The notes under the pieces: generated by a model
The model's input: only the letters and a program-made list of their open reading frames with translations
The model's database searches: none
What the model was told of the DNA's origin: nothing
Part shown: piece by piece, positions 1 to 64,000 of the stretch
How the letters are laid out: every line of letters begins with the position of its first letter
How positions within the stretch are numbered: the first letter of the stretch is position 1
Made by a program: the position numbers and the translations under genes
Assembly: GCA_964593885.1 (NCBI GenBank)
Contig: CAZQKK010000001.1
Coordinates: forward strand, 105,929 to 169,928
DNA from: an uncultured Candidatus Saccharibacteria bacterium
GTDB lineage: Bacteria > Patescibacteriota > UBA1384 > CAILIB01
Length of the DNA: 64,000 bases
Direction: 5' to 3'

Positions 1-662
<662 letters not shown>

Positions 663-714
663 TTATCAGCTCTAGGTTACCATTTTGCGGGGACTTCAAT
701 CAAACCTGATTTTG

Positions 715-723
715 TGGTATAGT
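715..723 (+). promoter_or_regulatory. Candidate extended -10 element (TGgTATAGT) in the eno/pyk divergent intergenic region
   Basis: TGGTATAGT at 715-723 with a weak -35-like TTCAAT 17 bp upstream. pyk starts about 108 bp downstream. Confidence 0.3.
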
Positions 724-830
724 GGTCGGGTTGGTTTGGCTCGCTCACATCTTTTGCTCACCACCAAACCAGGTAGTGCCCAGAAGTAGGAAGCGGCCTC
801 CAGCGCAACTACCCCACGTAACCTGTCGTC

Positions 831-1907
831 ATGTCAAATATGCTTGGTGACTCGCTCGCCAAAACCCGCACTCGCTACATTGCCACCCTCGGTCCTGCAA
901 GCAGCAACCGTGAGGCCATGGAAAAGCTCATCCTCGCCGGTGTTACCATGTTCCGTAACAACTTCGCCCACGCCCAGTACGATGAGTACCGTGAGAGGAT
1001 GCAGATCCTCAAAGACCTCAACGCAAAGCTTGGCACCAATGTACTCATGCAAGCTGACATCCAGGGAACCAACATCCGGGTTGGCATGCTCCCACCAGAT
1101 GGCAAAATGGAACTCACCGAGGGTCATACCTACGTCTGCGTTACCAATGGTGGTGAACTTGGCGAGGGCGAGATCCCTATCAACGATGACCACCTCCACA
1201 CCGAGGTAAAAGTAGGTGAGCCTTTCACCTTTGCTGATGGCGCCATTGAGGGAACCGTCACTGCTGTAGATGGACACAAGATCACCGTTGAGGTTATCAA
1301 TAGTGGCATCCTTAAACAGCGCAAGAGCATCAATGTCCCAGAGACAGATCTCAACCGCTCGTGTATCACCGATAAGGACAAGAAAGACCTCGATTTCCTC
1401 ATTAACGATGCAGGCGTAGACTGGCTAGCCCTCTCATTCGTTGCAAACGCAGCTGAGATTGAAGAGGTGAGGCAGCTCATTGGTGACAAGCCAATCAAGA
1501 TCATGAGCAAGATTGAGCGAAAGAAGGCAATTGAGAACATGTACGAGATCATCAAAGCTTCAGACGCTGTCATGATTGCGCGAGGAGACCTTGGTATTGA
1601 GGTTCCTATGGAGGAGGTGCCAATTATCTCCAAGCAAATGATTGCCATGGCTCACCAGCTTGAGACCCCCGTGGTTACCGCAACCCAAATGATGCTTTCC
1701 ATGGTCCACTCAGCCCGCCCAACCCGCGCTGAGGTATCAGATGTAGCAAATGCCATCTTCGATAGGACTGATGCCGTGATGCTCTCAGAGGAAACCGCCG
1801 AAGGTGTCCACCCCGACCTCGCTCTCGCAACTATGGTAAAGATCTCCCGTCGCGTAGAGGACTACATGTACGGCAGGCCAAACTACTTCGAGCAACACGA
1901 GAAGTAG
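831..1907 (+). CDS. pyk: Pyruvate kinase (short, 358 aa; appears to lack the C-terminal regulatory domain)
   Basis: N-terminus RTRYIATLGPASSNREAMEKLILAGVTMFRNNFAHA matches the PK signature (K-I-x-T-x-GP-A-S..N-x-R-x-N-FSHG). Barrel-domain motifs MIARGDLGIEVP are present. Confidence 0.85.
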   Translation: MSNMLGDSLAKTRTRYIATLGPASSNREAMEKLILAGVTMFRNNFAHAQYDEYRERMQILKDLNAKLGTNVLMQADIQGTNIRVGMLPPDGKMELTEGHTYVCVTNGGELGEGEIPINDDHLHTEVKVGEPFTFADGAIEGTVTAVDGHKITVEVINSGILKQRKSINVPETDLNRSCITDKDKKDLDFLINDAGVDWLALSFVANAAEIEEVRQLIGDKPIKIMSKIERKKAIENMYEIIKASDAVMIARGDLGIEVPMEEVPIISKQMIAMAHQLETPVVTATQMMLSMVHSARPTRAEVSDVANAIFDRTDAVMLSEETAEGVHPDLALATMVKISRRVEDYMYGRPNYFEQHEK

Positions 1908-1920
1908 AAAAAACAAAAAA

Positions 1921-1949
1921 AACCACCCCGGGAAGGGTGGTTTTTCTTT
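1921..1949 (+). terminator. Rho-independent terminator after pyk
   Basis: AACCACCC-cgggaa-GGGTGGTT 8 bp stem followed by a TTTTTCTTTC run. Confidence 0.7.
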
Positions 1950-1963
1950 CTCTGAACTCTCTC

Positions 1964-2038
1964 AAGCAAATTACATATCGAACGTACACCGAAGGTGTAC
2001 ATAGGATACTTTCCTTTTGTGAGCGATGTAATTTGCTT
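1964..2038. repeat. Nested inverted-repeat element: 13 bp perfect IR arms (AAGCAAATTACAT / ATGTAATTTGCTT) enclosing a perfect 7 bp hairpin GTACACC-gaa-GGTGTAC
   Basis: Arms at 1964-1976 and 2026-2038; inner hairpin at 1984-2000. It lies between convergent genes. Confidence 0.6.
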
Positions 2039-2046
2039 AGAGTAGT

Positions 2047-2325
2047 TTAGAGGTTATCCAGACTGCCTGCGTCAAAATCTGCCTCGGTAACTGAATCAAA
2101 CTCGGTATCAAATACCTCGATTTCCTTCTTGAGGTCGGTACTTACCGTTGGAGTTGCCGTTGGTGTAGCAGTACTTGCTGCAGTAGTTGGTGTGGCAGTA
2201 GCCTGAGCAACTGTTCGGTCACCAACGACGGCCTTATCTTGCTGTGAGAGGATGAGTGCGTACCCGCCGCCGCCAATAATTGCTGCAACGAGGGTGAGGA
2301 TGCTGAGTGTTTTTGAAGGCTTCAT
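2047..2325 (-). CDS. Small secreted/membrane-anchored protein with TPT-rich tail
   Basis: ORF with N-terminal hydrophobic segment LSILTLVAAIIGGGGYALIL and a TATPTTAASTATPTATPT low-complexity region. Confidence 0.5.
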   Translation of the reverse strand: MKPSKTLSILTLVAAIIGGGGYALILSQQDKAVVGDRTVAQATATPTTAASTATPTATPTVSTDLKKEIEVFDTEFDSVTEADFDAGSLDNL

Positions 2326-2330
2326 GTGAC

Positions 2331-3095
2331 TTAGTTAGCTGAAGCGGAACTGGTAGCGGTAGGACTTGGACTGGCACTTGAAGCAGCATCACGTGAGTCT
2401 TTGAGTGCCTTAATGTCTACCTTCACCACTGCCTTCCAGTACTCCCGTGCATCTTTGAGGGCGTCCCTGAAGGCTTTGTACTCGGTCTTACTTGCTGAAA
2501 GCTGCTCCTTAAAGGCTCCCTCAGATTCCCCACAGGTGTATGCCTCTGTAGCGGTGAGCGAGGCGCTATAGGCAGCAAAGGTACTCTTCACCAAGTCAGC
2601 CTTACCCTTGAAGGTTGCAAGGTCTGCATCTAGCTTTGCGGTGTTGTACCCAGCAGCAGCCAGCTTCTTACTCAACTCTGTGGCGCGTGTGTAGAGCCTA
2701 TCCTGGTTGTCGAGGTGTTTCTGCTTGGCTGTCTCGTGACGGGTGAGCACAGCAGCAATCTTTGTCTCAATTTTCTCACACCCAGCAGCTAGACGTGCCT
2801 CACGGGTTTTTCTCTCATCTTTCTCGGATTCAGTCTCATTCTCCTGCTCTTCGGTTGACTTACGCTTCTCCAAGTTTTCAGTCTTCAACTTTGCCTTTTC
2901 GGCCTTCTTGAGTGCCTCAGCAGCCTTCTTGGCTAGCTCAGCCTTCCTTTCGGTAAGTTCAGTGGTGCTTGATTTTCCCGAGCCTGATCCTGATCCAGAA
3001 CCTGAGGATTCACCGTCTTTACCAAAGGTAAGCGTAGGCACTGAGGCCAGCAACATGACAAGCACGAGAGTTGAGTAGAGGAGTTTCTTCTGCAT
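2331..3095 (-). CDS. Secreted coiled-coil protein (signal peptide, GSGSGSGSG linker, K/E/A-rich helical region)
   Basis: Signal-peptide-like N-terminus MQKKLLYSTLVLVMLLASVPTLTFG. Highly charged heptad-like sequence with no recognised catalytic motif. Confidence 0.5.
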   Translation of the reverse strand: MQKKLLYSTLVLVMLLASVPTLTFGKDGESSGSGSGSGSGKSSTTELTERKAELAKKAAEALKKAEKAKLKTENLEKRKSTEEQENETESEKDERKTREARLAAGCEKIETKIAAVLTRHETAKQKHLDNQDRLYTRATELSKKLAAAGYNTAKLDADLATFKGKADLVKSTFAAYSASLTATEAYTCGESEGAFKEQLSASKTEYKAFRDALKDAREYWKAVVKVDIKALKDSRDAASSASPSPTATSSASAN

Positions 3096-3142
3096 GAAAG
3101 GTAATTCTTACAGGTTGAGTGTAGACATTATACCACAGCTTC

Positions 3143-4435
3143 CTAGGCTTCTGGCTTGCCCATCGCTTGGTTCATCAGAATTTTTGCGTGCTCTACTCCT
3201 GGCTGATCGTAAGCATTCACATCCCAGAATTCGCCACCGTAAGCAGTGGCAAGCTCAAAGAAGTAGAGGAGCATGCCCACGTGGTAGGCATCTAGCTTCG
3301 TAACCGATAGCTTCAAGCTTGGCCTTCCTTCTCGGTGGAGAGCTTCGGCTGTTGCGTCTGCCTCGTGAGAAACCACATCTTTCATCTGCTTACCCGCAAG
3401 GTAGGAAATGCTTGGGATATCTGGGAATGCCTCAGGGAGCTCAAGGTTCACAAAACTCTCATCAACAGTAAGGAAGGTGATGATCTTATCCTCGGGACCC
3501 TCTATGTAGAGCTGTACCTGAGAGTGTTGATCGGTAGGCCCCACTGCAGCCACCGGAGTTGGACCTGTGTTCACTACCTTTCCAGACCTATCAAGCTTCT
3601 TCCCTAAACTTTCAGCCCAGATTTGGCGGTACCAGAGACCCAGCTCACGCATGCTGTAGGTGTAGGCGAAGAGAACACTTATAGGCCTTCCCTCAAGGTA
3701 GGCAAGGTACTGGTGGTAGGCAAACTTGAGTGGAAGGCTAGCTTCTTTATCCTTTGCATCTTCTGCTGCAATTTCCCTCGCCCCAGCCAGCATCTGGCTC
3801 ACATCGATTCCTGCAAGAGCTAAGGGGAAGAGCCCTACTGCTGAGAGAACTGAAAACCTTCCACCAACATCTGGTGGCACAGAGAGGCTGCGGTAACCCT
3901 CTTGGTTGGTAAGCTTCCTAAGGAGGCCAGTTTCTGGGTCAGTTACGGTAATAATTCGCTGCTGGGTTACCTCTTCGCCCACCTCTTTGAGCAACCTATC
4001 TCGCAAGAGGATGAAGGTTGCCATCTGCTCAAGGGTGTTCCCTGACTTTGAGATCATCACAACAGCTGTGGAGCTCAGGTCTACCACATCGAGGATTTCC
4101 TGGAGGGGAACCGGGTCGGTGGTATCGCCGGCAAAGAAGAGTTGTGGCCTACCGTTTCGGTACTCTGGCTTGAAGTTGTAGAACTGGTGGTTGAGCATGC
4201 GCTGAACCGCCCTCGCCCCAAGGTCTGAGCCCCCGATACCAACCACAATGACGCTATCAACCTCACTCGCAACTTGATCTGCTAGTTCAGTAATATCACC
4301 AACTGTTGCAAAAGGAAGCTTGCTAAATCCAAGCTTAGACTGGGAGATTTGCTGCTGAACTGCTTGGTAAGCCTCTGTTTCCCGCTCGGGTAAGAGCTTT
4401 CCTGGTGAGAAAAAATTTGAATCTAACGAAATCAT
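3143..4435 (-). CDS. pgi: Glucose-6-phosphate isomerase
   Basis: 430 aa ORF whose overall sequence resembles the PGI/SIS family (e.g. ...SVIVVGIGGSDLGARAV..., ...DQHSQVQLYIEGPEDK...). Confidence 0.75.
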   Translation of the reverse strand: MISLDSNFFSPGKLLPERETEAYQAVQQQISQSKLGFSKLPFATVGDITELADQVASEVDSVIVVGIGGSDLGARAVQRMLNHQFYNFKPEYRNGRPQLFFAGDTTDPVPLQEILDVVDLSSTAVVMISKSGNTLEQMATFILLRDRLLKEVGEEVTQQRIITVTDPETGLLRKLTNQEGYRSLSVPPDVGGRFSVLSAVGLFPLALAGIDVSQMLAGAREIAAEDAKDKEASLPLKFAYHQYLAYLEGRPISVLFAYTYSMRELGLWYRQIWAESLGKKLDRSGKVVNTGPTPVAAVGPTDQHSQVQLYIEGPEDKIITFLTVDESFVNLELPEAFPDIPSISYLAGKQMKDVVSHEADATAEALHREGRPSLKLSVTKLDAYHVGMLLYFFELATAYGGEFWDVNAYDQPGVEHAKILMNQAMGKPEA

Positions 4436-4453
4436 GAGGAGTTGGTTACTGGA

Positions 4454-5344
4454 CTACTCCAGTGTAACCCAAAACAGCCGCTGCTTGAGCCTTCTCAAGG
4501 CGCCTCTTGAGGCAGTAATGAGCATTGGTAGCTCCTGGAGCGAAAGTACCCATGCCACTTCCTCACTTGGAAGCACCACTGAGAGACCCCCTTGGACATC
4601 TAACCCAACCTGCACCACAGCGTTCTTTGGTTGCTGCTTTCGAATGCCCTCTAGCGCAAGCTGTTTCTGATCTGAGATAAGCTCGCTCTGGAGCAAGGAG
4701 ATCCCAAGCTGTTGAGCTACGGTGAGGGCTATAGGACTCTTGAGTGCAGTGAGGAGCTCAACCGCAATCCCTTCACTGTGTAGGCTCTCAATCACCTCTG
4801 GTGCATGGGGGTGGAGTGGGTAGAAACAGGCAAACACACCTAGCAAGCGCTTGGGTTGCTTCTGGGCAAGGAAGAGTGTGTACTTGCCCTCCTGTTGAAA
4901 CTGCCTGATGAGCGTCTGGACACTCATCCCAAGTTCAATGGCTTCCTGAGCCATGCAAGCTTCATCTCCCAGAATGTACCACGTCCTATCTAGCTTACCC
5001 ACGAGACCCAGGGGAGCAATCTGATCCACATCTACCTCCCTCACCATCAGCCCCATCGCCCGAGCCGCCTCAACAATTGGCCTGAAAGAAACTCCCCGAG
5101 CCTCTGCAGCTAACCCTGCCGCAAGCTGGAGAACCTGCTGCTTCACATCCATAGTCTGATCTTGGAAGGCAAAAAACTGGGCGAGCTCAGGTTTGCCGGC
5201 GTAGAAGAATGAGGTACTTGGAAAGACTACCGCTTGGAGCTGCGCCAGCTCAACGAGTGAGGCAATAGAGGGTATGTTAAACGACCCCTGTGCTTTGGCG
5301 TTGACGTCGGTGAGGATGCGTTGGAGGTACCAGTTGGTGAGCAT
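4454..5344 (-). CDS. Hypothetical protein (296 aa); possibly a DNA polymerase III delta-like clamp-loader subunit
   Basis: Long ORF with consistent codon usage and no signature motif I can identify with confidence. Confidence 0.4.
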   Translation of the reverse strand: MLTNWYLQRILTDVNAKAQGSFNIPSIASLVELAQLQAVVFPSTSFFYAGKPELAQFFAFQDQTMDVKQQVLQLAAGLAAEARGVSFRPIVEAARAMGLMVREVDVDQIAPLGLVGKLDRTWYILGDEACMAQEAIELGMSVQTLIRQFQQEGKYTLFLAQKQPKRLLGVFACFYPLHPHAPEVIESLHSEGIAVELLTALKSPIALTVAQQLGISLLQSELISDQKQLALEGIRKQQPKNAVVQVGLDVQGGLSVVLPSEEVAWVLSLQELPMLITASRGALRRLKQRLFWVTLE

Positions 5345-5410
5345 GACTCCTTCACTATAGCAGCCTCATTTGTTCTTTCGTACCAGGTTAGTTTCTGGTA
5401 GGCTACGGTC

Positions 5411-5698
5411 ATGCAAGAAGCGAGTCTCCACCACCGAGTTTCAGAGCTCATTACCCAGATCCAGCCGGCACTCGGCCTCCACGGTGGCTCAATAGAGCTC
5501 GTAGAGATTACTCCTGATAATGTTGTGAAACTCAGGTTTAAGGGTGCCTGCATTGGGTGTGCTGCCGCAGACCTCACCCTAGAGTACGGCCTCAAGGAAA
5601 TGCTCATGATGCAGATTGAGGAGATTGAAGACGTGGTTGCAGTGAACACCGAGCCTGTCACCCACGCCGCACCACCAACACCTTTCATCCATGCTTAA
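5411..5698 (+). CDS. nfu: NifU-like (Nfu-type) Fe-S cluster scaffold/carrier domain protein
   Basis: GGSIELVEI...KGACIGCAAAD CxxC motif typical of the NifU C-terminal/Nfu domain. Immediately upstream of sufC. Confidence 0.7.
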   Translation: MQEASLHHRVSELITQIQPALGLHGGSIELVEITPDNVVKLRFKGACIGCAAADLTLEYGLKEMLMMQIEEIEDVVAVNTEPVTHAAPPTPFIHA

Positions 5699-6452
5699 GG
5701 TTACCAAACTCACCGGTGGGCTTCCTGAAAAAACAATTCTCAACGGCTTTTCGCTCACCGTGAAGCCGGGATCCATCCACGCCCTCATGGGGGTAAACGG
5801 ATCAGGAAAGTCTACCTTCGCCAGCATCCTAGCCGGTAGTCCCACCTACCAGGTAACCAGCGGAAGCATTTCTTGGCAGGGGAGCGATACTACCGAGATG
5901 TCCCCCGAGGACATTTCCCGGTCAGGCATCTTCCTCGCCTTCCAGTACCCTGTGGCAATACCAGGAGTTTCGGTTGCGCAGTTCCTCCGCCTTGCCCTCA
6001 ACTCACACGAGAAATCACGGGGGAGCGAAGTCACCAAGCTGGCGCCCTTCCTCAAAGCTCTCAAGGTTGCCATGCGTGAGCTGCAGCTTCCGTGGAGTTT
6101 TGCCGAACGTGCAGTGAACGACGGCTTCTCAGGGGGCGAAAAAAAGCGTCTCGAGATGCTCCAGATGCTCATGCTCAAACCCAAGCTGGTTATCCTTGAC
6201 GAGATTGACTCAGGCCTGGACGTTGACGCCATGAAACTTGTGGCAGCAGCGGTACATTCGCTCAAAGCACAGCAGCCCGAAACCAGCTTCCTGATCATCA
6301 CCCACTACAACCGCCTCCTCAAGCTCATCACCCCTGATTTTGTCCACATTGTCTCAGCAGGTAAGGTAGAGAAGAGTGGCGATGCCACCCTCGCCCACAC
6401 CGTTGAAGAACATGGCTACACCAACCTAAATCCATCCCATGAAAACGCTTAA
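5691..6452 (+). CDS. sufC: SufC Fe-S cluster assembly ATPase
   Basis: Walker A GVNGSGKST, ABC signature FSGGEKKR, Walker B LVILDEIDSGLD. Sits in a suf gene context. Confidence 0.9.
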   Translation: MLKVTKLTGGLPEKTILNGFSLTVKPGSIHALMGVNGSGKSTFASILAGSPTYQVTSGSISWQGSDTTEMSPEDISRSGIFLAFQYPVAIPGVSVAQFLRLALNSHEKSRGSEVTKLAPFLKALKVAMRELQLPWSFAERAVNDGFSGGEKKRLEMLQMLMLKPKLVILDEIDSGLDVDAMKLVAAAVHSLKAQQPETSFLIITHYNRLLKLITPDFVHIVSAGKVEKSGDATLAHTVEEHGYTNLNPSHENA

Positions 6453-7014
6453 CCGAGACATCGAGTTCCTCTTCCAGCTTGGAACCCTCAGGCACATTGA
6501 GCGAGCTTGGCGGCAGTACTTCGGCATTGATGTTGCCAATGACCTCGAGCACAGTGTAAGGGTTGCTTTCACCGCCCTCCTCATCGCACGCATGGAAAAG
6601 AAAGATGTAGACGAAGGCATGGTTTTCAAGATGGCACTGGTGCACGACCTTGCCGAGAGCCTCACTGGAGACCTCACCCCGGTTCAGAAACGCTACCTCA
6701 AGGTAGACGAAGACCGTGCAGTTGAAGACATGTTTGGCGACACTGCTTTCGCGGATTTTGTCCCACTCATCTCGAGGTACAAGGAGCGAAAGTGCCTGGA
6801 ATCCCAGTGCGTGAAAGATGCCGACAACCTCGATGTAGACCTGGAGATGCACGAGCTTGAGGAGCTTGGCCACCACATGGTTGAGCACTGGAAGCCAGGC
6901 AGGCTCAAGATGAGGAATGAGAAGTTCTACACCAAGTCTGCAGGGGAAATTTGGGATGCCATCCAAGGCTCTCGCCCATCCACCTGGCAGGACACCATAC
7001 TCGGTAAGCAGTAG
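6439..7014 (+). CDS. HD-domain phosphohydrolase (YfbR-like) inserted between sufC and sufB
   Basis: H...HD...D motif: [27 protein letters not shown]. Overlaps the sufC end by 14 bp. Confidence 0.75.
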
Positions 7015-7015
7015 C

Positions 7016-8410
7016 TTGAGCGAAAGCTACGTCCCTACCGCCTACCGCTTTGGCTTCTCGGATCCAGAAGCCTCGCTTGCGCGTACCCCAAAGGGCCTCA
7101 CCGAGGAAACCGTCAGGGCAATCTCTGCTTACAAGAACGAGCCTGAGTGGATGCTCGAAAAGCGCCTCGCCGCCCTCAAGATTTTCACTGAGAAACCCCT
7201 CCCTCCCTGGGGTCCAGATCTATCTGGGCTAGACTTCGAGGAGATGACCTACTTCCTCCGCGCCACCGACAAACCTGAGCGTACATGGGAAGAGGTTCCG
7301 GACAGCATCAAGAAAACCTTTGAGTACATTGGGGTTCCTGAGGCAGAGAGGCACTTCCTAGCAGGAGCTGCCGCCCAGTACGACAGTGAAGCTGTCTACC
7401 ACAACCTCCAGGAAGAGTGGGAGAAACTTGGGGTAGTCTTCCTAGATATGGACACTGCTCTACGAGAGCACGAGGAAGTGGTGAAACGACACTTCGCTAC
7501 CATCGTCCCCTCCCACGACAACAAGTTTGCCGCCCTCAATACCGCTGTCTGGAGCGGAGGCTCGTATGTCTACGTTCCAGCTGGCGTGAAGCTGGACATC
7601 CCCCTCCAAGCCTACTTTAGGATTAACGCCAAGAACTCTGGCCAGTTTGAGCGAACCCTGATCATTGCCGAAGCAGGCTCAGAGGTGCACTACGTTGAGG
7701 GCTGCTCAGCTCCGGTGTACACCACAGACTCACTCCATGCGGCCGTGGTTGAAGTGATTGTGAAAGAAGGAGCCCGGGTGAGGTACACCACCATCCAGAA
7801 CTGGTCTGGGGATGTCTACAACCTCGTGACGAAACGAGCCACTGCCCAGAAAAATGCCACCATGGAGTGGGTAGACTGCAACCTTGGCTCTAAGGTAACC
7901 ATGAAGTACCCTTCGGTGTACCTCTTGGGCGAAGGCTCACGTGCCGAGGTGCTCTCGCTCGCTCTAGCCGGAAGCGGGCAGCACCAGGATGCTGGCACCA
8001 AGATCTTCCACATGGCACCCAATACCAGTTCGCTGGTTACCGCAAAGTCTGTCTCTCACAGTGGGGGGCGAAGTTCCTACCGCGGCCTCATGCACATCAG
8101 CTCAAAGGCTACAGGTGCCACCACCAAGGTTGTCTGCGATGCCCTCATCTTGGATGAAGCTTCACGTTCTGACACCTATCCAACCATTGATGTGAAGCAA
8201 TCGCAGTCTCAGGTTGAGCACGAGGCAACCGTCTCTCGCCTCGGCGAGGAACAGCTCTTCTACCTTAGGTCCAGGGGATTTAGTAAAGAAGAAGCCAGTG
8301 CCCTTATCGTGAATGGCTTCCTAGAGCCTATAGTCAAGGAGCTTCCCATGGAGTACGCCCTGGAGATGAACCGCCTGATTGAGCTACAGATGGAGGGGAG
8401 TGTTGGGTAA
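7016..8410 (+). CDS. sufB: SufB Fe-S cluster assembly protein; proposed TTG start at 7016 directly after the HD stop (the ORF-track start 6917 would overlap the HD gene by 98 bp)
   Basis: From TTG 7016 the translation [18 protein letters not shown]...[16 protein letters not shown] matches the canonical SufB N-terminus. The C-terminal beta-helix region is conserved. Confidence 0.8.
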
Positions 8411-8572
8411 CAAAAAAAGCTACGGGTGGTTACCCGTAGCCAAAGAAGAGCTTGTCATTCACCAGCGCCCAAATGAAGCCAACTAGCATTACAACTACAG
8501 CAGCCCAGGTTAACACCCTGACCAGGGTATACGCGGCAGCAATCTCGCCGAGTTCTCCCCATCTCCGGTGTC

Positions 8573-8815
8573 TCACCGGGCAATCCTCAGAGTCGCCCGC
8601 TCGTGCTTCTCGGTCTGTCGAACCTCGTAGAGCATGTAGCAAATCACGAGTGCCGTGAATAGTAGCTCAACAAGGATGCAACTTGGCACTTCCGACAGGT
8701 GGAGTACCCCAGCCAGCCAGCAACCGAAGCTAATCAGTAGCGCATGGAAGGCAACTGTCCCAATGACAACCACCAAGAGAAAACAGATATCTGTGAAACC
8801 TAACCTATCATCCAT
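8573..8815 (-). CDS. Small 2-TM membrane protein antisense to the suf operon; possibly continuous with ORF 8430-8642 via a frameshift
   Basis: Two hydrophobic helices ICFLLVVVIGTVAFHALLISFGCWLAGVL and ILVELLFTALVICYMLY. The adjacent minus-strand ORF 8430-8642 encodes another TM helix and overlaps by 70 bp in a different frame. Confidence 0.35.
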   Translation of the reverse strand: MDDRLGFTDICFLLVVVIGTVAFHALLISFGCWLAGVLHLSEVPSCILVELLFTALVICYMLYEVRQTEKHERATLRIAR

Positions 8816-8875
8816 CTTTCCGCCTCACTGGCATTTCTAAGCTTTTTTTGGGATAACGTCAAGGTAACACTCCAC

Positions 8876-9409
8876 ATGTCCACTGATACGTCACCAGCAA
8901 TTACCTACATTTCGGAGAGCGGCACGTACCTAGTGAAACCTGGTGCTTCTCACCTACACCTCAGTGTGGCCAAGTCACTTGACCTGCGCTTCCAGCTCAG
9001 CCTTCCTGGTAGCAGATTGCTACTTACAGGACTTGCTGTTGCTGACAGTGGCGAGAGTACCACCAGCATTACCGTTGAGCACCTCGCACCAGATACCCAT
9101 GCTGAGGTCTTGGTAAAAACACTTGGAACTGGAAGTTCAAAGAGTAGTTTCAGTGGACTCCTGAGCATTGCCCCCAACATGCCGGGCTGCAGTTCGTTCC
9201 TCACCCACAAGAGTCTCCTGTTTGATACCGCCACTAGTAAGTCATGGCCTGCCCTTGAGATCTCCAACAACCAGGTGAAGTGTTCACACGCGGTTACCTC
9301 GCGCACCATCACCGACACAGACCTCTTCTACCTCCGCTCACGTGGACTTACACCTGAAGACTCACGTAGACTGCTTGTAGAAGCATTCACCGCAGACGTC
9401 ACGTTCTAG
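8876..9409 (+). CDS. sufD: SufD-like protein, minimal (177 aa, C-terminal core only)
   Basis: C-terminal ...FYLRSRGLTPEDSRRLLVEAF motif shared with the SufB/SufD C-termini (compare suf[22 protein letters not shown] in this window). Confidence 0.6.
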   Translation: MSTDTSPAITYISESGTYLVKPGASHLHLSVAKSLDLRFQLSLPGSRLLLTGLAVADSGESTTSITVEHLAPDTHAEVLVKTLGTGSSKSSFSGLLSIAPNMPGCSSFLTHKSLLFDTATSKSWPALEISNNQVKCSHAVTSRTITDTDLFYLRSRGLTPEDSRRLLVEAFTADVTF

Positions 9410-9410
9410 T

Positions 9411-10610
9411 ATGTACCGCCACCTCTTTCCCGTCTTTGCCTCACACCCTGACTTGGTCTACCTGGATAGCGCCGCCACCACCCAGAAGCCCCAAGCGGTC
9501 ATTGACACTATTTCTCAGTACTACTCCGGTGGAGTAGCCAACCCAGACCGCGGACTCTACAGCCTGAGCGTCAGCGCTAGTGAAGACGTACTACGTGCAC
9601 GCAGGGTTGTAGCGGATTTCATTGGCGCCAGCGAGGACTCTCATGTAGTCTTCACTTCAGGAGCCACTGCCTCAATCAACCTGGTGGTGAACGGGTTACG
9701 CAGCCAGCTTCAGCCTGGAGACGAAATCATCCTCTCCCACCTCGAGCACAGCTCAAACCTCATCCCCTGGCAGCAAGTAGCCGAAGAAAGGTCACTCACC
9801 CTCAAGTTTCTCCCAGTAGAACCTGAAACCGGCGAGGTAACCATAGGGGAGCTTCCTTCGCTCCTCACCGAGAAAACCAAGATAGTTGCACTTAGCCTCA
9901 CATCAAATGTCTTTGGGAGCACTTCTCCCTTGGGTGAGGTAAAAAAAATCCTGACTGAGCAGGGGAGTGGTGCGCTTTTCCTCATTGATGCGTCACAAAC
10001 CATTTCACATTCCCTTATTTCTGTTACAAAACTTGGCGCAGACTTTGTAGTCTTCTCAAGCCATAAACTCTACGGACCAAGCGGCACCGGTGTCCTCTGG
10101 GGGACTGCCACTTCCCTCTCCAAGCTCACCCCCTCACTCACCGGCGGAGGCACCTCTAGCCGCGTCACCACCACCTCAACAAGCTTTAAGGATCTCCCCG
10201 AGAAACTTGAGGGAGGCACCCTCAATGTTGAGGGCATTATTGGGACTGAGGCTGCAATCTCATTCCTCAAAAGTATTGGTTACGATGCCATCTCAGCACA
10301 CCTGACGAGCCTCAGCGCATACGCTCGCAACCAACTAGCAACCATTCCTGGCCTCAACCTCATTTCGCCTGAGAGTAGCCAGAGCATCATCTCATTCACC
10401 ATTGAAGGGATTCACCCCCACGACATCGCTCAAGCCTGCGCCGATGCCAACATTTGCATTAGAGCTGGCCAGCACTGCGCCGGTCCTCTCCACGATGCCC
10501 TCAACCTGAGCGCATCCGCGCGCGTGAGTTTTGGTCTCTACAACACCACTGAAGATGTGGACAAGCTCCTGGCAGTACTTCAGGAACTAGCCGCAGCCTA
10601 CCGTGCTTAG
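9411..10610 (+). CDS. sufS: Cysteine desulfurase SufS
   Basis: Class V aminotransferase with PLP lysine motif FSSHKLYGPSG and catalytic Cys region RAGQHCAGP. Confidence 0.9.
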   Translation: MYRHLFPVFASHPDLVYLDSAATTQKPQAVIDTISQYYSGGVANPDRGLYSLSVSASEDVLRARRVVADFIGASEDSHVVFTSGATASINLVVNGLRSQLQPGDEIILSHLEHSSNLIPWQQVAEERSLTLKFLPVEPETGEVTIGELPSLLTEKTKIVALSLTSNVFGSTSPLGEVKKILTEQGSGALFLIDASQTISHSLISVTKLGADFVVFSSHKLYGPSGTGVLWGTATSLSKLTPSLTGGGTSSRVTTTSTSFKDLPEKLEGGTLNVEGIIGTEAAISFLKSIGYDAISAHLTSLSAYARNQLATIPGLNLISPESSQSIISFTIEGIHPHDIAQACADANICIRAGQHCAGPLHDALNLSASARVSFGLYNTTEDVDKLLAVLQELAAAYRA

Positions 10611-10968
10611 CCTTGAGCAGCAGCAGATCATCGATAGGTACAAGAACCCGCTCTTTCGGGGCGATGTTGCAGGTGCCACCCACACCTCAAGTGGCCAGAA
10701 CCTCTCGTGCGGGGACGAAGTAACCTGGCAAGCCCGTGTTGTAGACGGTGTTGTTGAAGAGCTGAAGCACAGGTGCACCGCCTGTGCTGTCTGCAGCGCC
10801 AGTGCCGATATCCTAGCCGAAGAATTCTCTGGAAAAGCCTTCAACCTCATACAAAATCACACTAATGATGAGGTAGTTGAGACGCTGGGAGTGCCCCTCT
10901 CACCCATCCGAAGGAAGTGTGCCGTACTCCCGCTAGAAGCCCTCAAAAACCTCTCGCCAAACCTGTAG
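10603..10968 (+). CDS. sufU: SufU/IscU-like Fe-S scaffold (GTG start)
   Basis: NPLFRG...SCGDE...CTAC motifs of NifU-N/SufU-type scaffolds. Overlaps the sufS stop. Confidence 0.75.
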   Translation: MLSLEQQQIIDRYKNPLFRGDVAGATHTSSGQNLSCGDEVTWQARVVDGVVEELKHRCTACAVCSASADILAEEFSGKAFNLIQNHTNDEVVETLGVPLSPIRRKCAVLPLEALKNLSPNL

Positions 10969-10973
10969 AGACC

Positions 10974-11002
10974 TTGACATTTTGGGTAAAATGTGCTACT
11001 AT
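10974..11002 (+). promoter_or_regulatory. Sigma70-type promoter (TTGACA-17bp-TACTAT) about 10 nt upstream of ATG 11013 (near-leaderless)
   Basis: TTGACA at 10974-10979, 17 bp spacer, TACTAT at 10997-11002. Confidence 0.45.
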
Positions 11003-11012
11003 CACCGGCATC

Positions 11013-11375
11013 ATGAAGGTACTGATAGTAACGTTGCTCATGTGCGCTGGACTGTCCAGTGCCCTCGCCCAATCTTTCACCCCGGTGAACGCGACCCAGG
11101 CCGACTATACCGCCCTCCAGCGAATCATCGCTGGGAAACCCCAGCACCAGCTGGAGATGAGCCAGTTGCAGGTGAAGACCATGCGCGCCAAAGCCAAAAG
11201 TGGTTGGAAGCTGGAACCCCTCACGGTTCACACCGTGCAGGGTGTAGCACTCCGGGGAGTCTGGTTCACCAAGAACCACCGCCTGGCTGGAAGCTACATA
11301 ATCCGCATCGACGTTTTCAAATCGTCCTGCGGAAAACTGGTAAGGAAGGCCTGGCTGGAGTTCCCAGCCGGCTAA
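11013..11375 (+). CDS. Small secreted protein (signal peptide MKVLIVTLLMCAGLSSALA); the ORF-track start 10917 is probably upstream read-through
   Basis: ATG 11013 is followed by a classic signal peptide, and the promoter lies immediately upstream. Confidence 0.5.
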   Translation: MKVLIVTLLMCAGLSSALAQSFTPVNATQADYTALQRIIAGKPQHQLEMSQLQVKTMRAKAKSGWKLEPLTVHTVQGVALRGVWFTKNHRLAGSYIIRIDVFKSSCGKLVRKAWLEFPAG

Positions 11376-11390
11376 CCCCACACCCTTCTC

Positions 11391-11422
11391 AGAGCCTTCG
11401 CCCCCATTCGGGCGGAGGCTCT
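11391..11422. terminator. Bidirectional terminator hairpin between convergent genes
   Basis: AGAGCCTTCGCCC-ccattc-GGGCGGAGGCTCT, a 13 bp stem with one G-U pair. Confidence 0.55.
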
Positions 11423-11434
11423 CTTCGTAAACGG

Positions 11435-13108
11435 CTATTCGCAGATACGGTACGCCATCGCAAAGCTGTAGCGACGGTTTCCTCTCACCTTAAAATGACT
11501 AGACCCAGACTTTGGGAAACTATACGCGTCAATTACCCTACCTGGAGCTTGCACAATACCCACGTGCCCAGTTGAGCTGTCATCTGAAGGGTAGTTGTAG
11601 AAGATATCACCTGGCTCAACCTGGTTGAGCGGCACCTTCTCTGCCCCGCCACGTGCAACGAGACTCTCAAGCTCCCGCATGAGCTCTCTCGCTCCTCCCG
11701 CTGGGTAGTTAATCCCGTACTTACTCTTCATTTGTGGTCCTAAGACTGGGAGTATCACCTCTCGCCTCACGAAGGTGTCACAAGGACCATATTCCGCATT
11801 ACCAGGCTCCTTGTTGTATAGATTATCGCCAACCTTACTCCTCGCCATATTGTAGAACTGCTCGGCAACCATGCAGGTTGTTTGGCCATTCCGTGTGTTT
11901 GCCCTGCCCTGCATTGGCATGATTGGGGTATCGTTATCCTCAAACATACCTGACTTCCAGCCAGCACCTGAAGCTAGCCAGACGGTATCGCCAAGGAAGC
12001 TAGCAGCCCGGTTCCGTGCAATATCGCCCCAGCTAGTGTAGAGCATGTACCTACCGTTACCGTCAGTTGCATCTCGCCTAGCAACACGAGGGGTGGGTTG
12101 GTTACAAAAGTAGCCATTTGCCTCCGCTGACGATCGGTAGGTGACACACACCTGCCTGTTGCTTACAGCGTTTCCACTCGCCTTCTGGGTAATCTGACCC
12201 TGAACGGTAGGTCTAATCCCAATCTGCTTGGTGAGAGGCTCCTCTCCCTTCCGTTGGGCAGGAACCGGCATAGGTGGGTTACTCGCCGGAGAAGAGAGGC
12301 CTTCGTAGTAGAAGTCGTAGGTTGGCTGTGATTTATTGGGCAAACCATCGGTGTAGTTGAGCAGAGCAAGGTGGTAGAACATGTTTGTTATGTCACATCC
12401 CATATCTTCAGCTTCTTGTGAGGTCAAGGTAGCAATACCATTTGAGGCGGTGAAACGAGTTCTGTAATCGCCCACAAAATTACACCCAAAGTCTACTCGT
12501 ACCCCGCTCAACGGGCGCTTCCACCATTCACTGCGTGATAGGTATTCCTCAACCTGACTTCCCCGCCAGATGAAGGAGTTTGCTCCAACGAATACCATCA
12601 CCACCCTGTCCTCCTCTGGTGTAGGACTTGGGGATGGACTCTCGTCAGGAGATGCCGAAGGGCTACTTGAGCCACCTGGGCTAGGAGACGGACTGCCACT
12701 TGGAGAAGGCGATGAGCTTGGAGACCCTGAAGGCGAAGGGGAAGCTGAGGCACTAGCACTAGGACTTGGTGAAGCGCTTGCCTCTGGGGAGGTGGTAGGG
12801 CTTGGAGAAGGACAGTCAGGCTTCCTTACGGTACCTGTGGTTGCAGTTACTACACTGCTAGGCGAAGCACTTGGGCTAGGAGACCCAGAAGGAGAGGCGC
12901 TCGGGCTTGGAGAAGGACACGGACTAGCCGATGCTGAGGCCGAACCAGACGGGGAAGGAGAGGTAGTCTCATCACCCGGGAGTATCTTCTCAAGCGAAAT
13001 GCTCGGGAGAAAACTTGCCTGTCCAGACTGCAGAACATAGACCATACTCCCAAGCGCAAATACACAGAGTGCACCAATGCCGTAGGTGAGGAGTTTCAGC
13101 TTGTGCAT
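11435..13108 (-). CDS. Secreted cell-wall hydrolase-like protein: signal peptide, long SP/PS-rich linker, C-terminal CHAP/NlpC-P60-like domain
   Basis: N-terminal TM/signal segment. About 100 aa of SPSPSGSASASASP... repeats. C-terminus has ...GQTTCMVAEQFYN... and ...GDIFYNYP...GHVGIVQAPG, resembling CHAP/NlpC-P60 Cys/His segments. Confidence 0.5.
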   Translation of the reverse strand: MHKLKLLTYGIGALCVFALGSMVYVLQSGQASFLPSISLEKILPGDETTSPSPSGSASASASPCPSPSPSASPSGSPSPSASPSSVVTATTGTVRKPDCPSPSPTTSPEASASPSPSASASASPSPSGSPSSSPSPSGSPSPSPGGSSSPSASPDESPSPSPTPEEDRVVMVFVGANSFIWRGSQVEEYLSRSEWWKRPLSGVRVDFGCNFVGDYRTRFTASNGIATLTSQEAEDMGCDITNMFYHLALLNYTDGLPNKSQPTYDFYYEGLSSPASNPPMPVPAQRKGEEPLTKQIGIRPTVQGQITQKASGNAVSNRQVCVTYRSSAEANGYFCNQPTPRVARRDATDGNGRYMLYTSWGDIARNRAASFLGDTVWLASGAGWKSGMFEDNDTPIMPMQGRANTRNGQTTCMVAEQFYNMARSKVGDNLYNKEPGNAEYGPCDTFVRREVILPVLGPQMKSKYGINYPAGGARELMRELESLVARGGAEKVPLNQVEPGDIFYNYPSDDSSTGHVGIVQAPGRVIDAYSFPKSGSSHFKVRGNRRYSFAMAYRICE

Positions 13109-13109
13109 G

Positions 13110-13943
13110 CTAGTCAGAGAATGCTAGGCTCTCGAGAATCTTGGTATCAAGACACTCCTCAATCACAGGATCCTTTTTGGCTGGACTGAAAAACCTACAC
13201 CCAGTATCGGCATTTGCCACAACCAAGATCTCTTTGAGAGGAGAGTACCTAATGAATGGTTGGAAGGTAAGGCTGCAGTTTTCGCCAGCAATGTAGGCAA
13301 CATCAACCTGCTCAAGCTTGCTACCCTCAATAGCCTTACGGGTTACACCCTGGACCTGACAGTTTGGGAATTGCTTTGCCAGCACTGTTTGAAGGTTAGC
13401 TGTAGCTACTGAGGTGAGCTCAATGTGCATACCGTTTGCTGCAAGGTAAGCTGGATCAGTTTCAATGAAAGTTGGGAGGATGCTCCTGTCAGCTGATCCC
13501 ACCAGTTCTCGGGGAGCGAGCATCCTTGCCGCTTCACCAACCACAACCTCTGCAGCTGAAACCTCGTGCACAACCAGGGGAATACCTGCATTTCCTACAA
13601 TGTCAGTGGTAAGCCTCACCCGGGCTGGAAGTGAAAATGTAAGCTTATTGCGACTATTGGTGTAGACATCACCACCATCTACACCGGTGTAGGTAACCGT
13701 TGAGGCTTCGCCACCTAGACGAGTCTTTGATTCCTCAAGAAGCTCCTCCTGGAGCGAACTTTGACTGTACTCTCCCACCATGGTGTTGAGCCACTTGGTA
13801 TCAGACTTGCTCCTCAAACTCTGGTTGAGGCTGCTCCCGTCAAAGAAGTAGATCCCTACAAACCATCCAATAACCAGCGTGAGAATAGCACTGCTCGAAA
13901 CGAGAGCAATGAGGTTACGCTTACTGAGGGTGACTCCATCCAT
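13110..13943 (-). CDS. Membrane-anchored hypothetical protein (277 aa)
   Basis: Single N-terminal TM LIALVSSSAILTLVIGWFVGIYFF. Translationally coupled to the downstream hydrolase-like gene. Confidence 0.45.
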   Translation of the reverse strand: MDGVTLSKRNLIALVSSSAILTLVIGWFVGIYFFDGSSLNQSLRSKSDTKWLNTMVGEYSQSSLQEELLEESKTRLGGEASTVTYTGVDGGDVYTNSRNKLTFSLPARVRLTTDIVGNAGIPLVVHEVSAAEVVVGEAARMLAPRELVGSADRSILPTFIETDPAYLAANGMHIELTSVATANLQTVLAKQFPNCQVQGVTRKAIEGSKLEQVDVAYIAGENCSLTFQPFIRYSPLKEILVVANADTGCRFFSPAKKDPVIEECLDTKILESLAFSD

Positions 13944-13985
13944 ATGTCGGTACGTTACCTGAGTGCTACCAGTATATACCGCTTC

Positions 13986-14567
13986 CTAGAAAAGGCTCAA
14001 ATTCATCGGCTCATCGGTAGGGGAGTCAACCGCCTGACGAAAGTCTACTTGTAGCTTTCGCACCCCCTGCATGTCGGTGTACTTAATCTCACCAGTCTGC
14101 TTACCGTAGTCAAAAATCTGTTGGGTAATTCTTACATCATCTAGGCAGTAGTCACGGAGCTCATCTATCTTACCTTCTCGGTAGAGCTTGATAGCCTTGA
14201 GGCCATCCCCAGACTTTCCCTCACCCAGGGTGGCATGAGCGATGTTATCAAGTTTAACCCTGAAACCCAGGTTACGGTGTACCTCCTCTAGGATGTCAAA
14301 CTTTGGCACTTTCTCTATTTCTGAGAAGTAGGCCGAGACAACTTGGTCGTCAAAACCTTTGTTGTTGAACCCAATGAGTAGGGAGCACCCTTCAAGCATT
14401 CGCCAAAATCCACCTAGCTCATCCTCGGTAAAGCTAAAAAACTTGCGCTGGTTGTAGGAGTAGGCTCCAATCATTGAGATGTGGAGCTTGCGGGGATCGC
14501 GTGAGCCAACTTCTTGAAACGTTTCTTTGGTTTCAATATCGTAGACAATTACATCACCATCAGGCAT
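13986..14567 (-). CDS. DEDD-family 3'-5' exonuclease (DnaQ/RNase T-like)
   Basis: Exo I motif VYDIETKE and Exo II-like region LIGFNNKGFDDQVV. Confidence 0.55.
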   Translation of the reverse strand: MPDGDVIVYDIETKETFQEVGSRDPRKLHISMIGAYSYNQRKFFSFTEDELGGFWRMLEGCSLLIGFNNKGFDDQVVSAYFSEIEKVPKFDILEEVHRNLGFRVKLDNIAHATLGEGKSGDGLKAIKLYREGKIDELRDYCLDDVRITQQIFDYGKQTGEIKYTDMQGVRKLQVDFRQAVDSPTDEPMNLSLF

Positions 14568-14577
14568 AGGGGGAGAC

Positions 14578-15162
14578 TTAGGCTGAAAATTTGAGGTACA
14601 TCTCCTCTACCTTCCCCCACTGAATATTTTCAAAAAACGCAGCGATGTATGCCTTACGGTCTGAGCCAAAGTCTAGGAAGTAGGCGTGCTCGTACACATC
14701 ACAAGGAACGAGGGGAATACTCCCCCAGACTCCCCCGTGGTTTTGAGCATCAGCAGCGTAGATGTGAAGCTTTTTGTCAAAACTATCCCAAGCGAGAATT
14801 GCCCATCCCCTCGCCGCCATAGCGGTTGCGGTGAATTCCGCTACAAACCTCTCCCAGCTCCCCCAAGTTGAAATAATTGCCTCCTGGAGCTTAGTTTCAG
14901 CAGGATTGCCATCTCCCCCCAGGATAGAAAAGTAAACCTGGTGGAGAATCATGCCGTTAGCAGCAAAGGTCTCCCCTTCTTTAAGGCCACGCCAAACAGA
15001 GTAAATCTGATTTGCGGTACTCAAATCTACGCTCTTCAGCTGCTCTTCAACCTCGTTTCGCTTCGCAACGTAGCCTGCGTAGAGCTTCCCGTGGTGGATA
15101 TCGTTTGTTTTTGCCGAAATCCCCTTCAATTCTCCTGGGTTATCCGAGGTAACGCTGTGCAT
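14578..15162 (-). CDS. sod: Fe/Mn superoxide dismutase
   Basis: HHGKLYAGYV N-terminal motif and DVYEHAYFLDF metal-binding motif (D-x-W/Y-E-H-A-Y). Confidence 0.85.
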   Translation of the reverse strand: MHSVTSDNPGELKGISAKTNDIHHGKLYAGYVAKRNEVEEQLKSVDLSTANQIYSVWRGLKEGETFAANGMILHQVYFSILGGDGNPAETKLQEAIISTWGSWERFVAEFTATAMAARGWAILAWDSFDKKLHIYAADAQNHGGVWGSIPLVPCDVYEHAYFLDFGSDRKAYIAAFFENIQWGKVEEMYLKFSA

Positions 15163-15209
15163 GCGGAAAAGTTACTACTTGAGTCTCTAGTCTACCAGAT
15201 AATCTAGCC

Positions 15210-15671
15210 TTAAGAACCCGGGTAGGATGTGTGTTTCCAGATAACCTTCCCAATGAACTGCTCCTTTGAAACTGGCCCGTAGGTGCGGGAGTCGGTGCTG
15301 AAATCACGGTTGTCACCCTCAACAAAGAACTGATCCTTCTCAAGTGTTACTGATTTTCCCTGGAAGATAACGCTGTCACCAGGAACTGCGGTAATTCGCT
15401 TCACAAACTTTACACTTCGCTCCCCTACGTACTCGAGAACCACCACATCATCCACCTTGTAGGTTTGCCCAGGTACTATGAAAACCGGTAAGAGCTTTCC
15501 ATTCTTGAAGGTTGGGAGCATGCTCTCTCCGTCAACTCGGTACACGGTAAAGACGTAGGTTGAGAGCATAATCAGAACGATTGAAACTCCCATTACCCAA
15601 CCAAAGAGCGCGTGCATGTAGCGCAGCAACCTTACTAATCTCCTCTCGTTGTGAACAGTGTTAGTCAACAT
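15210..15671 (-). CDS. lepB: Signal peptidase I
   Basis: Conserved boxes GESMLPT, VKRITAVPGD and GDNRDFSTDSR. Confidence 0.8.
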   Translation of the reverse strand: MLTNTVHNERRLVRLLRYMHALFGWVMGVSIVLIMLSTYVFTVYRVDGESMLPTFKNGKLLPVFIVPGQTYKVDDVVVLEYVGERSVKFVKRITAVPGDSVIFQGKSVTLEKDQFFVEGDNRDFSTDSRTYGPVSKEQFIGKVIWKHTSYPGS

Positions 15672-17118
15672 TTGGATCCTTTACATCACTCAGTGCTTCT
15701 CCAAGTACTGCAGCTACCACGCCAACCTGAGCGACAAACTTTTCAGGTGTCACCAGCTGCTCATCAATATCGGTGTACCAATCTGGAATGCTCCAACGTT
15801 TATAGTTGCTAAACCTAGTGTGCCAAGGTGAGACTTCCTGAGCGACAAGGCTGTATGGGACGAACCTGTAGAAGACATCGGTGTCAGGCCCAACCCCCCA
15901 GACGAAAGGCTCTGGGTCTTTGAGGTACCTCACAAAGTCTGCTGCCTTCTCAGCAAGTTCCCACCCAATCCTACTGAAAGGAACAACCCTGTACCCAATC
16001 CTGAAGGTGAGTGCTCCTGCAACGTACAGGGTGCCCGAGAGGACCAGGAGGGCTGGGAGCGATTTCACCACCCCAAAGAGTACAACGAAGGCGATGAGAA
16101 CTGCTGCCATCTGGAGGAAAATACCTGTAGTTTTGTACCTCAGGTGAATGGTACGAGGGGAATCTCTGAAAAAACCTCGAGCCGAAAAGCTGTCGTACAC
16201 CTCAACGTAGAGCTGACTAACCACCGCCGAAAAGAGTTCCTGGTTGAGACCTCGCAAGACTTCCGAGAGCCTAATTGGCTTCATTCCGTTGGTGAAGAGG
16301 AGCAAGAGGAAGTTCTTCTCGTAGGTAGCCAACCCCTCATCACCCTTTGAACGGAGGAAGAGCACCTCCCCTGATTCGTCACCATGATCAATAATTTCTA
16401 GGTACCCACGCTCAGCGAGGTTGTAGAAGAGGGCTGCGAGGTCGGTTGGGTGGAGCGAGCCGTGGTGGAGCAGCGCAAGCTCTATAGGTTTCAAGTCTCC
16501 CGGTGGATGCTGCAAGCTCTCACCTTTACCCTGGAAATTAACGGGGCGAGTTCTCATGTAGGCAAAACTGAAAACCACCACGAGAAGGAACACTGAGATG
16601 GCAAACCAAACGAGCACTGAGAGCTCCTGGACTGTCTGCACGGCACGTAAGACAGGGCTCAGTTTGAAGTATCCGGCTGGGAACCCAAGAATTACCGAAG
16701 GGTACCCTTCAGCCAGCGCCTCAACAACGGTTACGCGCAAGAGGCTAGCGTCCACCCAGCTCATGCTTATCACATCACTCCCCTCAATAGAGGTTGGGGA
16801 AACCTGGACAACACCTTCGGCAGGCTTAGGGAAAGAGATTTCAATGCTACCTGTAACTACTGTGTCACCACCAGGACGAGCGAGGGGGAGATGCACCACC
16901 TCCCCATCTTCCCCACTCCTAGAACTCACAGCCACCAGACTCCCAGATTGGGTAACCTGACCATCAAGGTTAATCACTACCTGATCAGCATCTAAGAGGG
17001 GTGTCGCAAGGTGCTCAACCCGCCAAACGAGCACGAGAAAAGCAACTAGGAGTATCCCCAACCCTGCCACGAGGATGACGGTAAAACGTCGCATACAACC
17101 AGTATACAGGATTGACAA
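15661..17118 (-). CDS. Polytopic membrane protein (485 aa) with N-terminal signal-anchor and extracytoplasmic domain; function unknown
   Basis: N-terminal TM ILVAGLGILLVAFLVLVW followed by several further hydrophobic helices (e.g. VWFAISVFLLVVVFSFAYM, IFLQMAAVLIAFVVLFGVV). Confidence 0.45.
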   Translation of the reverse strand: MSILYTGCMRRFTVILVAGLGILLVAFLVLVWRVEHLATPLLDADQVVINLDGQVTQSGSLVAVSSRSGEDGEVVHLPLARPGGDTVVTGSIEISFPKPAEGVVQVSPTSIEGSDVISMSWVDASLLRVTVVEALAEGYPSVILGFPAGYFKLSPVLRAVQTVQELSVLVWFAISVFLLVVVFSFAYMRTRPVNFQGKGESLQHPPGDLKPIELALLHHGSLHPTDLAALFYNLAERGYLEIIDHGDESGEVLFLRSKGDEGLATYEKNFLLLLFTNGMKPIRLSEVLRGLNQELFSAVVSQLYVEVYDSFSARGFFRDSPRTIHLRYKTTGIFLQMAAVLIAFVVLFGVVKSLPALLVLSGTLYVAGALTFRIGYRVVPFSRIGWELAEKAADFVRYLKDPEPFVWGVGPDTDVFYRFVPYSLVAQEVSPWHTRFSNYKRWSIPDWYTDIDEQLVTPEKFVAQVGVVAAVLGEALSDVKDPNVD

Positions 17119-17177
17119 AAGGGGCGAATTAACGTATACTTATCTAATTTCTGAAATAAAAAGTTAGAAAAAAATCT

Positions 17178-17555
17178 GTGTCTACTGCAGTCCTCACCAA
17201 GCCCTCCCAGAGCCTCGCTCCAACCTTCAGTCAACTGAAGAAATCTTTCATGGACTCAGGTTACGAGATTAGGCGTATCCCCCGCTACACCCTTGAGGGA
17301 CTCGCCCTCGATGCCCCTTCTGAGGTAAAGCGTCACATGGATAGCAACATCATGGGCCTCATCATGCCAGATGAGGGAGTCATTGGGATTGCCGCCGAGC
17401 TTGAACCTGACGAGGCCGCTACCACCCTCCTCCACGAGCTCATCCACCTCCACAACGAATTCATGGAAGAGGATGACGTTGAAAATGCCACCCTCGAGCT
17501 TGAGCGGAGTGTCACCAAGGAACAGTTTGGTTTCCTCCAGTTCCTGGTCAGCTAA
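17178..17555 (+). CDS. Hypothetical small acidic protein with HExxH motif (HELIH)
   Basis: ORF of 125 aa with the motif TLLHELIHLHNEF. No further assignment possible. Confidence 0.4.
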   Translation: MSTAVLTKPSQSLAPTFSQLKKSFMDSGYEIRRIPRYTLEGLALDAPSEVKRHMDSNIMGLIMPDEGVIGIAAELEPDEAATTLLHELIHLHNEFMEEDDVENATLELERSVTKEQFGFLQFLVS

Positions 17556-17627
17556 CCAACCGGTTACTCAATTTACAGGCTCACCGATTAGTTTTATAGT
17601 GAGCGAGCCTAGCTGTAACCCCGCACC

Positions 17628-18014
17628 ATGTCCAACCCAGAGACAGAGGTCCACGCCGCCCTCACCTTCACCGATGCTAACTTTGAGGAAGAGGTACTCA
17701 AGTTTGATGGCGTTGTTCTCGTAGACTTTTGGGCAGAATGGTGTGGCCCTTGCCGCATTCTCGGCCCTATGGTTGAAGAACTTGCCAAAGAGTACCAAGG
17801 CAAAGCCAACGTCAGAATTGGAAAGCTTGATGTAGACGCCAATCCTGAGCGACAGAACCAGTACCGTATCATGTCCATCCCTACCCTCAAGATCTTCATT
17901 AAGGGTCACGATGCCGGCATGCTCAATGGTGTTGTCCCCGCTCCTAAGCTCAAAGAATTCCTCGAGGCTGGAATTGCCAAGTACCAGAGCGTAGAAGCCC
18001 CTGCTGCTGCGTAG
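17628..18014 (+). CDS. trxA: Thioredoxin
   Basis: WAEWCGPCR active site. Confidence 0.9.
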   Translation: MSNPETEVHAALTFTDANFEEEVLKFDGVVLVDFWAEWCGPCRILGPMVEELAKEYQGKANVRIGKLDVDANPERQNQYRIMSIPTLKIFIKGHDAGMLNGVVPAPKLKEFLEAGIAKYQSVEAPAAA

Positions 18015-18050
18015 CAATAGTTGACTCGTTCGGTTTTTGTTTGGTATACC

Positions 18051-18077
18051 GGGAGAGGCTAGTCCTCTCCCTTTCCG
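18051..18077 (+). terminator. Hairpin GGGAGAGG-ctagt-CCTCTCCC + TTTCC between trxA and dinB (terminator/attenuator)
   Basis: Perfect 8 bp GC-rich stem at 18051-18071. Preceded by a possible promoter TTGACT (18021-18026)...TATACC. Confidence 0.4.
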
Positions 18078-18083
18078 TATACC

Positions 18084-19349
18084 ATGCTCATCCACCGCGG
18101 CCTTCACACCCCAGAAAACTCACGTGTCATCTTCCTAGACATGAACTCGTTCTTTGCTAGCGTTGAGCAGCAAGATCACCCAGAGCTCCGTGGAAAACCT
18201 GTTGCCGTGGCTTCGCACATCCACAAGAACGGCACGGTGCTGGCAGCCAGCTACGAGGCCAAGGCCTTTGGCATCAAAACAGGTACCAAGCTCAATGATG
18301 CACGTCTCCTCTGCCCAGGCATCACGTTCCTAGAAACCACCCCCTACCGCTACAAAGAGGTGCACAACCAATTTGTCAGAATCCTCCAGGACATCTGCGG
18401 CCCTGAGGTGCAGGTGAGGAGTATTGATGAGGCGGCAATCTTCCTCAGCCCCAACTGGTACGGGAGCGATAACGCCCATCGCATCGCGCTTGAGATTAAA
18501 GAGAGGTTCAAGCGAGAGCTAGGAGAGTGTATTAGGTGCTCCATTGGTATCGCCCCCAATAGCCTCCTAGCAAAGCTGGCAACAGAGCTGCAAAAACCAG
18601 ATGGGTTGGTAGAGATCACCATAGAAAATACGCCAGAGATCTTGAGCAAGCTACAGCTCACAGACCTCTGCGGTATTGCAGACAGAATGGCTCGGCAATT
18701 GGAGCAAGTTGGCATCACCACCCCCCTAGAGCTCTACAACACCCCCGCCCCCATTCTCAGGAACCACTTTGGCATCTGGGGTCAGTACTGGTGGTGGAGA
18801 CTGCATGGCGTAGAGTGCGACGCCGGAGAAGGAAGTGCCCTCAAAACCATGAGCCATGAGCACGTCCTCAGTCCCTGGATATCCAAGCGCGATGCCCTAG
18901 AGGCAGTGCAGGTTAAAATGGCAGACAGGCTGCTCTACCGCCTCCAGCGCAACCACCTGCAAGCCAAGCACCTCTTCATCTGGTTTAAGCTGGTTGATGC
19001 ACCAAGCTTCTACAGAGAACGTTCCTTAGATGCCTCAACGGGAAACATCTCCATGCTCAGCAAAGCCTTCAGAGACCTCATGAGAGAGCTCCCAGAAACC
19101 TTCCCCCACCCTGTGAGAAAGGTAGTAGTTGGGCTCAACAAGCTCTCAGACATTGAGCAAGGTTTCCAGCTAGACCTCTTCTCACGCCGGCAGCGGGGCG
19201 AAGCAGTGGGCCCCATGCTTGAACTCATCCGCGACAGGTACGGTTACCAGAGCATCCAGACTGGAAGCAGCTACGCGGTGGGGAGAAACGTTGCCAAGCA
19301 GCAACTTGGTTTTGGGAGGCTCAAAGATATTGCCAACCTTGAGAAGTAG
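18084..19349 (+). CDS. dinB: DNA polymerase IV (Y-family)
   Basis: N-terminal VIFLDMNSFFASVEQ UmuC/DinB signature. 421 aa. Confidence 0.85.
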   Translation: MLIHRGLHTPENSRVIFLDMNSFFASVEQQDHPELRGKPVAVASHIHKNGTVLAASYEAKAFGIKTGTKLNDARLLCPGITFLETTPYRYKEVHNQFVRILQDICGPEVQVRSIDEAAIFLSPNWYGSDNAHRIALEIKERFKRELGECIRCSIGIAPNSLLAKLATELQKPDGLVEITIENTPEILSKLQLTDLCGIADRMARQLEQVGITTPLELYNTPAPILRNHFGIWGQYWWWRLHGVECDAGEGSALKTMSHEHVLSPWISKRDALEAVQVKMADRLLYRLQRNHLQAKHLFIWFKLVDAPSFYRERSLDASTGNISMLSKAFRDLMRELPETFPHPVRKVVVGLNKLSDIEQGFQLDLFSRRQRGEAVGPMLELIRDRYGYQSIQTGSSYAVGRNVAKQQLGFGRLKDIANLEK

Positions 19350-19464
19350 CCCCTAATCTGGTAACCTTTTCCTGTTGTAGCTGGGAGAGATCTGCGTCGC
19401 TTCGCGACATAGCTCCTCCCTCGTTCACCAAAAGAGAAAACTAGTTTTCTCTTTTGTCTCACTC

Positions 19465-19552
19465 GGAGAGATCGCATAGTGGTCTAGTGCGCACGCTTGG
19501 AAAGCGTGTGTGTCGCAAGGCACCGAGGGTTCGAATCCCTCTCTCTCCGCCA
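19465..19552 (+). tRNA. tRNA-Ser (anticodon GGA), 88 nt with long variable arm and encoded CCA
   Basis: Acceptor GGAGAGA/TCTCTCC, anticodon stem CACGC/GCGTG with loop TTGGAAA, T-arm GAGGG-TTCGAAT-CCCTC, discriminator G + CCA. Confidence 0.85.
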
Positions 19553-19748
19553 TAAAAAGTTGTCCAGCCTGTAAGGTTGGGCAATTTTTTATTCTTATGA
19601 CTAGAAGGGATTCGAGTACCTACTAGAAAACATCACATGCTGGGAGCATGTGATTAGAACGAATCCCTCTCCTTGGCTCAGATAAATATGAACCTTTGAT
19701 TCAAACCTAAAAACCTGAGAGAATGCTGAGGAAAACTAACACACCCGT

Positions 19749-20474
19749 ATGCCATCAGTAAAAAAACTTGGACGCTACATACTCAATAAAGTTGATGAAC
19801 GTAAAATAAAGCAGCATCCCCATGCGGCTTCCGATGCGCGATCAATGAAACCTCTAGCTCGCTGGGTCCAGCAGTACACCGATATTAAGCCTAAAACTGT
19901 TGCTGAGATCGGCGCAAACTACGCTCAAGATGCTGAAGGTCTTCGCCACTACTTTAACCTCGATCCAAAAGATATTTGGGTATTTGAAGCTCACCCTGAC
20001 ATCTATCGCGAAATAACAAAAACTTACGACTTCAACGCTTTTCAGGTTGCCGTATTTAATACGAGAAAAGAACGTGTCTTCCATATTGTCGATATCGGAG
20101 CAACAAAGAATACCGGCACTTCATCGCTGTATAACCACAGCTACTCAAAAGAGACAAGCCGTGAGATCACGGTGCCTTGCATTCGAATGGATGACTTTAT
20201 GAAAGAGCATGCCATTGAGAGCTTTGATTTCCTCAAACTCGACGTAGAAGGCTGCAACTACGAGGTTCTTGAGGGCTTCGGAAAGCGCCTCTCAGACGTA
20301 AAGGTTCTCCACATTGAGTCTGAGCACAAGCCAATTTGGGAAGGTCAGAAGCTCTACGCTGACATTGAGAAGATTCTCACCGATAACGGTTTCGAGCTTG
20401 TACTCTTCGAGCGTCACTTTTCTCAGTCTGATTCACTCTGGGTGCAGAAAGAATTCCTTAAGAATGATTTCTAG
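19749..20474 (+). CDS. FkbM-family SAM-dependent methyltransferase
   Basis: VAEIGANYAQDA glycine-rich SAM motif and FLKLDVEGCNYEVLEGF motif typical of the FkbM family. Lower GC than its surroundings. Confidence 0.6.
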   Translation: MPSVKKLGRYILNKVDERKIKQHPHAASDARSMKPLARWVQQYTDIKPKTVAEIGANYAQDAEGLRHYFNLDPKDIWVFEAHPDIYREITKTYDFNAFQVAVFNTRKERVFHIVDIGATKNTGTSSLYNHSYSKETSREITVPCIRMDDFMKEHAIESFDFLKLDVEGCNYEVLEGFGKRLSDVKVLHIESEHKPIWEGQKLYADIEKILTDNGFELVLFERHFSQSDSLWVQKEFLKNDF

Positions 20475-20486
20475 TTAGCAGCTAGC

Positions 20487-21035
20487 GTGACCTTCGCCCA
20501 AGAAATCCTCACAGAACTCAAGGCAGCTCCCGGGATTACCTTCTCCGCCGAGGTGATTAACCCTGGCGCCACCGAAGCACAGCTAGCAGCACTATTGGCT
20601 GCATTTCCGGTTGACGAATCCATCCTCAGTTTCTACCGCGAAATGAATGGCTGCCGGATACACTGGCAGGGTAACCTTCGCTCCAGACAGTGGGGAGTAA
20701 TCCAGTTCAGAACCATTGAGAACCTCCTCGCAGAAAACGGACTCCTCTTCTCTGACGAGATGAACCCTGAATCAGACATCAAACTTGAAAAAGGCGCCAC
20801 AGGCGTAGACCTCGTGGAGCACGACTACGACGGCCACCGCACCGAACCTCACTACACCTTCGCTCAACTCCTCCAAATCCTCAAACTCACCCGCGGATAC
20901 TTCAACTGGCAGTACTACGTGAACGTCTACCTCAATCAAACTGACGTTGAGTTTCTCCCAGAAATGGAAGGAGATTTGAAAGCCTTGTTCCCAGACTTCT
21001 CCTACGAAACCCTCAACACCATCCTGGGAAAGTAG
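20487..21035 (+). CDS. Hypothetical protein, possibly SMI1/KNR4 (SUKH) superfamily
   Basis: N-terminal pattern ATEAQLAALLAAFPVDESILSFYREMNGCRI resembles the SUKH motif (A..I...E..LG..LP..Y..FL...NG). Assignment is tentative. Confidence 0.35.
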   Translation: MTFAQEILTELKAAPGITFSAEVINPGATEAQLAALLAAFPVDESILSFYREMNGCRIHWQGNLRSRQWGVIQFRTIENLLAENGLLFSDEMNPESDIKLEKGATGVDLVEHDYDGHRTEPHYTFAQLLQILKLTRGYFNWQYYVNVYLNQTDVEFLPEMEGDLKALFPDFSYETLNTILGK

Positions 21036-21353
21036 CTACTTCTTCTTTTTCTGACCAATAACCTTCGCTGCCGCCAAGAGTACCTCCGATAGGTCTCCTG
21101 CCATGTGGTACCAGTCATCGGTGAGGAGGTAGTGATCTCTAGCACCTTGGTAGGGCACTCCTTTAGGAAAATGCTCTTCTAGCGAAGATGTTTCGGGTAG
21201 AATCTTCACAAAAAGCTGGTCATCACAGATGAGTGCAACTACCACATCATTGGCGTAGAGGGCATACTCCCCAAACATTGCCCTTACTCTAAACAGTCCT
21301 GAGGGTTTTAGGTGTGAGAGGATGTCTTCAGTTGTTTCTTTTTGAGTACTCAT
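21036..21353 (-). CDS. TfoX N-terminal domain protein
   Basis: RAMFGEYALYANDVVVALICDDQLFVK matches the TfoX_N core (MFGgyglY.dg.mFa.v.dd.LylK). Confidence 0.6.
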   Translation of the reverse strand: MSTQKETTEDILSHLKPSGLFRVRAMFGEYALYANDVVVALICDDQLFVKILPETSSLEEHFPKGVPYQGARDHYLLTDDWYHMAGDLSEVLLAAAKVIGQKKKK

Positions 21354-21664
21354 TTCTTCTCAAACCTATCCCCATCTCTCACCCTAATCTTTTCCAGAAC
21401 CTTCCCAAAAGATTCATCAAGGTCTATTCCCTGTGAATTCGCCAGACAGAAAACGGTAAACAGGATATCGGCAATTTCATCACCTATCTCCGCCACATCT
21501 TCAGTTGCCTTCTTCTTTTTGGGTCCAAACCTGTGGTTGAGCTCACGCGCCAGCTCCCCCACCTCTTCGGTGAGCCTCGCCATAATTTCTAGAGGCTGCC
21601 AGTACGGAACTTTGTACTGCTGAGCCCACTCATCAACAGCTTGTTGGTAGGGTTTGATCGCCAT
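21350..21664 (-). CDS. MazG-like nucleotide pyrophosphohydrolase
   Basis: EEVGELARE...IGDEIADILF, the EExxE...D motif pair of the MazG/YpjD all-alpha NTP-PPase family. Confidence 0.75.
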   Translation of the reverse strand: MAIKPYQQAVDEWAQQYKVPYWQPLEIMARLTEEVGELARELNHRFGPKKKKATEDVAEIGDEIADILFTVFCLANSQGIDLDESFGKVLEKIRVRDGDRFEKK

Positions 21665-21728
21665 GCTTGTGTGCTTAGGTGTGTCACCACAGTAACCGGT
21701 ATTTCACAGGGTTTCTACCCTTTGCATC

Positions 21729-21757
21729 TTGACAAATCAGAGTAAATGTGGTATTGT
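21729..21757 (+). promoter_or_regulatory. Strong sigma70-like promoter TTGACA-17bp-TATTGT (extended TGg) followed by SD GGAAGGAG and ATG 21792
   Basis: TTGACA at 21729-21734, TATTGT at 21752-21757. The ORF-track start 21729 is the TTG of the -35 box itself. Confidence 0.5.
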
Positions 21758-21791
21758 AGCGCGTCCGCGTGAAAAACGTGGAAGGAGAACG

Positions 21792-22436
21792 ATGAATCCG
21801 AAGGGAACTACATCAGACGCTTTTACCTGGCTCAAAAGAGCTGGGGACACCACTTGGGCCAAGGATCTGCCCAGGGAAATCGACGTTCTGGTGCTATCTC
21901 TTGGTTGCACCCTCGACAAAACGGAGACGAAGTTAGCAACTTCCTCAGTAGTCAGCATCCGGAAGGGGGCTGAATGGTACGCAATCGCTAAGAAGAGCCA
22001 CAAGCGTTGTGCGCTCATCGCGGTTGGCGCGGGTTACTGGCAGGAGATGCCCAACTACGAGTATGACCTCATGCTCGAAGAAGCTCTCGCCCAAGGAGTG
22101 CCCGCTGAAGATCTCTTCGGAGAACCTCACAGCTTCAACACTCCCATGAATGCCGTTTGCATCGCAGCGGCGCTCAAGGGACGAAGGGTCGGGAGCATCA
22201 TCCTTACCTGCGATCCGATCCATGCGAGTAGGGCAGCCGCGACATTCCGTAAGATCTTCGATGTCTGCGGGCTGTTTATCCCCATCACCGTAAGGCCAGG
22301 CGAGAGCCCAGAGTACGGAGACTCATCCAAGTGGTTCCTCAGATCTGCCATCACCTGGTGGGCCTGGAACCTCCTAGGGAGGATCCTCCTCCCACTCCAC
22401 GTCCGTAAGATCCAAAAGGCGCTTGCCAAACGGTAA
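21792..22436 (+). CDS. YdcF/ElyC/SanA (DUF218) family protein
   Basis: Start re-assigned to ATG 21792 (MNPKGTT...) with an upstream SD. Sequence ...ALIAVGAGYWQE...IILTCDPIHASRAAATF fits the DUF218 Rossmann-like family. Confidence 0.5.
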   Translation: MNPKGTTSDAFTWLKRAGDTTWAKDLPREIDVLVLSLGCTLDKTETKLATSSVVSIRKGAEWYAIAKKSHKRCALIAVGAGYWQEMPNYEYDLMLEEALAQGVPAEDLFGEPHSFNTPMNAVCIAAALKGRRVGSIILTCDPIHASRAAATFRKIFDVCGLFIPITVRPGESPEYGDSSKWFLRSAITWWAWNLLGRILLPLHVRKIQKALAKR

Positions 22437-22452
22437 GCGCCCAACTATCAGA

Positions 22453-22477
22453 AAGCACCCCTAACCCGGGTGCTTTT
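22453..22477. terminator. Bidirectional terminator hairpin AAGCACCC-ctaaccc-GGGTGCTT + TTTCTATTT
   Basis: 8 bp stem at 22453-22460 / 22468-22475 between convergent genes. Confidence 0.55.
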
Positions 22478-24352
22478 CTATTTCACCTTAAATATCCTCC
22501 ACCCTCGTGTCTCGCCAATGAGTTCAAAGTACTTTTCAAAAGCACCCTCAACATAGCCAACATCGGTGTCTTCGTTTGGACCGAGTACCGCATGGGTAAT
22601 CCCATAGCGTGAGATGTACTGGGGGGTTGCCTTACTCCCACTCCAAGTGGCACTTGCTGCTGCCAACCGTGGTCCTGCCTCTATCCCGTAAGACCACAGC
22701 CACCCTGGGTAACCAACGAGGAGATCCCTACCCGCCACCATAGTTACTGGGTGGTTGTGCCTATCAGAGGTGAGCACCACTGCATCCGGGGGCACTAGCT
22801 CACGCACCAAATTTCCTGCTTCCTGATCGGTAGCTGAAAGGAACATGTTCTGTTCGTTCACCTCTCGTACCAAGGTAATGAGTCCGCTTGAGGTGAGGAG
22901 GAGTACTGCAACGCAAGCTACAAGAGCAAAGCGAGGCTGCTTCAGCCACTTTGCAAAGAGGTACGCCACAGGAAGCATGGCAAAAAAGTAGGCGTACGTG
23001 AGAAGTTTCATGTTATCCCAAGCGTACGGCTGGAAAGCGTAGAGGTTGCAAGCGATAAAGATGGCTACTCCGGTAACGATACTTGGAACCAGCCAACTCT
23101 TCCCAACCTTATCCTTCAGAGCAACCCACACCCCAATCGGAATGAGCACCAGGGCAGCGCCTAGGTTTCGTAGCCAGAATGTCACCACCAGCTCATCTGA
23201 ACCTGTCATCCACCCCAGTTGCTGGTAGACAAAGCTTGCATCGTAGCTGGTGCGAAGCTGCCAGAGGAGCTGTGGGACAGCCAGGCAGACGCCAAGTACC
23301 AGTGCTAGCACAAAAGGTACTATTGGCTGCTTCTTCACCACCATCCAGATAATGAGGCAGAAGCTGAAAAGCGAAACCACCATGAAGGTGTGCACGTGGA
23401 TGAATGGGAGCCCCCCATACAGCAGCCCGAGAACCACCCAGCGGTACTTCTGGTGGCGCTTCTCCTCGGCAAGCCAGACGAGAACTATCGTTAAGAAAAC
23501 GAGGAAACCGGCAAGGTACGTCCGCTGAGGTAAGAGGTGAGAAGTTACTAGGTTTGCAAAAGGCAAGCCCCCCTCTGGAATCATCGTCCAATCAGTATCC
23601 ATTGCAGCGGCATACCCCTTCTCAAGCCACTCTTTAGCGAAGAAGTACCATCCGGCCGCAGATCCTGAGGCAAGGATGAGGAGAGTGTGCACGTAGGCTG
23701 CACGCATGCTCCCAAGTAACCTCCAGGTAACCGCAACGCTCAACCTCACCACCGCCAGCAACGAGAGAAAGGTGGGTAGCATGAAAGCTAGTGGCCAGCT
23801 GCCCCCTAACCTAAAGATAATGCCGCTCGCAAAATCGGTGAGGAATGGGTAGGAGAGGTTGCTCCCTGAAAAAATGGGGAGGGTAAGGTCTACATTTGGT
23901 TGGTAGGCAAAGTGAGCAGCGAGGGTTTGGTGGAGTGCTAAGTCTGCCCAAGTGTAACCAACGCTCAACCAGTTACCAGATGCATCAGTTTGGAGAAAGT
24001 GGCTCACCGTCGTACTAAAGGTAAGGACAACCAGTACCACCCAGAAAAGCTGGTAGGTAAGCCGTAGCCAGAAGCCCTTTGGCTGTGGTTCTGGTAAGGT
24101 TTCAGGCTTTCCTTTTACCCAGAGTATCGCTCCACCAACCAAGAGGAGGATGGCGAGTGAGACAGGTAAACCAACACCATAGCCAAGGAGAGAAGCTGAA
24201 AGGAACGTCACCCACATTGCCGTGGCAAACCCAAGCACCCAGGCAACTCCAAGCTTCTCGCTCCACGTTAGCTTAAGCTTAATGAGACTGAGCACACCAA
24301 AACCCGCCAACCACCAAACTCCAACAACCAGCAGTGAGATGACGAGCTGCAT
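22478..24352 (-). CDS. Large polytopic membrane protein (624 aa), GT-C-fold glycosyltransferase-like (ArnT/PMT-like) by architecture
   Basis: More than 12 predicted TM helices and a C-terminal soluble domain. No single diagnostic motif could be verified. Confidence 0.45.
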   Translation of the reverse strand: MQLVISLLVVGVWWLAGFGVLSLIKLKLTWSEKLGVAWVLGFATAMWVTFLSASLLGYGVGLPVSLAILLLVGGAILWVKGKPETLPEPQPKGFWLRLTYQLFWVVLVVLTFSTTVSHFLQTDASGNWLSVGYTWADLALHQTLAAHFAYQPNVDLTLPIFSGSNLSYPFLTDFASGIIFRLGGSWPLAFMLPTFLSLLAVVRLSVAVTWRLLGSMRAAYVHTLLILASGSAAGWYFFAKEWLEKGYAAAMDTDWTMIPEGGLPFANLVTSHLLPQRTYLAGFLVFLTIVLVWLAEEKRHQKYRWVVLGLLYGGLPFIHVHTFMVVSLFSFCLIIWMVVKKQPIVPFVLALVLGVCLAVPQLLWQLRTSYDASFVYQQLGWMTGSDELVVTFWLRNLGAALVLIPIGVWVALKDKVGKSWLVPSIVTGVAIFIACNLYAFQPYAWDNMKLLTYAYFFAMLPVAYLFAKWLKQPRFALVACVAVLLLTSSGLITLVREVNEQNMFLSATDQEAGNLVRELVPPDAVVLTSDRHNHPVTMVAGRDLLVGYPGWLWSYGIEAGPRLAAASATWSGSKATPQYISRYGITHAVLGPNEDTDVGYVEGAFEKYFELIGETRGWRIFKVK

Positions 24353-24358
24353 ACCTCC

Positions 24359-26158
24359 ATGCTACAGGCTCCCTCGCACGCTGAAAACCTGCTAGGCTTA
24401 CCGCATATGGATAACCGCGAAATTCCAGACGAGATAAAGGCAAAGCTTCCTATCGAGGAGCTCATTTCTTCGTACCTCCCCCTCAAGAAAGCGGGACGGA
24501 TCTACAAGGGCCTTTGCCCTTTCCACGGCGAAAAAACTCCATCTTTCACCGTTAACCCTGAACGCGGCATCTACAAATGTTTCGGCTGCGGCGAGGGAGG
24601 CGACATTTTCAGCTTCGTGATGAAGCTTGAGGGCCTCACCTTCCCAGAAGCGGTACGGTTGCTTGGCGATAAGGCAGGAGTTGCGGTACCTGAGTTTAAG
24701 GGTGGGGGCGAACCAGCCGGCCCCAGCAAACGCACCCTCTTTGGAGTGAATGAAATGGTCAGCAAGCTCTGGCACAAAATCCTCACCGACCACCCAAAAG
24801 CCTCGCATGCCCGCGAGTACCTTGCTTCTCGTGGCTTGGAACCAGAAACCATCGAGGCCTTCCAAATTGGCTACGCTCCCCTTGGTCAGGTCACCCGGCA
24901 AGCCTTGGAAAAGACTGGCTACAAACGTGACGAAATCCAAGCTGCTGGTGACCCCACCAAGTTCCAGGACCGAATTACCTTTCCCATCGCCGACATCACC
25001 GGCAAGATTGTTGGCTTCACCGGAAGGCTCTTAGAGCACGCCGATGACACCCGAAGCCCTGAGTCTCGGGGACCAAAGTACTGGAATACCCCAGAAACTC
25101 CACTCTTCATAAAAAGTAGGACATTGTATGCACTCCACCTGGCAAAGCACGCCATGCAGGAGAAAGAGACGGCAATCCTCGCTGAAGGACAGATGGATGT
25201 CGCCATGCTGCACCAGGCCGGGTACCACCACACGGTTGCTTCTTCTGGAACTGCCCTCACCTCAGAGCAGCTAGCAATCATTAGGCGCTTCGTCCCAACC
25301 ATTACCTTCGCCTATGACGGGGACAAGGCTGGAAAGGCCGCCACCATGCGAGGCCTATCGCTGGCGCTTGAGGCTGACCTCGTCCCCTACGTCATCAGTA
25401 TTCCAAATGGGAAGGACCCCGCAGACTGCATCCAGAAGGATCCGGCAGCGTGGGCAGAGAGCTACGAAAAACGCTTATTCTACATGGACTGGATAATTTC
25501 TGAGCTAGTCCCGGAAGGAGTTGCCAGCATGCAAGCCGAAGCGCGCCGAGCCGTTGCAAAGCAGCTTGTAGATTGGCTAGCAAAAATCCCCGATCCTTCT
25601 GAGCAGGCAACCTGGTTTCAGAAAGCGGCGGTATACCTCCAGACAGAGGAGTCTAACCTTCGCGAGCTCTACCGCAGGCTCTACCCAAGCAGCGCTAAAC
25701 TGCCGCAAACCGCACGCAAAGCCGAAAAAGCCCCTGAACAGACCAGAGACCTCACCGAGATGGCAGCGGCAATTCTGCTCAGCTTCCCTGAAGTTGCCGC
25801 CCACCTTGAGGGTCAGCTTGATGTTCTCACCAAAGATGTTGGTAATAGCCAGGTACTTACTATCTACAAGGATCTCCTCGGGAAAGGCCCCAATCTCTCA
25901 CTTGCGGTAAACCAGCTGAGCGATGCCGACCAAACCAATTTGAACCTGGAACTTGAGCAGGTACTCCAACCCTACGAGAGCGTCGAGCTCAACGATACCT
26001 GGGCACTCACCGAGCTGACCATCCTCCTCAGGCGCATCCGTGAAAGGAGCCGGGAGCAGGCCAAAAATCGGATTGCCGAAGCAATCAGCCAAGCCCAGAC
26101 GCTAGGAGACACCAAAAAGATACAGGAACTCTTCCAGGAGCTACAAAAGCTGGTATAA
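24359..26158 (+). CDS. dnaG: DNA primase DnaG (true start may be ATG 24407)
   Basis: CHC2 zinc finger CPFHGEKTPSF...CFGCGEGGD and TOPRIM region ILAEGQMDV. Confidence 0.85.
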   Translation: MLQAPSHAENLLGLPHMDNREIPDEIKAKLPIEELISSYLPLKKAGRIYKGLCPFHGEKTPSFTVNPERGIYKCFGCGEGGDIFSFVMKLEGLTFPEAVRLLGDKAGVAVPEFKGGGEPAGPSKRTLFGVNEMVSKLWHKILTDHPKASHAREYLASRGLEPETIEAFQIGYAPLGQVTRQALEKTGYKRDEIQAAGDPTKFQDRITFPIADITGKIVGFTGRLLEHADDTRSPESRGPKYWNTPETPLFIKSRTLYALHLAKHAMQEKETAILAEGQMDVAMLHQAGYHHTVASSGTALTSEQLAIIRRFVPTITFAYDGDKAGKAATMRGLSLALEADLVPYVISIPNGKDPADCIQKDPAAWAESYEKRLFYMDWIISELVPEGVASMQAEARRAVAKQLVDWLAKIPDPSEQATWFQKAAVYLQTEESNLRELYRRLYPSSAKLPQTARKAEKAPEQTRDLTEMAAAILLSFPEVAAHLEGQLDVLTKDVGNSQVLTIYKDLLGKGPNLSLAVNQLSDADQTNLNLELEQVLQPYESVELNDTWALTELTILLRRIRERSREQAKNRIAEAISQAQTLGDTKKIQELFQELQKLV

Positions 26159-26200
26159 ACCTGCTATTGTGGGAACGCCTATCCAGCTAATGTTTTTCGT

Positions 26201-27400
26201 ATGACCAAGCGAGCGCCAAAGGCGTATGTAGAGGAAAAGCTGGAGTATGTTGTAGGTCTCAAAGACCTCATCAAAAAAGGAAAAGTACACGGATTCATCA
26301 CTGCCAAGGAAATTCTCCAAGCCTTCCCAGAATTTGAGGAAGACATTCCGCAGATGGATGCTTTTTTCGCGTACTGTTCTGAACGTGGTATCGAAATTCA
26401 AGAATCACCAAACCGCATCCTCAGGCTCATGACAGATGAAGAGGTTGTCATCTCACAGAAGCCTGTCAGCACCCGCAAGAAAGCTGCAAGCAAGGCTCCC
26501 GCCAGGAGCGCTACCCTCGTTGATGCCGGTCCTAGCCGCCGTGATCTTGAGGCAGCTGATGAGGATATCCCAAACCTCTCTGATGACTCGGTACGTATGT
26601 ACCTCAGGGAAATTGGACGTATTCCCCTCCTCAACACTGAAGAAGAAATTAGGCTTGCTAAGCGTATCGCCCACGGCGACCAGCTTGCTAAGAAAAAGCT
26701 CACCGAGGCTAACCTTCGTCTCGTGGTTTCTATTGCCAAGAAGTACATTGGACGCGGTCTTTCGCTCCTAGACCTTGTGCAAGAGGGAAACCTCGGCCTC
26801 ACCCGTGCGGTTGAGAAGTTTGACTACACCAAAGGTTTCAAGTTCTCCACCTACGCCACCTGGTGGGTACGTCAGGCTATCACCCGCGCCATTGCAGACC
26901 AGGCAAGGACCATTCGTATCCCGGTCCACATGATTGAGACCATAAATAAGCTCATCCGTGTGCAGCGTTCGCTGGTACAGGAGCTTGGTAGAGAGCCAAC
27001 TGTTACCGAGATCGCCAAAGAGCTTGGCATTGATGAGGACAAGGTTAACCACATCATCAAGATTTCCCAGGAAACTGTTTCACTTGAAGCACCAGTTGGT
27101 GAAGAAGAAGATTCACGCCTCGGTGATTTCCTCGAGGATAAGGAAAGTCTCAGCCCTGAAGAGTCGGCCATCTACGAGCTGATGAAGGGACACGTAGAAG
27201 AATTCCTCGATATCCTCCCACCGCGTGAGCAGAAGATTCTCAGAATGCGTTTTGGACTCGAGAACGGCAGATCTCACACCCTCGAAGAAGTAGGGCAAGA
27301 GTTTGGCGTTACCCGTGAGCGTATCCGTCAGATTGAGGCAAAGGCTCTCAAGAAGCTTGAACGCCACGAGCTCTCACTAAAACTCCGAGACTACCTATAG
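26201..27400 (+). CDS. rpoD: RNA polymerase sigma-70 factor RpoD
   Basis: Regions 2-4 conserved: [41 protein letters not shown] and C-terminal [27 protein letters not shown]. Confidence 0.9.
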
Positions 27401-27408
27401 TCACCCCC

Positions 27409-27846
27409 GTGAAAATTCTCAAGCACCCTCGAGTGAAATGGTTTGGAACATCGCTCCTACCTCTCCTCATCCTGCTTGGAATTGGGTCATGGTACACCTA
27501 CCAGGTTCTCAACTCACCACCCGAGTTTAGGTCGCTTGAAGGTTTTGGTCTGGAGAACGAGCTCCTCATCGTCACGTACACCACCCTCATTCTTGCAGCC
27601 GCAAGCTGGTGGAGCATGCTCTCGCTCTACGGCAAGCGCGCTTTCAGTAGAGAGCACATCTGGCCAAGCCTGTTTACCGTTGGTGCCTTCCTCACCCTCG
27701 CCGCAACGGTAGTTTTTGTGATGAGCATTTTGGGGTCTGATGATGACCTCTGGGTGAAGATCCTCGGCTTTGTCCTCGCTTCACTCTCTACCTTGCTCCT
27801 CACCCTCAGAGACCACCAACAGCTTACCCACGAGAGCAAAAAGTAG
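27409..27846 (+). CDS. Membrane protein (145 aa, 4 TM)
   Basis: Four hydrophobic helices; function unknown. Confidence 0.45.
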   Translation: MKILKHPRVKWFGTSLLPLLILLGIGSWYTYQVLNSPPEFRSLEGFGLENELLIVTYTTLILAAASWWSMLSLYGKRAFSREHIWPSLFTVGAFLTLAATVVFVMSILGSDDDLWVKILGFVLASLSTLLLTLRDHQQLTHESKK

Positions 27847-28403
27847 TGTACGGATCTTTACGCGGCATTGTTACCGGGAGACTAGACCAGCGCATCCTCA
27901 TTGAGGTAGATGCGGTAGGCTACTGGGTGCACACCGGCAGCTGGCAGCCAGTGGGCGAAGTTACCACTTACCTCCACCACCACGTGCGAGAAGACGCAGA
28001 CCAACTCTTTGGTTTCCCAGACCTCCAGACCCTTTCCCTCTTTGAGAAGCTCCTCACGGTGAGTGGTATTGGTCCCAAGGCAGCCCTCGCCCTCTTGTCT
28101 CTTGGCTCTCCGGAGCGAATCAGGTCTGCCATCCAGTCTGCCGATCACGCATTCTTGAGCATGGCTCCAGGAATAGGAAAGCGTGCCGCCGAGAAGGTTA
28201 CCCTAGAACTCAAAGGGAAACTTCCTGAGGTCCTTGAAAATGGGAGTGCACCTGCGGTTTCCATCACCGACGAGCTGCTTGAGGCACTTGAATCCTTAGG
28301 CTACAAGCGAAGTGAACTCCTCCCCATTGTGAGAGACATGCCAGCCACCGCCACTACCCTTGATGATCAAATTAAGTGGGTGCTGAAACAGATGGTGAGG
28401 TAG
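27846..28403 (+). CDS. ruvA: Holliday junction branch-migration protein RuvA
   Basis: 185 aa; N-terminal OB-fold pattern MYGSLRGIVTG...ILIEVDAVGYWVH and HhH motifs in the GIGPKAALALLS region. Confidence 0.8.
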   Translation: MYGSLRGIVTGRLDQRILIEVDAVGYWVHTGSWQPVGEVTTYLHHHVREDADQLFGFPDLQTLSLFEKLLTVSGIGPKAALALLSLGSPERIRSAIQSADHAFLSMAPGIGKRAAEKVTLELKGKLPEVLENGSAPAVSITDELLEALESLGYKRSELLPIVRDMPATATTLDDQIKWVLKQMVR

Positions 28404-28475
28404 CCGTACTAGAGTGTACGTTGAAGGAGTTACGGAAGATTTGACGAAGTCAGATGTCGCTGTGGGAGTTTTTTA

Positions 28476-29684
28476 TTAGTATTCTTCTTCCCAGTGCTGC
28501 ACTTCGATTACACTCGGCGTACTACTCAAATTAAAGACAGAGTTGATTATCGTCGTATTAATATTCACCGCAAAGGTTGCTCCAGTGGTTATCGCCATGT
28601 TGTTTGGACAGACAAGACCTCCGTTGATAGTAACGTTCGGGACACTCGTCATCGCCACGTTACCACCACCGAAGAATACCCCGTTAATAATCCACCTCCC
28701 TCCATTGAGTGCTGTGTTTCCTCCAACAAGGATGCCACTCTCGTTATTTCCCGGATTTAACACGTTGAAAGTCAACCTACTCGCAATGGCGTTACTCACC
28801 GAAAAGTTACTGGCAAAAACTAGGATACCGGTTAGGTTAACCACTGTGTTATTTGGTACTGAGGTAAGGCTGAAGGCGCTGCTCACGTAGGTAATCGGAC
28901 CAGGTAGGGTTATCGTTCCACCGGTTTGAATGAGGTTCCTGAAAGCCGTCCCTGTGTAGGTTGCATTTGCGCTGGTCTGGTAGTAGGCAAAGTCTACCGT
29001 TGGGATGGTAAGCGAACCAGGCGGTGGCGGAACGTTGTTTGCCTGAGTTCCTCCCGAAGTAACCGTTCCACCTGTCCTTGTGTAGTTCCCTACCGCAAGG
29101 AACTTTCCCGTACCAAGGTTCATATTGGCATTTGTCAGTGTCATGTTCCCCGTTGTATAGAGATCGCTGTTTGGTATTTGTGCCGTGCTGCTTCCGTTAC
29201 TAAAACTCATGTTGAAACCACTCACAATTGAAGCGTTCCCAAGGGTGCCAGTTGTGGGAGCTGAGTAGACCTCAGCCGTAACCTTTCGTTTTGCAGTGAA
29301 AGCCCCATTATCTGCCGTAGCATCAACCGTAATGGTTCCGTATCCTGCTCCTTTTACAGCGTTTGAAAGCATTGTTACGGTAAAACCCTGTCCTGCCTGA
29401 GGAGTGTTTGTTGCGGTGTAGGTGGTATTGAGAGCTCCAGCCCTCAGGGCATCAGCCAAGGAAGTATCTGTTTTGAGCTTATTCACCGCATGCACAATTC
29501 CTGCGTCAGCAGCGTAGTACGCGGTAATACCTTCACGTTGTGAGCGCGAGATCTTCGCCTCAAGTGCCGAAATACTCACCAAGGCTCCAACTCCAAACAA
29601 ACCAACCCCCAAGAGAATGAGAATGGTTGCCAGAGCGTAGCCGGATTTCTGCCTTCGTCCCATCAGAGTTAGCATGCTTTTCAC
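28476..29684 (-). CDS. PilX-like minor pilin/pilus-tip assembly protein (402 aa)
   Basis: N-terminal class III signal-like RRQKSG/YALATILILLGVGLFG, then a T/N/G-rich beta-rich region. It is the last gene of the pilin cluster. Confidence 0.5.
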   Translation of the reverse strand: MKSMLTLMGRRQKSGYALATILILLGVGLFGVGALVSISALEAKISRSQREGITAYYAADAGIVHAVNKLKTDTSLADALRAGALNTTYTATNTPQAGQGFTVTMLSNAVKGAGYGTITVDATADNGAFTAKRKVTAEVYSAPTTGTLGNASIVSGFNMSFSNGSSTAQIPNSDLYTTGNMTLTNANMNLGTGKFLAVGNYTRTGGTVTSGGTQANNVPPPPGSLTIPTVDFAYYQTSANATYTGTAFRNLIQTGGTITLPGPITYVSSAFSLTSVPNNTVVNLTGILVFASNFSVSNAIASRLTFNVLNPGNNESGILVGGNTALNGGRWIINGVFFGGGNVAMTSVPNVTINGGLVCPNNMAITTGATFAVNINTTIINSVFNLSSTPSVIEVQHWEEEY

Positions 29685-30265
29685 TAGTTCCTCCCCTGAA
29701 CGCTAGATTGCAGTTTGAAACTCTGAATGCCACCATCAGTGGTTGTGATTACCATCTGGATTACTTCGCTCCCGTAAAAGGCAAGTGAGCTGACGTACTC
29801 AGCGATATCTTGGGTACTAACCACAGCCGAAAGCGGGGTATTTCCCGATCCATCTAGCTCGTTCCAGCGCACCCTCACACTTGGTGCAGCCGCAAAGTAG
29901 TACTCTTTAACCTGGAGCTGGAGGGTAGTGCCGTTGAGGAAATACCTACGGTAGCTGAGGTCGTTGGCGTGACCATCCTCAAACTCAATTTGACCTGGTT
30001 GGGTAACGCTGGTATCTGCAGGATTCTGAGGCAGCACCGTCACCACCTGAGGCGTTTGGCGCAGCTCCCTACTCAACCTATCTACGGTAATCCGAGCGTT
30101 CTGTGAGATGTCAGCTTTACCCTGATCCAGCGACATGGACTTCTTAACCAGTGAGTAGATTGAAACCGTCGCAGCCACCAAGATACTTGAAACCATCACC
30201 GCTACCAGAAGCTCGGTGAGGCTGAAACCAGCTTTTCGTCGTGGATAACTAACTCTGTGAGGCAT
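29684..30265 (-). CDS. Type IV minor pilin/pseudopilin
   Basis: Prepilin motif KAG/FSLTELLVAVMV (Gly-1, Glu+5). Confidence 0.6.
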   Translation of the reverse strand: MPHRVSYPRRKAGFSLTELLVAVMVSSILVAATVSIYSLVKKSMSLDQGKADISQNARITVDRLSRELRQTPQVVTVLPQNPADTSVTQPGQIEFEDGHANDLSYRRYFLNGTTLQLQVKEYYFAAAPSVRVRWNELDGSGNTPLSAVVSTQDIAEYVSSLAFYGSEVIQMVITTTDGGIQSFKLQSSVQGRN

Positions 30266-30659
30266 AGGTACTCAAGCTGTAACTTCGTGATACAGTCCCT
30301 TCGGTCCAGTAAATGGTAACGAGAATCTTTTTAATCCCAAGGTCTGAACCACTGCTGGCAAAGGTTGCGGGATTCACGTACGACACCACCACCTCACGCT
30401 CATAGGCATTGAAGGGACTACTGGTATCCGAGCTCACCACCCCACGCGCGATGTAGGTACCAGTTGTGAGAGCGGCGTACGAATCATCTTTGAGGAGCTC
30501 AAGCTGCTCCTGCGCCAGAAAGGTAGCCTGGGTAGTACTTGCCGTCTGCTTCAGGAGCTTGCGGTTAGCCGGGAAAATTTGCAGCAAACTGACCATTCCA
30601 AAAATGAAGAGGGTGAGGGCGATGAGTAGCTCTAGGAATGTGAAGCCGTGACGTTTCAC
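30249..30659 (-). CDS. Type IV minor pilin/pseudopilin
   Basis: Prepilin motif RHG/FTFLELLIALTLF. Confidence 0.6.
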   Translation of the reverse strand: MKRHGFTFLELLIALTLFIFGMVSLLQIFPANRKLLKQTASTTQATFLAQEQLELLKDDSYAALTTGTYIARGVVSSDTSSPFNAYEREVVVSYVNPATFASSGSDLGIKKILVTIYWTEGTVSRSYSLSTYASQS

Positions 30660-31132
30660 TACTGCTCCCCAGTGTTTGTTCTGATGTTCCCCGAAGGTCT
30701 CACCTCAATGGTACGGGACTTACTCCGTATCGTATCGCGAAGGGTAAAGTTCCCACTCACCGAGGGTGCGCCAGCTGTACTGAACCTGATACTGTTGTTA
30801 CCTGAAAAGCTGACGGTTCCAACTTGAATATTTGAAGGTAGCGTTAATGTCTGCATTGTTACGTTATTCCCCGATCCATCAACCTGGAACATGACAACGT
30901 TGGTTGAGCCTGCGGTAACGGTGAAGCCATACACCACCTGCTCGGTAACCGTTCGCTGGGCGGCATAGCGGATGAGATCTGAGGTTTGATCAACCGCACT
31001 GTTGAGCTGCTGCTGAGAGAGCAAGAGCTGGTAGGTTGGCACCGTAAAGGTGGCAAGAATTGCCATCAGGGCAATGCTCACCATGAGCTCAACAACGGTG
31101 AAACCCCCCTTTGCAGTAGTAAACATACCCAT
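30659..31132 (-). CDS. Type IV minor pilin/pseudopilin
   Basis: Prepilin motif KGG/FTVVELMVSIALMAIL. Confidence 0.6.
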   Translation of the reverse strand: MGMFTTAKGGFTVVELMVSIALMAILATFTVPTYQLLLSQQQLNSAVDQTSDLIRYAAQRTVTEQVVYGFTVTAGSTNVVMFQVDGSGNNVTMQTLTLPSNIQVGTVSFSGNNSIRFSTAGAPSVSGNFTLRDTIRSKSRTIEVRPSGNIRTNTGEQ

Positions 31133-31644
31133 TAGTAGTTTTGCTCTTTAGGCGTGCAGTTCACGCAGTACCCAGGCACCGTTGGTGAAGCTTCGTGGGG
31201 AACGCAGGCACCGCTGATACAGTAGAAAATGGAACTGTTCCTGACAAAATTTGGGAAGAGTACTGGGTCGCTACAGGCACTGATGGGATCACTGTTGTCA
31301 CAGAGACGGTAGCTGATTTGGTACACCTTTGCCCCGTTGATGGTCCAGTTGTCCCAGTCAAATACCCCTGTTGGCCAGGCACTCTCAGGCCATGTCCCAC
31401 CCTGGAGGTAGTGCTCCAAACCCGGAGGTACTGAACGACTCGTGTCAGCGGGGTACTGGTAGTTGTTATCCTCAGCGTACTGACTGAGCGAAGTTGCAAT
31501 CTCGGTGAGCTCAGTGGTTACGCGTGAGAGTTTAGCCTTCTGCCGTGCTTTTGCAAGGTAGAGCACCGAGAGTGTCGCCAAAATGAGTATCACAACAATG
31601 ACAATGGTGATCTCAATAATCGTGTAGCCCCTACGCTTTTGCAT
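31132..31644 (-). CDS. Type IV major pilin (PilA-like), start re-assigned to ATG 31644
   Basis: MQKRRG/YTIIEITIVIVVIL prepilin leader with Glu+5. C-terminal Cys-rich D-region CISGACVP...CVNC. It is the first gene of the cluster. Confidence 0.6.
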   Translation of the reverse strand: MQKRRGYTIIEITIVIVVILILATLSVLYLAKARQKAKLSRVTTELTEIATSLSQYAEDNNYQYPADTSRSVPPGLEHYLQGGTWPESAWPTGVFDWDNWTINGAKVYQISYRLCDNSDPISACSDPVLFPNFVRNSSIFYCISGACVPHEASPTVPGYCVNCTPKEQNY

Positions 31645-31703
31645 AGCTACAGTATAGCACCACAACGCTGGAGCGAGGAGACAAATTCTGGCATACTTGC
31701 CGT

Positions 31704-32675
31704 ATGCCTGAAACTACCCAAACCCCCGAAGCCTACGATGTCCTGATCATTGGAGGAGCCTGTGCCGGTCTCGCCGCCGCAACCTACGCCGCGCGCAGAG
31801 CGATGAAAACCCTTGTGATCACCAAAGACATTGGTGGACAAATTGCTACCACCCCAAGTGTTGAGAATTACCCAGGTATTGATTTCATTACCGGCCCTGG
31901 ACTCTCGCAAGACATGCTGGTTCAGGCTCAAAAGTGGGGTGCTGAGGTAGTCTACGACGAAATTACCTCAATAGAGAAGCTTGGCGAGCGAAACTTCAAG
32001 GTTACCGGTTTCCAGAATAGCTTCACCGGAAAGTCACTCATTGTGGCGTACGGCAAAACTCCCCGTTCGCTCAACATTCCAGGTGAGCGAGAGTACGGTG
32101 GGCGCGGAGTCTCCTACTGTGTCACCTGCGATGCGCCACTCTACCGCAACCGCACCACCGTGGTAGTTGGAGGTGGAAGCTCCGCCATGGAGGGCGCCCT
32201 CATCTTGGCAAAGATCTGCACCAAGGTGTACCTCGTGCACCGCAGAGATGAGTTTAGGGGCGAAGCAGTACTCCTGGAACAGATTCAAGCTGAGCCAAAG
32301 ATTGAGCTCGTTCTCTCACACACGCCAGATGAGGTACTTGGGGATGGTGAGTACGTCACCGGGCTGCGGGTAAAGTCTACAAAAAGTGGTGAGACCAAAG
32401 ATCTCCCCGTTGAGGGGGTATTTGTTGAGATTGGGTTTGTGGTGAATAGCGGTCTCATCAAGCACCTAGTAGATCTGGATAAGATGAACCAGGTCATTAC
32501 CAATAAGCGGATGGAAACGTCTACACCTGGAGTATTTGCCGCGGGAGACCTCACCGATAGTCCCTACAAGCAGGCAGTTATCTCAGCAGGTGAAGGAGCA
32601 ACGGCTGCCCTCACCGCGTACTCGTACGTGAATGATGGGAAACCCGCAGGAGTCGACTGGAGTGGGAGTCACTAA
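31704..32675 (+). CDS. trxB: Thioredoxin reductase
   Basis: FAD motif VLIIGGACAGLAAA, redox-active CVTCD, NADPH motif VVVGGGSSAMEGA. Confidence 0.9.
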   Translation: MPETTQTPEAYDVLIIGGACAGLAAATYAARRAMKTLVITKDIGGQIATTPSVENYPGIDFITGPGLSQDMLVQAQKWGAEVVYDEITSIEKLGERNFKVTGFQNSFTGKSLIVAYGKTPRSLNIPGEREYGGRGVSYCVTCDAPLYRNRTTVVVGGGSSAMEGALILAKICTKVYLVHRRDEFRGEAVLLEQIQAEPKIELVLSHTPDEVLGDGEYVTGLRVKSTKSGETKDLPVEGVFVEIGFVVNSGLIKHLVDLDKMNQVITNKRMETSTPGVFAAGDLTDSPYKQAVISAGEGATAALTAYSYVNDGKPAGVDWSGSH

Positions 32676-32706
32676 GAGCTCCTCACTAGTCCTCGCAACC
32701 AAAAAT

Positions 32707-32852
32707 AGTTGCTGCGGAGTCGTTCGTCGCTCTTGTGACTCCCACAAGAAAGCCTCACAGTCACTACACTACTGTTTTCCTGGCAATCGTCGGAACAAAA
32801 GTGTTCCTGCGGAGTCGTTCGTCGCTCTTGTGACTCCCACAAGAAAGCCTCA
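32707..32852 (+). repeat. Two-unit tandem direct repeat of 51 bp (one mismatch) separated by a 44 bp unique spacer; each unit has two mutually exclusive hairpins
   Basis: Unit GTT[G/C]CTGCGGAGTCGTTCGTCGCTCTTGTGACTCCCACAAGAAAGCCTCAC at 32707-32757 and 32802-32852. Hairpin A GGAGTC...GACTCC, hairpin B CTTGTG-actcc-CACAAG. Confidence 0.6.
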
Positions 32853-32912
32853 CCCAAGCACCAGCTAAGTAGCGTATAACAATATCTACACCTCCACAGG
32901 TATCTCACGAAG

Positions 32913-32983
32913 CGTTTAATAAAAAACAACGCCTCCGCAGTAACACTTTTGTTACGAGGACAGCGTTGTTTTTTTATTAAACG
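32913..32983. terminator. Large bidirectional hairpin (20 bp AT-rich arms, 30 nt loop) at the 3' end of the L,D-transpeptidase gene
   Basis: CGTTTAATAAAAAACAACGC...GCGTTGTTTTTTTATTAAACG. The loop contains CTCCGCAG, complementary to CTGCGGAG in the upstream repeats. Confidence 0.5.
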
Positions 32984-32990
32984 GTGAGTT

Positions 32991-34430
32991 TTAGTGGATA
33001 ACCACTTTCGTTCCAATATCAGACCAAGCGTACACTTCTTCTGCGTCACCAATACCAAACCTTACACACCCATGTGATGCTCGTCTACCAAGGCTTCGTG
33101 CACCCTCTTTAATCCCGTTTGGTCGCTCTGGAAGTTCGTGGAGACCGTACTGCCCCGCTGGGAGTATGTCACCGTTGTCTGCAGTGCCAAGGAGGTTCTG
33201 CCAGTACGGCATGTAGAGTTTGTAGGTTCGGGAAAATGCCCGCGGGTGCTTGCTCCCAACGTAGAAGGTGCCAATTGGGGTGGGACGAGACCATGTTCCT
33301 GAGGAAATTTTGTACACTTTCTCTAGCGTGTTGCCATTAATCCGGTATGCTTTCTGTTCACTAATATTTACCTCAACGTACTTTCCTTCAAACCTCCCTA
33401 GGGTGTAGCTTCCTGCGGTAACAACTTCCTTTGGCTTTAGGGTGAGGGCAACTGTCTTGCTTGCCGGTGCCTTTACGGCTTCCCTACTCGCACTCTCTTC
33501 TGAATCACTTAGAGCTGCAACAACAAGCTTGAGACTCTTCGAAACATCAATTAGTTTACCTGCTTTTGAGGTGAGGTAGGTTGAAACAGCAGACTCGTTG
33601 GTATCTAGTGAGAGTTCGCCGGCATCACCCTGAACGATGGTGTACCAGCTGAGAATTTCTTTGCGGGTTGGAACGAGAGCTACACCTTCAGCACCTAGGT
33701 TGAGTTTGAGGTTACCGAGGTTATCAAGCTGGGTAGCAAGTGGCTGAATCTTTGCCCTCGTAACATCTGATGATTGCTGGCTGGTTTCTGCTCGCAGGTA
33801 GGTTGCCACATCGCCATCAAGTGCTGTTGGGATAACTGCAGCAAGTTTTACCGCCATTGCATCAGTGTCTACCACCTGTCCAGGTTTTTCATCTGAAACA
33901 ACAACCTTATCACCATCAATTTTGAGGGTAGCTGCTACCGGTTGCACCAGCTTTGGGAGCACCTTGGTTGAGATAAACTCATCTGCTTTTGCCGGATCAA
34001 CACTGTAGACTAGTGGTACGTTTTTCCCGTTGAAGAAGGTTGGGATGGCAGAGGTTGCCCAATCAAGGAGGTTAGTCTGGTGCCCGGTTACCCACCCAGT
34101 TAGCTGAGCGTTCTCCTCCTCCATTTCAAGTCCAAGCTCTGCTGCAGTTCCACTCACCTCAATGTCTGGGTACTGACCAGTGGTGACATCTCTATCCTTA
34201 CTAATATCTGGGATGGTAACCACCACTGTGTGAGAGGCGTAGCTTGCAACACGCTCAGCAACCTTCTGCTTTCCCTGAGCCTCGGTGAGGCCCCCAACCT
34301 GGACGCCTGCTACGCGCACCCCTGGGTAGAACCTATCACGGTAGTAGGCAGCAGCAACACCAAGACTTGCCGCTGAGAGAGAGACGAATACGAGCAACGT
34401 GATGAGGGTGAGTTTGAGGAAGCGAGGCAT
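32991..34430 (-). CDS. L,D-transpeptidase (YkuD domain) with N-terminal membrane anchor and VanW/YoaR-like region
   Basis: C-terminal catalytic motif SHGCVRF and YkuD-like GTFYVGSKHP...YKLYMPYWQNLLG. Confidence 0.75.
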   Translation of the reverse strand: MPRFLKLTLITLLVFVSLSAASLGVAAAYYRDRFYPGVRVAGVQVGGLTEAQGKQKVAERVASYASHTVVVTIPDISKDRDVTTGQYPDIEVSGTAAELGLEMEEENAQLTGWVTGHQTNLLDWATSAIPTFFNGKNVPLVYSVDPAKADEFISTKVLPKLVQPVAATLKIDGDKVVVSDEKPGQVVDTDAMAVKLAAVIPTALDGDVATYLRAETSQQSSDVTRAKIQPLATQLDNLGNLKLNLGAEGVALVPTRKEILSWYTIVQGDAGELSLDTNESAVSTYLTSKAGKLIDVSKSLKLVVAALSDSEESASREAVKAPASKTVALTLKPKEVVTAGSYTLGRFEGKYVEVNISEQKAYRINGNTLEKVYKISSGTWSRPTPIGTFYVGSKHPRAFSRTYKLYMPYWQNLLGTADNGDILPAGQYGLHELPERPNGIKEGARSLGRRASHGCVRFGIGDAEEVYAWSDIGTKVVIH

Positions 34431-34438
34431 CTGAGAAG

Positions 34439-34984
34439 TTAGACCAAGTTAGCTTCATCTATAGCAGCAAACACGTGTCTCACCAACTGTTTGGGATCTT
34501 CGTGCATGATTACCCTCCCCATTCCTCGGTGTGCCATCTTGAGGATAACCGGGATTTCATCAATGGTGCCCCCGCTGTGGAGGAGGATGCCAATGATCAT
34601 GTGGCGCTCGAAAGCGTGGGTGAACTCGTGCAGGGTTCCCACCCTCCCACTAATCTCAATCACCGCATCGGCCATATCAATGAGGGTGATGTCCCTCCCG
34701 GCGTAGTCTTGGCCGGTAAAGAACATGGTGTCATGGTACTGCACTGGAAGGCGGTACTTCTTGGTGTGCTCTAGGAGGCTGTTAGCAGGCGAAAAGCCTA
34801 TCACCTCCCCCCTCACAGATTTTGCCCCTCGTGCCGAGGCAAGTGGAATACCCGTGGTTGCGCCGGTAAGGACAATACCTCCGTGGATGGCAATCTGTTT
34901 GCCAACCTCGTGGGCGAGAGCTTCGCCTTGCTCACCAGCCTCACCTCCTGCAGCACCTGAGATGGCAATCTTTGGGTCAAACAT
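34439..34984 (-). CDS. SLOG/LOG-like Rossmann-fold protein (TIGR00725/YgdH-like)
   Basis: 181 aa with GGIVLTGATTGIPLASARGA...GFSP...GRVGTLHEF, resembling LOG-family/TIGR00725 glycine-rich loops. High GC, unlike the upstream two genes. Confidence 0.55.
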   Translation of the reverse strand: MFDPKIAISGAAGGEAGEQGEALAHEVGKQIAIHGGIVLTGATTGIPLASARGAKSVRGEVIGFSPANSLLEHTKKYRLPVQYHDTMFFTGQDYAGRDITLIDMADAVIEISGRVGTLHEFTHAFERHMIIGILLHSGGTIDEIPVILKMAHRGMGRVIMHEDPKQLVRHVFAAIDEANLV

Positions 34985-36146
34985 TAGATGCTCGTTTAAA
35001 TGAAGTTACTACGTAGTGGATTGCCTGAATCAAGCCAGGAATGTAACGCTTAAACCTTTCATCCTCGGCTTCATCAGCTATCTCTGCTGCGTATGAGCTC
35101 AACTTATCTAGGGTGATCTGATCGATGGTATCCAACAGGTAGTGAATTGAAACCGGATTGAGGATGAGGTCAATTCTTGGGTACGACCTTAAGAACCTGT
35201 AGAGGACTTCGGTAAAGTTGTTGATATCAGTCTGCTTGAGTGCAAGGTTGTAGAGCGCCTGTGAAACCTGGTTACTTGAGATATTCTCAAGTGAAAAGCA
35301 GCTCTCAACGTCTGCATACAGCTTTTCATTGGCAGCAGCTGGCATCTCCCCAGAATTCACAAGACGAAGCGCTTCAAGTCTATCAACAAGCCGCTTACCG
35401 TACGTTATCCTCAGCTGTTCAAGGAGTAAGACTTCTGTAGGAAGTTCACCATTATTTGCAGTGATAACACCAAGTGTTGATACCACCCTGAACAGGAACA
35501 TCTGAAGCTCAAACATTCTCTCAGGCATTAGAAAATCCTGAATAGTTTCATCAGGGACAAAACTGAGGTCCTTGAGGAAAGCTTGTATTTCGGATTGCTC
35601 AACTTGGCTAATTCCCTGATCCAACTGCATCCTTTCACCTACAAGCTCCAAATGTCTCTGCGCATCTTTCTGCATTGAACGAACCTGTTCGATTTGCATG
35701 TTTTGCGACTCAATCGAAGAAAGGAGCACCTTCTCTTGGAGAAATTCTGTAGCACCAACTAACACCGTTAAGCTATGCCAGAAGTTAACCTGTCTATTTG
35801 CCCATTCAGAAATATCAGGTGGGAATGCTGGAAGATCTTCCGGGATCAGTTTTTCTTCGATGAGTTTTTTTCGTACTGAACCAGCACTGTAGAGTGCGAA
35901 GAGTGAAAGGTGGTAGAGAAAGGTACCAGCATCAATGTGAAAAAGTGCTCCAAGGTTATTTATTTTGAGGTACGACTCAATTTCAGCTGAGAAAACTGGG
36001 AGGAAGTCATTTACAACCCGAAACACAATCGCTCGCTCGTTTGGCTCTAGCGCTTTCACATACTCAATAGTATCTTCATCACTCGGTGAAGTTCTCAACC
36101 AACTCAGTATTTCTTGGCTCAGCTGTGCGAGTTCTTGATCATTCAT
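34977..36146 (-). CDS. Hypothetical cytoplasmic helical protein (389 aa), AT-rich codon usage, translationally coupled on both sides
   Basis: No TM segments; acidic, leucine-rich. Start overlaps the upstream 1286 aa gene's stop by 4 nt, and its stop overlaps the SLOG gene's start. Confidence 0.5.
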   Translation of the reverse strand: MNDQELAQLSQEILSWLRTSPSDEDTIEYVKALEPNERAIVFRVVNDFLPVFSAEIESYLKINNLGALFHIDAGTFLYHLSLFALYSAGSVRKKLIEEKLIPEDLPAFPPDISEWANRQVNFWHSLTVLVGATEFLQEKVLLSSIESQNMQIEQVRSMQKDAQRHLELVGERMQLDQGISQVEQSEIQAFLKDLSFVPDETIQDFLMPERMFELQMFLFRVVSTLGVITANNGELPTEVLLLEQLRITYGKRLVDRLEALRLVNSGEMPAAANEKLYADVESCFSLENISSNQVSQALYNLALKQTDINNFTEVLYRFLRSYPRIDLILNPVSIHYLLDTIDQITLDKLSSYAAEIADEAEDERFKRYIPGLIQAIHYVVTSFKRASNV

Positions 36147-39100
36147 GGGTTACCTCCGCCATTTTGAGCGTCTGATTGCTCGGTAACCTTAAACGCATTT
36201 GTTGGGTAATCACCAATATTATTATCAATTTTCGTACCCATACTATTGTCTCCACGATAATTTTCAGTGACAACCGTATTCCAAGCATCACGCGACGTAA
36301 ACTTTGCATCAATAATTTTTTGCAACCCCGCATCAGGACCTATAACTTTCATAAGTTGCACAGCAGCACTCTTTGTTGATTTATAGTTTGATCCTCCATC
36401 TTTAATCATTTTATGAAGGCTAAGTATCCTAGCAACGCGCTTCTGATGTTCTTTTAGTGTCTTAACGTCAGTGCTTGATGGATCTAAGACACCCTTACCA
36501 TCAATAATATCTCGGTAGACAGCGCCATTCTCAACCATTTTATCGCTAAAGGCCTCATTCACGATATCATCACGCCCAATGTATGCCTTCACGTACTGAT
36601 CTGTGCGCTTAAGGGCATTCTTGTGCTCCTCTGCCATCAAACGAATTTTGGATTCTTTCTCAGGATCGTTACCAGCCATCGCAGATATCGCTGCTTCTCC
36701 TTCAGAAGCTGCCTTAGCTGCTTTTATGTACGTATCATCAACAAGAATACGCCTGTCATAGTGTTCTTTCTGATCTTTTTCATCGTCATTTGCAATTTCT
36801 TGTCGTGCACTTGCTTGGTTGACTGTCACTTGCCTGCGTTCCGATGCCATTAGGGCTGCACCAGTCTTCATCTGCCCATCTGATGTCTTAATACCTGAGT
36901 AATTCGCAGCACGTGCTCTCGCTAACTCAGCTTTAGCAATTTGGGTTGCACTCTGCGTGTCTTTCACAAGTGCGTACTCCTTGTTGTACTTCTTCCCTTG
37001 CTTACTTTTGAAGTCTTTAGCTAGCTCTTCTTCTGCAAACGCGGTAACACCTTCTTGGACTGATTTATCAAGATCATGCTCTAGGTGGCGCATGATGTTC
37101 TTTTTCTGGCGGGCCGCATTAACCCTATTTGCCCTCTTGTTATTGATCTTCTTCATTTCCTTATCCAACTCATCTTCAATCTCCTCGATTTTTTTCTCGT
37201 ACTGAAGCTGTGTAAGCTTGTTATCTGCAAAGTCTTTCTGAGCCTTAGCCCGTGCCTCATTTGCGTGTTCTTCAGCATGTTCAGTTGCCTCAGCCTGCTT
37301 CTTTGCAGATCTAAGATTAATGCCGCTTTCAGAGGCCTTCAACTTTCCTTGGCGTTCTTCAACGTAATTTTTACCCCAGCGCTTCAGATCACCGTAGCGC
37401 GAGAGATTTTGAGCAGTCATGTACCTGTCTTTCAAATCTGCTTTCACTGCCTTGCCGGCGGCTCCTCCTGTGGCACCCCATGCCTGTTTCCCCATACCCT
37501 GCCACTTGTCCATGACCATTTTCGCTTCTCCTGAGAGTGAACCTACTGACGACTTAATTGCTGTGACCATACAGACCATCCCAAAGAGGTAGCCAAGGAT
37601 ACTTCCAAAGGCACTTTGTGCAGTTGAAGATGTTGCAGTGAAAAATTGGAAGGCAAGCCACAACCAGAAGCTTGCAATGAGAGGCATCAACAGCCAGTTG
37701 AAGAAGTTTTTTGACCACTGCTTCCAGATAAAACCAATTGGTTTTACAGCTGCTGAGAAGAACGCAAGTGCGGATAGAGGTGTTAGGAAGTAGAAGACAA
37801 TAGACCTAATCACAAAGAGAAACGCAAGAATAAATACGATTACTGCTGCTGCAATAATAAATAAGTTTAGCGTTGCCTGCTTCATTACCAGACCAGATTT
37901 CACCAAACCGGTTGCCTGATCATAGAAGAATGTAACCTTATCCGCTCCACCAATATTACTAAGGCTCTGGGCAAGTTGGTTGATATCATACCCTCCAAGT
38001 GCAAAGAATTCTGTTACATAGCTTGTCGCCTCCATCACACCTCTGATCACGAAAATACTTGCATTGGCAAGTATCAATCCAATCACTAGTTGAGGGAACA
38101 TCTTGCTAATCTGGTATGTTGATACCTGAATCTGCAAGATGTTTGAAAGTGCAATAAAAATAAAGAAGAGAAGGAGAATAAAGTTTACTAGCGTTAAAAT
38201 GAGCGAGTGAGTCTTGCTAATTATTTTTCCTACATCATTTGTTGTTGATCCGATGATACTTTCTGGCGGTGTTCGTATTTCAACAGGAACAAGAAAATCA
38301 AACATACTATCACTTGATTCATCCGTTGAGGGTACTCTTCCACTAAACCCAGCTGTTTGAGCAAGCATATTGAGCGATGACCTAAGGAGGTATTCTGAAA
38401 ATTCTTGAACAGCAATACTCACTACACACAGAATCTGCATAAACCCATTAGCCGTTAAAAAACCTGGCGACTGCTCATTTCCACATCTGTCAGCAGATTG
38501 CAACCTCCCGGAAAGAGCATTCATTTTTTTTGCAACTTCGCCATTTAAAAACTGTGCAACATTCTTACCGACACCGATAACTTGATTAACTGTATTAACT
38601 TCGGCGGTTGCAAACATCTGATCCTTACTGATCTCTGGGTCAAGTACTTCACTTGCAGCAGTTCTAATAACACCATTACCCCCACTTGAGAGCAGACTTT
38701 CCCGTATTGGGTTTGCTTGACCTTTTGTTGTCGCAAGGAGCATCGCCGATTCAGCCATCATCCAATACGCCTGTGATAGTGGTTTCAAATTGGTTGAGTA
38801 CGTATTGTAAACGTTCGCTCCACTCAACTGAATTTCATTTTTTGCAAATGAAACGAGAGCACTTGTTCCGGCACCAAGAACAGCAAAAGTGCCAAATGCT
38901 TGAAGAGCAATTGGTGCAGCAATAGATAGCGCCAACCAAATTCCACTTAAGCTAGCCCCTCCTGTAAAGACTGCAAGCAGTACTGACCCAATAATGATTA
39001 TTCCCGCTGCCACCGCACCTGCAATCAATCCCGCTTGAGCTGCATCACGGGCTGCATCTACCATCATTTCATAACTAATCATTCTACTCCCAAGGTACAC

Positions 39101-40003
39101 CTTCGACCCAAGCTTCTCGTAAAGCGGGTTTACAGGAGTACCATCTTCTTTTACTACTTCCGGCCCAGGAGTAAGTAGAAACTTCGCAGCAAGAACAACT
39201 GCTTGAAATGCAGCATTGTAGAGCATTTGAGAAGCAGCAAAGGACTCCTCCATGCATTTTTTTGCTTCTTCTTTTGTGAAGCCTTCAGTTGCAAGATCAA
39301 AGGTTGACCAGTCATAACTTGCTTTTCCTTTGCTAGCACCTAAGAGCTGATCATACTTAGCCTGTATCGGATATTTTTTTCCCCCTTCAACTGGCACTCT
39401 TACCGTTACTTCTGTTTCCTCACGATCATGTTTTAACGTGATTGTTTTATTCTCGTACTCACACGGAACTGGATCAACATTCCCAGAAGTACCTATCTGC
39501 TTTTTTAGGTTTTCATTGATAGTGTAAGGTATAGAATTTGCGTTTGCTGCAGCTTGATTTATCTCAATGCACTGATTTGAGGAATTTGGAAAATCAGGCG
39601 TTGCGTTGGCATACGTTGGGTTATTATTCCTCTTACAAAAGAGAATCTTATCCTCAAGTACCCAGCTCAATTTTGAGACGTAAAGCTTTGGATCTGTATT
39701 CTGTACGCCAGCATCTTTAAAGGCTTGATCGCCGTAGTCTTTTAGCGGACCTGTCCCCCGATAATTATTACGAAATGCAATGCATAATGGAGTATTTGCT
39801 TCTTCGCTTCTGGGATTTTCAGTACCTACCTCACAAAACGAGGTAGCGCTAGCTTTTGACCACGCCCACTCATTTGAAGCAGCCTTCGCACGCTGCACAA
39901 AGCCATCTAAATCTGTAAGGTTGAGGATAAGAAAATTGGAAACAAAAAATGCGAGTAGAAGTACCCCTAGCTTCTTTGCGTATTTCCTCATATGTACCAT
40001 CAT
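36143..40003 (-). CDS. Giant polytopic membrane protein (1286 aa): signal-anchor, Cys-containing extracytoplasmic domain, about 10 TM helices in three clusters, about 450 aa K/E/A-rich coiled-coil tail. VirB6/TrbL-like topology, but no homology established
   Basis: Uninterrupted 3.86 kb ORF at about 40% GC. Hydrophobic clusters at residues about 330-390, 590-640 and 690-800. C-terminal tail of heptad-like charged repeats. Confidence 0.6.
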   Translation of the reverse strand: MMVHMRKYAKKLGVLLLAFFVSNFLILNLTDLDGFVQRAKAASNEWAWSKASATSFCEVGTENPRSEEANTPLCIAFRNNYRGTGPLKDYGDQAFKDAGVQNTDPKLYVSKLSWVLEDKILFCKRNNNPTYANATPDFPNSSNQCIEINQAAANANSIPYTINENLKKQIGTSGNVDPVPCEYENKTITLKHDREETEVTVRVPVEGGKKYPIQAKYDQLLGASKGKASYDWSTFDLATEGFTKEEAKKCMEESFAASQMLYNAAFQAVVLAAKFLLTPGPEVVKEDGTPVNPLYEKLGSKVYLGSRMISYEMMVDAARDAAQAGLIAGAVAAGIIIIGSVLLAVFTGGASLSGIWLALSIAAPIALQAFGTFAVLGAGTSALVSFAKNEIQLSGANVYNTYSTNLKPLSQAYWMMAESAMLLATTKGQANPIRESLLSSGGNGVIRTAASEVLDPEISKDQMFATAEVNTVNQVIGVGKNVAQFLNGEVAKKMNALSGRLQSADRCGNEQSPGFLTANGFMQILCVVSIAVQEFSEYLLRSSLNMLAQTAGFSGRVPSTDESSDSMFDFLVPVEIRTPPESIIGSTTNDVGKIISKTHSLILTLVNFILLLFFIFIALSNILQIQVSTYQISKMFPQLVIGLILANASIFVIRGVMEATSYVTEFFALGGYDINQLAQSLSNIGGADKVTFFYDQATGLVKSGLVMKQATLNLFIIAAAVIVFILAFLFVIRSIVFYFLTPLSALAFFSAAVKPIGFIWKQWSKNFFNWLLMPLIASFWLWLAFQFFTATSSTAQSAFGSILGYLFGMVCMVTAIKSSVGSLSGEAKMVMDKWQGMGKQAWGATGGAAGKAVKADLKDRYMTAQNLSRYGDLKRWGKNYVEERQGKLKASESGINLRSAKKQAEATEHAEEHANEARAKAQKDFADNKLTQLQYEKKIEEIEDELDKEMKKINNKRANRVNAARQKKNIMRHLEHDLDKSVQEGVTAFAEEELAKDFKSKQGKKYNKEYALVKDTQSATQIAKAELARARAANYSGIKTSDGQMKTGAALMASERRQVTVNQASARQEIANDDEKDQKEHYDRRILVDDTYIKAAKAASEGEAAISAMAGNDPEKESKIRLMAEEHKNALKRTDQYVKAYIGRDDIVNEAFSDKMVENGAVYRDIIDGKGVLDPSSTDVKTLKEHQKRVARILSLHKMIKDGGSNYKSTKSAAVQLMKVIGPDAGLQKIIDAKFTSRDAWNTVVTENYRGDNSMGTKIDNNIGDYPTNAFKVTEQSDAQNGGGNP

Positions 40004-40036
40004 ACATCAGGGAAACACCGCTCGCCAATCAATCCC

Positions 40037-40630
40037 CTACGATCCAATCCACTTCGGCGTCAGGCTATCCCGTTTCACACGTAGTTCAGCTGCTTTTTCT
40101 CGGTACGAAGCATCAAACTCAGCTAGATTGTCGTAGGTAAGCGCTAGGTAGTGGAGGGCTTCGGGGTAGTTGGCATCAAGCGAGAGAGCCCTCTCAAATG
40201 GATACCGAGCGTAGACGTACTCACCCGCCAGGAAAAAGGAGATGCCTGAGGCAACTGCTTCTTTTGGTGTTGCAAAGTTTTCGGTGGAGGCATCAATTTT
40301 GGCCACAATATCTTCTCTGTTGTGGGAAACCAGGTAGTTTCGAAGCTCTGCAATGTCTGTTTCGCCAGACTTTGCTAGCTTAAGCTGGCTTTCAGCATCA
40401 CGGTTTTCTGGGTTGAGGTTGAGAGCGCGTGTAAAGGTAGCTGAGGCATCGCTAAACTTGAGAGCTGCAAGCTGCTCGGATCCCTTCACCGTGTACCTGG
40501 TACTCATCACGTGCTGCACAGGAGAGACTGCCTGCCAGAGCACGAGTGCTAGGAGCGATAACCCAAGGAAAATGGTGGCGCAGGATCGCTTTCCGGAAAA
40601 CCTGACAGCTCCCGCTACTTGCCTGGCCAC
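40037..40630 (-). CDS. Membrane-anchored TPR-repeat protein
   Basis: N-terminal TM CATIFLGLSLLALVLW followed by TPR-like helical repeats (ALNLNPENRDAESQLKLA, ALSLDANYPEALHYLALTY). Confidence 0.55.
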   Translation of the reverse strand: MARQVAGAVRFSGKRSCATIFLGLSLLALVLWQAVSPVQHVMSTRYTVKGSEQLAALKFSDASATFTRALNLNPENRDAESQLKLAKSGETDIAELRNYLVSHNREDIVAKIDASTENFATPKEAVASGISFFLAGEYVYARYPFERALSLDANYPEALHYLALTYDNLAEFDASYREKAAELRVKRDSLTPKWIGS

Positions 40631-42840
40631 GGCGCTACAATCAGCATGGTTTCTCGCTCTGGGAGGCGCTGCCAGATGGCCTCAGTAACAAAAGGCATGA
40701 ATGGGTGGAGCATCTTGAGGCTTGATTCCAGGACATGGAAGAGGATGGAGCAGGTTGTGGCATCTACTTGTCCATTGTCATCCTTCTGAGACTTTGCCGC
40801 CTCAACGTAGACGTCGGCAAACTGGTGCCAGGTGAACTCGTGGAGGGCCTGGAGTGCTTGGGCAAACCGGTAGTTGTCCAAGTGCTCAGTAGCTTCGGAA
40901 GTTGCTTCGGCAAGTTTCGTGAGGATGTCACGGTCGGCATCGGTGAGGGTGGCGGTAGAGCCTTCGCCCAGGTCAACTGACACCATGTTGTTAGCATCCT
41001 CTGAGAAACTCACCACCGGCAGCTCGCTCACAGCTCGCTCTCCCAACTGCATAAGGACAAATCGGCTAATGTTCCACAGTTTGTTGGCAAAATTCCTCCC
41101 CCCAATGATCTTTTCCTCAGGCATAGGGATGTCAGAGCCAGCCGAAGATCCTACCAGCAAGCCAAACCTCACGGCGTCAGCGCCGTACTTAGCAACCAAA
41201 TCTACCGGGGAAACTACGTTCCCTTTGCTCTTTGACATCTTCTTCCCCTGCTTGTCCAAAACCATGCCGTGGAAGTAGACGTGCTTGAAGGGAACATCGC
41301 CACGGAGGTAGATGCCCATCATCAGCATGCGGGTTACCCAGGAGAAAATGAGGTCGCGACCCGTTTCCATAACTGTCGTTGGGTAGAAGTCATCAAGCCA
41401 GTCATTTCCCATAGCTTCCAGAACCGCCACCGGCCACTGGGAAGATGAGAACCAGGTGTCAAAGGTGTCTAGATCTTTGGCAATGTCTGGATTCTCTGGC
41501 ATTGCGGCATTGATAGGAATACCCCACCAAATCTGGCGGCTAATGTTCCAATCCCTGAGGTTTCGTAGCCAGTCAAGCTGAATTTTCTTGAAGCTCTCAG
41601 GGTGGTACTCTACCTTGCCAGCCTCAATAGCTTTGATAACCGGTTCTACGAGAGGTTCAACTTTCACGTACCACTGCGGCATGACGAGGGGCTCAATGGG
41701 TTGCATGGACTTGTAGCAGAGGGCAACCGAGTGCTTGTAGGTGGTGTCCACCTTTTCTAAGAGCCCTAGTTCTTCTAGGCGAGCCGCAATCAACTTTCTA
41801 GCTTCGGCAGCTTTTATCCCAGCAAACTCTCCTGCGATAGGAAGCAGTTTTCCGTCTAGCCCAATAATTGGAATGATTGGAAGGTTGTGTCGCTGGGCAA
41901 TCTCAAAGTCTATCGAGTCATGCGCCGGGGTGATGGTCATGGCACCGGTGCCAAACTCAGGCTTGATAGCGTCATCGGCAATCACGTGCATCTGTACCAT
42001 TTCACCAGTCGCAATCTGTACCTCAAAACTCTGGCCAATATACTGCTTGTACCTCTCGTCTTCTGGGTGCACCACAATGTGCTTGTCCCCAAACTTGGTT
42101 TCAGGCCTTACCGTGGCGATGGTGATTGGGCCGTACTTGATGTAGTAGAGGGGGTCCTGCCGCTCTTCGTGGACCAGCTCAATATCTGAGTAGGCTGTCC
42201 GGTACTTTACCGAGTAGTTTACAATCCTCTCACCCCTATAAATGAGCCCTTCCTCGTACATACTCCTGAAAGTTGTGTAGACACGATCAAGTACCGCATC
42301 GTCGAGGGTGAAGCGGTTGGCCTTCCAGTCAACGCTGGTTCCCATCATCTTAATCTGAGCCTCAATGTTCCCCTTGTTGCTCAGGGTGAATTCCATTGCC
42401 TCCTTGTAGAACTGCTCGCGTGTCATCTGGAAACGTGAGCGGCCCTCTTTTTCCAGGTGCTTTTCAAACACCACTTGCGTCTCGAGGCCAGCGTGGTCGG
42501 TGCCGGGAATCATTACCGTACGAAACCCCTTCATTCGGTGGTACCTCACCATGATGTCTTCAAGGGTGAAGGTGAGCGCATGCCCCATGTGCAGATTGCC
42601 GTTGGCGTTGGCGGGAGGCGTTACCAGGGAGAAATGGGTGTCTTTGGTATCTTCTGAGGTTTTGGCTCTCGGCGAAAAGGCGCCCATGGTTTCCCAGGCA
42701 GTGTAGGTAGGTGTTTCGTGCTCCCCGGCAACGTAGGCTTTGGGGAAGGTTTCTTCGGTGAGTTGCATACCTGGAAGTGTAGCTGATTTCTCACCTGTTT
42801 GCGAGTGATTACCAGAGGCAACCACTAACAAAACCTGCAC
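40615..42840 (-). CDS. valS: Valyl-tRNA synthetase (short form, 741 aa)
   Basis: PPANANGNLHMGHA HIGH-region, GTDHAGLETQ, KMSKSKGNVV. ValRS-type motifs. No C-terminal coiled-coil extension. Confidence 0.8.
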   Translation of the reverse strand: MQVLLVVASGNHSQTGEKSATLPGMQLTEETFPKAYVAGEHETPTYTAWETMGAFSPRAKTSEDTKDTHFSLVTPPANANGNLHMGHALTFTLEDIMVRYHRMKGFRTVMIPGTDHAGLETQVVFEKHLEKEGRSRFQMTREQFYKEAMEFTLSNKGNIEAQIKMMGTSVDWKANRFTLDDAVLDRVYTTFRSMYEEGLIYRGERIVNYSVKYRTAYSDIELVHEERQDPLYYIKYGPITIATVRPETKFGDKHIVVHPEDERYKQYIGQSFEVQIATGEMVQMHVIADDAIKPEFGTGAMTITPAHDSIDFEIAQRHNLPIIPIIGLDGKLLPIAGEFAGIKAAEARKLIAARLEELGLLEKVDTTYKHSVALCYKSMQPIEPLVMPQWYVKVEPLVEPVIKAIEAGKVEYHPESFKKIQLDWLRNLRDWNISRQIWWGIPINAAMPENPDIAKDLDTFDTWFSSSQWPVAVLEAMGNDWLDDFYPTTVMETGRDLIFSWVTRMLMMGIYLRGDVPFKHVYFHGMVLDKQGKKMSKSKGNVVSPVDLVAKYGADAVRFGLLVGSSAGSDIPMPEEKIIGGRNFANKLWNISRFVLMQLGERAVSELPVVSFSEDANNMVSVDLGEGSTATLTDADRDILTKLAEATSEATEHLDNYRFAQALQALHEFTWHQFADVYVEAAKSQKDDNGQVDATTCSILFHVLESSLKMLHPFMPFVTEAIWQRLPERETMLIVAPWPGK

Positions 42841-42872
42841 TAAGTACCAGCAAAACCTGGTAAACTAGGCTC

Positions 42873-43784
42873 ATGCAAACCAGAGACCCTCTTTCAGCTT
42901 TCCTCCACACGCCAGAATGGCAAGCACACGCAGGCGCCACACCTGATAGTGAGGGCAACCTGGTCACCAAACACTCCCTTCCAGCAGGTGGATCGTACCT
43001 TCTCTCTACCCGCACGACCATCTCAAAAAAGTGGAGCCTACCAGACCACAGCAAACAGTGGTTCATGAGGATCCAACCAGATAGCGAAGAGTCATACGCC
43101 AACCTCCTCACAATCACCAAGTCTTTCAAGCACGCTGAGGCTCACGCCATTCAGCCACGCGAAACCATGTACGTAGACCTCACCCAGTCTGAGGAAGAGC
43201 TCCTCGCAAACATGAAGCAGAAGCACAGGTACAACCTGAAAATTGCCCAGCGTGAGGGCGTGCAGGTTGAGCACATTACCAAAGATGCCGTAAAGAGCCT
43301 GGATAGATTTTGGAAGCTGCTCACCGCCACCTCTGACCGTCACACCTTCAGGCTCCACACCAAAGCCCACTACGCCTCAATTCTCACCAACCTAGGCGAA
43401 AAAGCCTCTCTCGCCTTCGCCACCCACAACGGGAAGGATGTCGCCGCCCTCATGCTCATTACTGAAGGAAAGGTTGCCACCTACCTCCACGGCGGATCGC
43501 TCTACGAGCATCGCTCCGTCATGGCTCCCTACCTCCTCCACTGGAGGCTCATGGTTTCGCTCAAAGCCAAAGGCTTCACCATGTACGACTTCTGGGGTGT
43601 CCACACCAAAGACGGTGAAGCCATCAAGGGTCACGCCTCCGAAGGGGTTTCGCGCTTCAAGCTGGGGTTTGGCGGCATCATCAAGCACTACCCACCAACC
43701 GTAGATGTTATTTTCCAGCCGTTGCGCTATAGTGCCTATAAAGCCATTCAGAGCTTCCGTAGCCGAAAACGCGCATTTGCATGA
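42873..43784 (+). CDS. FemAB-family peptidoglycan interpeptide-bridge aminoacyltransferase-like protein
   Basis: 303 aa GNAT-fold-like sequence, in a cell-wall context next to murE. No single diagnostic motif verified. Confidence 0.45.
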   Translation: MQTRDPLSAFLHTPEWQAHAGATPDSEGNLVTKHSLPAGGSYLLSTRTTISKKWSLPDHSKQWFMRIQPDSEESYANLLTITKSFKHAEAHAIQPRETMYVDLTQSEEELLANMKQKHRYNLKIAQREGVQVEHITKDAVKSLDRFWKLLTATSDRHTFRLHTKAHYASILTNLGEKASLAFATHNGKDVAALMLITEGKVATYLHGGSLYEHRSVMAPYLLHWRLMVSLKAKGFTMYDFWGVHTKDGEAIKGHASEGVSRFKLGFGGIIKHYPPTVDVIFQPLRYSAYKAIQSFRSRKRAFA

Positions 43785-45178
43785 AGATTGCTGAAAGCAT
43801 CGTAACCGCATTCCAGAATCGTCTCAGCCAGAAATCTCGCAACCGCTTCCACCTCCTTGAAGCGATCTTCTGGACGATTCGCTACAAGTTCCCCGCCCGT
43901 GGAATGCTCGTTATTGGCGTTACCGGCACAAAAGGCAAAACTACAACCGCCCACTTCATTACCTCCATTCTTGAAGAAGCCGGCTACACCGTTGGGATGG
44001 CAAGCACCACCACCTTCAAAGTGGCTGATAGGGCTTGGGTAAACGAGACCAACAAGAGCTCCATTCCTGCGCGAGAGCTACAATCACTCCTCGCCGATAT
44101 GAGAACCTCTCACTGCAACGCTCTGGTACTTGAGGTTACCTCGCACGCCTTGGACCAGAACCGCCTCTGGGGTATTCCCTTCAAGTTTGCCGCCTTCACC
44201 AACCTCACCCACGACCACCTGGACTACCACCAGTCTATGGAAGGTTACCGCGATACCAAGCTGAAACTTTTCAAACTCCCCCGCCTCAAGGCGGCTGTGG
44301 TGAATGGAGATTCTGAAGACTCTCCCATTTTCCTAGAGAAAACCCCTGCTCCCAAACGTTTGAGTGTCAGCGCTGTAACCGACCAAGCTCTCCCTAATGC
44401 CACTGACCACCTCTTTGCCTCACGCGTCTCAGCAAACTCGAGTAGCGCCTCTTTCACCATGGAGTACAACGGCGAGAGCGAGAAAGTGCAGTTACAGCTT
44501 CCAGGGAGGTTCAACATTGAGAACGCCCTCGTTGCAGCCGGTGTTGGGGTGCTCCTCAACCTCAAGCTCACCACCGTTGCAGCTGGTCTTGAGAGGCTTG
44601 AGAGAGTTCCAGGAAGGGTGGAACGAATTGAAACTCGCAAAGGTTTCACCGTCATCATTGATTACGCCCACACCCCCGATTCCCTGGAGAAACTCTACGC
44701 CACCCTCAGGCCAGACGTGCGAGGCAGAATGATTGCAGTTTTTGGCTGTACGGGAGACCGCGACAAAACCAAACGCTCAATCATGGGTTCCATTGCCGCA
44801 AGGTTCTGCGATCAGGTAATCCTCACCGAGGATGAACCCTACACTGAAGACAGCAACGCTATCATTGAGGAAATCGCCAAGGGGGTACCAAGGGGGCGAA
44901 CCCTATTCAAAGCCAGTCGCGAGCAGCTCATCAAGCAACCCAAACCACCCGTGCTCAAGAAACCCGAAGACGAGAGTGGAGAGAACATCTGGTGGTTTAA
45001 AATTCCAGATAGGGGTGAGGCAATTAAAACAGCAATCCTGCGTGGAAAGCTTGATGACGTCATCCTCATTACCGGTATGGGCGCACAAACGCGTAGAATG
45101 GTAGGTAAAGAGCTCCAGCCGTGGAGCGACCGAGAGGTGATCCTCAAGGTTCTCAACGAGGCAAACCTCAGCATCTAA
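43781..45178 (+). CDS. murE: Mur ligase (MurE-like UDP-MurNAc-tripeptide synthetase)
   Basis: VIGVTGTKGKTTTAHF P-loop and DYAHTPDSL motif. Confidence 0.8.
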   Translation: MKIAESIVTAFQNRLSQKSRNRFHLLEAIFWTIRYKFPARGMLVIGVTGTKGKTTTAHFITSILEEAGYTVGMASTTTFKVADRAWVNETNKSSIPARELQSLLADMRTSHCNALVLEVTSHALDQNRLWGIPFKFAAFTNLTHDHLDYHQSMEGYRDTKLKLFKLPRLKAAVVNGDSEDSPIFLEKTPAPKRLSVSAVTDQALPNATDHLFASRVSANSSSASFTMEYNGESEKVQLQLPGRFNIENALVAAGVGVLLNLKLTTVAAGLERLERVPGRVERIETRKGFTVIIDYAHTPDSLEKLYATLRPDVRGRMIAVFGCTGDRDKTKRSIMGSIAARFCDQVILTEDEPYTEDSNAIIEEIAKGVPRGRTLFKASREQLIKQPKPPVLKKPEDESGENIWWFKIPDRGEAIKTAILRGKLDDVILITGMGAQTRRMVGKELQPWSDREVILKVLNEANLSI

Positions 45179-45199
45179 CCCGTAAGCACGGACACCCAG

Positions 45200-45700
45200 A
45201 TGAAAAAACCACACATCAACCTACCAAAGCCCCTGCAGAAGCCGGTGAGGCTCACCCAGGTTGCCTACACCCTCCTCCTCTTCCACCTCCTCGCCGTCTT
45301 TGCGTGGCTGGTGGTTATCGCCCCCCTCTACCTCCAAGCTGACAACACCACCCAGCTCAACGACTTCTTTGCCAGCATGAGTTTCAACCTGGCGTTCCTC
45401 CTCTTCTTCATCTTTTTTGGAACCCCAGTTGTCTCGCTCATCGCTGCCTGGTTTACGCGATCCGCAAAAATTCCCCAATCAAAGACCTTCAAAGCCTACC
45501 TATGGCTCCACGTAGTCTGGTTTATCTGCCACACCGTTCTGATCATTGCTATTGCTGCATTCAGTAGGAACTACACCTCAACTGGTGGCTTCTTTGAGCT
45601 CTTCGCCATCTCCTACCCCGCTATCACCTACCCTCTCTTTGCTCTAGGAGCAGTTATTCTCTCCGTGTTGAGCATCCGTAAAATGAGCCGCACAAAGTAG
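45200..45700 (+). CDS. Membrane protein (166 aa, 4 TM)
   Basis: Hydrophobic helices; no known motif. Confidence 0.45.
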   Translation: MKKPHINLPKPLQKPVRLTQVAYTLLLFHLLAVFAWLVVIAPLYLQADNTTQLNDFFASMSFNLAFLLFFIFFGTPVVSLIAAWFTRSAKIPQSKTFKAYLWLHVVWFICHTVLIIAIAAFSRNYTSTGGFFELFAISYPAITYPLFALGAVILSVLSIRKMSRTK

Positions 45701-45702
45701 CC

Positions 45703-47838
45703 ATGCCAACTCTCCTCCTGGTAGACGGCAACGCCCTCTTCTACCGCGCCTACCACGCCTTCCCCAAAGAGCTCACCACACCAGATGGCAGGCCGAGTGG
45801 GGCAGCCTTTGGCTTCACGCGCATCCTTTTGGCGGCAATCAAGCTCCACAAGCCAACCCACCTCATTGCCTGCTTTGACACCAAGGGTGGAACTTTCAGG
45901 GACGATTTCTACGATGCCTACAAGGCAACTCGCGCTGCCATGCCTGAAGACCTCGTTTCGCAGGTGCCAATCATCTGGAACATTGTTGACACCCTCGAGA
46001 TCCCCCGCCTCTCAGTTGAGAGGTACGAGGCAGACGACCTCATTGGTACCATATCCCACCAAGCAGCTGAACACCCAGACTACAAGGTGATCATTTTGTC
46101 TGGAGACCAAGACTTGGTGCAGCTGGTAACCCCCCAGGTCTCAATGTTCTCCCCTGCCATGGGTTTTTCAAAAGCCACCCTCTACACCCCAGAGAAGGTT
46201 CTTGAAAAGTACACCTTCGCCCCTGCGCAGATGATTGACTACAAGGCACTCAGGGGTGATAGCTCAGACAACATCCCAGGAGTACCTGGCATTGGCGAGG
46301 TAACCGCAAAACAGCTCCTCTCCCAGTTCAAAACCCTCGATGGCGTCTACGAAGCGGTGAAGGCAGGTGACCCACCAGGCGTTGCGGCAGGTGTCCTCAA
46401 GAAATTGCGCGCCGGCGAGGAAAGCGCCAGGCTCAGCTACCGCCTAGCAACCATTGCTACCGATGCACCCGTGAAACTAGACCTCACCGCTGCAGGCTTG
46501 AGCATCCAGCACCCAGAGAAGCTGGTTGCTGTCTTTGAGGAGCTTGGTTTCAAGAGCCTCATCAACGAGCTCCCTAGTTCTCACAAACTTGCTACAGCGG
46601 TAGCAGATGTCTTTGGCGACCCTTCGGTTCAACCCGCAGGGGCTGAGAGCAGAGACTCCAGCACCACCCTGGACACCCAGCTCGCCCCAATCCTCAGAGC
46701 CATGGAGGAACATGGGGTTATGGTGGATACCTCCTACCTCAAGAAGCTTGAGGGTGAGTTTGCCTCCGAGATTTCTGACATTAAAGAAGCTCTCACCAAA
46801 GAGGCTGGCCAGGACTTTAACCCAGATTCTCCCGCCCAGGTCGGCACCATCCTCTACGAGGTCATGAAGATCCCAACCGAGGGAATTTCTAAGGGCAAAA
46901 CCGGCTACACCACCAACGCCGACACCCTCGAGAAAATTGCTGCTACCTACCCTATTGCAGGACTTCTCCTCAAGTACCGCGAGGTAACCAAGTTGCAATC
47001 TACCTACATCAAGCCTCTCCAAGAGCTCACCGATACAGAACACCGGATCCACACTTCCTACGCACCTGATACCGCTACAGGGCGAATCTCTTCGCGCAAC
47101 CCAAACCTCCAGAATATTCCCGTCAGGTCTGAGCAAGGCAAGCGCATCAGGCAGGCTTTCATCGCCCCCAAGGGTAGTGTTCTGGTGGCAGCAGACTACT
47201 CCCAGATTGAGCTCCGGGTTGCTGCCCACCTATCAGGTGATCCTGTCATGGTAGAGGCTTTCAAGAGCGGCAAAGACTTCCACGCCGAGACTGCCGCGCG
47301 TATGGGAGTAGATAGGCGGGTAGCAAAAATCATCAACTTCTCCATCCTCTATGGAAAGGGTGCCTTTGGGTTCTCACAGGATCTCGGCATCTCGATGGCA
47401 GAAGCCAAGGAGTACATTGAGCAGTACTTTGTCACCTTCAAGGTGCTCAAGAGCTACATTGATTCGCTCCTCACCCAGGCAAAGGTTGATGGCTACGTTA
47501 CCACCCTCATGGGACGAAGACGCGAGCTGCCAGACCTCACCGCCAGCAACTTCCAGCGGAGGAGTGCAGCCGAGCGTGAAGCGGTAAACCTCCCCATCCA
47601 AGGCACCGCTGCCGAGATTCTCAAAAAAGCAATGGTAGACCTCGCCGGAAAGCTGAAGCACGGAACGATGATTCTCACGGTACACGACGAACTTGTCCTT
47701 GAAGTGCCAGCGGAACACGTGACTGAAACCGCTAAGCTCCTCCGAGAAACGATGGAACACGCCGTAGAGCTCATCGTACCAGTTGAGGTACAGCTGAAAA
47801 CGGGTACCGACTGGGCAAACCTCACCCCGCTTTCGTAA
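45703..47838 (+). CDS. polA: DNA polymerase I, 5'-3' exonuclease + polymerase domains only (711 aa, no 3'-5' exonuclease domain)
   Basis: N-terminal FEN motif LLLVDGNALFYRAYHAF. Polymerase motifs DYSQIELRV, RRVAKIINFSILYG, VHDELVLEV. Confidence 0.9.
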   Translation: MPTLLLVDGNALFYRAYHAFPKELTTPDGRPSGAAFGFTRILLAAIKLHKPTHLIACFDTKGGTFRDDFYDAYKATRAAMPEDLVSQVPIIWNIVDTLEIPRLSVERYEADDLIGTISHQAAEHPDYKVIILSGDQDLVQLVTPQVSMFSPAMGFSKATLYTPEKVLEKYTFAPAQMIDYKALRGDSSDNIPGVPGIGEVTAKQLLSQFKTLDGVYEAVKAGDPPGVAAGVLKKLRAGEESARLSYRLATIATDAPVKLDLTAAGLSIQHPEKLVAVFEELGFKSLINELPSSHKLATAVADVFGDPSVQPAGAESRDSSTTLDTQLAPILRAMEEHGVMVDTSYLKKLEGEFASEISDIKEALTKEAGQDFNPDSPAQVGTILYEVMKIPTEGISKGKTGYTTNADTLEKIAATYPIAGLLLKYREVTKLQSTYIKPLQELTDTEHRIHTSYAPDTATGRISSRNPNLQNIPVRSEQGKRIRQAFIAPKGSVLVAADYSQIELRVAAHLSGDPVMVEAFKSGKDFHAETAARMGVDRRVAKIINFSILYGKGAFGFSQDLGISMAEAKEYIEQYFVTFKVLKSYIDSLLTQAKVDGYVTTLMGRRRELPDLTASNFQRRSAAEREAVNLPIQGTAAEILKKAMVDLAGKLKHGTMILTVHDELVLEVPAEHVTETAKLLRETMEHAVELIVPVEVQLKTGTDWANLTPLS

Positions 47839-47842
47839 CCAC

Positions 47843-48472
47843 ATGACTCACTTCATCCTCTCAGGCGGATTCCCCTGGACGGCACCAGAAAACGGTAAGG
47901 ATCTCTGTGAAACCATGTACTCGCTCCTCCCCGCTGGTACCGCCAAGGTAAAGCTCCTCATCTGTCTCTTCGCCCAACCACCAGCTGAGTGGACCGAAAA
48001 GGTACAGGCACCCCTGGCAATGCTACGCCAGCACATCCCTGAAAACCTCAACGTTGAGTTCAGCATCGCCGATCCCTACATTTTCCTAGAGCAAATTGGT
48101 GAGGCAGACATTATCTACATCAACGGGGGCTTCACCCCGCTCCTCCTGAAAGCCCTCGCCTCATACTCCCTCTCACCAAAGGCGTGGCGCGAAGTGTTTG
48201 AAGACAAAATTGTAGTTGGATCTTCAGCGGGAGTCAGCGCCCTCACCCTCTTCAGTATCAATGTAGATAGCGAGGTTCCCCAGGAAGGCCTCGGGGTGCT
48301 TGAAATTGCAACTCTGGTGCACTACAAATCAGCGTCATACGTAACTGGAGAGAACCTACCAGTAGATTGGGACCGCGTTACCACCGCCTTCATCTCTGGG
48401 TGCGAAGAACGCGGAATACCCGAAAATAATCAGCTCTACATCCCCGAAGCTGACTTTGTCGTCTACTCGTAG
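47843..48472 (+). CDS. Peptidase S51 (dipeptidase E/cyanophycinase-like) family protein
   Basis: IYINGGFTP and VVGSSAGVSAL (GxSAG nucleophile elbow) motifs. Confidence 0.5.
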   Translation: MTHFILSGGFPWTAPENGKDLCETMYSLLPAGTAKVKLLICLFAQPPAEWTEKVQAPLAMLRQHIPENLNVEFSIADPYIFLEQIGEADIIYINGGFTPLLLKALASYSLSPKAWREVFEDKIVVGSSAGVSALTLFSINVDSEVPQEGLGVLEIATLVHYKSASYVTGENLPVDWDRVTTAFISGCEERGIPENNQLYIPEADFVVYS

Positions 48473-48481
48473 AAAGGCTCT

Positions 48482-49369
48482 CTAGCCGCGGGTGTGCTTG
48501 CGGTGGGTGAGCAGCTGGCGCATCAGGAGCACAAACCTCTCTGGAAAAGCTTTCACCGGTGCCGCAGCGGTACTGGCGGCCGTGTCTTGGTGCACCTGTA
48601 CCCACCAGCAGCCGTGGTGACTTGGAGCACCTGCCATGCCGGTGTGGAAGGTGATTACAAACTTCTCACTTGGGAACTCCTCAGAGAGCACTCCCATGAG
48701 GAGGCTCATGGTGTAGGCAAGCTCTTCTCGCTCAGCCCTGCTCAACTGGTCAATGCTGGTTGCATGGCTAACGGGAAGGTACCACACCTCGTGTGGATTG
48801 AGAGGAGCCGATGGAACGTAGAGGAAACCGTGTTCACCTGCGTGCACCTGGAAGAGCCTCTCACCTTTCTGTAGCTTGTGGAGCAGTTCTTCGGTGAGGT
48901 GGTGCTCAGTCCCTGCAACTGGGTGGCTGGTTGCCACAAGGTCTCCCACACGTTGGAGCTCTGCACCCAGAGTCCCAAGGGCACTGGTGTGAAGCTTGAG
49001 GGTCACGAAGTGGAGGTGTGGGTTTGCATGGAGCTGCTTAAACCTCTCGTGGAAGAGGGTAAGCCAGTGCTCCCAGGTTGCGGGTGTCCAATGGGCAAAA
49101 CCTTGTTCGCCCTGGTAGCAGAGGAGCTCGTACTCACCCACCGGAGCTTCGGCAGAGTAGAGAAGATCGCCATCGTGGCTCTTGTGTTTTGCGGGTGGAT
49201 CCAGCAAGAAAGGACTACGAGGGTGGGGTAGCGCAAAGAAGTCTGGGTGGTGCACCTTGCCGTGATCTAGGCGAGAAGCCGCAGAAACCACCAGCTGGCT
49301 TGGCAGCTGTTCGCCCAGGAGAACCCACTGCTTAAAGACAGGATTGAAACGGAAGGTGTACATGTACAA
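48482..49369 (-). CDS. Galactose-1-phosphate uridylyltransferase-like (HIT-superfamily) protein
   Basis: C-terminal APSHHGCWWVQVH resembles the GalT HPHGQ active-site region. Tentative. Confidence 0.4.
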   Translation of the reverse strand: MYMYTFRFNPVFKQWVLLGEQLPSQLVVSAASRLDHGKVHHPDFFALPHPRSPFLLDPPAKHKSHDGDLLYSAEAPVGEYELLCYQGEQGFAHWTPATWEHWLTLFHERFKQLHANPHLHFVTLKLHTSALGTLGAELQRVGDLVATSHPVAGTEHHLTEELLHKLQKGERLFQVHAGEHGFLYVPSAPLNPHEVWYLPVSHATSIDQLSRAEREELAYTMSLLMGVLSEEFPSEKFVITFHTGMAGAPSHHGCWWVQVHQDTAASTAAAPVKAFPERFVLLMRQLLTHRKHTRG

Positions 49370-49468
49370 CCATGATACGGCACGACAGGAGTAATCAGCA
49401 AGCTGGAGATTGCAGGAGTAAACCAGGTTTGCTATACTGCTGCCAACTACTCACTAAGAAACCACTGC

Positions 49469-49813
49469 ATGCCAGTAACAAAGTCTGCCAAAAAGGCACA
49501 GCGCGTTGGGGCGCGTCGCAAAGCTGAAAACCTCATCACTAAGGACCTGTACAAGCAGGCCGTTAAGTTGGTGAAGAAGGCAGTTGTTGAAGGCGCAGGC
49601 GAGGTTTCAGAGCTCCTGAGCAAGGCTCAGAGCACCCTGGACAAGGCTTCAAAGAGCAAGACCATCCACAGGAACAAGGCGTCACGCCTCAAGTCACGCC
49701 TCGCCAAGAAAGCTGCTGCCCCTGCAGCCGCTGCTACTCCTAAGAAGGCTGCTACCAAGAAAGCTGCCCCAAAGGCAGCTGCAAAGAAGAAAACTACCAC
49801 CAAGAAGAAGTAG
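49469..49813 (+). CDS. rpsT: Ribosomal protein S20 with Lys/Ala-rich C-terminal extension
   Basis: MPVTKSAKKAQRVGARRKAENL... matches the S20 N-terminus. Has a KKAAxK tail. Confidence 0.8.
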   Translation: MPVTKSAKKAQRVGARRKAENLITKDLYKQAVKLVKKAVVEGAGEVSELLSKAQSTLDKASKSKTIHRNKASRLKSRLAKKAAAPAAAATPKKAATKKAAPKAAAKKKTTTKKK

Positions 49814-49874
49814 TTTCTCCCAAGCAACAAGAGGCCCTCGCCAAAGCGGGGGTCTTTTTGTATGATGATGTCAT

Positions 49875-50510
49875 ATGCAACGCGAGAGAATCACGATTAC
49901 CCTAGACAAGGACCTCCTCCCTGCCCTCGACCAGTTGGTGGACGGAGGCCTCGTGCGTAACAGGTCTCATGCCATTGAGTACGCGCTGCGAAGTGGCCTC
50001 CAAGTTGCCGAGCTCACCACCGTATTTATCATACTAGGTAATACAATTTCGCCTTCGCCCGACATTCTCAAGCGTCTGGCATCGTTTCCCATCAGACACC
50101 TCTACCTCGTTGCTCCCTCAGCAAAGCTTGATGAGGTGCAGCTGGTGGCAACCATGTGCTCAGAAGCTCTCCCTGGAGCCAACGTAGAGCTGGTTCCCGG
50201 AGACTTTGGCGATGCTGCCGCTGTTCTCCTCAAGCAGAAGGAGCTATCTCCCTCAATCCTGATTATCGACCTCGATGTCCTTGAGGATACCCCCGAAAAC
50301 CTGATGCCAGCCTACGCCTTCCACCGCCAGCAGCTTGCCACCGCCACCCAGCTGGTGAGAGCCACCGATCAGGGCTACACCCCCAGTGGCGTAGCCTTCG
50401 CCCAGAGTAACCTCACCGCAGATATCCCCGCTGGTCTTGCCACTCTCCGAGAAAATGTCTTTCCTACCCTGGTAAAAGGGGGTAAAGTGAGGGCATATGT
50501 CTACGCCTAA
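49875..50510 (+). CDS. Ribbon-helix-helix (CopG-like) DNA-binding domain fused to a degenerate nucleotidyltransferase-like domain
   Basis: N-terminus ERITITLDKDLLPALDQLVDGGLVRNRSHAIEYAL is RHH-like. The C-terminal 160 aa loosely parallels the manC N-terminal NTP-transferase fold but lacks GGxGxRL. Overlaps the manC start by 14 bp. Confidence 0.45.
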   Translation: MQRERITITLDKDLLPALDQLVDGGLVRNRSHAIEYALRSGLQVAELTTVFIILGNTISPSPDILKRLASFPIRHLYLVAPSAKLDEVQLVATMCSEALPGANVELVPGDFGDAAAVLLKQKELSPSILIIDLDVLEDTPENLMPAYAFHRQQLATATQLVRATDQGYTPSGVAFAQSNLTADIPAGLATLRENVFPTLVKGGKVRAYVYA

Positions 50511-51591
50511 CCACACCTACGCGCTCGTCATGGCTGGCGGCGCGGGCTCAAGGCTTTGGCCAATGAGCAGAAACAGCCTCCCAAAGCAGTTCCAGTACAT
50601 TCTGGGCGAAGAAACCCCTTTCCAGCACATGGTGAAGCTGCTGCTGCAGGTCATCCCGCTTGAGCAAATCATGGTGATGGCAGTCCCGGAGTTCAGGCAC
50701 CTCATCTTGGAGCAGGTTCCTGGATTTCCTGAGGCAAACATCCTCTTTGAGCCTGCCAGGCGCGATACCGGTCCCGCCATTCTCCTTGGGATGCTCCAAA
50801 TCCAGGAGCGAGACCCAGAGGCCCTGGTTGCCACCGTCTGGTCTGACCACCTAGTCCTGGACGAGGAAATGTTTGCCAGCGTTCTGAAAGCTGGCTTTGC
50901 AACCGCCGCTGCTAACCCTCACCAGTACGTTACCGTTGGGGCAAACCCTACCAAGGCGGATACCAGCCTCGGGTACATCCAGATGGGAAACTCGCAGGCT
51001 GAGTACGAAGGCATTGAGGTACGAAAGGTGAAACGCTTCGTGGAGAAGCCTGACCAGGAAACCGCCAACCACTTCTTCCAATCCACCAGCTACCTCTGGA
51101 ATGTTGGCTACAACGTTACCTTCGCCAAAAGCTTCATTGAGAGTTTTGTTGAAAAAAACCAAGACCTTGCCGAAACGGTTTCAGAGCTCACCTCGCTCAT
51201 CCACACTGGTGACACAGCTGGCACCACCACTACCTACGAGAGCCTCCCCAAGAAGTCCATTGACTACCTCTTGGTAGAGAAGCTCACGGATATTGCCGTG
51301 GTTCCCGCCGATATGGGCTGGAGCGATATCGGCACCTGGAATACCCTCCACCAGATGATGGTAAACAAGCTTGGAAAGGATGTCATCACCCAGGGACCAG
51401 TGACTACCACCAACTCAAGCCAGAGCCTCGTCTTTGCCAAGGACAAGCCTATTGTTCTGGTAGGGATGCAAGATGTGATTGTGGTTGATACGGGAGACGC
51501 CATCCTCGTGATGGATAGCAACGCCCCCGCCAGCCAGCTCAAGAGCATCGTCCAGGAACAACTCTCACAGACTAACCCCGAACTCCTATGA
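50497..51591 (+). CDS. manC: Mannose-1-phosphate guanylyltransferase
   Basis: YALVMAGGAGSRLWP nucleotidyltransferase motif. 364 aa. Confidence 0.8.
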   Translation: MSTPNHTYALVMAGGAGSRLWPMSRNSLPKQFQYILGEETPFQHMVKLLLQVIPLEQIMVMAVPEFRHLILEQVPGFPEANILFEPARRDTGPAILLGMLQIQERDPEALVATVWSDHLVLDEEMFASVLKAGFATAAANPHQYVTVGANPTKADTSLGYIQMGNSQAEYEGIEVRKVKRFVEKPDQETANHFFQSTSYLWNVGYNVTFAKSFIESFVEKNQDLAETVSELTSLIHTGDTAGTTTTYESLPKKSIDYLLVEKLTDIAVVPADMGWSDIGTWNTLHQMMVNKLGKDVITQGPVTTTNSSQSLVFAKDKPIVLVGMQDVIVVDTGDAILVMDSNAPASQLKSIVQEQLSQTNPELL

Positions 51592-52967
51592 TCTTCGACC
51601 AATCCCTCTTCCGCGCCTACGACATGCGCGGCACCTACCCAAACCACATGAACGAGCAAGTAGCCTACGCTGCAGGCCAAGCTTTCGTCAGGGTAATGGG
51701 AGCGAAGAATGTAGTGGTTGGCCGAGACGTCAGGGCAAGTGGGCTCTCCCTCGTTGATTCGCTCACCCGCGGCATTACTGATGCAGGTGCCAACGTCATC
51801 AACGTGGGAGTTATCTCCACCGAGATGCTCTACTTTGCTGCCGCAAACCTAGAGTGTGATGGAGGCATGAGCATCACCGCCTCCCACAACCCTTCCCAGT
51901 GGAACGGCATCAAGTTCATTGGACCAAAAGCTGTTGCCCTCACCAAAGAAGACAAGCTTGGCGAAATCTACGCCCACATTAACTCTGGCGAGAAAATCTC
52001 CGAGTTCACCAAGGGAAATGTAACCGAGCAAGACCTCCTCCCTGACTACACCACATTCCTCAAGCGCTTCGTGGGCGAGCAAGTTCCCCAGATGAAGGTA
52101 GTGGCAAACGTCAACTTTGGCGCCAACGGCAAGATTGTCGATGCAGCTCTCTCAGGTCTCCCAATAGACCTAGTGAGGCTCAACTGGCAGGAAGATGGCA
52201 CCTTCCCTAAAGGTACCCCCGATCCACTCCTCCCATCCAACTACAAAGAGATCACCAGCTTGGTACAATCTGAGAACGCCGCTTTTGGGGTAGCCTGGGA
52301 TGCTGACGCCGACAGGTGCTTCTTCTACGACGAAAAAGGCAGGTTCTTCCACGGCTACTACATCACCGCCATGCTCATTGAGCACTTCCTCAAAGCCGGC
52401 GGCAAGAAGGTAGTCTGCGAGCGAAGGCTCACCTGGGCAAACGTTGATGCTGCCACTAACAACGGCGGCGAAGTTGTCTGGAGCCGCACCGGCCACGGCT
52501 ACATCAAGCACGCTATGAGGACCAATGATGCCATCTTTGGGGGCGAAACTAGCGGCCACTACTACTACAAGGATGCCTTCTTCTGCGACAACGGCATGGT
52601 TACCTTCCTCCTGATCTCAGGTATTTTTGGCAAGCAGCTAGCTGCCGGCAAGAAGGTAAGCGAGCTCCTAGATTACTACCTCGAGCACTACCCAATCAGC
52701 CTTGAAGAGCTCAACTACATCACCGAGGACGCTGCAGCAATCATCAAAGCCGCCTCTGAGAAGTACCCAGATGCTGAGCAGAACCACGAGGATGGACTCT
52801 CAGTTGAGTACGCAACCTGGAGGTTCAACCTGAGGATGTCCAGCAACGAGCCAGTGCTCAGGCTCAACTTTGAAGCTCGCTCACGAGACGAGCTAGAAAC
52901 CCGCAAAACAGAACTTACATCATTCATCCAGAGCTTTGGGGCGAAGCTTCGCAACGACCATGACTAA
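51588..52967 (+). CDS. Phosphomannomutase/phosphoglucomutase
   Basis: Active-site phosphoserine loop TASHNP. Four-domain PGM/PMM length. Start overlaps the manC stop (ATGA). Confidence 0.85.
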   Translation: MIFDQSLFRAYDMRGTYPNHMNEQVAYAAGQAFVRVMGAKNVVVGRDVRASGLSLVDSLTRGITDAGANVINVGVISTEMLYFAAANLECDGGMSITASHNPSQWNGIKFIGPKAVALTKEDKLGEIYAHINSGEKISEFTKGNVTEQDLLPDYTTFLKRFVGEQVPQMKVVANVNFGANGKIVDAALSGLPIDLVRLNWQEDGTFPKGTPDPLLPSNYKEITSLVQSENAAFGVAWDADADRCFFYDEKGRFFHGYYITAMLIEHFLKAGGKKVVCERRLTWANVDAATNNGGEVVWSRTGHGYIKHAMRTNDAIFGGETSGHYYYKDAFFCDNGMVTFLLISGIFGKQLAAGKKVSELLDYYLEHYPISLEELNYITEDAAAIIKAASEKYPDAEQNHEDGLSVEYATWRFNLRMSSNEPVLRLNFEARSRDELETRKTELTSFIQSFGAKLRNDHD

Positions 52968-53859
52968 CGTACTCGGATTTGACGTCGGAGGCACCAAAAC
53001 CGCCTGGGGAGTCTTTTCACCTGAAGGTGAGCTCCTCAAAAAGGGATCTTTCCCTACCCCTCAAGACAGGGAGGAATTTCTCAACGCCCTCGTAGCGGTT
53101 GCAAAGAACCCAGAGGTGAGCTCAGTTGGGATTGGGATTGCTGGAACAACATCAGCCAACCACGAGGATGTGGTAGTTTGCCCAAACATTCCTTCGCTCA
53201 GCCACTACCAGCTAGTCAGTCACCTCAAGGTAGAGCTAGGCAAACCGGTAACTTTGGATAACGACGGAAGGTGTGCCCTCATTGGCGAGGCCTGGCAGGG
53301 TGCTGCCCAAGACACTACCAGCACGGTAATGATTACCATTGGCACAGGAGTTGGCGGTGCGGTGATGCAAAAAGGTGTAGTACTCCCACACCCAACCGAC
53401 ATCAACCTTGAAATCAGCCACCTCATGGTGGATCCCAGCAACCTCCTGGAGACTAGCAGTGGTAGAGGAACGGTTGAAGCACTCCTGGGTGGAAAGAACC
53501 TGGAGGAACGGTTTGGAGTGCCTGTTGGCGAACTAGTTACAGGTGCAAAAGCTGGTGAAGCAGAAGCCGTGGGTGTCTTTGAAACCATCTCCCACTACTT
53601 CCTCCAGAGTATTAGAACCATCCATGCCACCTTTAACTGCCGCCAGATCCTGGTAGGTGGAAAAGGATCCAAAGACCTAGACCTTTACCTGCAGGACACT
53701 CCTCCTTGCCCAGTTCACCCAGCAAAACTCATGGAAGATGCAGGTATCTACGGTGCCGCACGTCTCGCCCTCGACCTCAACGAGGCAATTGAAGAAGAGG
53801 ATGCCGAGTGGGGCGACAATGCAGACGCTGAAGTTGTGGCCGAAGACACCACTGAGTAG
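52936..53859 (+). CDS. ROK-family sugar kinase (glucokinase/N-acetylhexosamine kinase-like)
   Basis: LGFDVGGTKTAWGVF N-terminal ATPase motif and ROK-like LDNDGRCALIGE. Confidence 0.7.
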   Translation: MGRSFATTMTNVLGFDVGGTKTAWGVFSPEGELLKKGSFPTPQDREEFLNALVAVAKNPEVSSVGIGIAGTTSANHEDVVVCPNIPSLSHYQLVSHLKVELGKPVTLDNDGRCALIGEAWQGAAQDTTSTVMITIGTGVGGAVMQKGVVLPHPTDINLEISHLMVDPSNLLETSSGRGTVEALLGGKNLEERFGVPVGELVTGAKAGEAEAVGVFETISHYFLQSIRTIHATFNCRQILVGGKGSKDLDLYLQDTPPCPVHPAKLMEDAGIYGAARLALDLNEAIEEEDAEWGDNADAEVVAEDTTE

Positions 53860-53930
53860 CACCTGGACAGGTTTGCAGGTTTGTGGTAGATTAGTTCAGA
53901 TTTCGAGTGGCCCCACGCGCTGCTCACCAA

Positions 53931-54005
53931 GGCGCTATCGTCTATCGGTTAGGACGCCAGGTTTTCATCCTGGTAAGACGGGTTCGACTCCCGTTGGCGC
54001 TACCA
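53931..54005 (+). tRNA. tRNA-Glu (anticodon TTC), 75 nt with encoded CCA
   Basis: Anticodon stem CCAGG/CCTGG with loop TTTTCAT, T-arm ACGGG-TTCGACT-CCCGT, acceptor with two G-U pairs, discriminator A + CCA. Confidence 0.8.
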
Positions 54006-54007
54006 AA

Positions 54008-54040
54008 GAAAAAAGGTCAACCTCACGGTTGTCCTTTTTT
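54008..54040 (+). terminator. Terminator-like hairpin with T-run after tRNA-Glu
   Basis: AAGGTCAACC-tcac-GGTTGTCC followed by TTTTTTC. Confidence 0.45.
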
Positions 54041-54202
54041 CTTTGCGTTTCTCTAGTGGAAGAGAACCCGGAGGGTTCGCTCGCGCTTCTCGCGTGAGCA
54101 AGCGCAGCGCTGCAGACGAGAAAGCGTCGCCGAAGGCGTAGACCGTTGGCACAAGTACCTAAGGAATCCGATATACTATCCTTGCTATAACCACACACCC
54201 AC

Positions 54203-54592
54203 ATGCACACCGACATCAAAACCTACAACGCTACCCAAACTGGTGTAAACCAAGAGATCTGTAACCTTCTTGCTAGAGAAATTGAGACAGCCCTACCCGA
54301 TGCTGAGAGTAAAGTCTGGCACCGCCATCCGGTCTGGTTTCTCAACGGCAATCCCATTACTGGCTACAGCGTTCTCAAGAACTGCGTGCAACTCCTCTTC
54401 TGGAGCGGACAGTCTTTTGACGAACCAGGCCTAGACCCTGAAGGGAGCTACAAGGCTTCTCAGGCCCGCTACACAGATGTAGACCAGGTAAACACCACGG
54501 ATCTCGCACGGTGGCTTGAAAAGTCTCGCAAGATCCAGTGGGACTACAAGAACATCGTTAAGAAACGAGGAGTACTCGATAGGCTGCCGTAG
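54203..54592 (+). CDS. Hypothetical protein (129 aa), DUF1801-like?
   Basis: ORF with consistent codon usage; weak resemblance only. Confidence 0.35.
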   Translation: MHTDIKTYNATQTGVNQEICNLLAREIETALPDAESKVWHRHPVWFLNGNPITGYSVLKNCVQLLFWSGQSFDEPGLDPEGSYKASQARYTDVDQVNTTDLARWLEKSRKIQWDYKNIVKKRGVLDRLP

Positions 54593-54671
54593 CCAACCTC
54601 GCGCGGATTACGGCATTTCCTGAAGTCCACTTTACTAGCCAAGGCTCCTAAAGCCTGGTAAACCTGGTGGT

Positions 54672-55379
54672 ATGAGTCACGAAGTCACCCTCCACCCCGC
54701 CCAAGCAAGTATCCTCCGCGAGCTCCTCTTCAAGCCCGCTGCCGGCTTTTCAAACCTCCAGAAACCAACTGGACTCTCCAGTGACCACTTCAGCTTTCAC
54801 ATTTCAAGGCTGGTAACCCTTGGCTACGTTGAGAAAGTTGGATCTAAACAGTACACCCTCACTCCCCGCGGCAAGGAGTTCTCAAACAAGCTGGATACCG
54901 ATAGGAACACTGTTGAGAGGCAGCCAAAGGTTGCGGTAATCCTAGCGGTCCATCGCCCAACAGCAGAAGGCAAAGCTTACGTATTCCAAGAAAGGCTGAA
55001 GCACCCCTACTACGGCTACTGGGGCTTCCCAACCGGCAAGGTGAGATGGGGCGAAACCATTCTCCAAACCGCTGCACGTGAATTGAAGGAAGAAACCGGT
55101 CTAGAAGCAGACCTAGAGTTCAAGGGAATCTACCACGAACACTCGTACCAGGAAGAAACCGGTGAGCTCTTAGAGGACAAAATTTTCTTTGTTGTCGAAG
55201 GAACCAACCCAAGCGGTACTTTCATCAAGAAGTTTGAAGGTGGAAGGAATGCGTGGTTGAAACTTACCGACATGGAAGATAAAAAGGTGTTTGGCAGCTA
55301 CCAGACAGAACTTGAGGTAGCGTCAGAAGGCATCGACCTACGCGAGGAAATCCATAGCTACAAGAAAACCGAATTCTAG
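54672..55379 (+). CDS. Winged-HTH + Nudix hydrolase fusion protein (NrtR-like architecture, reversed domain order)
   Basis: N-terminal ArsR-like wHTH (ILRELLFKPAAGFSNLQKPTGLSSDHFSFHISRLVTLGYVEKV). Nudix box GKVRWGETILQTAARELKEETGL. Confidence 0.65.
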   Translation: MSHEVTLHPAQASILRELLFKPAAGFSNLQKPTGLSSDHFSFHISRLVTLGYVEKVGSKQYTLTPRGKEFSNKLDTDRNTVERQPKVAVILAVHRPTAEGKAYVFQERLKHPYYGYWGFPTGKVRWGETILQTAARELKEETGLEADLEFKGIYHEHSYQEETGELLEDKIFFVVEGTNPSGTFIKKFEGGRNAWLKLTDMEDKKVFGSYQTELEVASEGIDLREEIHSYKKTEF

Positions 55380-55381
55380 GT

Positions 55382-55792
55382 ATGCCTCTCAAGACGGTTA
55401 TCTCGGGGAGCTTCCACCGTCACCCTGAAAAACTCTGGAGCATCTACCAAGAGCTCACCCTTGCCGGCTGCCAGGTACTATCACCATTCACACTTTCCTT
55501 CCAATCTCCTGATGATGATTTTGTGGTGGGCAAGGGAGAAAGCTGGCTCACCCCTCTAGAAATAGAGAAGCACCACCTCACCGCCATTTCCCATGCAGAC
55601 TTTGTCTGGCTCCACGTACCAGATGGGTACATTGGCAAGAGCACAGCGCTAGAGATTGGTTACGCGGTAGCAAAGGGTATCCCGCTCTTTTCGCACACAC
55701 TACCCACCGAGGAACCTTTCAGGTCTTTTGTTAGTACGTACACATCAGTATATTGTGCCCTACAAGAGAACAACCTCATCACAAACACCTAG
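55382..55792 (+). CDS. Nucleoside 2-deoxyribosyltransferase-like protein
   Basis: FVWLHVPDGYIGKSTALEIGYAVAKGIPLF resembles the NDT-family C-terminal catalytic Glu region. Start 2 bp after the Nudix gene stop. Confidence 0.5.
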   Translation: MPLKTVISGSFHRHPEKLWSIYQELTLAGCQVLSPFTLSFQSPDDDFVVGKGESWLTPLEIEKHHLTAISHADFVWLHVPDGYIGKSTALEIGYAVAKGIPLFSHTLPTEEPFRSFVSTYTSVYCALQENNLITNT

Positions 55793-58077
55793 TCAGCCGT
55801 TATTCTCTGGCGTCTGATATTTAGATACTGAAATCCCCAGAACATACCGAGAAGTAACAGGGTCCCCGTTACCAGTGTTACAGGTGGGATAGGAGTCCCA
55901 GTTTGAGCTAAACCACCCGATGCACTATCAGTTGGCGATGCAGTTGCCTGTAATACAGGTGTGGCAAATGCACCCAAAGTGGTCACCGTAGCTTGCGTAG
56001 GCCAAGCTCCGTCGGTCACCACAACTCGGTACTCGTACGCTGTACCAACCGTTAAGTTTGTTTGCACGATAGCGGATCCTGGCGTAATAGACCCTTGTGA
56101 TGTCCACGCCTCACTCCCTACCCGTCTCTGCAGCTGGTAGGATAGTGTACCGTAACCTCCAGTAGCTGGCGTAGTAAGAATAGAGACACTACCTGATCCA
56201 ACTGTAGGATCTACGGTAACTGACCCAGCTGCTAGCGGCACGTACGAATAGCGATCTGCAATAAATTTCGCGTGAAACTTTCCAAGTATTGTAGCTGCTG
56301 GAGTTGAAGGGTGCACAAAATCAGCAAAGTATTCGTAGAAATGATTTCCCGACCAACTAGACGCATCATTAGTAGCAACAAGAATATTCGTCCCATTTGA
56401 CTTTGTTTGGAGGTAATCCCAAATGGTATCCAGATTATTTTGCACTGTAACACTGCTAATCCTCACAGGCGGAAGTTGAAGAAAAACCTGGAATCCATCG
56501 GTAGTGAGACTACTCAATACCCCATCAACATACCCTCGCCATGTAACATCCGTGCCAGCGTAGGAAGAAGCATCATTAGTGCCAAGTTGGAGGGAAATGA
56601 CATTCGAGCCAGCCGCCTGTAAAGCATCAACCAAACCGTGGTAGAGGTTTTTGCTGGCATTAAGTGGGGAGGCATTACAGTTTGTGCAAGCACCAGGTGA
56701 TAGAGGTGCTGAGGGAAGCCAATCTTCAAATTTCCTGCCCGGCATCGCTCCCGACAGGTACGTAACACTTGTCCCACTAACAGTACTCAAACTATCCACA
56801 ATTGATTGACGAAATGTAGAGATACTGTGGTAGAGCGAGTCCCCCGCAAGTCCAACTACTACTGGGCCTCCGTTGGTAATGTAGTATGAGTTACTCGAGA
56901 ATGTTGGTACTGCACTCTCTGGTACCGCAGCAACTCCAACAGATGGGGAAATAACCCCACTGTTATCGTAATTTACCGAAACAAAATCGCTTCCGTCAGA
57001 CCCAACTATTCTCCAACTATAGTAGTGTATTGCTGTAACACTTGGCGTAACCACAACTGATACTTCCCCAGCACCTGTCCTGCCAGTAGATCCTCGAGAA
57101 ACCCCCGCTGAGATTGGTGTGTCATGCTCGAAAAGCGTCGCCGTATAGCTTGTTGTAGGCAATCCTCCTTTTATCTCCGTACGAATCGGAATTGTCGTGG
57201 TGGTTGCTAAACTAGCGTCAGCTTCTGAGGGTGCTCCATCAAGGAAATAACGGTAGCTACCACCGTTGTAGATTATGTCGTACTGCTGCTGTGTCAGCTT
57301 ATTATTTCTACTGAAACCAAGCTCATGCAGGTCATAGTCTGCACCAGTCGTAAGGTTAGTTTTTGAACATGCTGAAATAATGCCGCCAGGCGAAGCAGCA
57401 AAATCAAACCCACTATCAACTGCTGATACCTGTGCTGTGCCGTTCACCCAAATGGTCAGCTCCCCCGCTGTCTTGTTGTATGCCACACCCACTAGGTACT
57501 CAAGCCCATCGGTGAGGGAAACCATTACTGATTGATCAAGCGTGTCTACGCCATCTGAGAGGATAAATTGAACCCTATCTGCGTAGAAATATACTTCTAA
57601 ATCCGAACCCCAAGAGAATACTTTTTGAGAACTTCCACCATAGACAGCATGGAACGTGGTGAGCGCGTACAAGCTAAACTCACTCACCGAGTGGGTAACT
57701 GTTGCCGCCGTGCTCAAACAGGTACCATCGGAAAACAGCATTTCAGCTGCATTCCTGCTACCACCAAAGTAGGAAGAAGTAACCGGCACGGTTCCGCTTC
57801 CTCCTGTTGGGATAAGTGAGTATGTTGGACCATCCACACTTCCCAGTCTTGTTCCCGAAGCTTCATTGAAACCGTAGACTTCAGTGAGATGAGGTACACC
57901 ATTCACCATGCTGCCACCCGCGCCGCTCACCTGGGTTCTGCTGTACCAAGAGTCGCTACTTGCCTGCACTGGCAGAGCTACGGTCTGCAAAGCTAAGGCC
58001 AGTACCATAAGAAATACCACAGCAATGCGTGATGCCTTGGGGTAACCTCGCCCGACTGTTACGCTACTCGAATCCAT
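55789..58077 (-). CDS. Sortase-anchored surface protein (762 aa) with GDSL/SGNH-like and lectin-like regions and C-terminal LAQTG sorting signal
   Basis: C-terminus ...GGLAQTG-TPIPPVTLVTGTLLLLGMFWGFQYL-NIRRQRITAD (motif, hydrophobic helix, basic tail). LAQTG encoded at 55897-55911. LQLGTNDASS GDSL-like block. Confidence 0.65.
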   Translation of the reverse strand: MDSSSVTVGRGYPKASRIAVVFLMVLALALQTVALPVQASSDSWYSRTQVSGAGGSMVNGVPHLTEVYGFNEASGTRLGSVDGPTYSLIPTGGSGTVPVTSSYFGGSRNAAEMLFSDGTCLSTAATVTHSVSEFSLYALTTFHAVYGGSSQKVFSWGSDLEVYFYADRVQFILSDGVDTLDQSVMVSLTDGLEYLVGVAYNKTAGELTIWVNGTAQVSAVDSGFDFAASPGGIISACSKTNLTTGADYDLHELGFSRNNKLTQQQYDIIYNGGSYRYFLDGAPSEADASLATTTTIPIRTEIKGGLPTTSYTATLFEHDTPISAGVSRGSTGRTGAGEVSVVVTPSVTAIHYYSWRIVGSDGSDFVSVNYDNSGVISPSVGVAAVPESAVPTFSSNSYYITNGGPVVVGLAGDSLYHSISTFRQSIVDSLSTVSGTSVTYLSGAMPGRKFEDWLPSAPLSPGACTNCNASPLNASKNLYHGLVDALQAAGSNVISLQLGTNDASSYAGTDVTWRGYVDGVLSSLTTDGFQVFLQLPPVRISSVTVQNNLDTIWDYLQTKSNGTNILVATNDASSWSGNHFYEYFADFVHPSTPAATILGKFHAKFIADRYSYVPLAAGSVTVDPTVGSGSVSILTTPATGGYGTLSYQLQRRVGSEAWTSQGSITPGSAIVQTNLTVGTAYEYRVVVTDGAWPTQATVTTLGAFATPVLQATASPTDSASGGLAQTGTPIPPVTLVTGTLLLLGMFWGFQYLNIRRQRITAD

Positions 58078-58787
58078 TAGTGTGAGTTAACAGTAACACC
58101 GTTTACCTCATCCAGTATCGCCGTCACCACTAACCGTTTATCCGAGCTCCATAGTGGGGTGCATGTATAGAGGGTGAGAATGGGTCTGCTTGTTTGAGCT
58201 TCTATTCCGGTCTCGTTTGAACTTACAACTTCTGTAGAAGTAACACGATAGACATACACATCCTTTCCCCACGTAACGGTAAGCTTTTCACCAACCGCAA
58301 CTTTATCGAGGTAGTAGAAAGTATTTGGACCAGTTGAGTACTTGTAACGGTGAGCAACAATAACGGTATTACCTCCTTGTGGTGGAGTACTGGTGTTTGG
58401 TCTGCGCCAAAGGCCAGTATCCAGCGTTTCCTCATCCGGTCCCTCAAGAATTTCGGACTCAACACCAATTGTTGGTATAGAGAGAAGCTGGTTACTCCAT
58501 GTAGCTGACTCACTCGAGATTTGTTGCTCTGAACTATGCATTGCTTTAACCACAAATGGCGAGCCCCCCTGGGACCGGTACTGCCATTGGTAGACCCAGT
58601 TTGGGATGAAAGGGGCAAAAGCAAAGTAACCCGCTGCACTTGTCACCACAACCGTAACTATCGTATTCCTGATTATAGAGAATCGTTTTCTGTTATTTCT
58701 GGGCGAGAATTCTAAAGGCACATCCGCGCGTAGCTGTGCACGCTTCGGTGCTGCATGTATGCCGTCAAAATATCGCCTTTGAGCCAT
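58077..58787 (-). CDS. Sortase (class E-like, recognising LAxTG)
   Basis: TLYTCTP (TLxTC) active-site Cys motif, VIVAHR His motif, N-terminal membrane anchor. Stop overlaps the substrate gene's start (ATGA). Confidence 0.75.
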   Translation of the reverse strand: MAQRRYFDGIHAAPKRAQLRADVPLEFSPRNNRKRFSIIRNTIVTVVVTSAAGYFAFAPFIPNWVYQWQYRSQGGSPFVVKAMHSSEQQISSESATWSNQLLSIPTIGVESEILEGPDEETLDTGLWRRPNTSTPPQGGNTVIVAHRYKYSTGPNTFYYLDKVAVGEKLTVTWGKDVYVYRVTSTEVVSSNETGIEAQTSRPILTLYTCTPLWSSDKRLVVTAILDEVNGVTVNSH

Positions 58788-58822
58788 GCCTTATTCTACC
58801 ATACGTAACTGGTTAACTTGGG

Positions 58823-61800
58823 TTACGGTAGCCCTAGCAGGTGCCTGGTACTCAACATGGTGGTAGTGGCGAAAGCAGCTCCAACCGCGCAGACCACCGC
58901 AAGTAGACTAAACCCAACCCTTGCTGCAGTTCCCCCGCTACTGCCGCTACTCGTTTCGTCCCATGGGAAAGGTGTTGGGGATCCTGTAGATTCAACCGAT
59001 GAGGTAACTGTTGGGCTGGCGGTGATACTTGCAGATGGTGAAGCTGAGACTGTAGGGGTTGGAGTTGCCTCACTGCTCTCGCTTGGGGTTGCAGATGGAG
59101 TTGGCGAAACGGCAGTACTAGGTGAAGCCGTACTGCTGGTTTTCTTCTTTTTGGTACTCGTGGTACTACTTGGGGTTGGCGTACTAGGTGTTGGGGTTGG
59201 AGTGCCGTTTGCCACCACAGCAGCGATGGTAACCGTTGACGTGCAGACTGGCTCACCCCAGTCGCTAGCCACACCTGTATTAGGAATGCGGGTGTCAGTC
59301 TTTGCCTTAACGCATGCTTTGTAGGTACCTGGATCAATAGCTGAAGTACTAATGGTTGCACTCAAGTCTGTGGTATCTGCCCAAGCTGTAACCGTACTGC
59401 CAGATTCAGTCCTCAGCTGCGAGCTGTAGGTGCGGTAGCCGTTGCCTGCAGGAGCCTGCCAGGTAACCTGCATAGCATCCCCAACAGTGTAGCTAGAGGC
59501 ATTAGTTCCAGGCGACACTACCTGTGGTGATACCCCTCGCAAGCCAATGGCAGTTTGGTCAATTTGCTGGAAGCCCATACTGAGGGCTGGCGAACCTTCT
59601 GCGAGCCAGAAATTATCGTTAGCAGCATCGCTGAAGAGTGGGTTTGCAAACTGGGAGTTAAGGTCAAACCCGTGTGACTGCCAAGCTGCCCAGGTGTAGA
59701 TCCAGCTGTTGTCAGCAAAGTTTCCACCTGTGACAGGTGTAACAGATCCTGCCATGTAGAAGAGGTTGTTATCAATCTGGTTGTTATCTCCTAACCAGTA
59801 GTGGAAGTAGAGGTTTGGCGAAGACGTTGGCTCCACGTACGCGATGTTGTGATTGAAGTTGTTTCGTACCATGATATCGCCCCTAACCTGGGTAGCAGAG
59901 AGTAGCGCAAGCGATGGGTAGTGGCTGAAAAAGAGATTCTTAGTCTCGGTTGGGAGGTTCTGTACCTCGTTGTACATTGAGTCATATACCTCAGTTGTCG
60001 CCAAATCTTCATGGAGCCTAAACTGTCCATACTTATTCTTAGGCGCATAGCAGATGTTGTTCCTCACCGTGTTATCTGATCCCGTGTGGATGAGGAAACA
60101 CTCGGCGTACGATCGTGCCACAATGTTGTTCTCAACTAAGGTGTTACTCTCATAGTCATCCAGGTAGATACCCCATGTTGCCATCCCCAAGCGCATACCC
60201 GAGATATCAGTGTCGTAGTCATAGCCACCGGTATCGCTCACAAAGTTACCGCGGATGGTATTCCCTCCTGGGAGGAAGCTCCTCACATTTCCCGAAGGTA
60301 AAACATTATCGCTAAAAGGAATGAGGTAGATGGCACTTGAGTCTCTTATCAGCCGGTTTACGTCGTACACACGGTTAGCTTCAATGACCAAACCACCATG
60401 TCCTCTATCCGCTAGTATTCCCTGGGCTGCCAAATCGTGGATGAGGTTATTCCTAATGATTGTCCCGTAGTTATTGGCTCGTATTCCGGGGCTACTGGTT
60501 GGTGCACCAAACCCAATGTGCGAAATGTAGTTATTCTCAACCAGAATTCCCGAGCTAGTGAAAGTCTTGAAGTTTGAGTACCCAGTCTCTGGGCCAAGTT
60601 GGATTGCGGAGTTCTTTAAGTTTGTCAGCCGAGAGTTACGAATGGTTACATCATGGGTTGTGCCCAGACTGTACACGCCAAGTCCCTCAGCATCAGATAT
60701 CACGAGACCATCAAGGGTGATGTGGTGGCTATCGTTGAGCTTCACAATGTACCCACCATTCTGGGGCGAAGGACCGTAGCCAAATTCCTCTAGGCTGAGG
60801 TTGTGGAACTCAAGGTAGCTGGCACCAGAAAGCTGGAGTGGGTTACTCATCCAAACCGCAGAGAGAGTTTCTGTGCCAGTGGTGGTTCCTGGAAGTACAA
60901 ACTGAACGTTTGCGCCTGCTGCACCCTGGTACCACTCTCCGGGAGCATCGAGGAGCTCTGGTAGGTTCTCAACGTAGTAGCGATTGTGAAACTGTGTCTG
61001 CACCATGTTGTACGAAGTATCTGACGCGAGCACAATCTGGTGGTTACCCGAGTCCACTGAGCTTATGTTTACAATGTTTGGCCAGTACACCGCCCCAGAG
61101 TAGATGTGCACCCTCCCATTGCTCGGGGTTGCCCATGTTGAGGGATCACTGAGTAAGGCTCCCGATACCTCAGCTGGGTCATAGGTGAGGAGTCGTTTAT
61201 CGGTATCGGCGGCAACCTGGGCGAAAAAGTTTACCCACGGGTCAACCTGGGAGTAGTTGGGGGTGGTTGCGTTTGGGGTTCTCGCTAAGTTCTGAGAGCT
61301 ACCGTTGAGGTACACCGCGTGCACTGCCGTGCCTGGATCGAGACCAAACTGGCTAATTGGGATGCTCACCGTGCCACTTAAACCTGGATCAAGGGTGATT
61401 TTCTTGCTCCCGGTAATAACTGGGTACTCGCCTGGGTAGTTTCGCCAGATGTTTGGAGACTCACTACTCCCCGAGTCCTGTGAGTCAAACCCTAGGGCGG
61501 CATCAAGCTGGTAGGTACCAGACCTCACGTAGACGGTTACTCCAACCTGCCCCCTTGCAACGCTCTTTGCTTTCTCAAGAGTGGCAAAAGGATGGGCGAG
61601 ACTACCGTCGTCACTGTCATTTCCCGTGGTGGCAACATAGTACGATGGTCCGCTACCTGCAGATCCTAACAGCCTAGACTTCTGCAACCCAAGCTTGTCA
61701 TCTTTGCTAAATAACCTTGGGCTCGCCACAGCTGCAGCAATACTGGCAAGCATGAAAACCACGCAGGCAATGGCCGTTGCCTTGAGGAACACCATTCGCC

Positions 61801-61942
61801 GGTACTGATTTTTGACGTAGGTCAAAGCTTCCCTCACATCCTGTGGTTGCCAACCAGAAGTACGGAGCGCACTCTCAACATCACCTTCCTTGAAGCGCTG
61901 GAGCTGTGTTGCCACGTAAGATATGAGCTGGTGTGACAGCAT
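58823..61942 (-). CDS. Giant right-handed parallel beta-helix (pectate-lyase-fold) surface protein (1039 aa) with N-terminal signal-anchor, PT/S-rich stalk and C-terminal hydrophobic segment
   Basis: YYVATTGNDSDDGS start, repeated PbH1-like units (NNxVxxN...). Long TPTPTPSTPTPSSTTSTKKKK...SPSAS linker. C-terminal FSLLAVVCAVGAAFATTTML. Confidence 0.6.
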   Translation of the reverse strand: MLSHQLISYVATQLQRFKEGDVESALRTSGWQPQDVREALTYVKNQYRRMVFLKATAIACVVFMLASIAAAVASPRLFSKDDKLGLQKSRLLGSAGSGPSYYVATTGNDSDDGSLAHPFATLEKAKSVARGQVGVTVYVRSGTYQLDAALGFDSQDSGSSESPNIWRNYPGEYPVITGSKKITLDPGLSGTVSIPISQFGLDPGTAVHAVYLNGSSQNLARTPNATTPNYSQVDPWVNFFAQVAADTDKRLLTYDPAEVSGALLSDPSTWATPSNGRVHIYSGAVYWPNIVNISSVDSGNHQIVLASDTSYNMVQTQFHNRYYVENLPELLDAPGEWYQGAAGANVQFVLPGTTTGTETLSAVWMSNPLQLSGASYLEFHNLSLEEFGYGPSPQNGGYIVKLNDSHHITLDGLVISDAEGLGVYSLGTTHDVTIRNSRLTNLKNSAIQLGPETGYSNFKTFTSSGILVENNYISHIGFGAPTSSPGIRANNYGTIIRNNLIHDLAAQGILADRGHGGLVIEANRVYDVNRLIRDSSAIYLIPFSDNVLPSGNVRSFLPGGNTIRGNFVSDTGGYDYDTDISGMRLGMATWGIYLDDYESNTLVENNIVARSYAECFLIHTGSDNTVRNNICYAPKNKYGQFRLHEDLATTEVYDSMYNEVQNLPTETKNLFFSHYPSLALLSATQVRGDIMVRNNFNHNIAYVEPTSSPNLYFHYWLGDNNQIDNNLFYMAGSVTPVTGGNFADNSWIYTWAAWQSHGFDLNSQFANPLFSDAANDNFWLAEGSPALSMGFQQIDQTAIGLRGVSPQVVSPGTNASSYTVGDAMQVTWQAPAGNGYRTYSSQLRTESGSTVTAWADTTDLSATISTSAIDPGTYKACVKAKTDTRIPNTGVASDWGEPVCTSTVTIAAVVANGTPTPTPSTPTPSSTTSTKKKKTSSTASPSTAVSPTPSATPSESSEATPTPTVSASPSASITASPTVTSSVESTGSPTPFPWDETSSGSSGGTAARVGFSLLAVVCAVGAAFATTTMLSTRHLLGLP

Positions 61943-62052
61943 AGGTTAAGTATGCCCCATCACTGGTAGAAATGCACCCTGGGCAACCTCATTTTGCTCA
62001 CACAAACACAAGCCTGTTGAACCTTATCCCCTTCAGGTGTCATACTGGTAGC

Positions 62053-64000
62053 ATGCTGAGATCCACGCGTACCGGAAGACGCATTAGGGCAACCTGGGTA
62101 GCTTGCCTCTCTTTTGCGTTGCTCGCCACATCCTTCCTCGGGATATTTGGAGCAACCCTCCAGCGAGTACTTGCAGATACCCCCGTTGACCACTTTGCCT
62201 TCGACAACAGCTTCACCACAGGCGCCTCCCCAGTTGCAGGAGTTCCTTTTGTGGTCACCATAAGAGCCTTTGACCAGTACAACAACATCCTCACGGACTT
62301 CTCGGGCCAAGTTTCCCTCAGTGACCTCACCGGGAGCATGACGCCAAGCCTAACCCCAAACTTCACCAACGGGGTCTGGACAGGAAACGTTACGGTTACC
62401 ATAGCTGCTGCGGTGAATAGCATCAGCCTCTTCTACTCCACCTACAGCCTGGTTTCCGCAGACTTTAGCGTACTGGCAGACAGTAGGTACACTACCCTCG
62501 CCCTCGTCTCTGGTAACAACCAGAGTGGCGTGGTGAATACCACCCTTGCCCAGAGTCTCACGGTGAAAACCATTGACCTCTACGGTAACCCTATCCCAAA
62601 CGTCAACCTCACCTTCCTCATTGCCGCCTACCCGCCAGGCTCAACTGGACAGGCTCTTGGTTCAAGTGGGGCTACTACCGGACTTGATGGAAGGGCAAGC
62701 ACCAGTATCACCTTGGGAAGAAAGACGGGGACGTACATTATCACGGCCAGGATTAACGCCCTCAATAGCCAGGAGCTCACCGTCTTCTCCAATGCCACAG
62801 CTGGAGCGGTGGCAATTGTAAAGATCACCCCGCTCATCTCCATCATTCCAAAGGGTGCCAGTCAGCAGTTTGTCGCCCAACTCATGGACCAGTACGAGAA
62901 CGTGGTCACCGGCTTTAACCCAACCTGGGCAGTTACCGAGGGTGGTGGAACCATCGATGCAACCACTGGCGTGTTCACCGCTGGGGATGTTTCAGGTACC
63001 TACGCTAACACGGTAAAAGCCACCTACAACAGCCACGGTGCTACGGCAACGGTTGCGGTAATTAACGAGAGTAGCGGTTCAAGTGAAGGAAACCTCCAAG
63101 GTAACGGAACCAACGGAACAGGAGGTAACCCAAACGGCGCCCTTCCTACGCCAACTCCTACTCCAACTCCACCAGCTGGAAATGGTAACGATAACGGCGC
63201 CGGAGGAGGACAGCCAGGAGATGCTGCAGGTGAAGGATTCACCGTAGGAGGCCAGAAAGATAACGGAGGAGCTGGAAATGGTGCTCAGAACGTTCCAGAA
63301 GGTACGGGAGTTCTTGACCGCGTCTACATCGTACCAAGTGTGCTCAACGTGCAAGCAGGAGATAAGCAGATCGTAACCGCCCAGGCGGTAGATATCTACA
63401 ACAACGTCGTTACCGCAGTGAAATTTGACTGGACGCTCAGTGGGCCAGTTGGTAAGCTATCGCTCCTAGAAACCCAGACAACTGAGCTAGTTGCTGCTGC
63501 CATTCCAGCAAACGGTGTTATTGGCGTTACTGCCACCCAGCAGAACATTCAAACCAGAGCAGAAGCATCGGTTGCGGTTACGCCAAAGCTTGGTGGAAGG
63601 TTGGTCTTCGACAACATTGAGAGCCCCCAGAAAACTGGCCAGAACTTCATTGCCACCATCACCGCCAAAGACTACGCCAACAACGTGATGGCAGACTTTA
63701 CCGGCTCAGTAACCCTCACTGACAGTACTAGCTCCATCACCCCGTCCACAGCTGGGCCATTCGTCTCAGGTATCTGGCGTGGTGAGGTGAGAATCCTCTA
63801 CGGGAGCGATAGTACCGTTATCACCGCAATTGGCGGAGGTATGAGTGGCTCCAGTAACCCCTTCAAGGTTGAAGGTGACCAGAGTAGCTTCCTTCGAACC
63901 GTAGGATCTGCAATCAGCACCATTGTTTCCGCTCTCACCGGCGGAGGTGCGGGAGATTCAGGCGATGCTGGGAGTAAGGGTGCGGCAGGGAAAGCTGGAG
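62053..64000 (+). CDS. Large secreted Ig-like (Big-repeat) surface protein, N-terminal 649 aa (continues beyond the window)
   Basis: ATG 62053 then signal peptide RRIRATWVACLSFALLATSFLGIFG. Repeated about 90 aa Big-like modules (e.g. ITPLISIIPKGASQQFVAQLMDQYENVV). Open to the window end and absent from the ORF track for lack of a stop. Confidence 0.6.
   Translation, partial: MLRSTRTGRRIRATWVACLSFALLATSFLGIFGATLQRVLADTPVDHFAFDNSFTTGASPVAGVPFVVTIRAFDQYNNILTDFSGQVSLSDLTGSMTPSLTPNFTNGVWTGNVTVTIAAAVNSISLFYSTYSLVSADFSVLADSRYTTLALVSGNNQSGVVNTTLAQSLTVKTIDLYGNPIPNVNLTFLIAAYPPGSTGQALGSSGATTGLDGRASTSITLGRKTGTYIITARINALNSQELTVFSNATAGAVAIVKITPLISIIPKGASQQFVAQLMDQYENVVTGFNPTWAVTEGGGTIDATTGVFTAGDVSGTYANTVKATYNSHGATATVAVINESSGSSEGNLQGNGTNGTGGNPNGALPTPTPTPTPPAGNGNDNGAGGGQPGDAAGEGFTVGGQKDNGGAGNGAQNVPEGTGVLDRVYIVPSVLNVQAGDKQIVTAQAVDIYNNVVTAVKFDWTLSGPVGKLSLLETQTTELVAAAIPANGVIGVTATQQNIQTRAEASVAVTPKLGGRLVFDNIESPQKTGQNFIATITAKDYANNVMADFTGSVTLTDSTSSITPSTAGPFVSGIWRGEVRILYGSDSTVITAIGGGMSGSSNPFKVEGDQSSFLRTVGSAISTIVSALTGGGAGDSGDAGSKGAAGKAG

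Follow-up and report, generated by a model that had tools for sequence, protein, structure and literature searches.

A clade-specific, locally duplicated stem-loop cluster, probably a transcription stop and 3'-end structure, between convergent trxB and ykuD genes

Stem-loops in the trxB/ykuD spacer

Within the window, by which we mean the whole 64-kb stretch of DNA that was analysed, the thioredoxin-disulfide reductase gene trxB (31704-32675, + strand; Pfam Pyr_redox_2, 1.9e-40, with homologues labelled thioredoxin reductase by JGI) converges with a gene for a ykuD-type L,D-transpeptidase (32991-34430, - strand; Pfam YkuD, 3e-21, together with PG_binding_4). The 315-bp intergenic spacer is made up of three modules: a long hairpin that begins in the end of trxB (HP1), a tandem unit (unit B) and a second long hairpin next to the ykuD stop codon (HP3). 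The apices of all three are copies of one ~30-nt module, here called the a module, in the orientations +, + and -, and the order of the parts along the DNA can be written as b' - a - b - a - b - a'. The earlier note on this DNA had proposed folding the region on both strands, and the whole spacer is much more structured than its shuffles on each of them (z = -6.1 and -5.5). Both strands fold about equally well, so that G-U pairs assign the element to neither. Coding potential was rejected for the spacer, as the + strand has no ATG, the substitutions relative to an orthologous locus (L001, introduced below) do not fall in threes, and the read-through frames differ. The spacer contains no promoter-like site, and an origin, a terminus or a dif-type site was rejected because there is no GC-skew switch.

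The part of the spacer nearest trxB had been described in the earlier note as two 51-bp units that differ by one mismatch and flank a 44-bp spacer. This description holds, and read in this way the units lie at 32708-32758 and 32803-32853. Extended slightly, the units become a direct repeat whose two 57-nt copies (32702-32758 and 32797-32853, 95 nt from start to start) are 95% identical; a 47-nt core (32712-32758 in unit A) is the same in both, and is found two times in the window and in none of 100 shuffles. A gapped alignment lengthens the tandem similarity to 79 nt for unit A (32680-32758, + strand) and 76 nt for unit B (32778-32853, + strand), leaving merely ~19 nt of unique sequence between the copies (32759-32777). 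This unique segment starts with AGTCACTA, which is found also at the end of trxB (32667-32674). Two hairpins that had been proposed within each unit, GGAGTC-15 nt-GACTCC and CTTGTG-ACTCC-CACAAG, are present in the sequence, but neither is retained in L001.

A further pairing, absent from the earlier note, links the 3' part of each unit (GCTCTTGTGACTCCCAC) with the last bases of trxB (GTGGGAGTCACTAAGAGC, stop codon included): the two are complementary over 11 + 6 nt with one bulge. In the case of unit A, this complementarity gives HP1, an imperfect hairpin of 85 nt (32662-32746, + strand). Its 5' arm runs from the final codons of trxB through the TAA stop into the adjoining spacer sequence, the a module of unit A sits at the apex, and the remainder of unit A makes up the 3' arm; the outer portion of the 5' arm corresponds to the last 14 nt of trxB. 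With a minimum free energy of -41.9 to -42.1 kcal/mol (z = -5.75), HP1 is more stable than any of 200 shuffles, and it is without a U-tract. Unit B is a gapped copy of the distal half of HP1 that lacks a good 5' arm, and its fold is not significant (z = -1.9). It is followed by a variable linker (32854-32912), of which ~20 nt can be aligned in L001, the window/L001 alignment containing 61 gap columns here.

HP3 (32913-32983), which has the appearance of a bidirectional intrinsic terminator, begins 59 nt downstream of unit B and ends 7 nt from the ykuD stop. Its arms lie at 32913-32932 and 32964-32983, it contains CTCCGCAG, and it comprises ~29 pairs with two internal loops and a CUUU apical loop, with minimum free energies of -30.5 kcal/mol (+ strand; z = -7.55) and -31.5 kcal/mol (- strand). 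It is preceded by an A-run and followed by a T-run (AAAAAACAACGC...GCGTTGTTTTTTT), such that either strand reads a hairpin and then a U-tract; the G+C-rich part of the stem is confined to an inner ACGC/GCGT. The downstream hairpin that the earlier note had placed 60 bp away is thus real and terminator-like, but the 30-nt loop ascribed to it folds further into a 3-bp and a 6-bp helix closed by the 4-nt CUUU loop, and the complementarity of its interior to unit B extends over 33 nt at 88%, not 8 nt. A second stretch complementary to the interior, of 23 + 15 nt, covers unit A and the sequence flanking it on the left. Judged by its sequence, the interior repeats the 5' part of the unit for a third time, in inverted orientation, well beyond an 8-mer match. 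A simple terminator scan of the window did not list HP3 because its stem has internal loops, which the scan disallows. Terminators with the same design of A-tract, hairpin and T-tract, each shorter than HP3, are found elsewhere in the window (1915-1948, 19429-19456 and 54004-54045).

The a module has the form GTCCTCG, a mini-stem of 5-6 bp with a loop of 4-9 nt, and CTGCGGAG, which at the RNA level reads GUCCUCG, stem-loop and CUGCGGAG(G). Copy A (32689-32719, + strand) has GTCCTCG, a GCAAC..GTTGC stem and CTGCGGAG; copy B (32785-32814, + strand) has ATCGTCG in the first position, then GGAACA-AAAG-TGTTCC and TGCGGAG; and copy C (32933-32961, - strand), inverted relative to the other two, makes up the top of HP3. 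The module was turned into a covariance model (R1), which, run on the window with filters off, scored the three at 54.3 bits (E = 5e-13), 55.1 bits and 57 bits, respectively, and found no others in the 64 kb, the next match being at 10 bits. An alignment of the six detectable copies from the window, L001 and a further relative, L013, has 95% of its cells paired, versus 33-53% when the partners are slid, and the closing pair of the module varies between G-C, C-G and U-A. A 25-nt stretch of copy B is the exact reverse complement of the apex of the L001 terminator. While the neighbouring stems covary, CCTCCGCAG, the CTTT apical loop and the GTCCTCG/CTGCGGAG flanks are nearly or fully invariant. 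A possible likeness of GGAACA-N4-TGTTCC to a LexA box, parS or matS was dropped, as spacing and context misfit and the stem of copy A differs.

Conservation, stem compensation and loss among relatives

Orthologous loci in metagenome assemblies were reached via homologues of trxB and ykuD. The full arrangement of HP1, a second unit at 95-nt spacing and HP3 is present in L001-L003 (trxB 93% identical in amino acids, spacer 238 bp), in the same orientation as in the window. L013 and L014 (97%, sister of the window, spacer 70 bp) have one unit with a weaker HP1 and no HP3, and a sister of L001, L029 (GCA_965609665.1; 92%, spacer 93 bp), has HP3 only. Beyond these, no recognisable element is found in L004 and L005 (89%, spacer 28 bp), in L006 (88%, 22 bp) or in L011 (77%), where the two genes overlap; the module is absent as well from L009 and L010 (79%), which carry two unrelated inserted genes at the junction, and from L012 (79%), in which a Fic and Phd/YefM pair replaces ykuD. 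The outgroup spacers at the trxB/ykuD site are thus 0-28 bp long and have no hairpin, and in all that was searched the element is confined to one site in one small clade.

Pairwise identities group the four lineages as ((window, L013), (L001, L029)), with the states full, HP1 only, full and HP3 only. Because of this distribution, the full element would most simply be ancestral to the four lineages, with two independent partial losses, and at least one long hairpin is retained in each of them. The left junction, TCGCTA or TCACTA followed by GTCCTCG, is common to the window, L001 and L013, and this indicates a single ancestral event.

Conservation of the element can be set against the divergence of its neighbour. 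The trxB genes of the window and L001 are 80% identical in DNA and 48% identical at third-codon positions, which is near saturation. Between the same two loci, the HP3 core is identical at 34 of 37 positions and the region of unit A at 83% (alignment columns 47-110), whereas the sequence between the units is unalignable. This pattern matches purifying selection on the modules with neutral decay between them, and does not require a turnover of the kind seen in CRISPR spacers. Despite the saturated divergence between the units, their spacing is 95 nt in both loci. Units A and B also have lineage-specific states in common inside each genome, which suggests gene conversion or parallel constraint.

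The stems themselves show compensatory evolution. In an RNAalifold consensus of the window and L001, 11 of 58 pairs are preserved via changes on both sides, and these belong to HP1 (its b':b stem) and to HP3 (outer stem and apical stem). HP1 contributes at least four of these pairs, and its b':b stem is compensated although b' is coding. L001 has the same HP1 architecture (z = -3.9), as does L013 in a weaker form, even though the C-terminal codons of trxB differ. HP3 is strongly structured in each lineage that has it (z = -7.6 in the window, -11.4 in L001 and -9.8 in L029), and it overlaps the ykuD stop in L001 and L029. The apical stem of HP3 alternates between TAACA/TGTTA, GAACA/TGTTC and CTACA/TGTAG among the window, L001 and L029, with L029 adding two further compensated pairs, and the outer stem differs but still pairs. 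What the compensatory changes preserve is the local mini-hairpins and not a duplex between the units and the terminator; for example, HP3 of the window has T-A where unit B has G-C.

The favoured reading and a possible recognition role

We propose that the trxB/ykuD spacer is a clade-specific, locally duplicated stem-loop cluster that serves as a transcription stop and 3'-end structure for both genes, and we put the probability of this reading at roughly 60%. HP3 would be a bidirectional intrinsic terminator, stopping RNA polymerase that arrives from either the trxB or the ykuD side. HP1 would be a protective or processing structure at the 3' end of the trxB mRNA and, for read-through from ykuD, a second barrier. 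Unit B would be a partial tandem duplicate of HP1, and the top of HP3 would be the same ~30-nt hairpin top duplicated in inverse orientation; both the activities and the order of the duplications are inferred. Such inverted and tandem duplication of a hairpin top would explain why the locus presents a "repeat" and a "loop complementary to the repeat". The proposal also accounts for the positions adjoining the stops, for the covariation of the stems and for the presence of either hairpin alone in sister lineages.

HP3 resembles bidirectional intrinsic terminators in its A-tract and T-tract flanks, in the hairpin and U-tract read on both strands, in its location past two convergent stops and in the compensatory change seen in its orthologues. 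Compensatory evolution of stems has been reported for the terminators of Bacillus cereus (PMC5381666), and the stems of HP3 evolve in the same manner. HP3 differs from bidirectional intrinsic terminators in its ~29 pairs, in the invariance of its unpaired bases and loop, and in the fact that its top is duplicated twice, inverted, upstream.

A plain terminator requires structure only, and several findings speak against so simple a description. Unpaired bases, the apical loop and the module flanks are invariant beside covarying stems, the spacing of 95 nt is identical in two lineages at saturated divergence, and the outgroups are without any hairpin at this junction. The invariance of unpaired bases next to covarying stems, and the fact that the module is read in the same orientation right after each of the convergent genes, would fit a module that is a sequence-specific recognition element, acting through a protein or through RNA-RNA pairing as a clade-specific 3'UTR regulatory device. 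We regard this as unlikely. In one form of it, the upstream copies may compete with the terminator and so regulate antisense read-through into ykuD, the cell-wall gene. Should the invariant unpaired bases reflect a binding partner, the module could be a new clade-specific 3'UTR signal, and nothing that we found requires this.

A more specific version of this idea is an attenuator or antiterminator, in which the 5' part of unit A or unit B would pair with the 5' half of HP3 and tune antisense read-through into ykuD; alternatively, the element could give a 3'UTR-derived small RNA in which one recognition module is present twice. A structured RNA and a tandem attenuator had both been put forward in the earlier note, and they were reasonable options. 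As in known terminator/antiterminator attenuators, the 5' half of HP3 has a possible pairing partner upstream (33 nt at 88% for unit B, and 23 + 15 nt for unit A). In addition, the region is strongly structured on both strands, the bases that the local hairpins leave single-stranded do not vary between lineages, and the two units share lineage-specific states in each genome. However, while the alternative pairing is available in the window, the compensatory changes favour the local mini-hairpins over the long-range duplex. In L001, unit B has lost the 5' half of the module and goes undetected by the covariance model, and since L013 is without HP3 and L029 without the units, the supposed partners are separately dispensable. 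Unlike attenuators, the element lies downstream of both genes, with no co-directional gene beyond it, so that there is no gene to switch on, and the spacer has no promoter-like site. An attenuator or a small RNA with this pairing is therefore, in our estimate, rather unlikely, and for a sequence-specific role of any such kind, be it an antitermination switch or a protein-binding site, we see a small chance.

Under the favoured reading of a duplicated stem-loop cluster with a role in termination and 3'-end structure, the feature is real, conserved and narrowly distributed, and is at the same time a fairly ordinary piece of genome architecture. It offers a small and clean example of how a compact genome, Patescibacteria-like to judge by the labels of its homologues, may build, and then partly lose, 3'-end structures between convergent genes, with the four lineages providing a stepwise record (full, HP1 only, HP3 only) accompanied by compensatory evolution of the stems.

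Dispersed repeats, DNA sites and CRISPR arrays

Could the cluster instead be a mobile palindrome of the REP/BIME or MITE kind, that is, a member of a dispersed ~30-36-nt family whose copies entered a 3' intergenic hotspot in alternating orientations? The module is alike in being an imperfect palindrome of ~30-35 nt that forms a mixed-orientation cluster (+ + -) in 3' intergenic DNA between convergent genes, with a proposed dual role in termination and stabilisation. REPs consist of hundreds of dispersed copies and are associated with RAYT transposases. These elements belong to enterobacteria, and in E. coli those located between convergent genes are reported to terminate transcription and to stabilise mRNA (bioRxiv 10.64898/2026.03.23.713779). 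The outermost copies, at 32689-32724 and 32928-32961, also resemble terminal inverted repeats of ~34 nt, and the junction is an indel hotspot in relatives, as seen from the two inserted genes in L009 and L010 and the Fic/Phd pair in L012.

The distribution of the module argues against such an origin. Neither three motif patterns (with as many as 3 mismatches allowed) nor k-mer counts nor the covariance model turned up a dispersed copy in the 64-kb window (three local copies at 54-57 bits, the next match at 10), and no module was found at non-orthologous places in ~59 kb of the relatives' loci. IMG/VR, GTDB representative genomes and JGI metagenome contigs, collections from which the window's own clade is apparently absent, were then covered by pattern scans: GTTNCTGCGGARTCGYTCGTCG gave 0 viral, 2 genome and 0 metagenome matches, the two reading as chance, and a gapped module pattern gave 0 viral matches and 14 in metagenomes that we also ascribe to chance, most of them like coding DNA of unrelated G+C-rich organisms. 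One similar-looking metagenome hairpin (L017), the only such match checked for ORFs, lies inside a 547-aa ORF and was rejected. The earlier note had asked whether the repeat recurs elsewhere, and no copy thus turned up in the window, the relatives' loci or the scanned collections. The module differs from REPs in occurring at one locus in all that was searched and in having no sequence similarity to them. A MITE was rejected despite its terminal-repeat-like inverted repeat, as no target-site duplication is seen flanking 32689 and 32961, the window holds no other copies and the left junction is common to the window, L001 and L013. We consider a REP- or MITE-like origin improbable. A DNA uptake sequence was rejected too, there being no k-mer enrichment in the window. 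A search of Rfam, suggested in the earlier note, revealed no relevant family: at the gathering threshold it reported two tRNAs in the window and nothing at the element, and at E values up to 10 the matches in 32500-33200 were two plant miRNAs that we regard as noise.

As G-U pairs show no strand preference, a DNA-level role of the element is possible. It might consist of sites for a site-specific DNA-binding protein or recombinase, or of an invertible segment, the inverted pair of copies (33-36 bp) bracketing a short segment of 108-203 bp, and the 95-bp spacing, ~nine helical turns, is identical in the window and L001. On the other hand, the window, L001, L002 and L003 all have the same orientation, L013 and L029 are each without one partner, no recombinase was found among the neighbouring ORFs tested, and the spacer shows neither a promoter-like site nor the GC-skew switch of an origin, a terminus or a dif-type site. 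Protein-binding sites or inversion at the DNA level are in our view very unlikely.

A degenerate or orphan CRISPR mini-array with a tracrRNA-like anti-repeat, the framing with which the earlier note began, is scarcely credible. CRISPR arrays contain several direct repeats of ~23-50 nt that all point the same way and alternate with unique spacers of about that length. With CRISPR arrays, CreA-like mini-arrays and tracrRNA anti-repeats the element shares a pair of direct repeats on either side of a divergent segment, which is not conserved between lineages, and a complement of the repeat nearby. It is unlike them in having two units only and an inverted third copy, in a repeat (51-79 nt) that exceeds the unique segment (19-44 nt, or ~19 nt in the gapped view), and in that half of the "repeat" can pair with the trxB stop region to give HP1; neither the orientation and spacing of repeats in an array nor spacer matches to mobile elements were found. 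In a blastn search, the spacer region had no match in phages and one 25-nt chance match in plasmids (E = 1), and an exact 24-mer of the spacer had 0 matches in IMG/VR, leaving no protospacer in any of the three; searches with the whole region were likewise without a meaningful match. Housekeeping genes and unknowns make up the 27 neighbouring and large ORFs tested with Pfam or PADLOC, and none of them gave a Cas or defence match. The earlier note's own judgement that this is not a real CRISPR was right. A repeat-spacer-repeat pattern with an "anti-repeat" can thus come from tandem and inverted duplication of a terminator hairpin, unrelated to CRISPR. The divergence of the supposed spacer fits neutral saturation, as gauged by the third positions of trxB (48%), and the same single orthologous site holds one unit or none in the sister lineages.

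Unit spacing and the core of the hairpins

The distance from unit to unit in the tandem pair of the trxB/ykuD spacer is exactly 95 nt both in the window (32712 to 32807) and in the related metagenomic lineage L001 (2749 to 2844), although the inter-unit sequences of the two cannot be aligned, and the third-codon positions of trxB are only 48% identical between them. The equal spacing could reflect either a length constraint or coincidence.

HP3, the terminator-like hairpin near the ykuD stop, has an invariant core (window 32931-32941; L001 2895-2905; approximately 3980-3990 in L029, a related lineage carrying HP3 only), which reads CCUCC on the + strand, similar to the anti-Shine-Dalgarno sequence, and GGAGG on the - strand, similar to the Shine-Dalgarno core. 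GGAG is also present in units A and B, and no plausible start codon was seen downstream.

A near-match to the module, the hairpin top common to both units and HP3, occurs in an unrelated soil metagenome contig (L017 2848-2877, GTCCTCGGAACAGCGATTGTTCCTGCGGAA) with a different loop; as it sits within a 547-aa ORF, we judged it to be a chance match.

The trxB/ykuD junction and its flank in relatives

In relatives, the counterpart of window ~32676-32990 is an insertion hotspot. Two more distant loci, L009 and L010, each carry two additional genes at the junction (93 aa and 494 aa; 2977-4739 in both), neither with a Pfam match, and in a third, L012, a Fic-domain protein and a Phd/YefM antitoxin (2961-3505) replace ykuD. 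The segment directly upstream of trxB (window 28476-31665) is occupied by a series of small genes that bear N-terminal methylation (type IV pilin-like) motifs and are oriented divergently to trxB; this synteny is retained in most relatives among the loci obtained via trxB or ykuD.

Other features of the window

G+C content falls to 43-47% at 34977-40003, versus 50-55% elsewhere in the window. This stretch holds two - strand ORFs, of 389 aa (34977-36146) and 1286 aa (36143-40003), without a match in Pfam or PADLOC; L029 keeps the same gene order as the window, namely a SLOG-domain protein followed by proteins of ~390 aa and ~1300 aa.

Another long convergent spacer (1908-2330), between ORFs 831-1907 (+) and 2331-3095 (-), contains a plain bidirectional terminator (1915-1948), directly followed by an imperfect inverted repeat of 27 nt with 49 nt separating its arms (1950-2052).

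Follow-up and report, generated by a model that had tools for sequence, protein, structure and literature searches.

The window that we analyzed, a 64 kb stretch of DNA, contains an operon of six minus-strand genes, which were found where the original prediction had placed them. The first gene is valS (40615–42840; NCBIfam valS, 794 bits). Translation probably begins about 24 codons after the GTG that is listed; in its relatives, the alignment begins at residue 25, and the exact translation of this open reading frame has no entry in the protein collection. Next is a gene for a membrane-anchored TPR protein (40037–40630), with weak Pfam TPR matches. It lies upstream of the module described below in most relatives, yet it is fast-evolving: the protein is 88% identical to its counterpart in the closest related locus (L001), 67% identical to that in L011, and 30–56% identical to the others, and it is missing from L010.

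After a gap of 33 nt comes the gene for a polytopic membrane protein of 1286 amino acids, which resembles VirB6/TrbL proteins with an extension (X; 36143–40003). It overlaps by 4 nt (ATGA) with the gene for a 389 amino acid partner protein (Y; 34977–36146), which in turn overlaps by 8 nt with a SLOG gene, so the gene junctions are as predicted. The partner gene is translationally coupled on both sides, with the large gene before it and with SLOG after it. Reading the sequence, we also see a GGAGG ribosome-binding site for the partner (36153–36157), 8 nt before the partner's ATG and still within the large gene's 3' end.

The functions that were proposed for the flanking genes were confirmed as well. 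The SLOG gene (34439–34984) encodes a cluster 4 (TIGR00725-like) protein that matches PF18306 (1e-26) and is highly conserved (98% identity to L001, 96% to L011, and 87% to L003). The last gene (32991–34430) encodes an L,D-transpeptidase (Ldt), with Pfam matches to PG_binding_4 and YkuD. Ldt is mosaic among relatives, with 93% identity to L001 but 67% to L011, and it is absent from L007, L008, and the P0050 locus. A hairpin (32921–32974, strand not assigned; inverted repeat I1), with 25 nt arms and with runs of A and T on its flanks, probably serves as a bidirectional terminator at the operon's end.

Composition of the AT-rich pair

The two middle genes form a block (34977–40003; 5,027 bp) with 43.1% GC content, as compared to 52.4% in the remaining window. 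It is the minimum-GC stretch of this length in the window; the runner-up has 49.0% GC (at about 55.7 kb). The original prediction was right that the block is AT-rich but overstated the contrast, at 40% versus 55–58%. GC3 is 0.38 in the large gene and 0.44 in the partner gene, versus 0.54–0.66 in their neighbors, and the difference persists after correcting for amino acid composition (z = –15.5 and –6.3, respectively). The predicted shifts in codon usage are real: relative to the background, the large gene and the partner gene use more AAT (fractions of 0.58 and 0.70, versus 0.27), more GAT (0.81 and 0.77, versus 0.54), and more AAA (0.50 and 0.51, versus 0.38).

The compositional edges had been placed exactly on gene edges. 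This holds for the 3' edge, which coincides with the partner/SLOG junction, but the 5' edge falls about 120–160 nt within the large gene, and codons 1–40 are backbone-like.

The codon usage of the pair is a better fit to an L005-like background (GC3 = 0.45) than to the window's own (0.58). As a control, the codon usage of valS fits the window's own background. The L011 allele has normal GC3, with no deficit, and the partner gene in the sister genome is host-like (GC3 = 0.60). On the other hand, the GC3 of the large gene is below that of its flanks in several relatives too, so some of the bias may be intrinsic to this gene.

The large protein as an extended VirB6

From hydropathy, the large protein begins with an N-terminal signal anchor, and a conserved transmembrane core separates two variable parts, the ectodomain and the basic tail. 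The ectodomain (residues ~31–594; 38222–39913) is of a type, type 1, that is shared with L001 only. It has 68% identity to L001's, a GC3 of 0.31–0.35, six cysteines within the first 300 residues, a two-helix hydrophobic hairpin (residues 327–387), and an invariant pair of cysteines (Cys507 and Cys526). BLASTP found no similarity between this ectodomain and the type 2 ectodomains of L011, L003, L005, and L006. The core (residues ~595–849; 37457–38221) is 95% identical to the core from L001 and 47–50% identical to type 2 cores. Its invariant residues include Q626, Y630, K634, R733, W760, W763, and K765. The core ends with a juxtamembrane junction motif, GEAKMVMDKWQGMGKQAWGATGGAA (residues 825–849; 37457–37531), which is present in every orthologue. 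The tail (residues 850–1286; 36146–37456), which we call type A, is basic, Cys-free, helix-rich, and predicted to be cytoplasmic.

It had been stated that neither protein could be assigned to a family. Neither has a match in Pfam or NCBIfam, and the partner still has no family, but the core of the large protein does: it is homologous to the VirB6 proteins of Patescibacterial type IV secretion system (T4SS) operons. The large protein matches P0003, from locus L004, in a database search (E = 1.4e-6), and pairwise BLASTP against P0003 aligns the helices (E = 7e-9). A profile of eight orthologous cores matches P0003 over 186 columns in its TrbL region (hhalign, 98.4% probability, E = 8e-15). P0003 is above the Pfam gathering score for TrbL, and its gene is near genes for T4SS pilins, PrgI, TraC-like, VirB4, and hydrolase proteins. 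Also, the L008 orthologue has a precomputed match to TrbL_3 (PF19590). Just two of the eight orthologues have TrbL matches, which are weak, and the window's protein falls below every TrbL threshold in Pfam and NCBIfam.

Like P0003-type VirB6 proteins (PF04610 or PF19590) from the monoderm-type T4SS of the same phylum, X has a large extracytoplasmic domain before its core. Unlike them, X is encoded between valS and SLOG, apart from any VirB4, pilin, or PrgI cluster; it has a basic tail of 400–770 amino acids and a coupled, dedicated partner gene; and it is hypervariable and mosaic. There are no genes for VirB4, VirD4, or other T4SS components in the 64 kb window, nor are there T4SS genes within 7–10 kb of the module in any relative that has it.

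The model of VirB6 from A. tumefaciens has about five core helices. From its sequence, X looks like an "extended VirB6": behind the signal anchor lie a variable extracytoplasmic domain, a core of about five helices, and a helix-rich, basic tail. In some orthologues six hydrophobic segments are predicted, which would place the tail outside the cell. The AlphaFold2 model of the large protein has a pLDDT of 33. Extended VirB6 proteins are a recognized class, and the function of their added domains is unknown (PMC12857230).

Synteny and probable allelic exchange

To compare gene neighborhoods, we anchored 12 related loci on the SLOG gene (identity as low as 59%). In 11 of the 12 loci, we found the order valS-(TPR)-[polytopic protein of 1196–1504 amino acids]-[protein of 360–403 amino acids]-SLOG-(Ldt). 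Because this order recurs, the pair is ancestral at its position, not inserted. The two AT-rich genes are thus a resident, lineage-wide pair within a conserved valS-TPR-X-Y-SLOG-Ldt operon of soil Patescibacteria. SLOG directly adjoins the partner in all loci but one. What is conserved for SLOG is this adjacency; the functional role in the module that was suggested for it earlier is hypothetical.

Next to its flanks, the window's allele is highly diverged. The flanks have 83–90% nucleotide identity to L001 with dS of about 0.8 (about 0.6–1.1 for most flanking genes). In terms of pS, the flanking genes are at 0.41–0.57, except for the fast-evolving minor pilins and h209 (0.57–0.73). Within the large gene, pS is 0.34 in codons 1–40 and 0.73–0.86 in codons 41–866. 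It reaches 0.77–0.86 in the ectodomain, and in the core it is 0.73 with pN of 0.055; synonymous sites are saturated in both, even in the core at 95% protein identity. Directly after the GEAKMVMDKWQGMGKQAWGATGGAA motif, nucleotide identity to L001 drops from 0.80 to about 0.5. Neither the tail (from residue ~850) nor any part of the partner gene can be aligned with L001 (about 50% identity, gapped), and identity returns to 0.87 exactly at the start codon of SLOG. Both sides of this exchangeable cassette (34985–37456), which comprises the tail and the partner gene, are 80–90% identical to L001. The motif and SLOG mark the 5' breakpoint and the 3' boundary of the cassette.

From domain similarity matrices, we classified the ectodomains (1 or 2) and the tail/partner pairs (A or B): the window is 1A, L001 is 1B, L011 is 2B, L003 is 2A, and L005 is 2B'. 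Tail and partner types always switch together, and they reassort with the ectodomain types, as 1A, 1B, 2A, and 2B all exist. The matrix for the tail agrees with that for the partner, and both are discordant with housekeeping genes. Synonymous sites are saturated in every pair of genomes except the window and L001. The locus is a recombination mosaic around conserved junctions, with two units: ectodomain plus core, and tail plus Y. The window's allele is far older than its genomic backbone, and its codon usage is that of lower-GC relatives. By this codon usage, the AT-richness would reflect homologous recombination that replaced the resident allele with one from a lower-GC relative, which is the most economical reading.

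This differs from the original proposal of a foreign island that was inserted into an existing valS-TPR-SLOG-Ldt operon and then co-opted. Horizontal acquisition stands in the sense that the allele is foreign to the backbone (by its saturated synonymous sites, its codon usage, and a type that differs from the sister genome's), but not as an inserted module. Although the sharp bounds of the compositional and codon discordance would suit an island, 11 of the 12 related loci have the pair in the same place, which contradicts an insertion; no relative that keeps the valS/SLOG context has an empty site; the borders of the block lack flanking repeats, an integrase, or an adjacent tRNA; and the 5' compositional edge is inside a gene. 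We consider an island to be extremely improbable. Another explanation dispenses with transfer: in a weakly expressed, fast-evolving envelope pair, low GC3 could be intrinsic, due to AT-biased mutation and relaxed selection on codons, and rapid evolution in place could alone account for the divergence. The GC3 deficit of the large gene against its flanks, seen in most relatives, and the low GC3 of other surface-protein genes in the window are what this would predict. However, synonymous sites are saturated even in the core, which is under strong purifying selection, as compared to the dS of most flanks; the breakpoints are sharp and lie at conserved motifs; all four combinations of modules occur; and neither the L011 allele nor the sister genome's partner gene is GC3-poor. 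We think that evolution without transfer is quite unlikely.

Potential roles of the tail and its partner

The window's tail has a pI of 9.1, a net charge of +8, no cysteine, and no repeats. It is 56% identical to the tail from L003 and has no BLASTP match to those from L001, L011, or L005, and the two types of tail do not align (hhalign, 0.3% probability). Among 1.84 billion representative proteins, the type A tail has only five matches. The window's partner has a pI of 4.7 and a net charge of –23. All of the tails are basic (pI of 8.4–9.7), while all of the partners are acidic (pI of 4.4–5.0). The partner is 58% identical to L003's and has no match to those from L001 or L011. It has no match in Pfam, NCBIfam, PADLOC, PHROGs, or PDB, and lacks a transmembrane segment. 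Its AlphaFold2 model, a weak one (pLDDT of 64), is all-alpha, and a fold search with this model gave no informative match. At about 385 amino acids, Y is soluble and acidic, and all-helical as modeled. Type A and type B partners are homologous in their N-terminal halves (hhalign, 94% probability) but not in their C-terminal halves; among partners of one type, conservation is higher in the C-terminal half.

We think it probable that this ancestral, recombining pair of an extended VirB6 and its partner is a cognate tail-partner specificity module. The tail would be cytoplasmic, given the positive-inside rule, the ~5 core helices as in VirB6, and the absence of cysteine. Based on covariation and charge, Y may bind the tail electrostatically, acid to base. 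The type-specific C-terminal half of Y would read the tail, and the family-wide N-terminal half would contact something invariant. Tail and Y might then form a specificity or gating module on the cytoplasmic face of a T4SS-type membrane conduit whose ectodomain faces the host or a neighboring cell. We speculate that this cell-cell interface is under diversifying selection, by which several types are maintained.

The pair could instead mediate self/non-self recognition, as in entry exclusion. The partner would work in trans: located in a recipient or in a sibling cell, it would recognize a same-type tail on an incoming VirB6-like protein and block unproductive T4SS engagement between kin. Known exclusion factors are small inner-membrane proteins; Eex and TraS are found on conjugative elements and owe their specificity to a few residues. 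In SXT/R391 ICEs and F-like plasmids, TraG proteins, which are VirB6 homologues, pair with Eex or TraS, which are encoded by adjacent genes, via regions reported to be cytoplasmic, and several discrete exclusion groups exist (PMC11493245). Exclusion would parallel these systems in that a VirB6 homologue adjoins its co-varying factor and the types are discrete and reassort. But our partner is soluble and has 360–403 amino acids, whole domains differ between types, the locus is in the chromosomal core genome, and there is no conjugative element, relaxase, or VirB4 nearby. Also, coupling via the ATGA overlap and GGAGG suggests stoichiometric co-production, which suits a complex in cis. We view exclusion as unlikely, and a polymorphic toxin with cognate immunity, as in CdiA-CT/CdiI or Rhs-CT/RhsI, as more doubtful still. 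In such systems, as here, a variable C-terminal region (the toxin delivered to neighbors) directly follows a conserved motif, a change of its type is matched in the adjacent gene, and strains recombine; the lack of detectable homology between tail types A and B and the rarity of type A also fit. Against this, none of the eight orthologues has a toxin domain; no known delivery domain or PADLOC match was found; and the tails are long, helix-rich, basic, and predicted to be cytoplasmic. Furthermore, the partner is large, its length is constant, and its N-terminal half is homologous across types, which would not be expected of unrelated immunity proteins, and no orphan tail or immunity modules lie downstream, where SLOG comes next in all but one locus.

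A cognate specificity module has partial precedents, among them the TraG pairs with Eex or TraS. TcpH/PrgH-type VirB6-like proteins of Gram-positive conjugation are polytopic proteins from monoderms with a sizeable cytoplasmic C-terminal domain, as here, but they are encoded within conjugation loci. Neither hypervariability nor a co-varying partner is known for them. The extended VirB6 proteins of Rickettsiales (VirB6-1 to VirB6-4 of Anaplasma) also join a VirB6 core to a large hydrophilic C-terminal extension, and in Anaplasma no other T4SS channel subunits vary as much between strains as these paralogues (PMC3556328). There, tandem repeats create the variation and the extensions are progressively more acidic, whereas X has non-repetitive basic tails that are exchanged whole, together with the cognate downstream gene, in a monoderm host.

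Low GC3 is also seen in other surface-protein genes of the window, namely the sortase substrate, a PilX-like protein, and Ldt (z = –4.5). The sortase and its 762 amino acid substrate form a further low-GC3 patch (55789–58787; z = –5.1 and –9.6, respectively).

A low-GC gene pair in a conserved operon

The block at 34977–40003 belongs to a run of six tightly packed minus-strand genes in the ORF listing of the window: valS (40615–42840), a TPR protein (40037–40630), a large gene encoding 1286 amino acids (36143–40003), a partner gene encoding 389 amino acids (34977–36146), a SLOG cluster 4 gene (34439–34984), and a YkuD L,D-transpeptidase (32991–34430). Pfam and NCBIfam upheld the identities that had been proposed for the four flanking genes (valS, TPR, SLOG, and L,D-transpeptidase). 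The junctions are also as originally described: there is a 33 nt gap between the TPR gene and the large gene, the large gene and the partner gene share an ATGA overlap with GGAGG just before it, and the partner gene overlaps the SLOG gene by 8 nt. Scans for promoters and terminators revealed no excess, and no tandem or flanking repeats of note were found.

As listed, the valS ORF opens at a GTG that is 24 codons upstream of its relatives' start (42769–42840), and the exact translation of this ORF is absent from the protein collection. Translation of valS probably starts at an internal Met instead, in which case the gap between valS and femAB would be wider than listed.

The AT-rich, codon-discordant composition of the block is real. 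Its GC content is 43.1%, versus 52.4% in the remaining window, and it is the lowest-GC 5,027 bp stretch of the window. The original prediction had the direction of this contrast right but overstated its size by about 6 points of GC. GC3 is 0.38 in the large gene and 0.44 in the partner gene, versus 0.54–0.66 in their neighbours, and the codon shifts that had been named are significant in the block. The deficit survives correction for amino-acid composition: taking the synonymous choice for each amino acid from the other 56 ORFs, the GC3s deficit has z = -15.5 for the large gene and z = -6.3 for the partner gene.

The large protein and the partner protein are almost without relatives (3 matches each in a word-indexed collection of 5.8 billion proteins), so we used the conserved SLOG gene as the anchor for comparing contexts. 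The original prediction had suggested checking related genomes for the same gene neighbourhood, and the order valS, (TPR), a gene of 1196–1504 amino acids, a gene of 360–403 amino acids, SLOG, (L,D-transpeptidase) is found in 11 of 12 related loci. The loci with the module are L001/L002 (L001 being from the sister genome, the closest relative), L003, L005, L006, L007, L008, L010, L011/L012, L014, and the locus of database protein P0050. They extend down to 59% identity of the SLOG protein, and downstream of the module they have trxB and then a minor-pilin operon. The only locus without the module is L009 (54% SLOG identity). The source labels place this lineage in Patescibacteria from soil.

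A genomic island is expected to be missing from the corresponding site of relatives and to have mobility signatures at its borders, and composition had suggested a foreign island that was inserted and co-opted. We reject this explanation, as the module is present in nearly all of the related loci and its borders lack mobility signatures (no flanking direct repeats, integrase, or adjacent tRNA). A phage or another mobile element was dropped as well, because PHROGs, viral contigs (for which the scan was negative), and repeats give no support. In place of the island, we propose an ancestral, hypervariable locus that carries an imported allele. Calling islands by composition thus needs caution, as here the "island" is an old resident with moving alleles.

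Scans of GTDB genomes and JGI metagenome contigs with conserved peptides from the core of the large protein and from SLOG found no relative, and a second metagenome scan found the L007 contig again and nothing else. The partner alignment was too divergent to yield a search pattern. Two NCBI assemblies (GCA_965609665.1 and GCA_043751595.1) do contain the locus, despite the empty peptide-pattern scans of GTDB representatives and JGI contigs. Either the lineage is thinly represented in the GTDB and JGI sets or these scans miss it. Among the loci with the module, the coupling of partner and SLOG is broken only in L008, a more distant relative, by two opposite-strand genes (at 7333–9929 of that locus; 750 amino acids, and 115 amino acids with DUF5663).

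Mosaic alleles and the source of the AT-richness

Comparison of the window with L001 shows sharp changes in similarity. The flanking proteins are 78–98% identical (mostly 85–98%), and the backbone genes on both flanks have 83–90% nucleotide identity. From about 39,840, in the ectodomain of the large protein, nucleotide identity falls to 50–77%; it is about 80–85% across the transmembrane core (38,195–37,446), about 50% with gaps across the C-terminal tail and the partner gene (37,445 to about 34,985), and 87% from the SLOG start onward. The cassette formed by the tail and the whole partner gene (34985–37456) cannot be aligned with the sister genome. Its 5' breakpoint is an invariant juxtamembrane motif, GEAKMVMDKWQGMGKxAWGxTGG, and its 3' breakpoint is the SLOG start codon.

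Synonymous divergence from L001 (pS) is 0.41–0.57 in the flanking genes, except for the minor pilins and h209 (0.57–0.73). Within the large gene, pS is 0.34 in codons 1–40 and 0.73–0.86 in codons 41–866. The core has a pN of only 0.055 although its pS lies in the latter range. The high pS of codons 41–866, including the core, relative to the flanks shows that the alleles far exceed in age the backbones in which they sit. For all pairs but the window and L001, synonymous sites are saturated and dN/dS is uninformative.

We split the orthologues at conserved motifs and computed similarity matrices for each domain. For the unit of ectodomain and core, the window and L001 have type 1, and L011, L003, L005, and L006 have type 2, to which L007 is a more distant member; L008 and L010 each have a unit of their own. 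For the tail and the partner, the window and L003 have type A, with L006 and L007 as distant members, and L001, L011, and L005 have type B; L008 and L010 again stand alone, each with its own type. The tail and partner matrices are congruent with each other, with at least 4 types. The housekeeping genes group the window, L001, and L011 versus L003 and L005, and neither unit's matrix follows this grouping. All four combinations (1A, 1B, 2B, and 2A) occur, so the ectodomain-core and tail-partner units reassort, and the locus is a mosaic made by recombination.

What made the block AT-rich? The synonymous codon usage of the module is closer to the background of lower-GC relatives (L005-like, GC3 of 0.45) than to the window's own (0.58), while valS, as a control, fits the window's own background. 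Import of the allele from a lower-GC relative by homologous recombination would account at once for the low GC, the saturation at synonymous sites, and the abrupt edges. A bias that is intrinsic to these genes may contribute to their low GC3, because the large gene is GC3-deficient in several relatives too; GC3 is normal in the large gene of L011 (0.53) and host-like in the partner gene of L001 (0.60). We favor the import of an allele as the main explanation.

A VirB6-like core with a variable tail and a partner

By hydropathy, the large protein starts with an N-terminal signal anchor and has a hydrophobic core at residues 595–849, followed by a charged tail of 437 amino acids. Between the anchor and the core is a hydrophilic region of about 560 amino acids with 6 Cys, a two-helix hairpin, and an invariant pair, Cys507 and Cys526. 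The hydrophobic segments of the core are at 601–619, 639–657, 714–753, 767–789, and 798–820, with a variable 56-residue loop (658–713) between the second and the third. TrbL/VirB6 proteins have this layout, in which a large loop separates the second from the third of at least 5 hydrophobic helices.

The sole distant database match to the large protein is P0003 (BLASTP E = 7e-9 across the core helices). P0003 passes the Pfam threshold for TrbL (27.9 bits, with a cut-off of 25.9), and its operon, at locus L004, is a textbook Patescibacterial type IV secretion system (T4SS), with four T4SS pilins, PrgI, a TraC-like protein, VirB4, an M23 peptidase, and a lysozyme. When we compared the cores of eight orthologues to P0003 with hhalign, the probability was 98.4% (E = 8e-15, 186 columns). 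Also, the L008 orthologue has a precomputed match to TrbL_3 (PF19590), and 2 of 8 orthologues have weak matches to TrbL (PF04610; best E = 0.0086). The window protein has no TrbL match at E ≤ 0.1 in Pfam or NCBIfam and misses the curated TrbL/TrbL_3 threshold. No T4SS genes were found among the 36 window ORFs that were scanned, or within 7–10 kb of the module in any relative that has it.

By its core, the large protein is VirB6-like. Extended VirB6 proteins have a VirB6 core and a large hydrophilic central or C-proximal domain (PMC12857230). The hydrophilic tail after the core has 437 amino acids here and 403–633 in the nine orthologues measured, and the 1504-residue protein of L014 implies a tail of about 770. 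Given the profile match of the core to P0003 and the large hydrophilic tail, the large protein is an "extended VirB6" in the sense of that paper. The original prediction, that neither protein could be assigned to a family, thus gives way for the large protein, which has a VirB6-like core, and stands for the partner, which has no family in Pfam, NCBIfam, PADLOC, or PHROGs. For the large protein, too, no family in these four databases was found. Of Patescibacterial VirB6 homologues, 304 of 480 are near virB4 (PMC12102498); those away from virB4, about a third, are not described further in that study.

PDB sequence searches found nothing useful, whether the query was P0003, the large protein at full length, or a profile of the core or of the partner. 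AF2 with a 3-sequence alignment gave a pLDDT of 33 for residues 1–1200 of the large protein. The model of the partner is all-helical, with low confidence and no informative fold match.

The tails are all basic (pI 8.4–9.7) and essentially free of Cys. The partners are all acidic (pI 4.4–5.0) and soluble, with 360–403 amino acids and no consistent hydrophobic segment. In TrbL/VirB6 proteins, the N terminus is expected outside the cell and the C terminus in the cytoplasm. Several orthologues have exactly five core membrane spans by hydropathy. With five spans, the loops obey the positive-inside rule, so we infer that the tail is cytoplasmic, as the partner would be. No homology between tail types A and B is detectable. 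Homology between type A and B partners extends over their N-terminal halves (hhalign 94%, E = 1.2e-7) but does not include their C-terminal halves. Among partners of one type, the C-terminal half is the better conserved. We propose that the partner binds the tail, that its C-terminal half reads the tail type, and that its N-terminal half contacts something invariant.

An exhaustive HMMER search of 1.84 billion representative proteins with tail type A matched 5 proteins, which makes this tail nearly unique. They are the tail's own protein, a fragment, and three others, each about 345 amino acids long, which share with the tail a distal subdomain of about 110 amino acids. The search gave no tie to any other architecture. 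The three proteins (P0128, P0129, and P0130; 340–349 amino acids) match tail residues ~1125–1245 with E of about 5e-5, with the common pattern D-I-[IV]-x-x-A-F ... L-K-x-x-Q-K-x-x-A-R-[IL]-x-x-L-H. They lack a Pfam family, and each may be either a gene in its own right or a fragment.

Three known systems come closest in mechanism: the extended VirB6 proteins of Rickettsiales, entry exclusion that targets VirB6, and polymorphic toxin-immunity systems. In Rickettsiales, extended VirB6 paralogues are the most strain-variable channel subunits of the T4SS, and their hydrophilic extensions are proposed to reach the target cell (PMC3556328). In entry exclusion, TraG and Eex or TraS are encoded by adjacent genes, form discrete specificity groups, and have cytoplasmic interacting regions (PMC11493245). 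Similarly, the VirB6 homologue here adjoins a co-varying factor, with discrete groups. However, known exclusion factors are small inner-membrane proteins of conjugative elements, while this partner is soluble, has 360–403 residues, and is found in a chromosomal housekeeping context. As in polymorphic toxin-immunity systems, a variable C-terminal region follows a conserved junction and has a cognate adjacent gene, but the partners are partly conserved across types (in their N-terminal halves) and the tail is probably cytoplasmic. No toxin or delivery families were found in Pfam, NCBIfam, or PADLOC, and there was no PDB sequence match. A TrbL/VirB6 gene would be expected beside VirB4 and other T4SS genes, none of which was found in the window or near the module in its relatives. 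A defence system was dropped, as PADLOC gives no support, and so was a type IV pilus component: the minor-pilin operon lies beyond trxB, and nothing ties the module to that operon. None of the compared systems fits fully, so we file the locus as a variant among the extended VirB6 proteins, and its partner as a new family.

Few machines have been demonstrated to be essential for the epibiotic growth of Patescibacteria, and the T4SS is one of them (PMC10633639, PMC12857230). Our best reading is that the tail and its cognate partner may act as a module for specificity or gating, on a conduit of T4SS type where the epibiont meets another cell. A further reading, which we consider rather unlikely, is that a VirB6-family channel protein of soil Patescibacteria is the basis of a chromosomal locus that switches specificity types. 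The choice of cell surface to engage would then lie with the exchangeable ectodomain, and the exchangeable cytoplasmic tail and cognate partner would decide with whom the conduit, for secretion or uptake, works productively or is blocked. If true, such a system would discriminate kin or hosts in a way comparable to entry exclusion or polymorphic toxin-immunity. Unlike either, it would belong to the core genome of an obligate epibiont, and recombination would keep its types in circulation across species. One stray Patescibacterial VirB6 gains a defined anatomy here: its core is conserved, a new partner family tracks its inward end, and lineages exchange its outward-facing and inward-facing ends as units. 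If the tail-partner pair is a specificity device, it would provide a sequence-readable marker of interaction types in uncultured epibionts and a concrete lead on the role of the extra domains of extended VirB6 proteins.

Other low-GC3 or mosaic genes in the window

A second low-GC3 patch at 55789–58787, on the minus strand, encodes a sortase and a 762-residue protein (GC3s z of -5.1 and -9.6). The sortase is at 58077–58787 on the minus strand (Pfam Sortase, 2.6e-25). The 762-residue protein ends with LAQTG, a hydrophobic segment, and RRQR, and because of these features it is probably a substrate of the adjacent sortase. It also has a GTNDAS (SGNH-like) motif, and its codon usage, the only one in the patch to be so compared, fits lower-GC relatives.

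The last gene in the minor-pilin operon encodes a PilX-like protein of 402 amino acids (28476–29684, minus strand) that is 78% identical to L001's. Its pS of 0.73 is near saturation, as compared to 0.41–0.57 for most other backbone genes and 0.57–0.65 for the other minor pilins, so here, too, the allele of a surface gene seems to have been exchanged. The L,D-transpeptidase is also mosaic: the window's protein (32991–34430) is 93% identical to L001's, and L011's (10557–11999 of that locus) shows 67% identity with the window's and 73% with that of L003, although L011's housekeeping genes are otherwise 89–97% identical. The operons of L007, L008, and the P0050 locus lack this gene.

Four ORFs have no Pfam family: 11435–13108 (557 amino acids), 13110–13943 (277), 22478–24352 (624), and 48482–49369 (295). 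The first of these has an unusually high second-position GC of 0.56. At 19465–20474, tRNA-Ser(GGA) is directly followed by a gene for an FkbM-type methyltransferase (GC3 of 0.48, z = -3.7), possibly a small gene that was acquired next to the tRNA.

Follow-up and report, generated by a model that had tools for sequence, protein, structure and literature searches.

The question raised by this locus is whether a very large membrane protein of an ultra-small bacterium (Patescibacteria/CPR), which the initial annotation had likened to the VirB6/TrbL-type channel subunits of type IV secretion systems (T4SS), is indeed a relative of VirB6, and what its additional domains and its neighbouring gene product might do. 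In the following, the window is the whole 64-kb stretch of DNA that was analysed. The features concerned are:

36143..40003, minus strand: VirB6-like gene, whole, encoding a 1286-aa extended VirB6/TrbL-like protein (ORF, profile searches, AF2 and Foldseek)
39914..40003, minus strand: aa 1-30, basic N-terminus and signal anchor (Kyte-Doolittle hydropathy; dS against L001)
39047..39913, minus strand: aa 31-319, hydrophilic head domain, presumably extracytoplasmic, six conserved Cys, allele-specific (Cys positions, allele comparison)
38264..39046, minus strand: aa 320-580, extra hydrophobic cluster (320-387), loop and weak hydrophobic segment (514-533) (hydropathy, HMMER alignments)
37463..38263, minus strand: aa 581-847, conserved five-helix VirB6/TrbL-like core (HMMER, alignments A1-A3, AF2, Foldseek, dN/dS)
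37463..37492, minus strand: aa 838-847, GKQAWGATGG motif at the head/tail recombination junction (A3 consensus, four alleles)
36146..37462, minus strand: aa 848-1286, basic charged tail, probably helical, predicted cytoplasmic, allele-specific (type A) (composition, periodicity)
34977..36146, minus strand: 389-aa acidic partner, all-helical, without TM segment, co-segregating with the tail type (composition, hydropathy, allele comparison)
40037..40630, minus strand: 197-aa membrane-anchored TPR protein, upstream neighbour of the VirB6-like gene (Pfam TPR_1/TPR_11/TPR_17)
34977..40003, no strand: compositional island comprising exactly the two genes (GC 0.42-0.44, GC3 0.31-0.44)

The minus-strand frame at 36143..40003 is uninterrupted, starts with ATG and encodes 1286 aa, as annotated initially. 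It is intact and syntenic in at least seven other genomes; no split or pseudogenised copy occurs in any genome examined, and dN/dS of the core (aa 581-847) is about 0.01. Judged by this ratio, the VirB6-like core is under strong purifying selection. Kyte-Doolittle hydropathy places the expected signal anchor at aa ~8-33, preceded by the basic sequence MRKYAKK. The soluble domain of about 300 aa with at least six Cys that had been proposed to follow corresponds to aa 31-319 and contains exactly six (57, 74, 123, 145, 181 and 250), all of which are kept in the homologue P0002 (71% identical to the window protein). This Cys ectodomain is present in the window protein but is not a feature of the family, being one of several unrelated interchangeable heads; aa 31-319 have no relative in Pfam or the PDB. 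Hydrophobic clusters are found at aa 320-387 (two to three helices), 514-533 (one weak), 594-659 (two) and 704-820 (three), giving 8-10 hydrophobic helices in agreement with the roughly ten clustered TM helices counted before. Two further Cys (Cys507 and Cys526) lie at the weak segment 514-533. Conservation within the N-extended subfamily starts at about aa 490, and the best-aligned stretches of the top HMMER matches begin at aa ~475-540.

The tail had been described as K/E/A/Q-rich and heptad-like over its entire length. It is indeed highly charged (33% charged residues in aa 851-1286; K 12.4%, A 12.4%, E 8.3%, D 8.0%; net charge +8) and has no hydrophobic segment in this range, but Q amounts to only 5% and heptad periodicity is confined to short patches. 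When 3.5-residue hydrophobic periodicity was calculated in segments of the tail with z ≥ 3 as the limit of significance, only the segment from aa 935 (z 3.8) and those from aa 1131, 1187 and 1215 (z 3.0-4.3) exceeded it, corresponding to patches around aa 935-990 and from ~aa 1131 to the C-terminus, the latter in a stretch richer in G and P. All remaining segments had z between -0.7 and 2.0. The tail is a charged and probably helical domain rather than a 450-residue coiled coil. Within a tail type, the block aa ~950-1100 is well conserved and probably structured.

The start of the partner gene overlaps the stop of the VirB6-like gene by 4 nt. The partner has a net charge of -23 and lacks a TM segment, since its maximum 19-residue hydropathy is 1.4, which agrees with the cytoplasmic 389-aa protein predicted initially. 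It had no match in Pfam, NCBIfam, PHROGs, PADLOC or PDB sequence searches, and a fold search gave generic alpha-solenoid matches only (prob <0.2). In the libraries searched, ~560 N-terminal and ~440 C-terminal residues of the 1286 are without annotation, as is the entire partner.

Relationship of the core to VirB6 and TrbL

The core (aa 581-847) is shared by 1253 HMMER matches, and all relatives found are from Patescibacteria. By these matches, the core defines a large family confined to this phylum. Y630, K634, R733, W763 and W770 are invariant in the 47-sequence full-length alignment A2, and the motif GKxAWGxTGG, in the window protein GKQAWGATGG, is the family-wide consensus in alignment A3.

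The window protein itself has no match in Pfam-A and NCBIfam (hmmscan, E ≤ 1), including the TrbL/VirB6 profiles (Pfam PF04610; relatives PF19590 TrbL_3 and PF19597 TrbL_4). The Pfam comparison suggested initially thus gave no direct match but succeeded for homologues, and membership is supported transitively and at the profile level: TrbL matches 11 of 47 homologues (best E 5.4e-7) and TrbL_4 matches three, the sole other match among the 47 being one weak TFIIS_M. The window protein aligns over aa 600-777 with P0003 (E 1.4e-6 database-wide), a genuine VirB6 of a T4SS cluster, which exceeds the threshold of Pfam TrbL (27.9 vs 25.9 bits) and whose gene lies between T4SS pilins and PrgI/TraC/VirB4. 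P0007, whose synteny is identical to that of the window, has a precomputed TrbL_3 match. Against the PDB, the top match of the family profile was TrwI/VirB6 of plasmid R388 with E 0.012, which is marginal taken alone; TM helices of the flavivirus M protein scored equally.

The AF2 model of aa 570-870 (pLDDT 88, pTM 0.77) contains long helices at 590-623, 629-669, 703-740, 754-792 and 798-821 and an amphipathic helix at 826-869, and its long hydrophobic helices superpose on solved VirB6. The five best PDB matches in Foldseek are all chains of the R388 T4SS stalk/inner-membrane complex; the best four are matches over the full length to chains of TrwI length (prob 0.99-1.0, TM 0.42-0.51, 271-280 aligned columns), with weak E-values for the R388 chains of 0.03-0.09. 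Because the PDB profile match is tied and the Foldseek E-values are weak, the assignment rests on several agreeing lines of weak to moderate strength. Taken together, the P0003 match, TrbL in 11/47 homologues, TrwI as top hit by both profile and fold, and 13 related loci with VirB3 and VirB4 support the resemblance proposed initially: by profile and predicted fold, the core aa 581-847 is homologous to VirB6/TrbL, and the window protein is a distant, extended relative.

The gene could instead encode another polytopic family, such as the YhgE/Pip phage-infection protein or EsaA of type VII secretion, or be a decaying pseudogene or mis-called ORF. The likeness to those families is a superficial one of architecture (N-terminal TM helix, large ectodomain, C-terminal TM bundle). 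Neither YhgE/Pip nor EsaA matched the window protein in Pfam or NCBIfam at E ≤ 1 or appeared among the 47 homologues, all top fold matches are VirB6, and the intact frames and the low dN/dS of the core speak against decay. We consider such explanations hardly credible.

Gene neighbourhood and secretion context

Within the 64-kb window, no VirB4, VirB3/PrgI or TraC-like gene was detected by tblastn with CPR queries or by Pfam on 24 window ORFs, mostly those without a name assignable from sequence; no VirD4 or relaxase was found among these 24 either. The lack of VirB4, VirD4 and relaxase genes nearby that had been noted before holds in these searches. Co-occurrence with VirB4 (and VirB3), which characterizes TrbL/VirB6, is accordingly not seen for the window gene, whereas it is seen for the family: in 13 of 21 related loci, PrgI, TraC-like and VirB4 genes lie 3-8 kb downstream of the VirB6-like homologue. 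The canonical order of these clusters is TPR, a signal-anchored protein of ~600 aa, VirB6-like, (a protein of ~145 aa), an acidic protein of ~400-500 aa, PrgI/VirB3, TraC-like and VirB4. In the 13 canonical loci, the protein upstream of VirB6-like has a signal anchor, and the protein downstream is acidic and without TM segment, like the window partner.

The site in the window lineage carries only the front of this order, namely TPR, VirB6-like with a fused N-terminal extension, and the acidic 389-aa partner. A TPR homologue is found upstream of the VirB6-like gene both in loci of this orphan type (L001, L004, L024-L026, L028, L029) and in VirB4-linked clusters (L007, L010-L012, L014-L016, L020). 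No homology was detected by HMM and hhalign between the N-terminal extension and the canonical upstream protein or between the partner and the canonical downstream protein. In the N-extended sub-lineage, valS-TPR on one side and a SLOG gene on the other always enclose the gene, which is followed by that of an acidic, all-helical partner of ~385 aa; this synteny is shared by L001, L004 and L023-L029 (about nine genomes). The neighbourhood is a housekeeping one: beyond valS on its one side, it includes SLOG, L,D-transpeptidase and type IV pilin genes on the opposite side. A second CPR T4SS cluster type (L003, L030) has its own TrbL_3-type VirB6, and therefore the window protein could be an extra paralogue rather than the VirB6 of the system.

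This setting could suggest that the protein has become part of a VirB6-derived, stand-alone envelope complex, a surface anchor, adhesin or channel formed with the TPR protein and the partner and without T4SS function. The stable housekeeping neighbourhood apart from any VirB4 in about nine genomes is consistent with this, as is the gain of ~560 N-terminal residues with additional hydrophobic helices in the subfamily. In CPR genomes, only 304 of 480 VirB6 homologues are near virB4, the other 176 not (Quinonero-Coronel et al. 2025, bioRxiv 10.1101/2025.01.22.634366). However, the core retains the invariant residues of the family under very strong purifying selection, as in T4SS-linked relatives, and TPR, VirB6-like and acidic protein stand in the same order as in the canonical front half. 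Moreover, we know of no VirB6 homologue that functions without VirB4. On balance, a stand-alone complex appears rather unlikely.

Exchange of head and tail modules

Alleles were grouped by head type, comprising ectodomain and core (H1 or H2), and by tail type (TA or TB). Four genomes represent all four combinations: the window H1+TA, L001 H1+TB, L026 H2+TB and L027 H2+TA. The partner type follows the tail type in 4/4 genomes, and the SLOG gene is 87-98% identical throughout the four (flanking genes overall 85-98%). Despite such flanks, the identity of head aa 31-319 is 77% in L001, 26% in L025 and undetectable in L026. The window tail is 55% identical to that of L027 and has no similarity to the tails of L001, L026, L028, L029 and L025. 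Nucleotide similarity to L001 ends at 37461, at the GKxAWGxTGG junction, a motif located in four alleles. The left edge of the variable region is marked by aa 1-30, for which dS against L001 is 0.23, as low as or below that of flanking genes; the fraction of identical codons is 0.88 here and 0.28-0.51 in the rest of the head. The head alleles diverge more at synonymous sites than the flanking genes, and the genes flanking the compositional island have GC 0.51-0.55 and GC3 0.47-0.65. On the basis of these allele comparisons, the locus comprises two modules that recombine independently of each other, [ectodomain + core] and [tail + partner]. Such swapping of head and of tail plus partner is as would be expected for a host-interaction or specificity determinant, and frequent allele replacement together with the raised synonymous divergence of the head points to diversifying selection arising from interaction with host bacteria.

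A conserved part, a variable C-terminus and a co-varying next gene are also the gene logic of CdiA-CT/CdiI and Rhs. On this reading, VirB6 would serve as the scaffold of a polymorphic system of effector/immunity-like (or effector/chaperone) type, in which the head is the trafficking part, the tail is released or delivered into the host bacterium and the partner neutralises or escorts it. The variable region begins right after GKxAWGxTGG, the variable gene directly next to it co-segregates strictly, tail and partner are of opposite charge (basic and acidic, respectively), and the conserved block aa ~950-1100 within a tail type is probably structured. Against this stand the lack of a toxin or enzyme domain, or of any relative, of the tail in Pfam, NCBIfam, PHROGs, PADLOC and PDB sequences, the lack of a recognisable immunity-family partner, the size of tail and partner, which far exceeds that of usual toxin/immunity pairs, and the predicted cytoplasmic location of a tail that is joined to a polytopic membrane protein and shows no obvious site of cleavage. 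Acidic partner-like proteins also occur downstream of VirB6-like genes in canonical clusters, which suggests a structural or accessory role. We regard an effector/immunity-like system as unlikely.

The co-segregation of discrete tail and partner types in an extended VirB6-like architecture also recalls self/non-self or entry-exclusion recognition, with a precedent in TraG-TraS (F plasmid) and TraG-Eex (SXT/R391), where the specificity determinants of TraG/Eex are cytoplasmic. TraS and Eex, however, are small inner-membrane proteins, whereas the partner has 389 aa, a maximum hydropathy of 1.4 and no TM segment, and entire tails of 440-600 aa are exchanged instead of a few specificity residues. 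According to the literature, CPR T4SS clusters mostly lack a relaxase, and there is therefore no evidence of conjugation. Recognition of this kind is very improbable.

Proposed role and comparison with known systems

We propose, with a probability of roughly 0.6, that the window protein is an extended VirB6 subunit of a CPR T4SS with exchangeable specificity modules. The core may oligomerise like the R388 TrwI/VirB6 pentamer into a membrane platform or stalk base, which would sit on a VirB4 ATPase presumably encoded elsewhere in the genome. Outside the cell, the Cys-rich domain at the N-terminus would be displayed as an exchangeable head for surface or host contact; its position would correspond to that of VirB5 on VirB6 in Gram-negative systems and of the separate secreted protein of the canonical CPR cluster. 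The basic tail, predicted to be cytoplasmic because of the positive-inside rule, would bind its cognate acidic partner, and both could form an exchangeable cytoplasmic module that recruits or gates cargo, or is cargo itself. In this reading, the alleles, which recombination replaces frequently, would be under diversifying selection exerted through the interaction with host bacteria.

At least in one lineage, no gene of a chromosomal region that is otherwise conserved varies more than that of the VirB6 subunit; what the locus adds is the independent recombination of head and of tail plus partner. Concrete candidates result from this, the ectodomain for setting the host range and the tail/partner pair for substrate recruitment, effector delivery or compatibility. 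We further speculate, although this is doubtful, that the VirB6-like protein is a modular specificity device whose exchangeable extracellular head decides on the host surface to be engaged and whose exchangeable cytoplasmic tail is a cargo, toxin or self-recognition determinant, neutralised or escorted by a strictly cognate partner, the diversity being kept by host-parasite arms races. If true, VirB6 would here be the scaffold of a polymorphic system, effector/immunity-like or for compatibility, within or derived from an essential T4SS.

In VirB6 proteins such as the Rickettsiales RvhB6 paralogues, the N-terminal domain of F-plasmid TraG and TcpH of Clostridium perfringens pCW3, at least five hydrophobic helices are combined with large hydrophilic domains. 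The window protein shares this architecture (8-10 helices, an ectodomain of 289 aa, a tail of 439 aa), but unlike these examples it is extended at both ends, by the ectodomain N-terminally and by the tail C-terminally; its extra domains have no detectable homology to theirs (no Pfam matches). To our knowledge, no modular shuffling of alleles has been described in such proteins. They form the known class of 'extended VirB6' (Alvarez-Martinez and Christie 2009, cited in PMC12857230), the extra domains of which are described there as unexplained in function. The mosaic locus suggests a role for these domains.

TraG-Eex of SXT/R391 ICEs and TraG-TraS of F are analogous to the locus in function only: an extended VirB6-like protein has a variable region to which a second protein corresponds in an allele-specific manner. 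Eex and TraS are small, reside in the membrane and act in the recipient; the window partner is a soluble acidic protein encoded in cis, and the locus replaces whole domains where those pairs differ by few residues. The analogy with CdiA-CT/CdiI and Rhs-CT/RhsI, likewise functional only, extends to the conserved N-part, junction motif, hypervariable C-terminus and co-varying next gene; the window pair has no homology to them or recognisable toxin/immunity domain, is unusually large, and its variable part, predicted to be cytoplasmic, forms one chain with a polytopic membrane protein.

The closest solved structure is TrwI (VirB6) of the R388 T4SS (PDB 7O3V, 8RT9, 8RTD). Profile positions 131-265 align with TrwI 128-268, both proteins are bundles of long hydrophobic helices, and the match spans the whole AF2 core at an identity of only 14-17%. 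TrwI has 342 aa without large ectodomain or tail and belongs to a diderm with VirB5 on top, whereas the window protein, with ~560 extra N-terminal and ~440 extra C-terminal residues, belongs to a monoderm-type CPR cell and is not encoded beside VirB4. Also close are the VirB6 homologues of Patescibacteria T4SS, from the same phylum and superfamily. Epibiotic growth requires the CPR T4SS, which in Southlakia epibionticum ML1 is encoded by the cluster SEML1_0006-0019 (Wang et al. 2023, PMC10633639). In one widespread type of CPR cluster, the VirB6 component belongs to the window family, which is a distant relative (E ~1e-6) of the TrbL_3-type VirB6 found in the oriC-proximal type (L003, L030). 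In the literature searched, we found no description of an N-terminal extension, a valS-TPR ... SLOG site away from VirB4 and a recombining mosaic with a co-varying partner; by this fixed site, its N-terminal extension and its mosaic structure, the window gene is distinguished from the VirB6 genes of CPR VirB4 clusters.

Anatomy and identity of the VirB6-like protein

The genes at the centre of the locus are:

40615-42840 (-): valS, as listed with a GTG start and 741 aa
36143-40003 (-): VirB6-like gene
34977-36146 (-): gene of the acidic partner protein
34439-34984 (-): SLOG cluster-4 (LOG-like) gene

The open reading frame of the VirB6-like protein is real and encodes 1286 residues, and hydropathy analysis reproduced the anatomy described in the initial annotation. 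Behind a basic N-terminus, a signal anchor (residues ~8-33) is followed by a hydrophilic ectodomain (residues 31-319) with exactly six cysteines, all of which are kept in the closest homologue, and by hydrophobic clusters at residues 320-387, 514-533, 594-659 and 704-820. The tail comprises ~440 residues, of which 33% are charged (net charge +8). Of the heptad-like coiled coil proposed for it, the charged character stands but the heptad pattern along the whole tail does not, as periodicity with z ≥ 3 is limited to windows starting at residues 935, 1131, 1187 and 1215. Thus, the tail is probably a helical charged domain and not one long coiled coil. The start of the 389-aa partner overlaps the VirB6-like stop codon by 4 nt. 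The partner is without a transmembrane (TM) segment and acidic (net charge -23); its AF2 model is all-helical (pLDDT 71) and retrieved only generic TPR-/solenoid-like matches among known folds (prob < 0.2, TM < 0.2). Tail, head and partner have no recognisable domain in Pfam and no solved relative in the PDB.

The valS, TPR, VirB6-like, partner, SLOG and L,D-transpeptidase genes all run in the same direction, with no overlap or gap exceeding 33 nt; the TPR gene overlaps the 3' end of valS by 16 nt. A promoter and terminator scan gave counts not above those in shuffled sequence. The true start of valS is probably downstream of the listed GTG, because the gene calls of relatives encode 711-745 aa (717 aa in L001, a related Patescibacteria locus).

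Searches with the VirB6-like protein and its partner against Pfam, NCBIfam, PHROGs and PADLOC returned no direct match but only sub-threshold noise (DUF7018, FlaG, NlpC/P60, NusB-like, all E > 0.03). A word-indexed homologue search with the full VirB6-like protein yielded only three proteins; its candidate list may have been flooded by matches to the low-complexity tail. When residues 1-870 were searched exhaustively with HMMER, 1253 relatives emerged, 261 of them at E < 1e-10, and the module common to them corresponds to residues ~580-860. The only distant match of the word-indexed search, the homologous protein P0003, aligns to residues 600-777 (E 1.4e-6 database-wide) and passes the Pfam TrbL threshold. 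Its gene is flanked by four type IV secretion system (T4SS) pilin genes on one side and by PrgI, TraC-like, VirB4, M23 peptidase and lysozyme genes on the other. Pfam TrbL was matched by 11 of 47 family members and TrbL_4 by 3 of 47. The best PDB match of a profile built from 40 core sequences is TrwI, the VirB6 of plasmid R388, although at E 0.012 this match is marginal and viral TM helices score equally well. For the core, AF2 gave a confident model (pLDDT 88, pTM 0.77). Among 350,000 PDB chains compared with Foldseek, its five best matches were chains from R388 T4SS stalk/inner-membrane-complex entries, and the best four of these matched chains of TrwI length over the full length (prob 0.99-1.0, TM 0.42-0.51). 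The VirB6/TrbL resemblance noted initially is therefore supported by P0003, the TrbL matches of relatives, the core profile, the AF2 fold and the genomic context, and with several independent lines in agreement the core is very likely a VirB6/TrbL homologue. A YhgE/EsaA assignment and a pseudogene reading are both effectively excluded.

T4SS clusters of Patescibacteria and the orphan-type site

The core alignment retrieved 21 loci from species-representative genomes, all of them in Patescibacteria (CPR; Saccharibacteria, Berkelbacteria, WS2 and unclassified lineages). Because the core gene lies inside a conserved cluster with VirB4 in 13 of these loci, the family supplies VirB6 in one widespread type of CPR T4SS cluster. 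In order, this canonical cluster encodes BacA, a TPR protein, a signal-anchored protein of ~500-660 aa, the VirB6-like protein, sometimes a ~145-aa protein, an acidic protein of ~380-545 aa without TM segment, a PrgI/VirB3-like protein, a TraC-like protein and VirB4. The signal-anchored and acidic proteins are conserved, unannotated components (L007, L010-L020, L022); relative to the VirB6-like gene, the former is encoded ~2 kb upstream and the latter 0.5-3 kb downstream. The downstream one is strongly acidic (net charge -19 to -43), and a Pfam scan of both from L007, plus the downstream protein of L018, gave no match. The Saccharibacteria cluster L007 also holds three 23S_rRNA_IVP / bAvd-like four-helix-bundle genes (7646-8050, 14137-14487 and 18252-18614); elsewhere, Avd-like proteins are associated with diversity-generating retroelements. 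A second type of CPR T4SS cluster (L003, L030) adjoins recF-dnaN-dnaA and encodes a more distant, TrbL_3-type VirB6 along with 4-6 tandem T4SS pilin genes. In L030, a 442-aa VirB6 gene lies between separate 334-aa and 502-aa genes, and in L003 there is a single 874-aa VirB6 gene.

The closest relatives of the window protein (P0002, P0004-P0043) have a common N-terminal extension, so that the core begins at residue ~300-600, and this N-extended sub-lineage sits at a fixed chromosomal site other than that of the canonical cluster. Here rpsT, polA, murE, femAB and valS precede a cassette of TPR, VirB6-like and ~380-413-aa partner genes, which is followed by SLOG, an L,D-transpeptidase gene, trxB, type IV pilin genes, ruvA, rpoD and dnaG. 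This order is kept in L001/L002, L026 (GCA_965609665.1), L028 and L029, and partially in L004, L023, L024, L025 and L027. As stated initially for VirB4, the 64-kb window holds no VirB3, TraC-like or VirB4 gene, and in a VirB4-alignment search its contig was not among the best 120 of 8000 matches listed. A T4SS-independent role of the VirB6-like protein has to be weighed here and appears unlikely; TPR, VirB6-like protein and acidic TM-less partner mirror the first half of the canonical cluster, with the N-terminal extension in the place where that cluster encodes a separate secreted protein. The extension as a fused copy of the ~600-aa upstream canonical protein and the partner as a homologue of the acidic downstream one were both rejected, as hmmsearch and hhalign found nothing (best P 0.023 over 51 columns); the agreement is in position and physico-chemical character only.

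Wherever downstream sequence is available in orphan-type loci, the partner gene is invariably followed by the SLOG gene, whose proteins are 57-98% identical. The SLOG protein has a weak PADLOC PsyrA-like match (E 2e-4) and may be functionally linked to the cassette.

Recombination of head, tail and partner

Window and L001 are 80-88% identical in flanking DNA on both sides, whereas 34988-37461, comprising the partner gene and the tail from residue 848, has no nucleotide similarity.

Protein similarity to the window in two orphan-type loci
Region: L001; L026
Flanking proteins: 78-100% (most ≥ 86%); most 63-98%
Ectodomain: 77%; undetectable
Middle region: 64%; undetectable
Core: 95%; 48%
Tail and partner: none detected; none detected

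L001 and L026 resemble each other in tail (54% identity) and partner (73%). The window resembles L027 in the same parts (55% and 58%), and the head and core of L027 group with L026. Across the four genomes, each of the two head types thus occurs with each of the two tail types, and this four-gamete pattern shows that head and tail modules recombine. The junction is a family-wide motif, GKxAWGxTGG (residues 838-847). The partner type always accompanies the tail type. Full-length alignment of the partners of seven genomes shows conserved positions, with identity between types of no more than 17-24%. The partners form one fast-evolving family, of which only four members are detectable by sequence in the database. 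For such co-segregating tails and partners an effector/immunity-like pair is conceivable but quite improbable, as neither tail nor partner has a recognisable domain, and an exclusion-like recognition pair is very improbable.

Purifying selection on the core is strong (dN/dS 0.01), and synonymous divergence from L001 is higher in the head than in flanking genes; the fraction of identical codons is 0.28-0.51 in the head, 0.58-0.66 in the flanks and 0.88 in the first 30 codons. The VirB6-like and partner genes (34977-40003) form a sharp low-GC3 island (GC3 0.31-0.44 vs 0.47-0.65 in flanking genes). The dip is common to the window, the L001 head and L025; its absence in L026, L028 and L029 rules it out as a universal cassette property. 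Taken together, selection, synonymous divergence and GC3 point to allele replacement from a diverged pool and not to mere relaxed constraint. A diversity-generating retroelement is considered an unlikely source of the variability because entire domains are exchanged and not A-specific sites within a short stretch, and because no reverse transcriptase was found among the window ORFs scanned against Pfam.

Further genes noted in the window are:

27409-27846 (+): 145-aa membrane-anchored ORF
28476-31665 (-): operon of five type IV pilin-like genes with N_methyl / PilX_N signatures
55789-61942 (-): sortase gene (58077-58787) between genes of a 762-aa protein and a 1039-aa right-handed beta-helix protein

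The 145-aa ORF is 93% identical in L001 and only 28% in L026, next to ruvA and rpoD with 91-98%, and is a second small variable gene of the region. The 402-aa PilX-like protein diverges far more rapidly than those beside it (against L001, dN 0.149 vs 0.01-0.08). The 762-aa protein has no Pfam match; both proteins beside the sortase are probably sortase-anchored surface proteins.

Proposed mechanism and relation to known systems

Homology of the core to VirB6/TrbL, T4SS linkage of the family in other Patescibacteria, a modular, recombining locus and tail-partner co-segregation are established. On the mechanism as a whole, to which we assign a probability of about 0.6, we propose that the core would form oligomers serving as membrane platform of a T4SS, with the ATPase encoded elsewhere. 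By the positive-inside rule, applied to the sequence, its hydrophobic segments and the model helices, the N-terminus and the K-rich tail would lie inside and the Cys-rich head outside; the R388 structure cautions that 'TM' helices of VirB6 may for the most part lie outside the membrane (PMC12857230). The head could serve as an exchangeable host-contact module, and in the cytoplasm the basic tail might bind the acidic partner cognate to it.

Neither an N-extended subfamily at a fixed non-T4SS locus, nor a strictly paired partner family, nor independent shuffling of head versus tail and partner among near-identical genomes is described in the literature searched. The basic identity of the window protein is not new, because VirB6 homologues are already known from CPR genomes, where 480 were found, 304 of them near virB4 (bioRxiv 10.1101/2025.01.22.634366). 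A class of 'extended VirB6' proteins, characterised by large hydrophilic domains and of unknown function, is already recognised (PMC12857230), and the T4SS is essential for the epibiotic growth of Southlakia epibionticum (PMC10633639).
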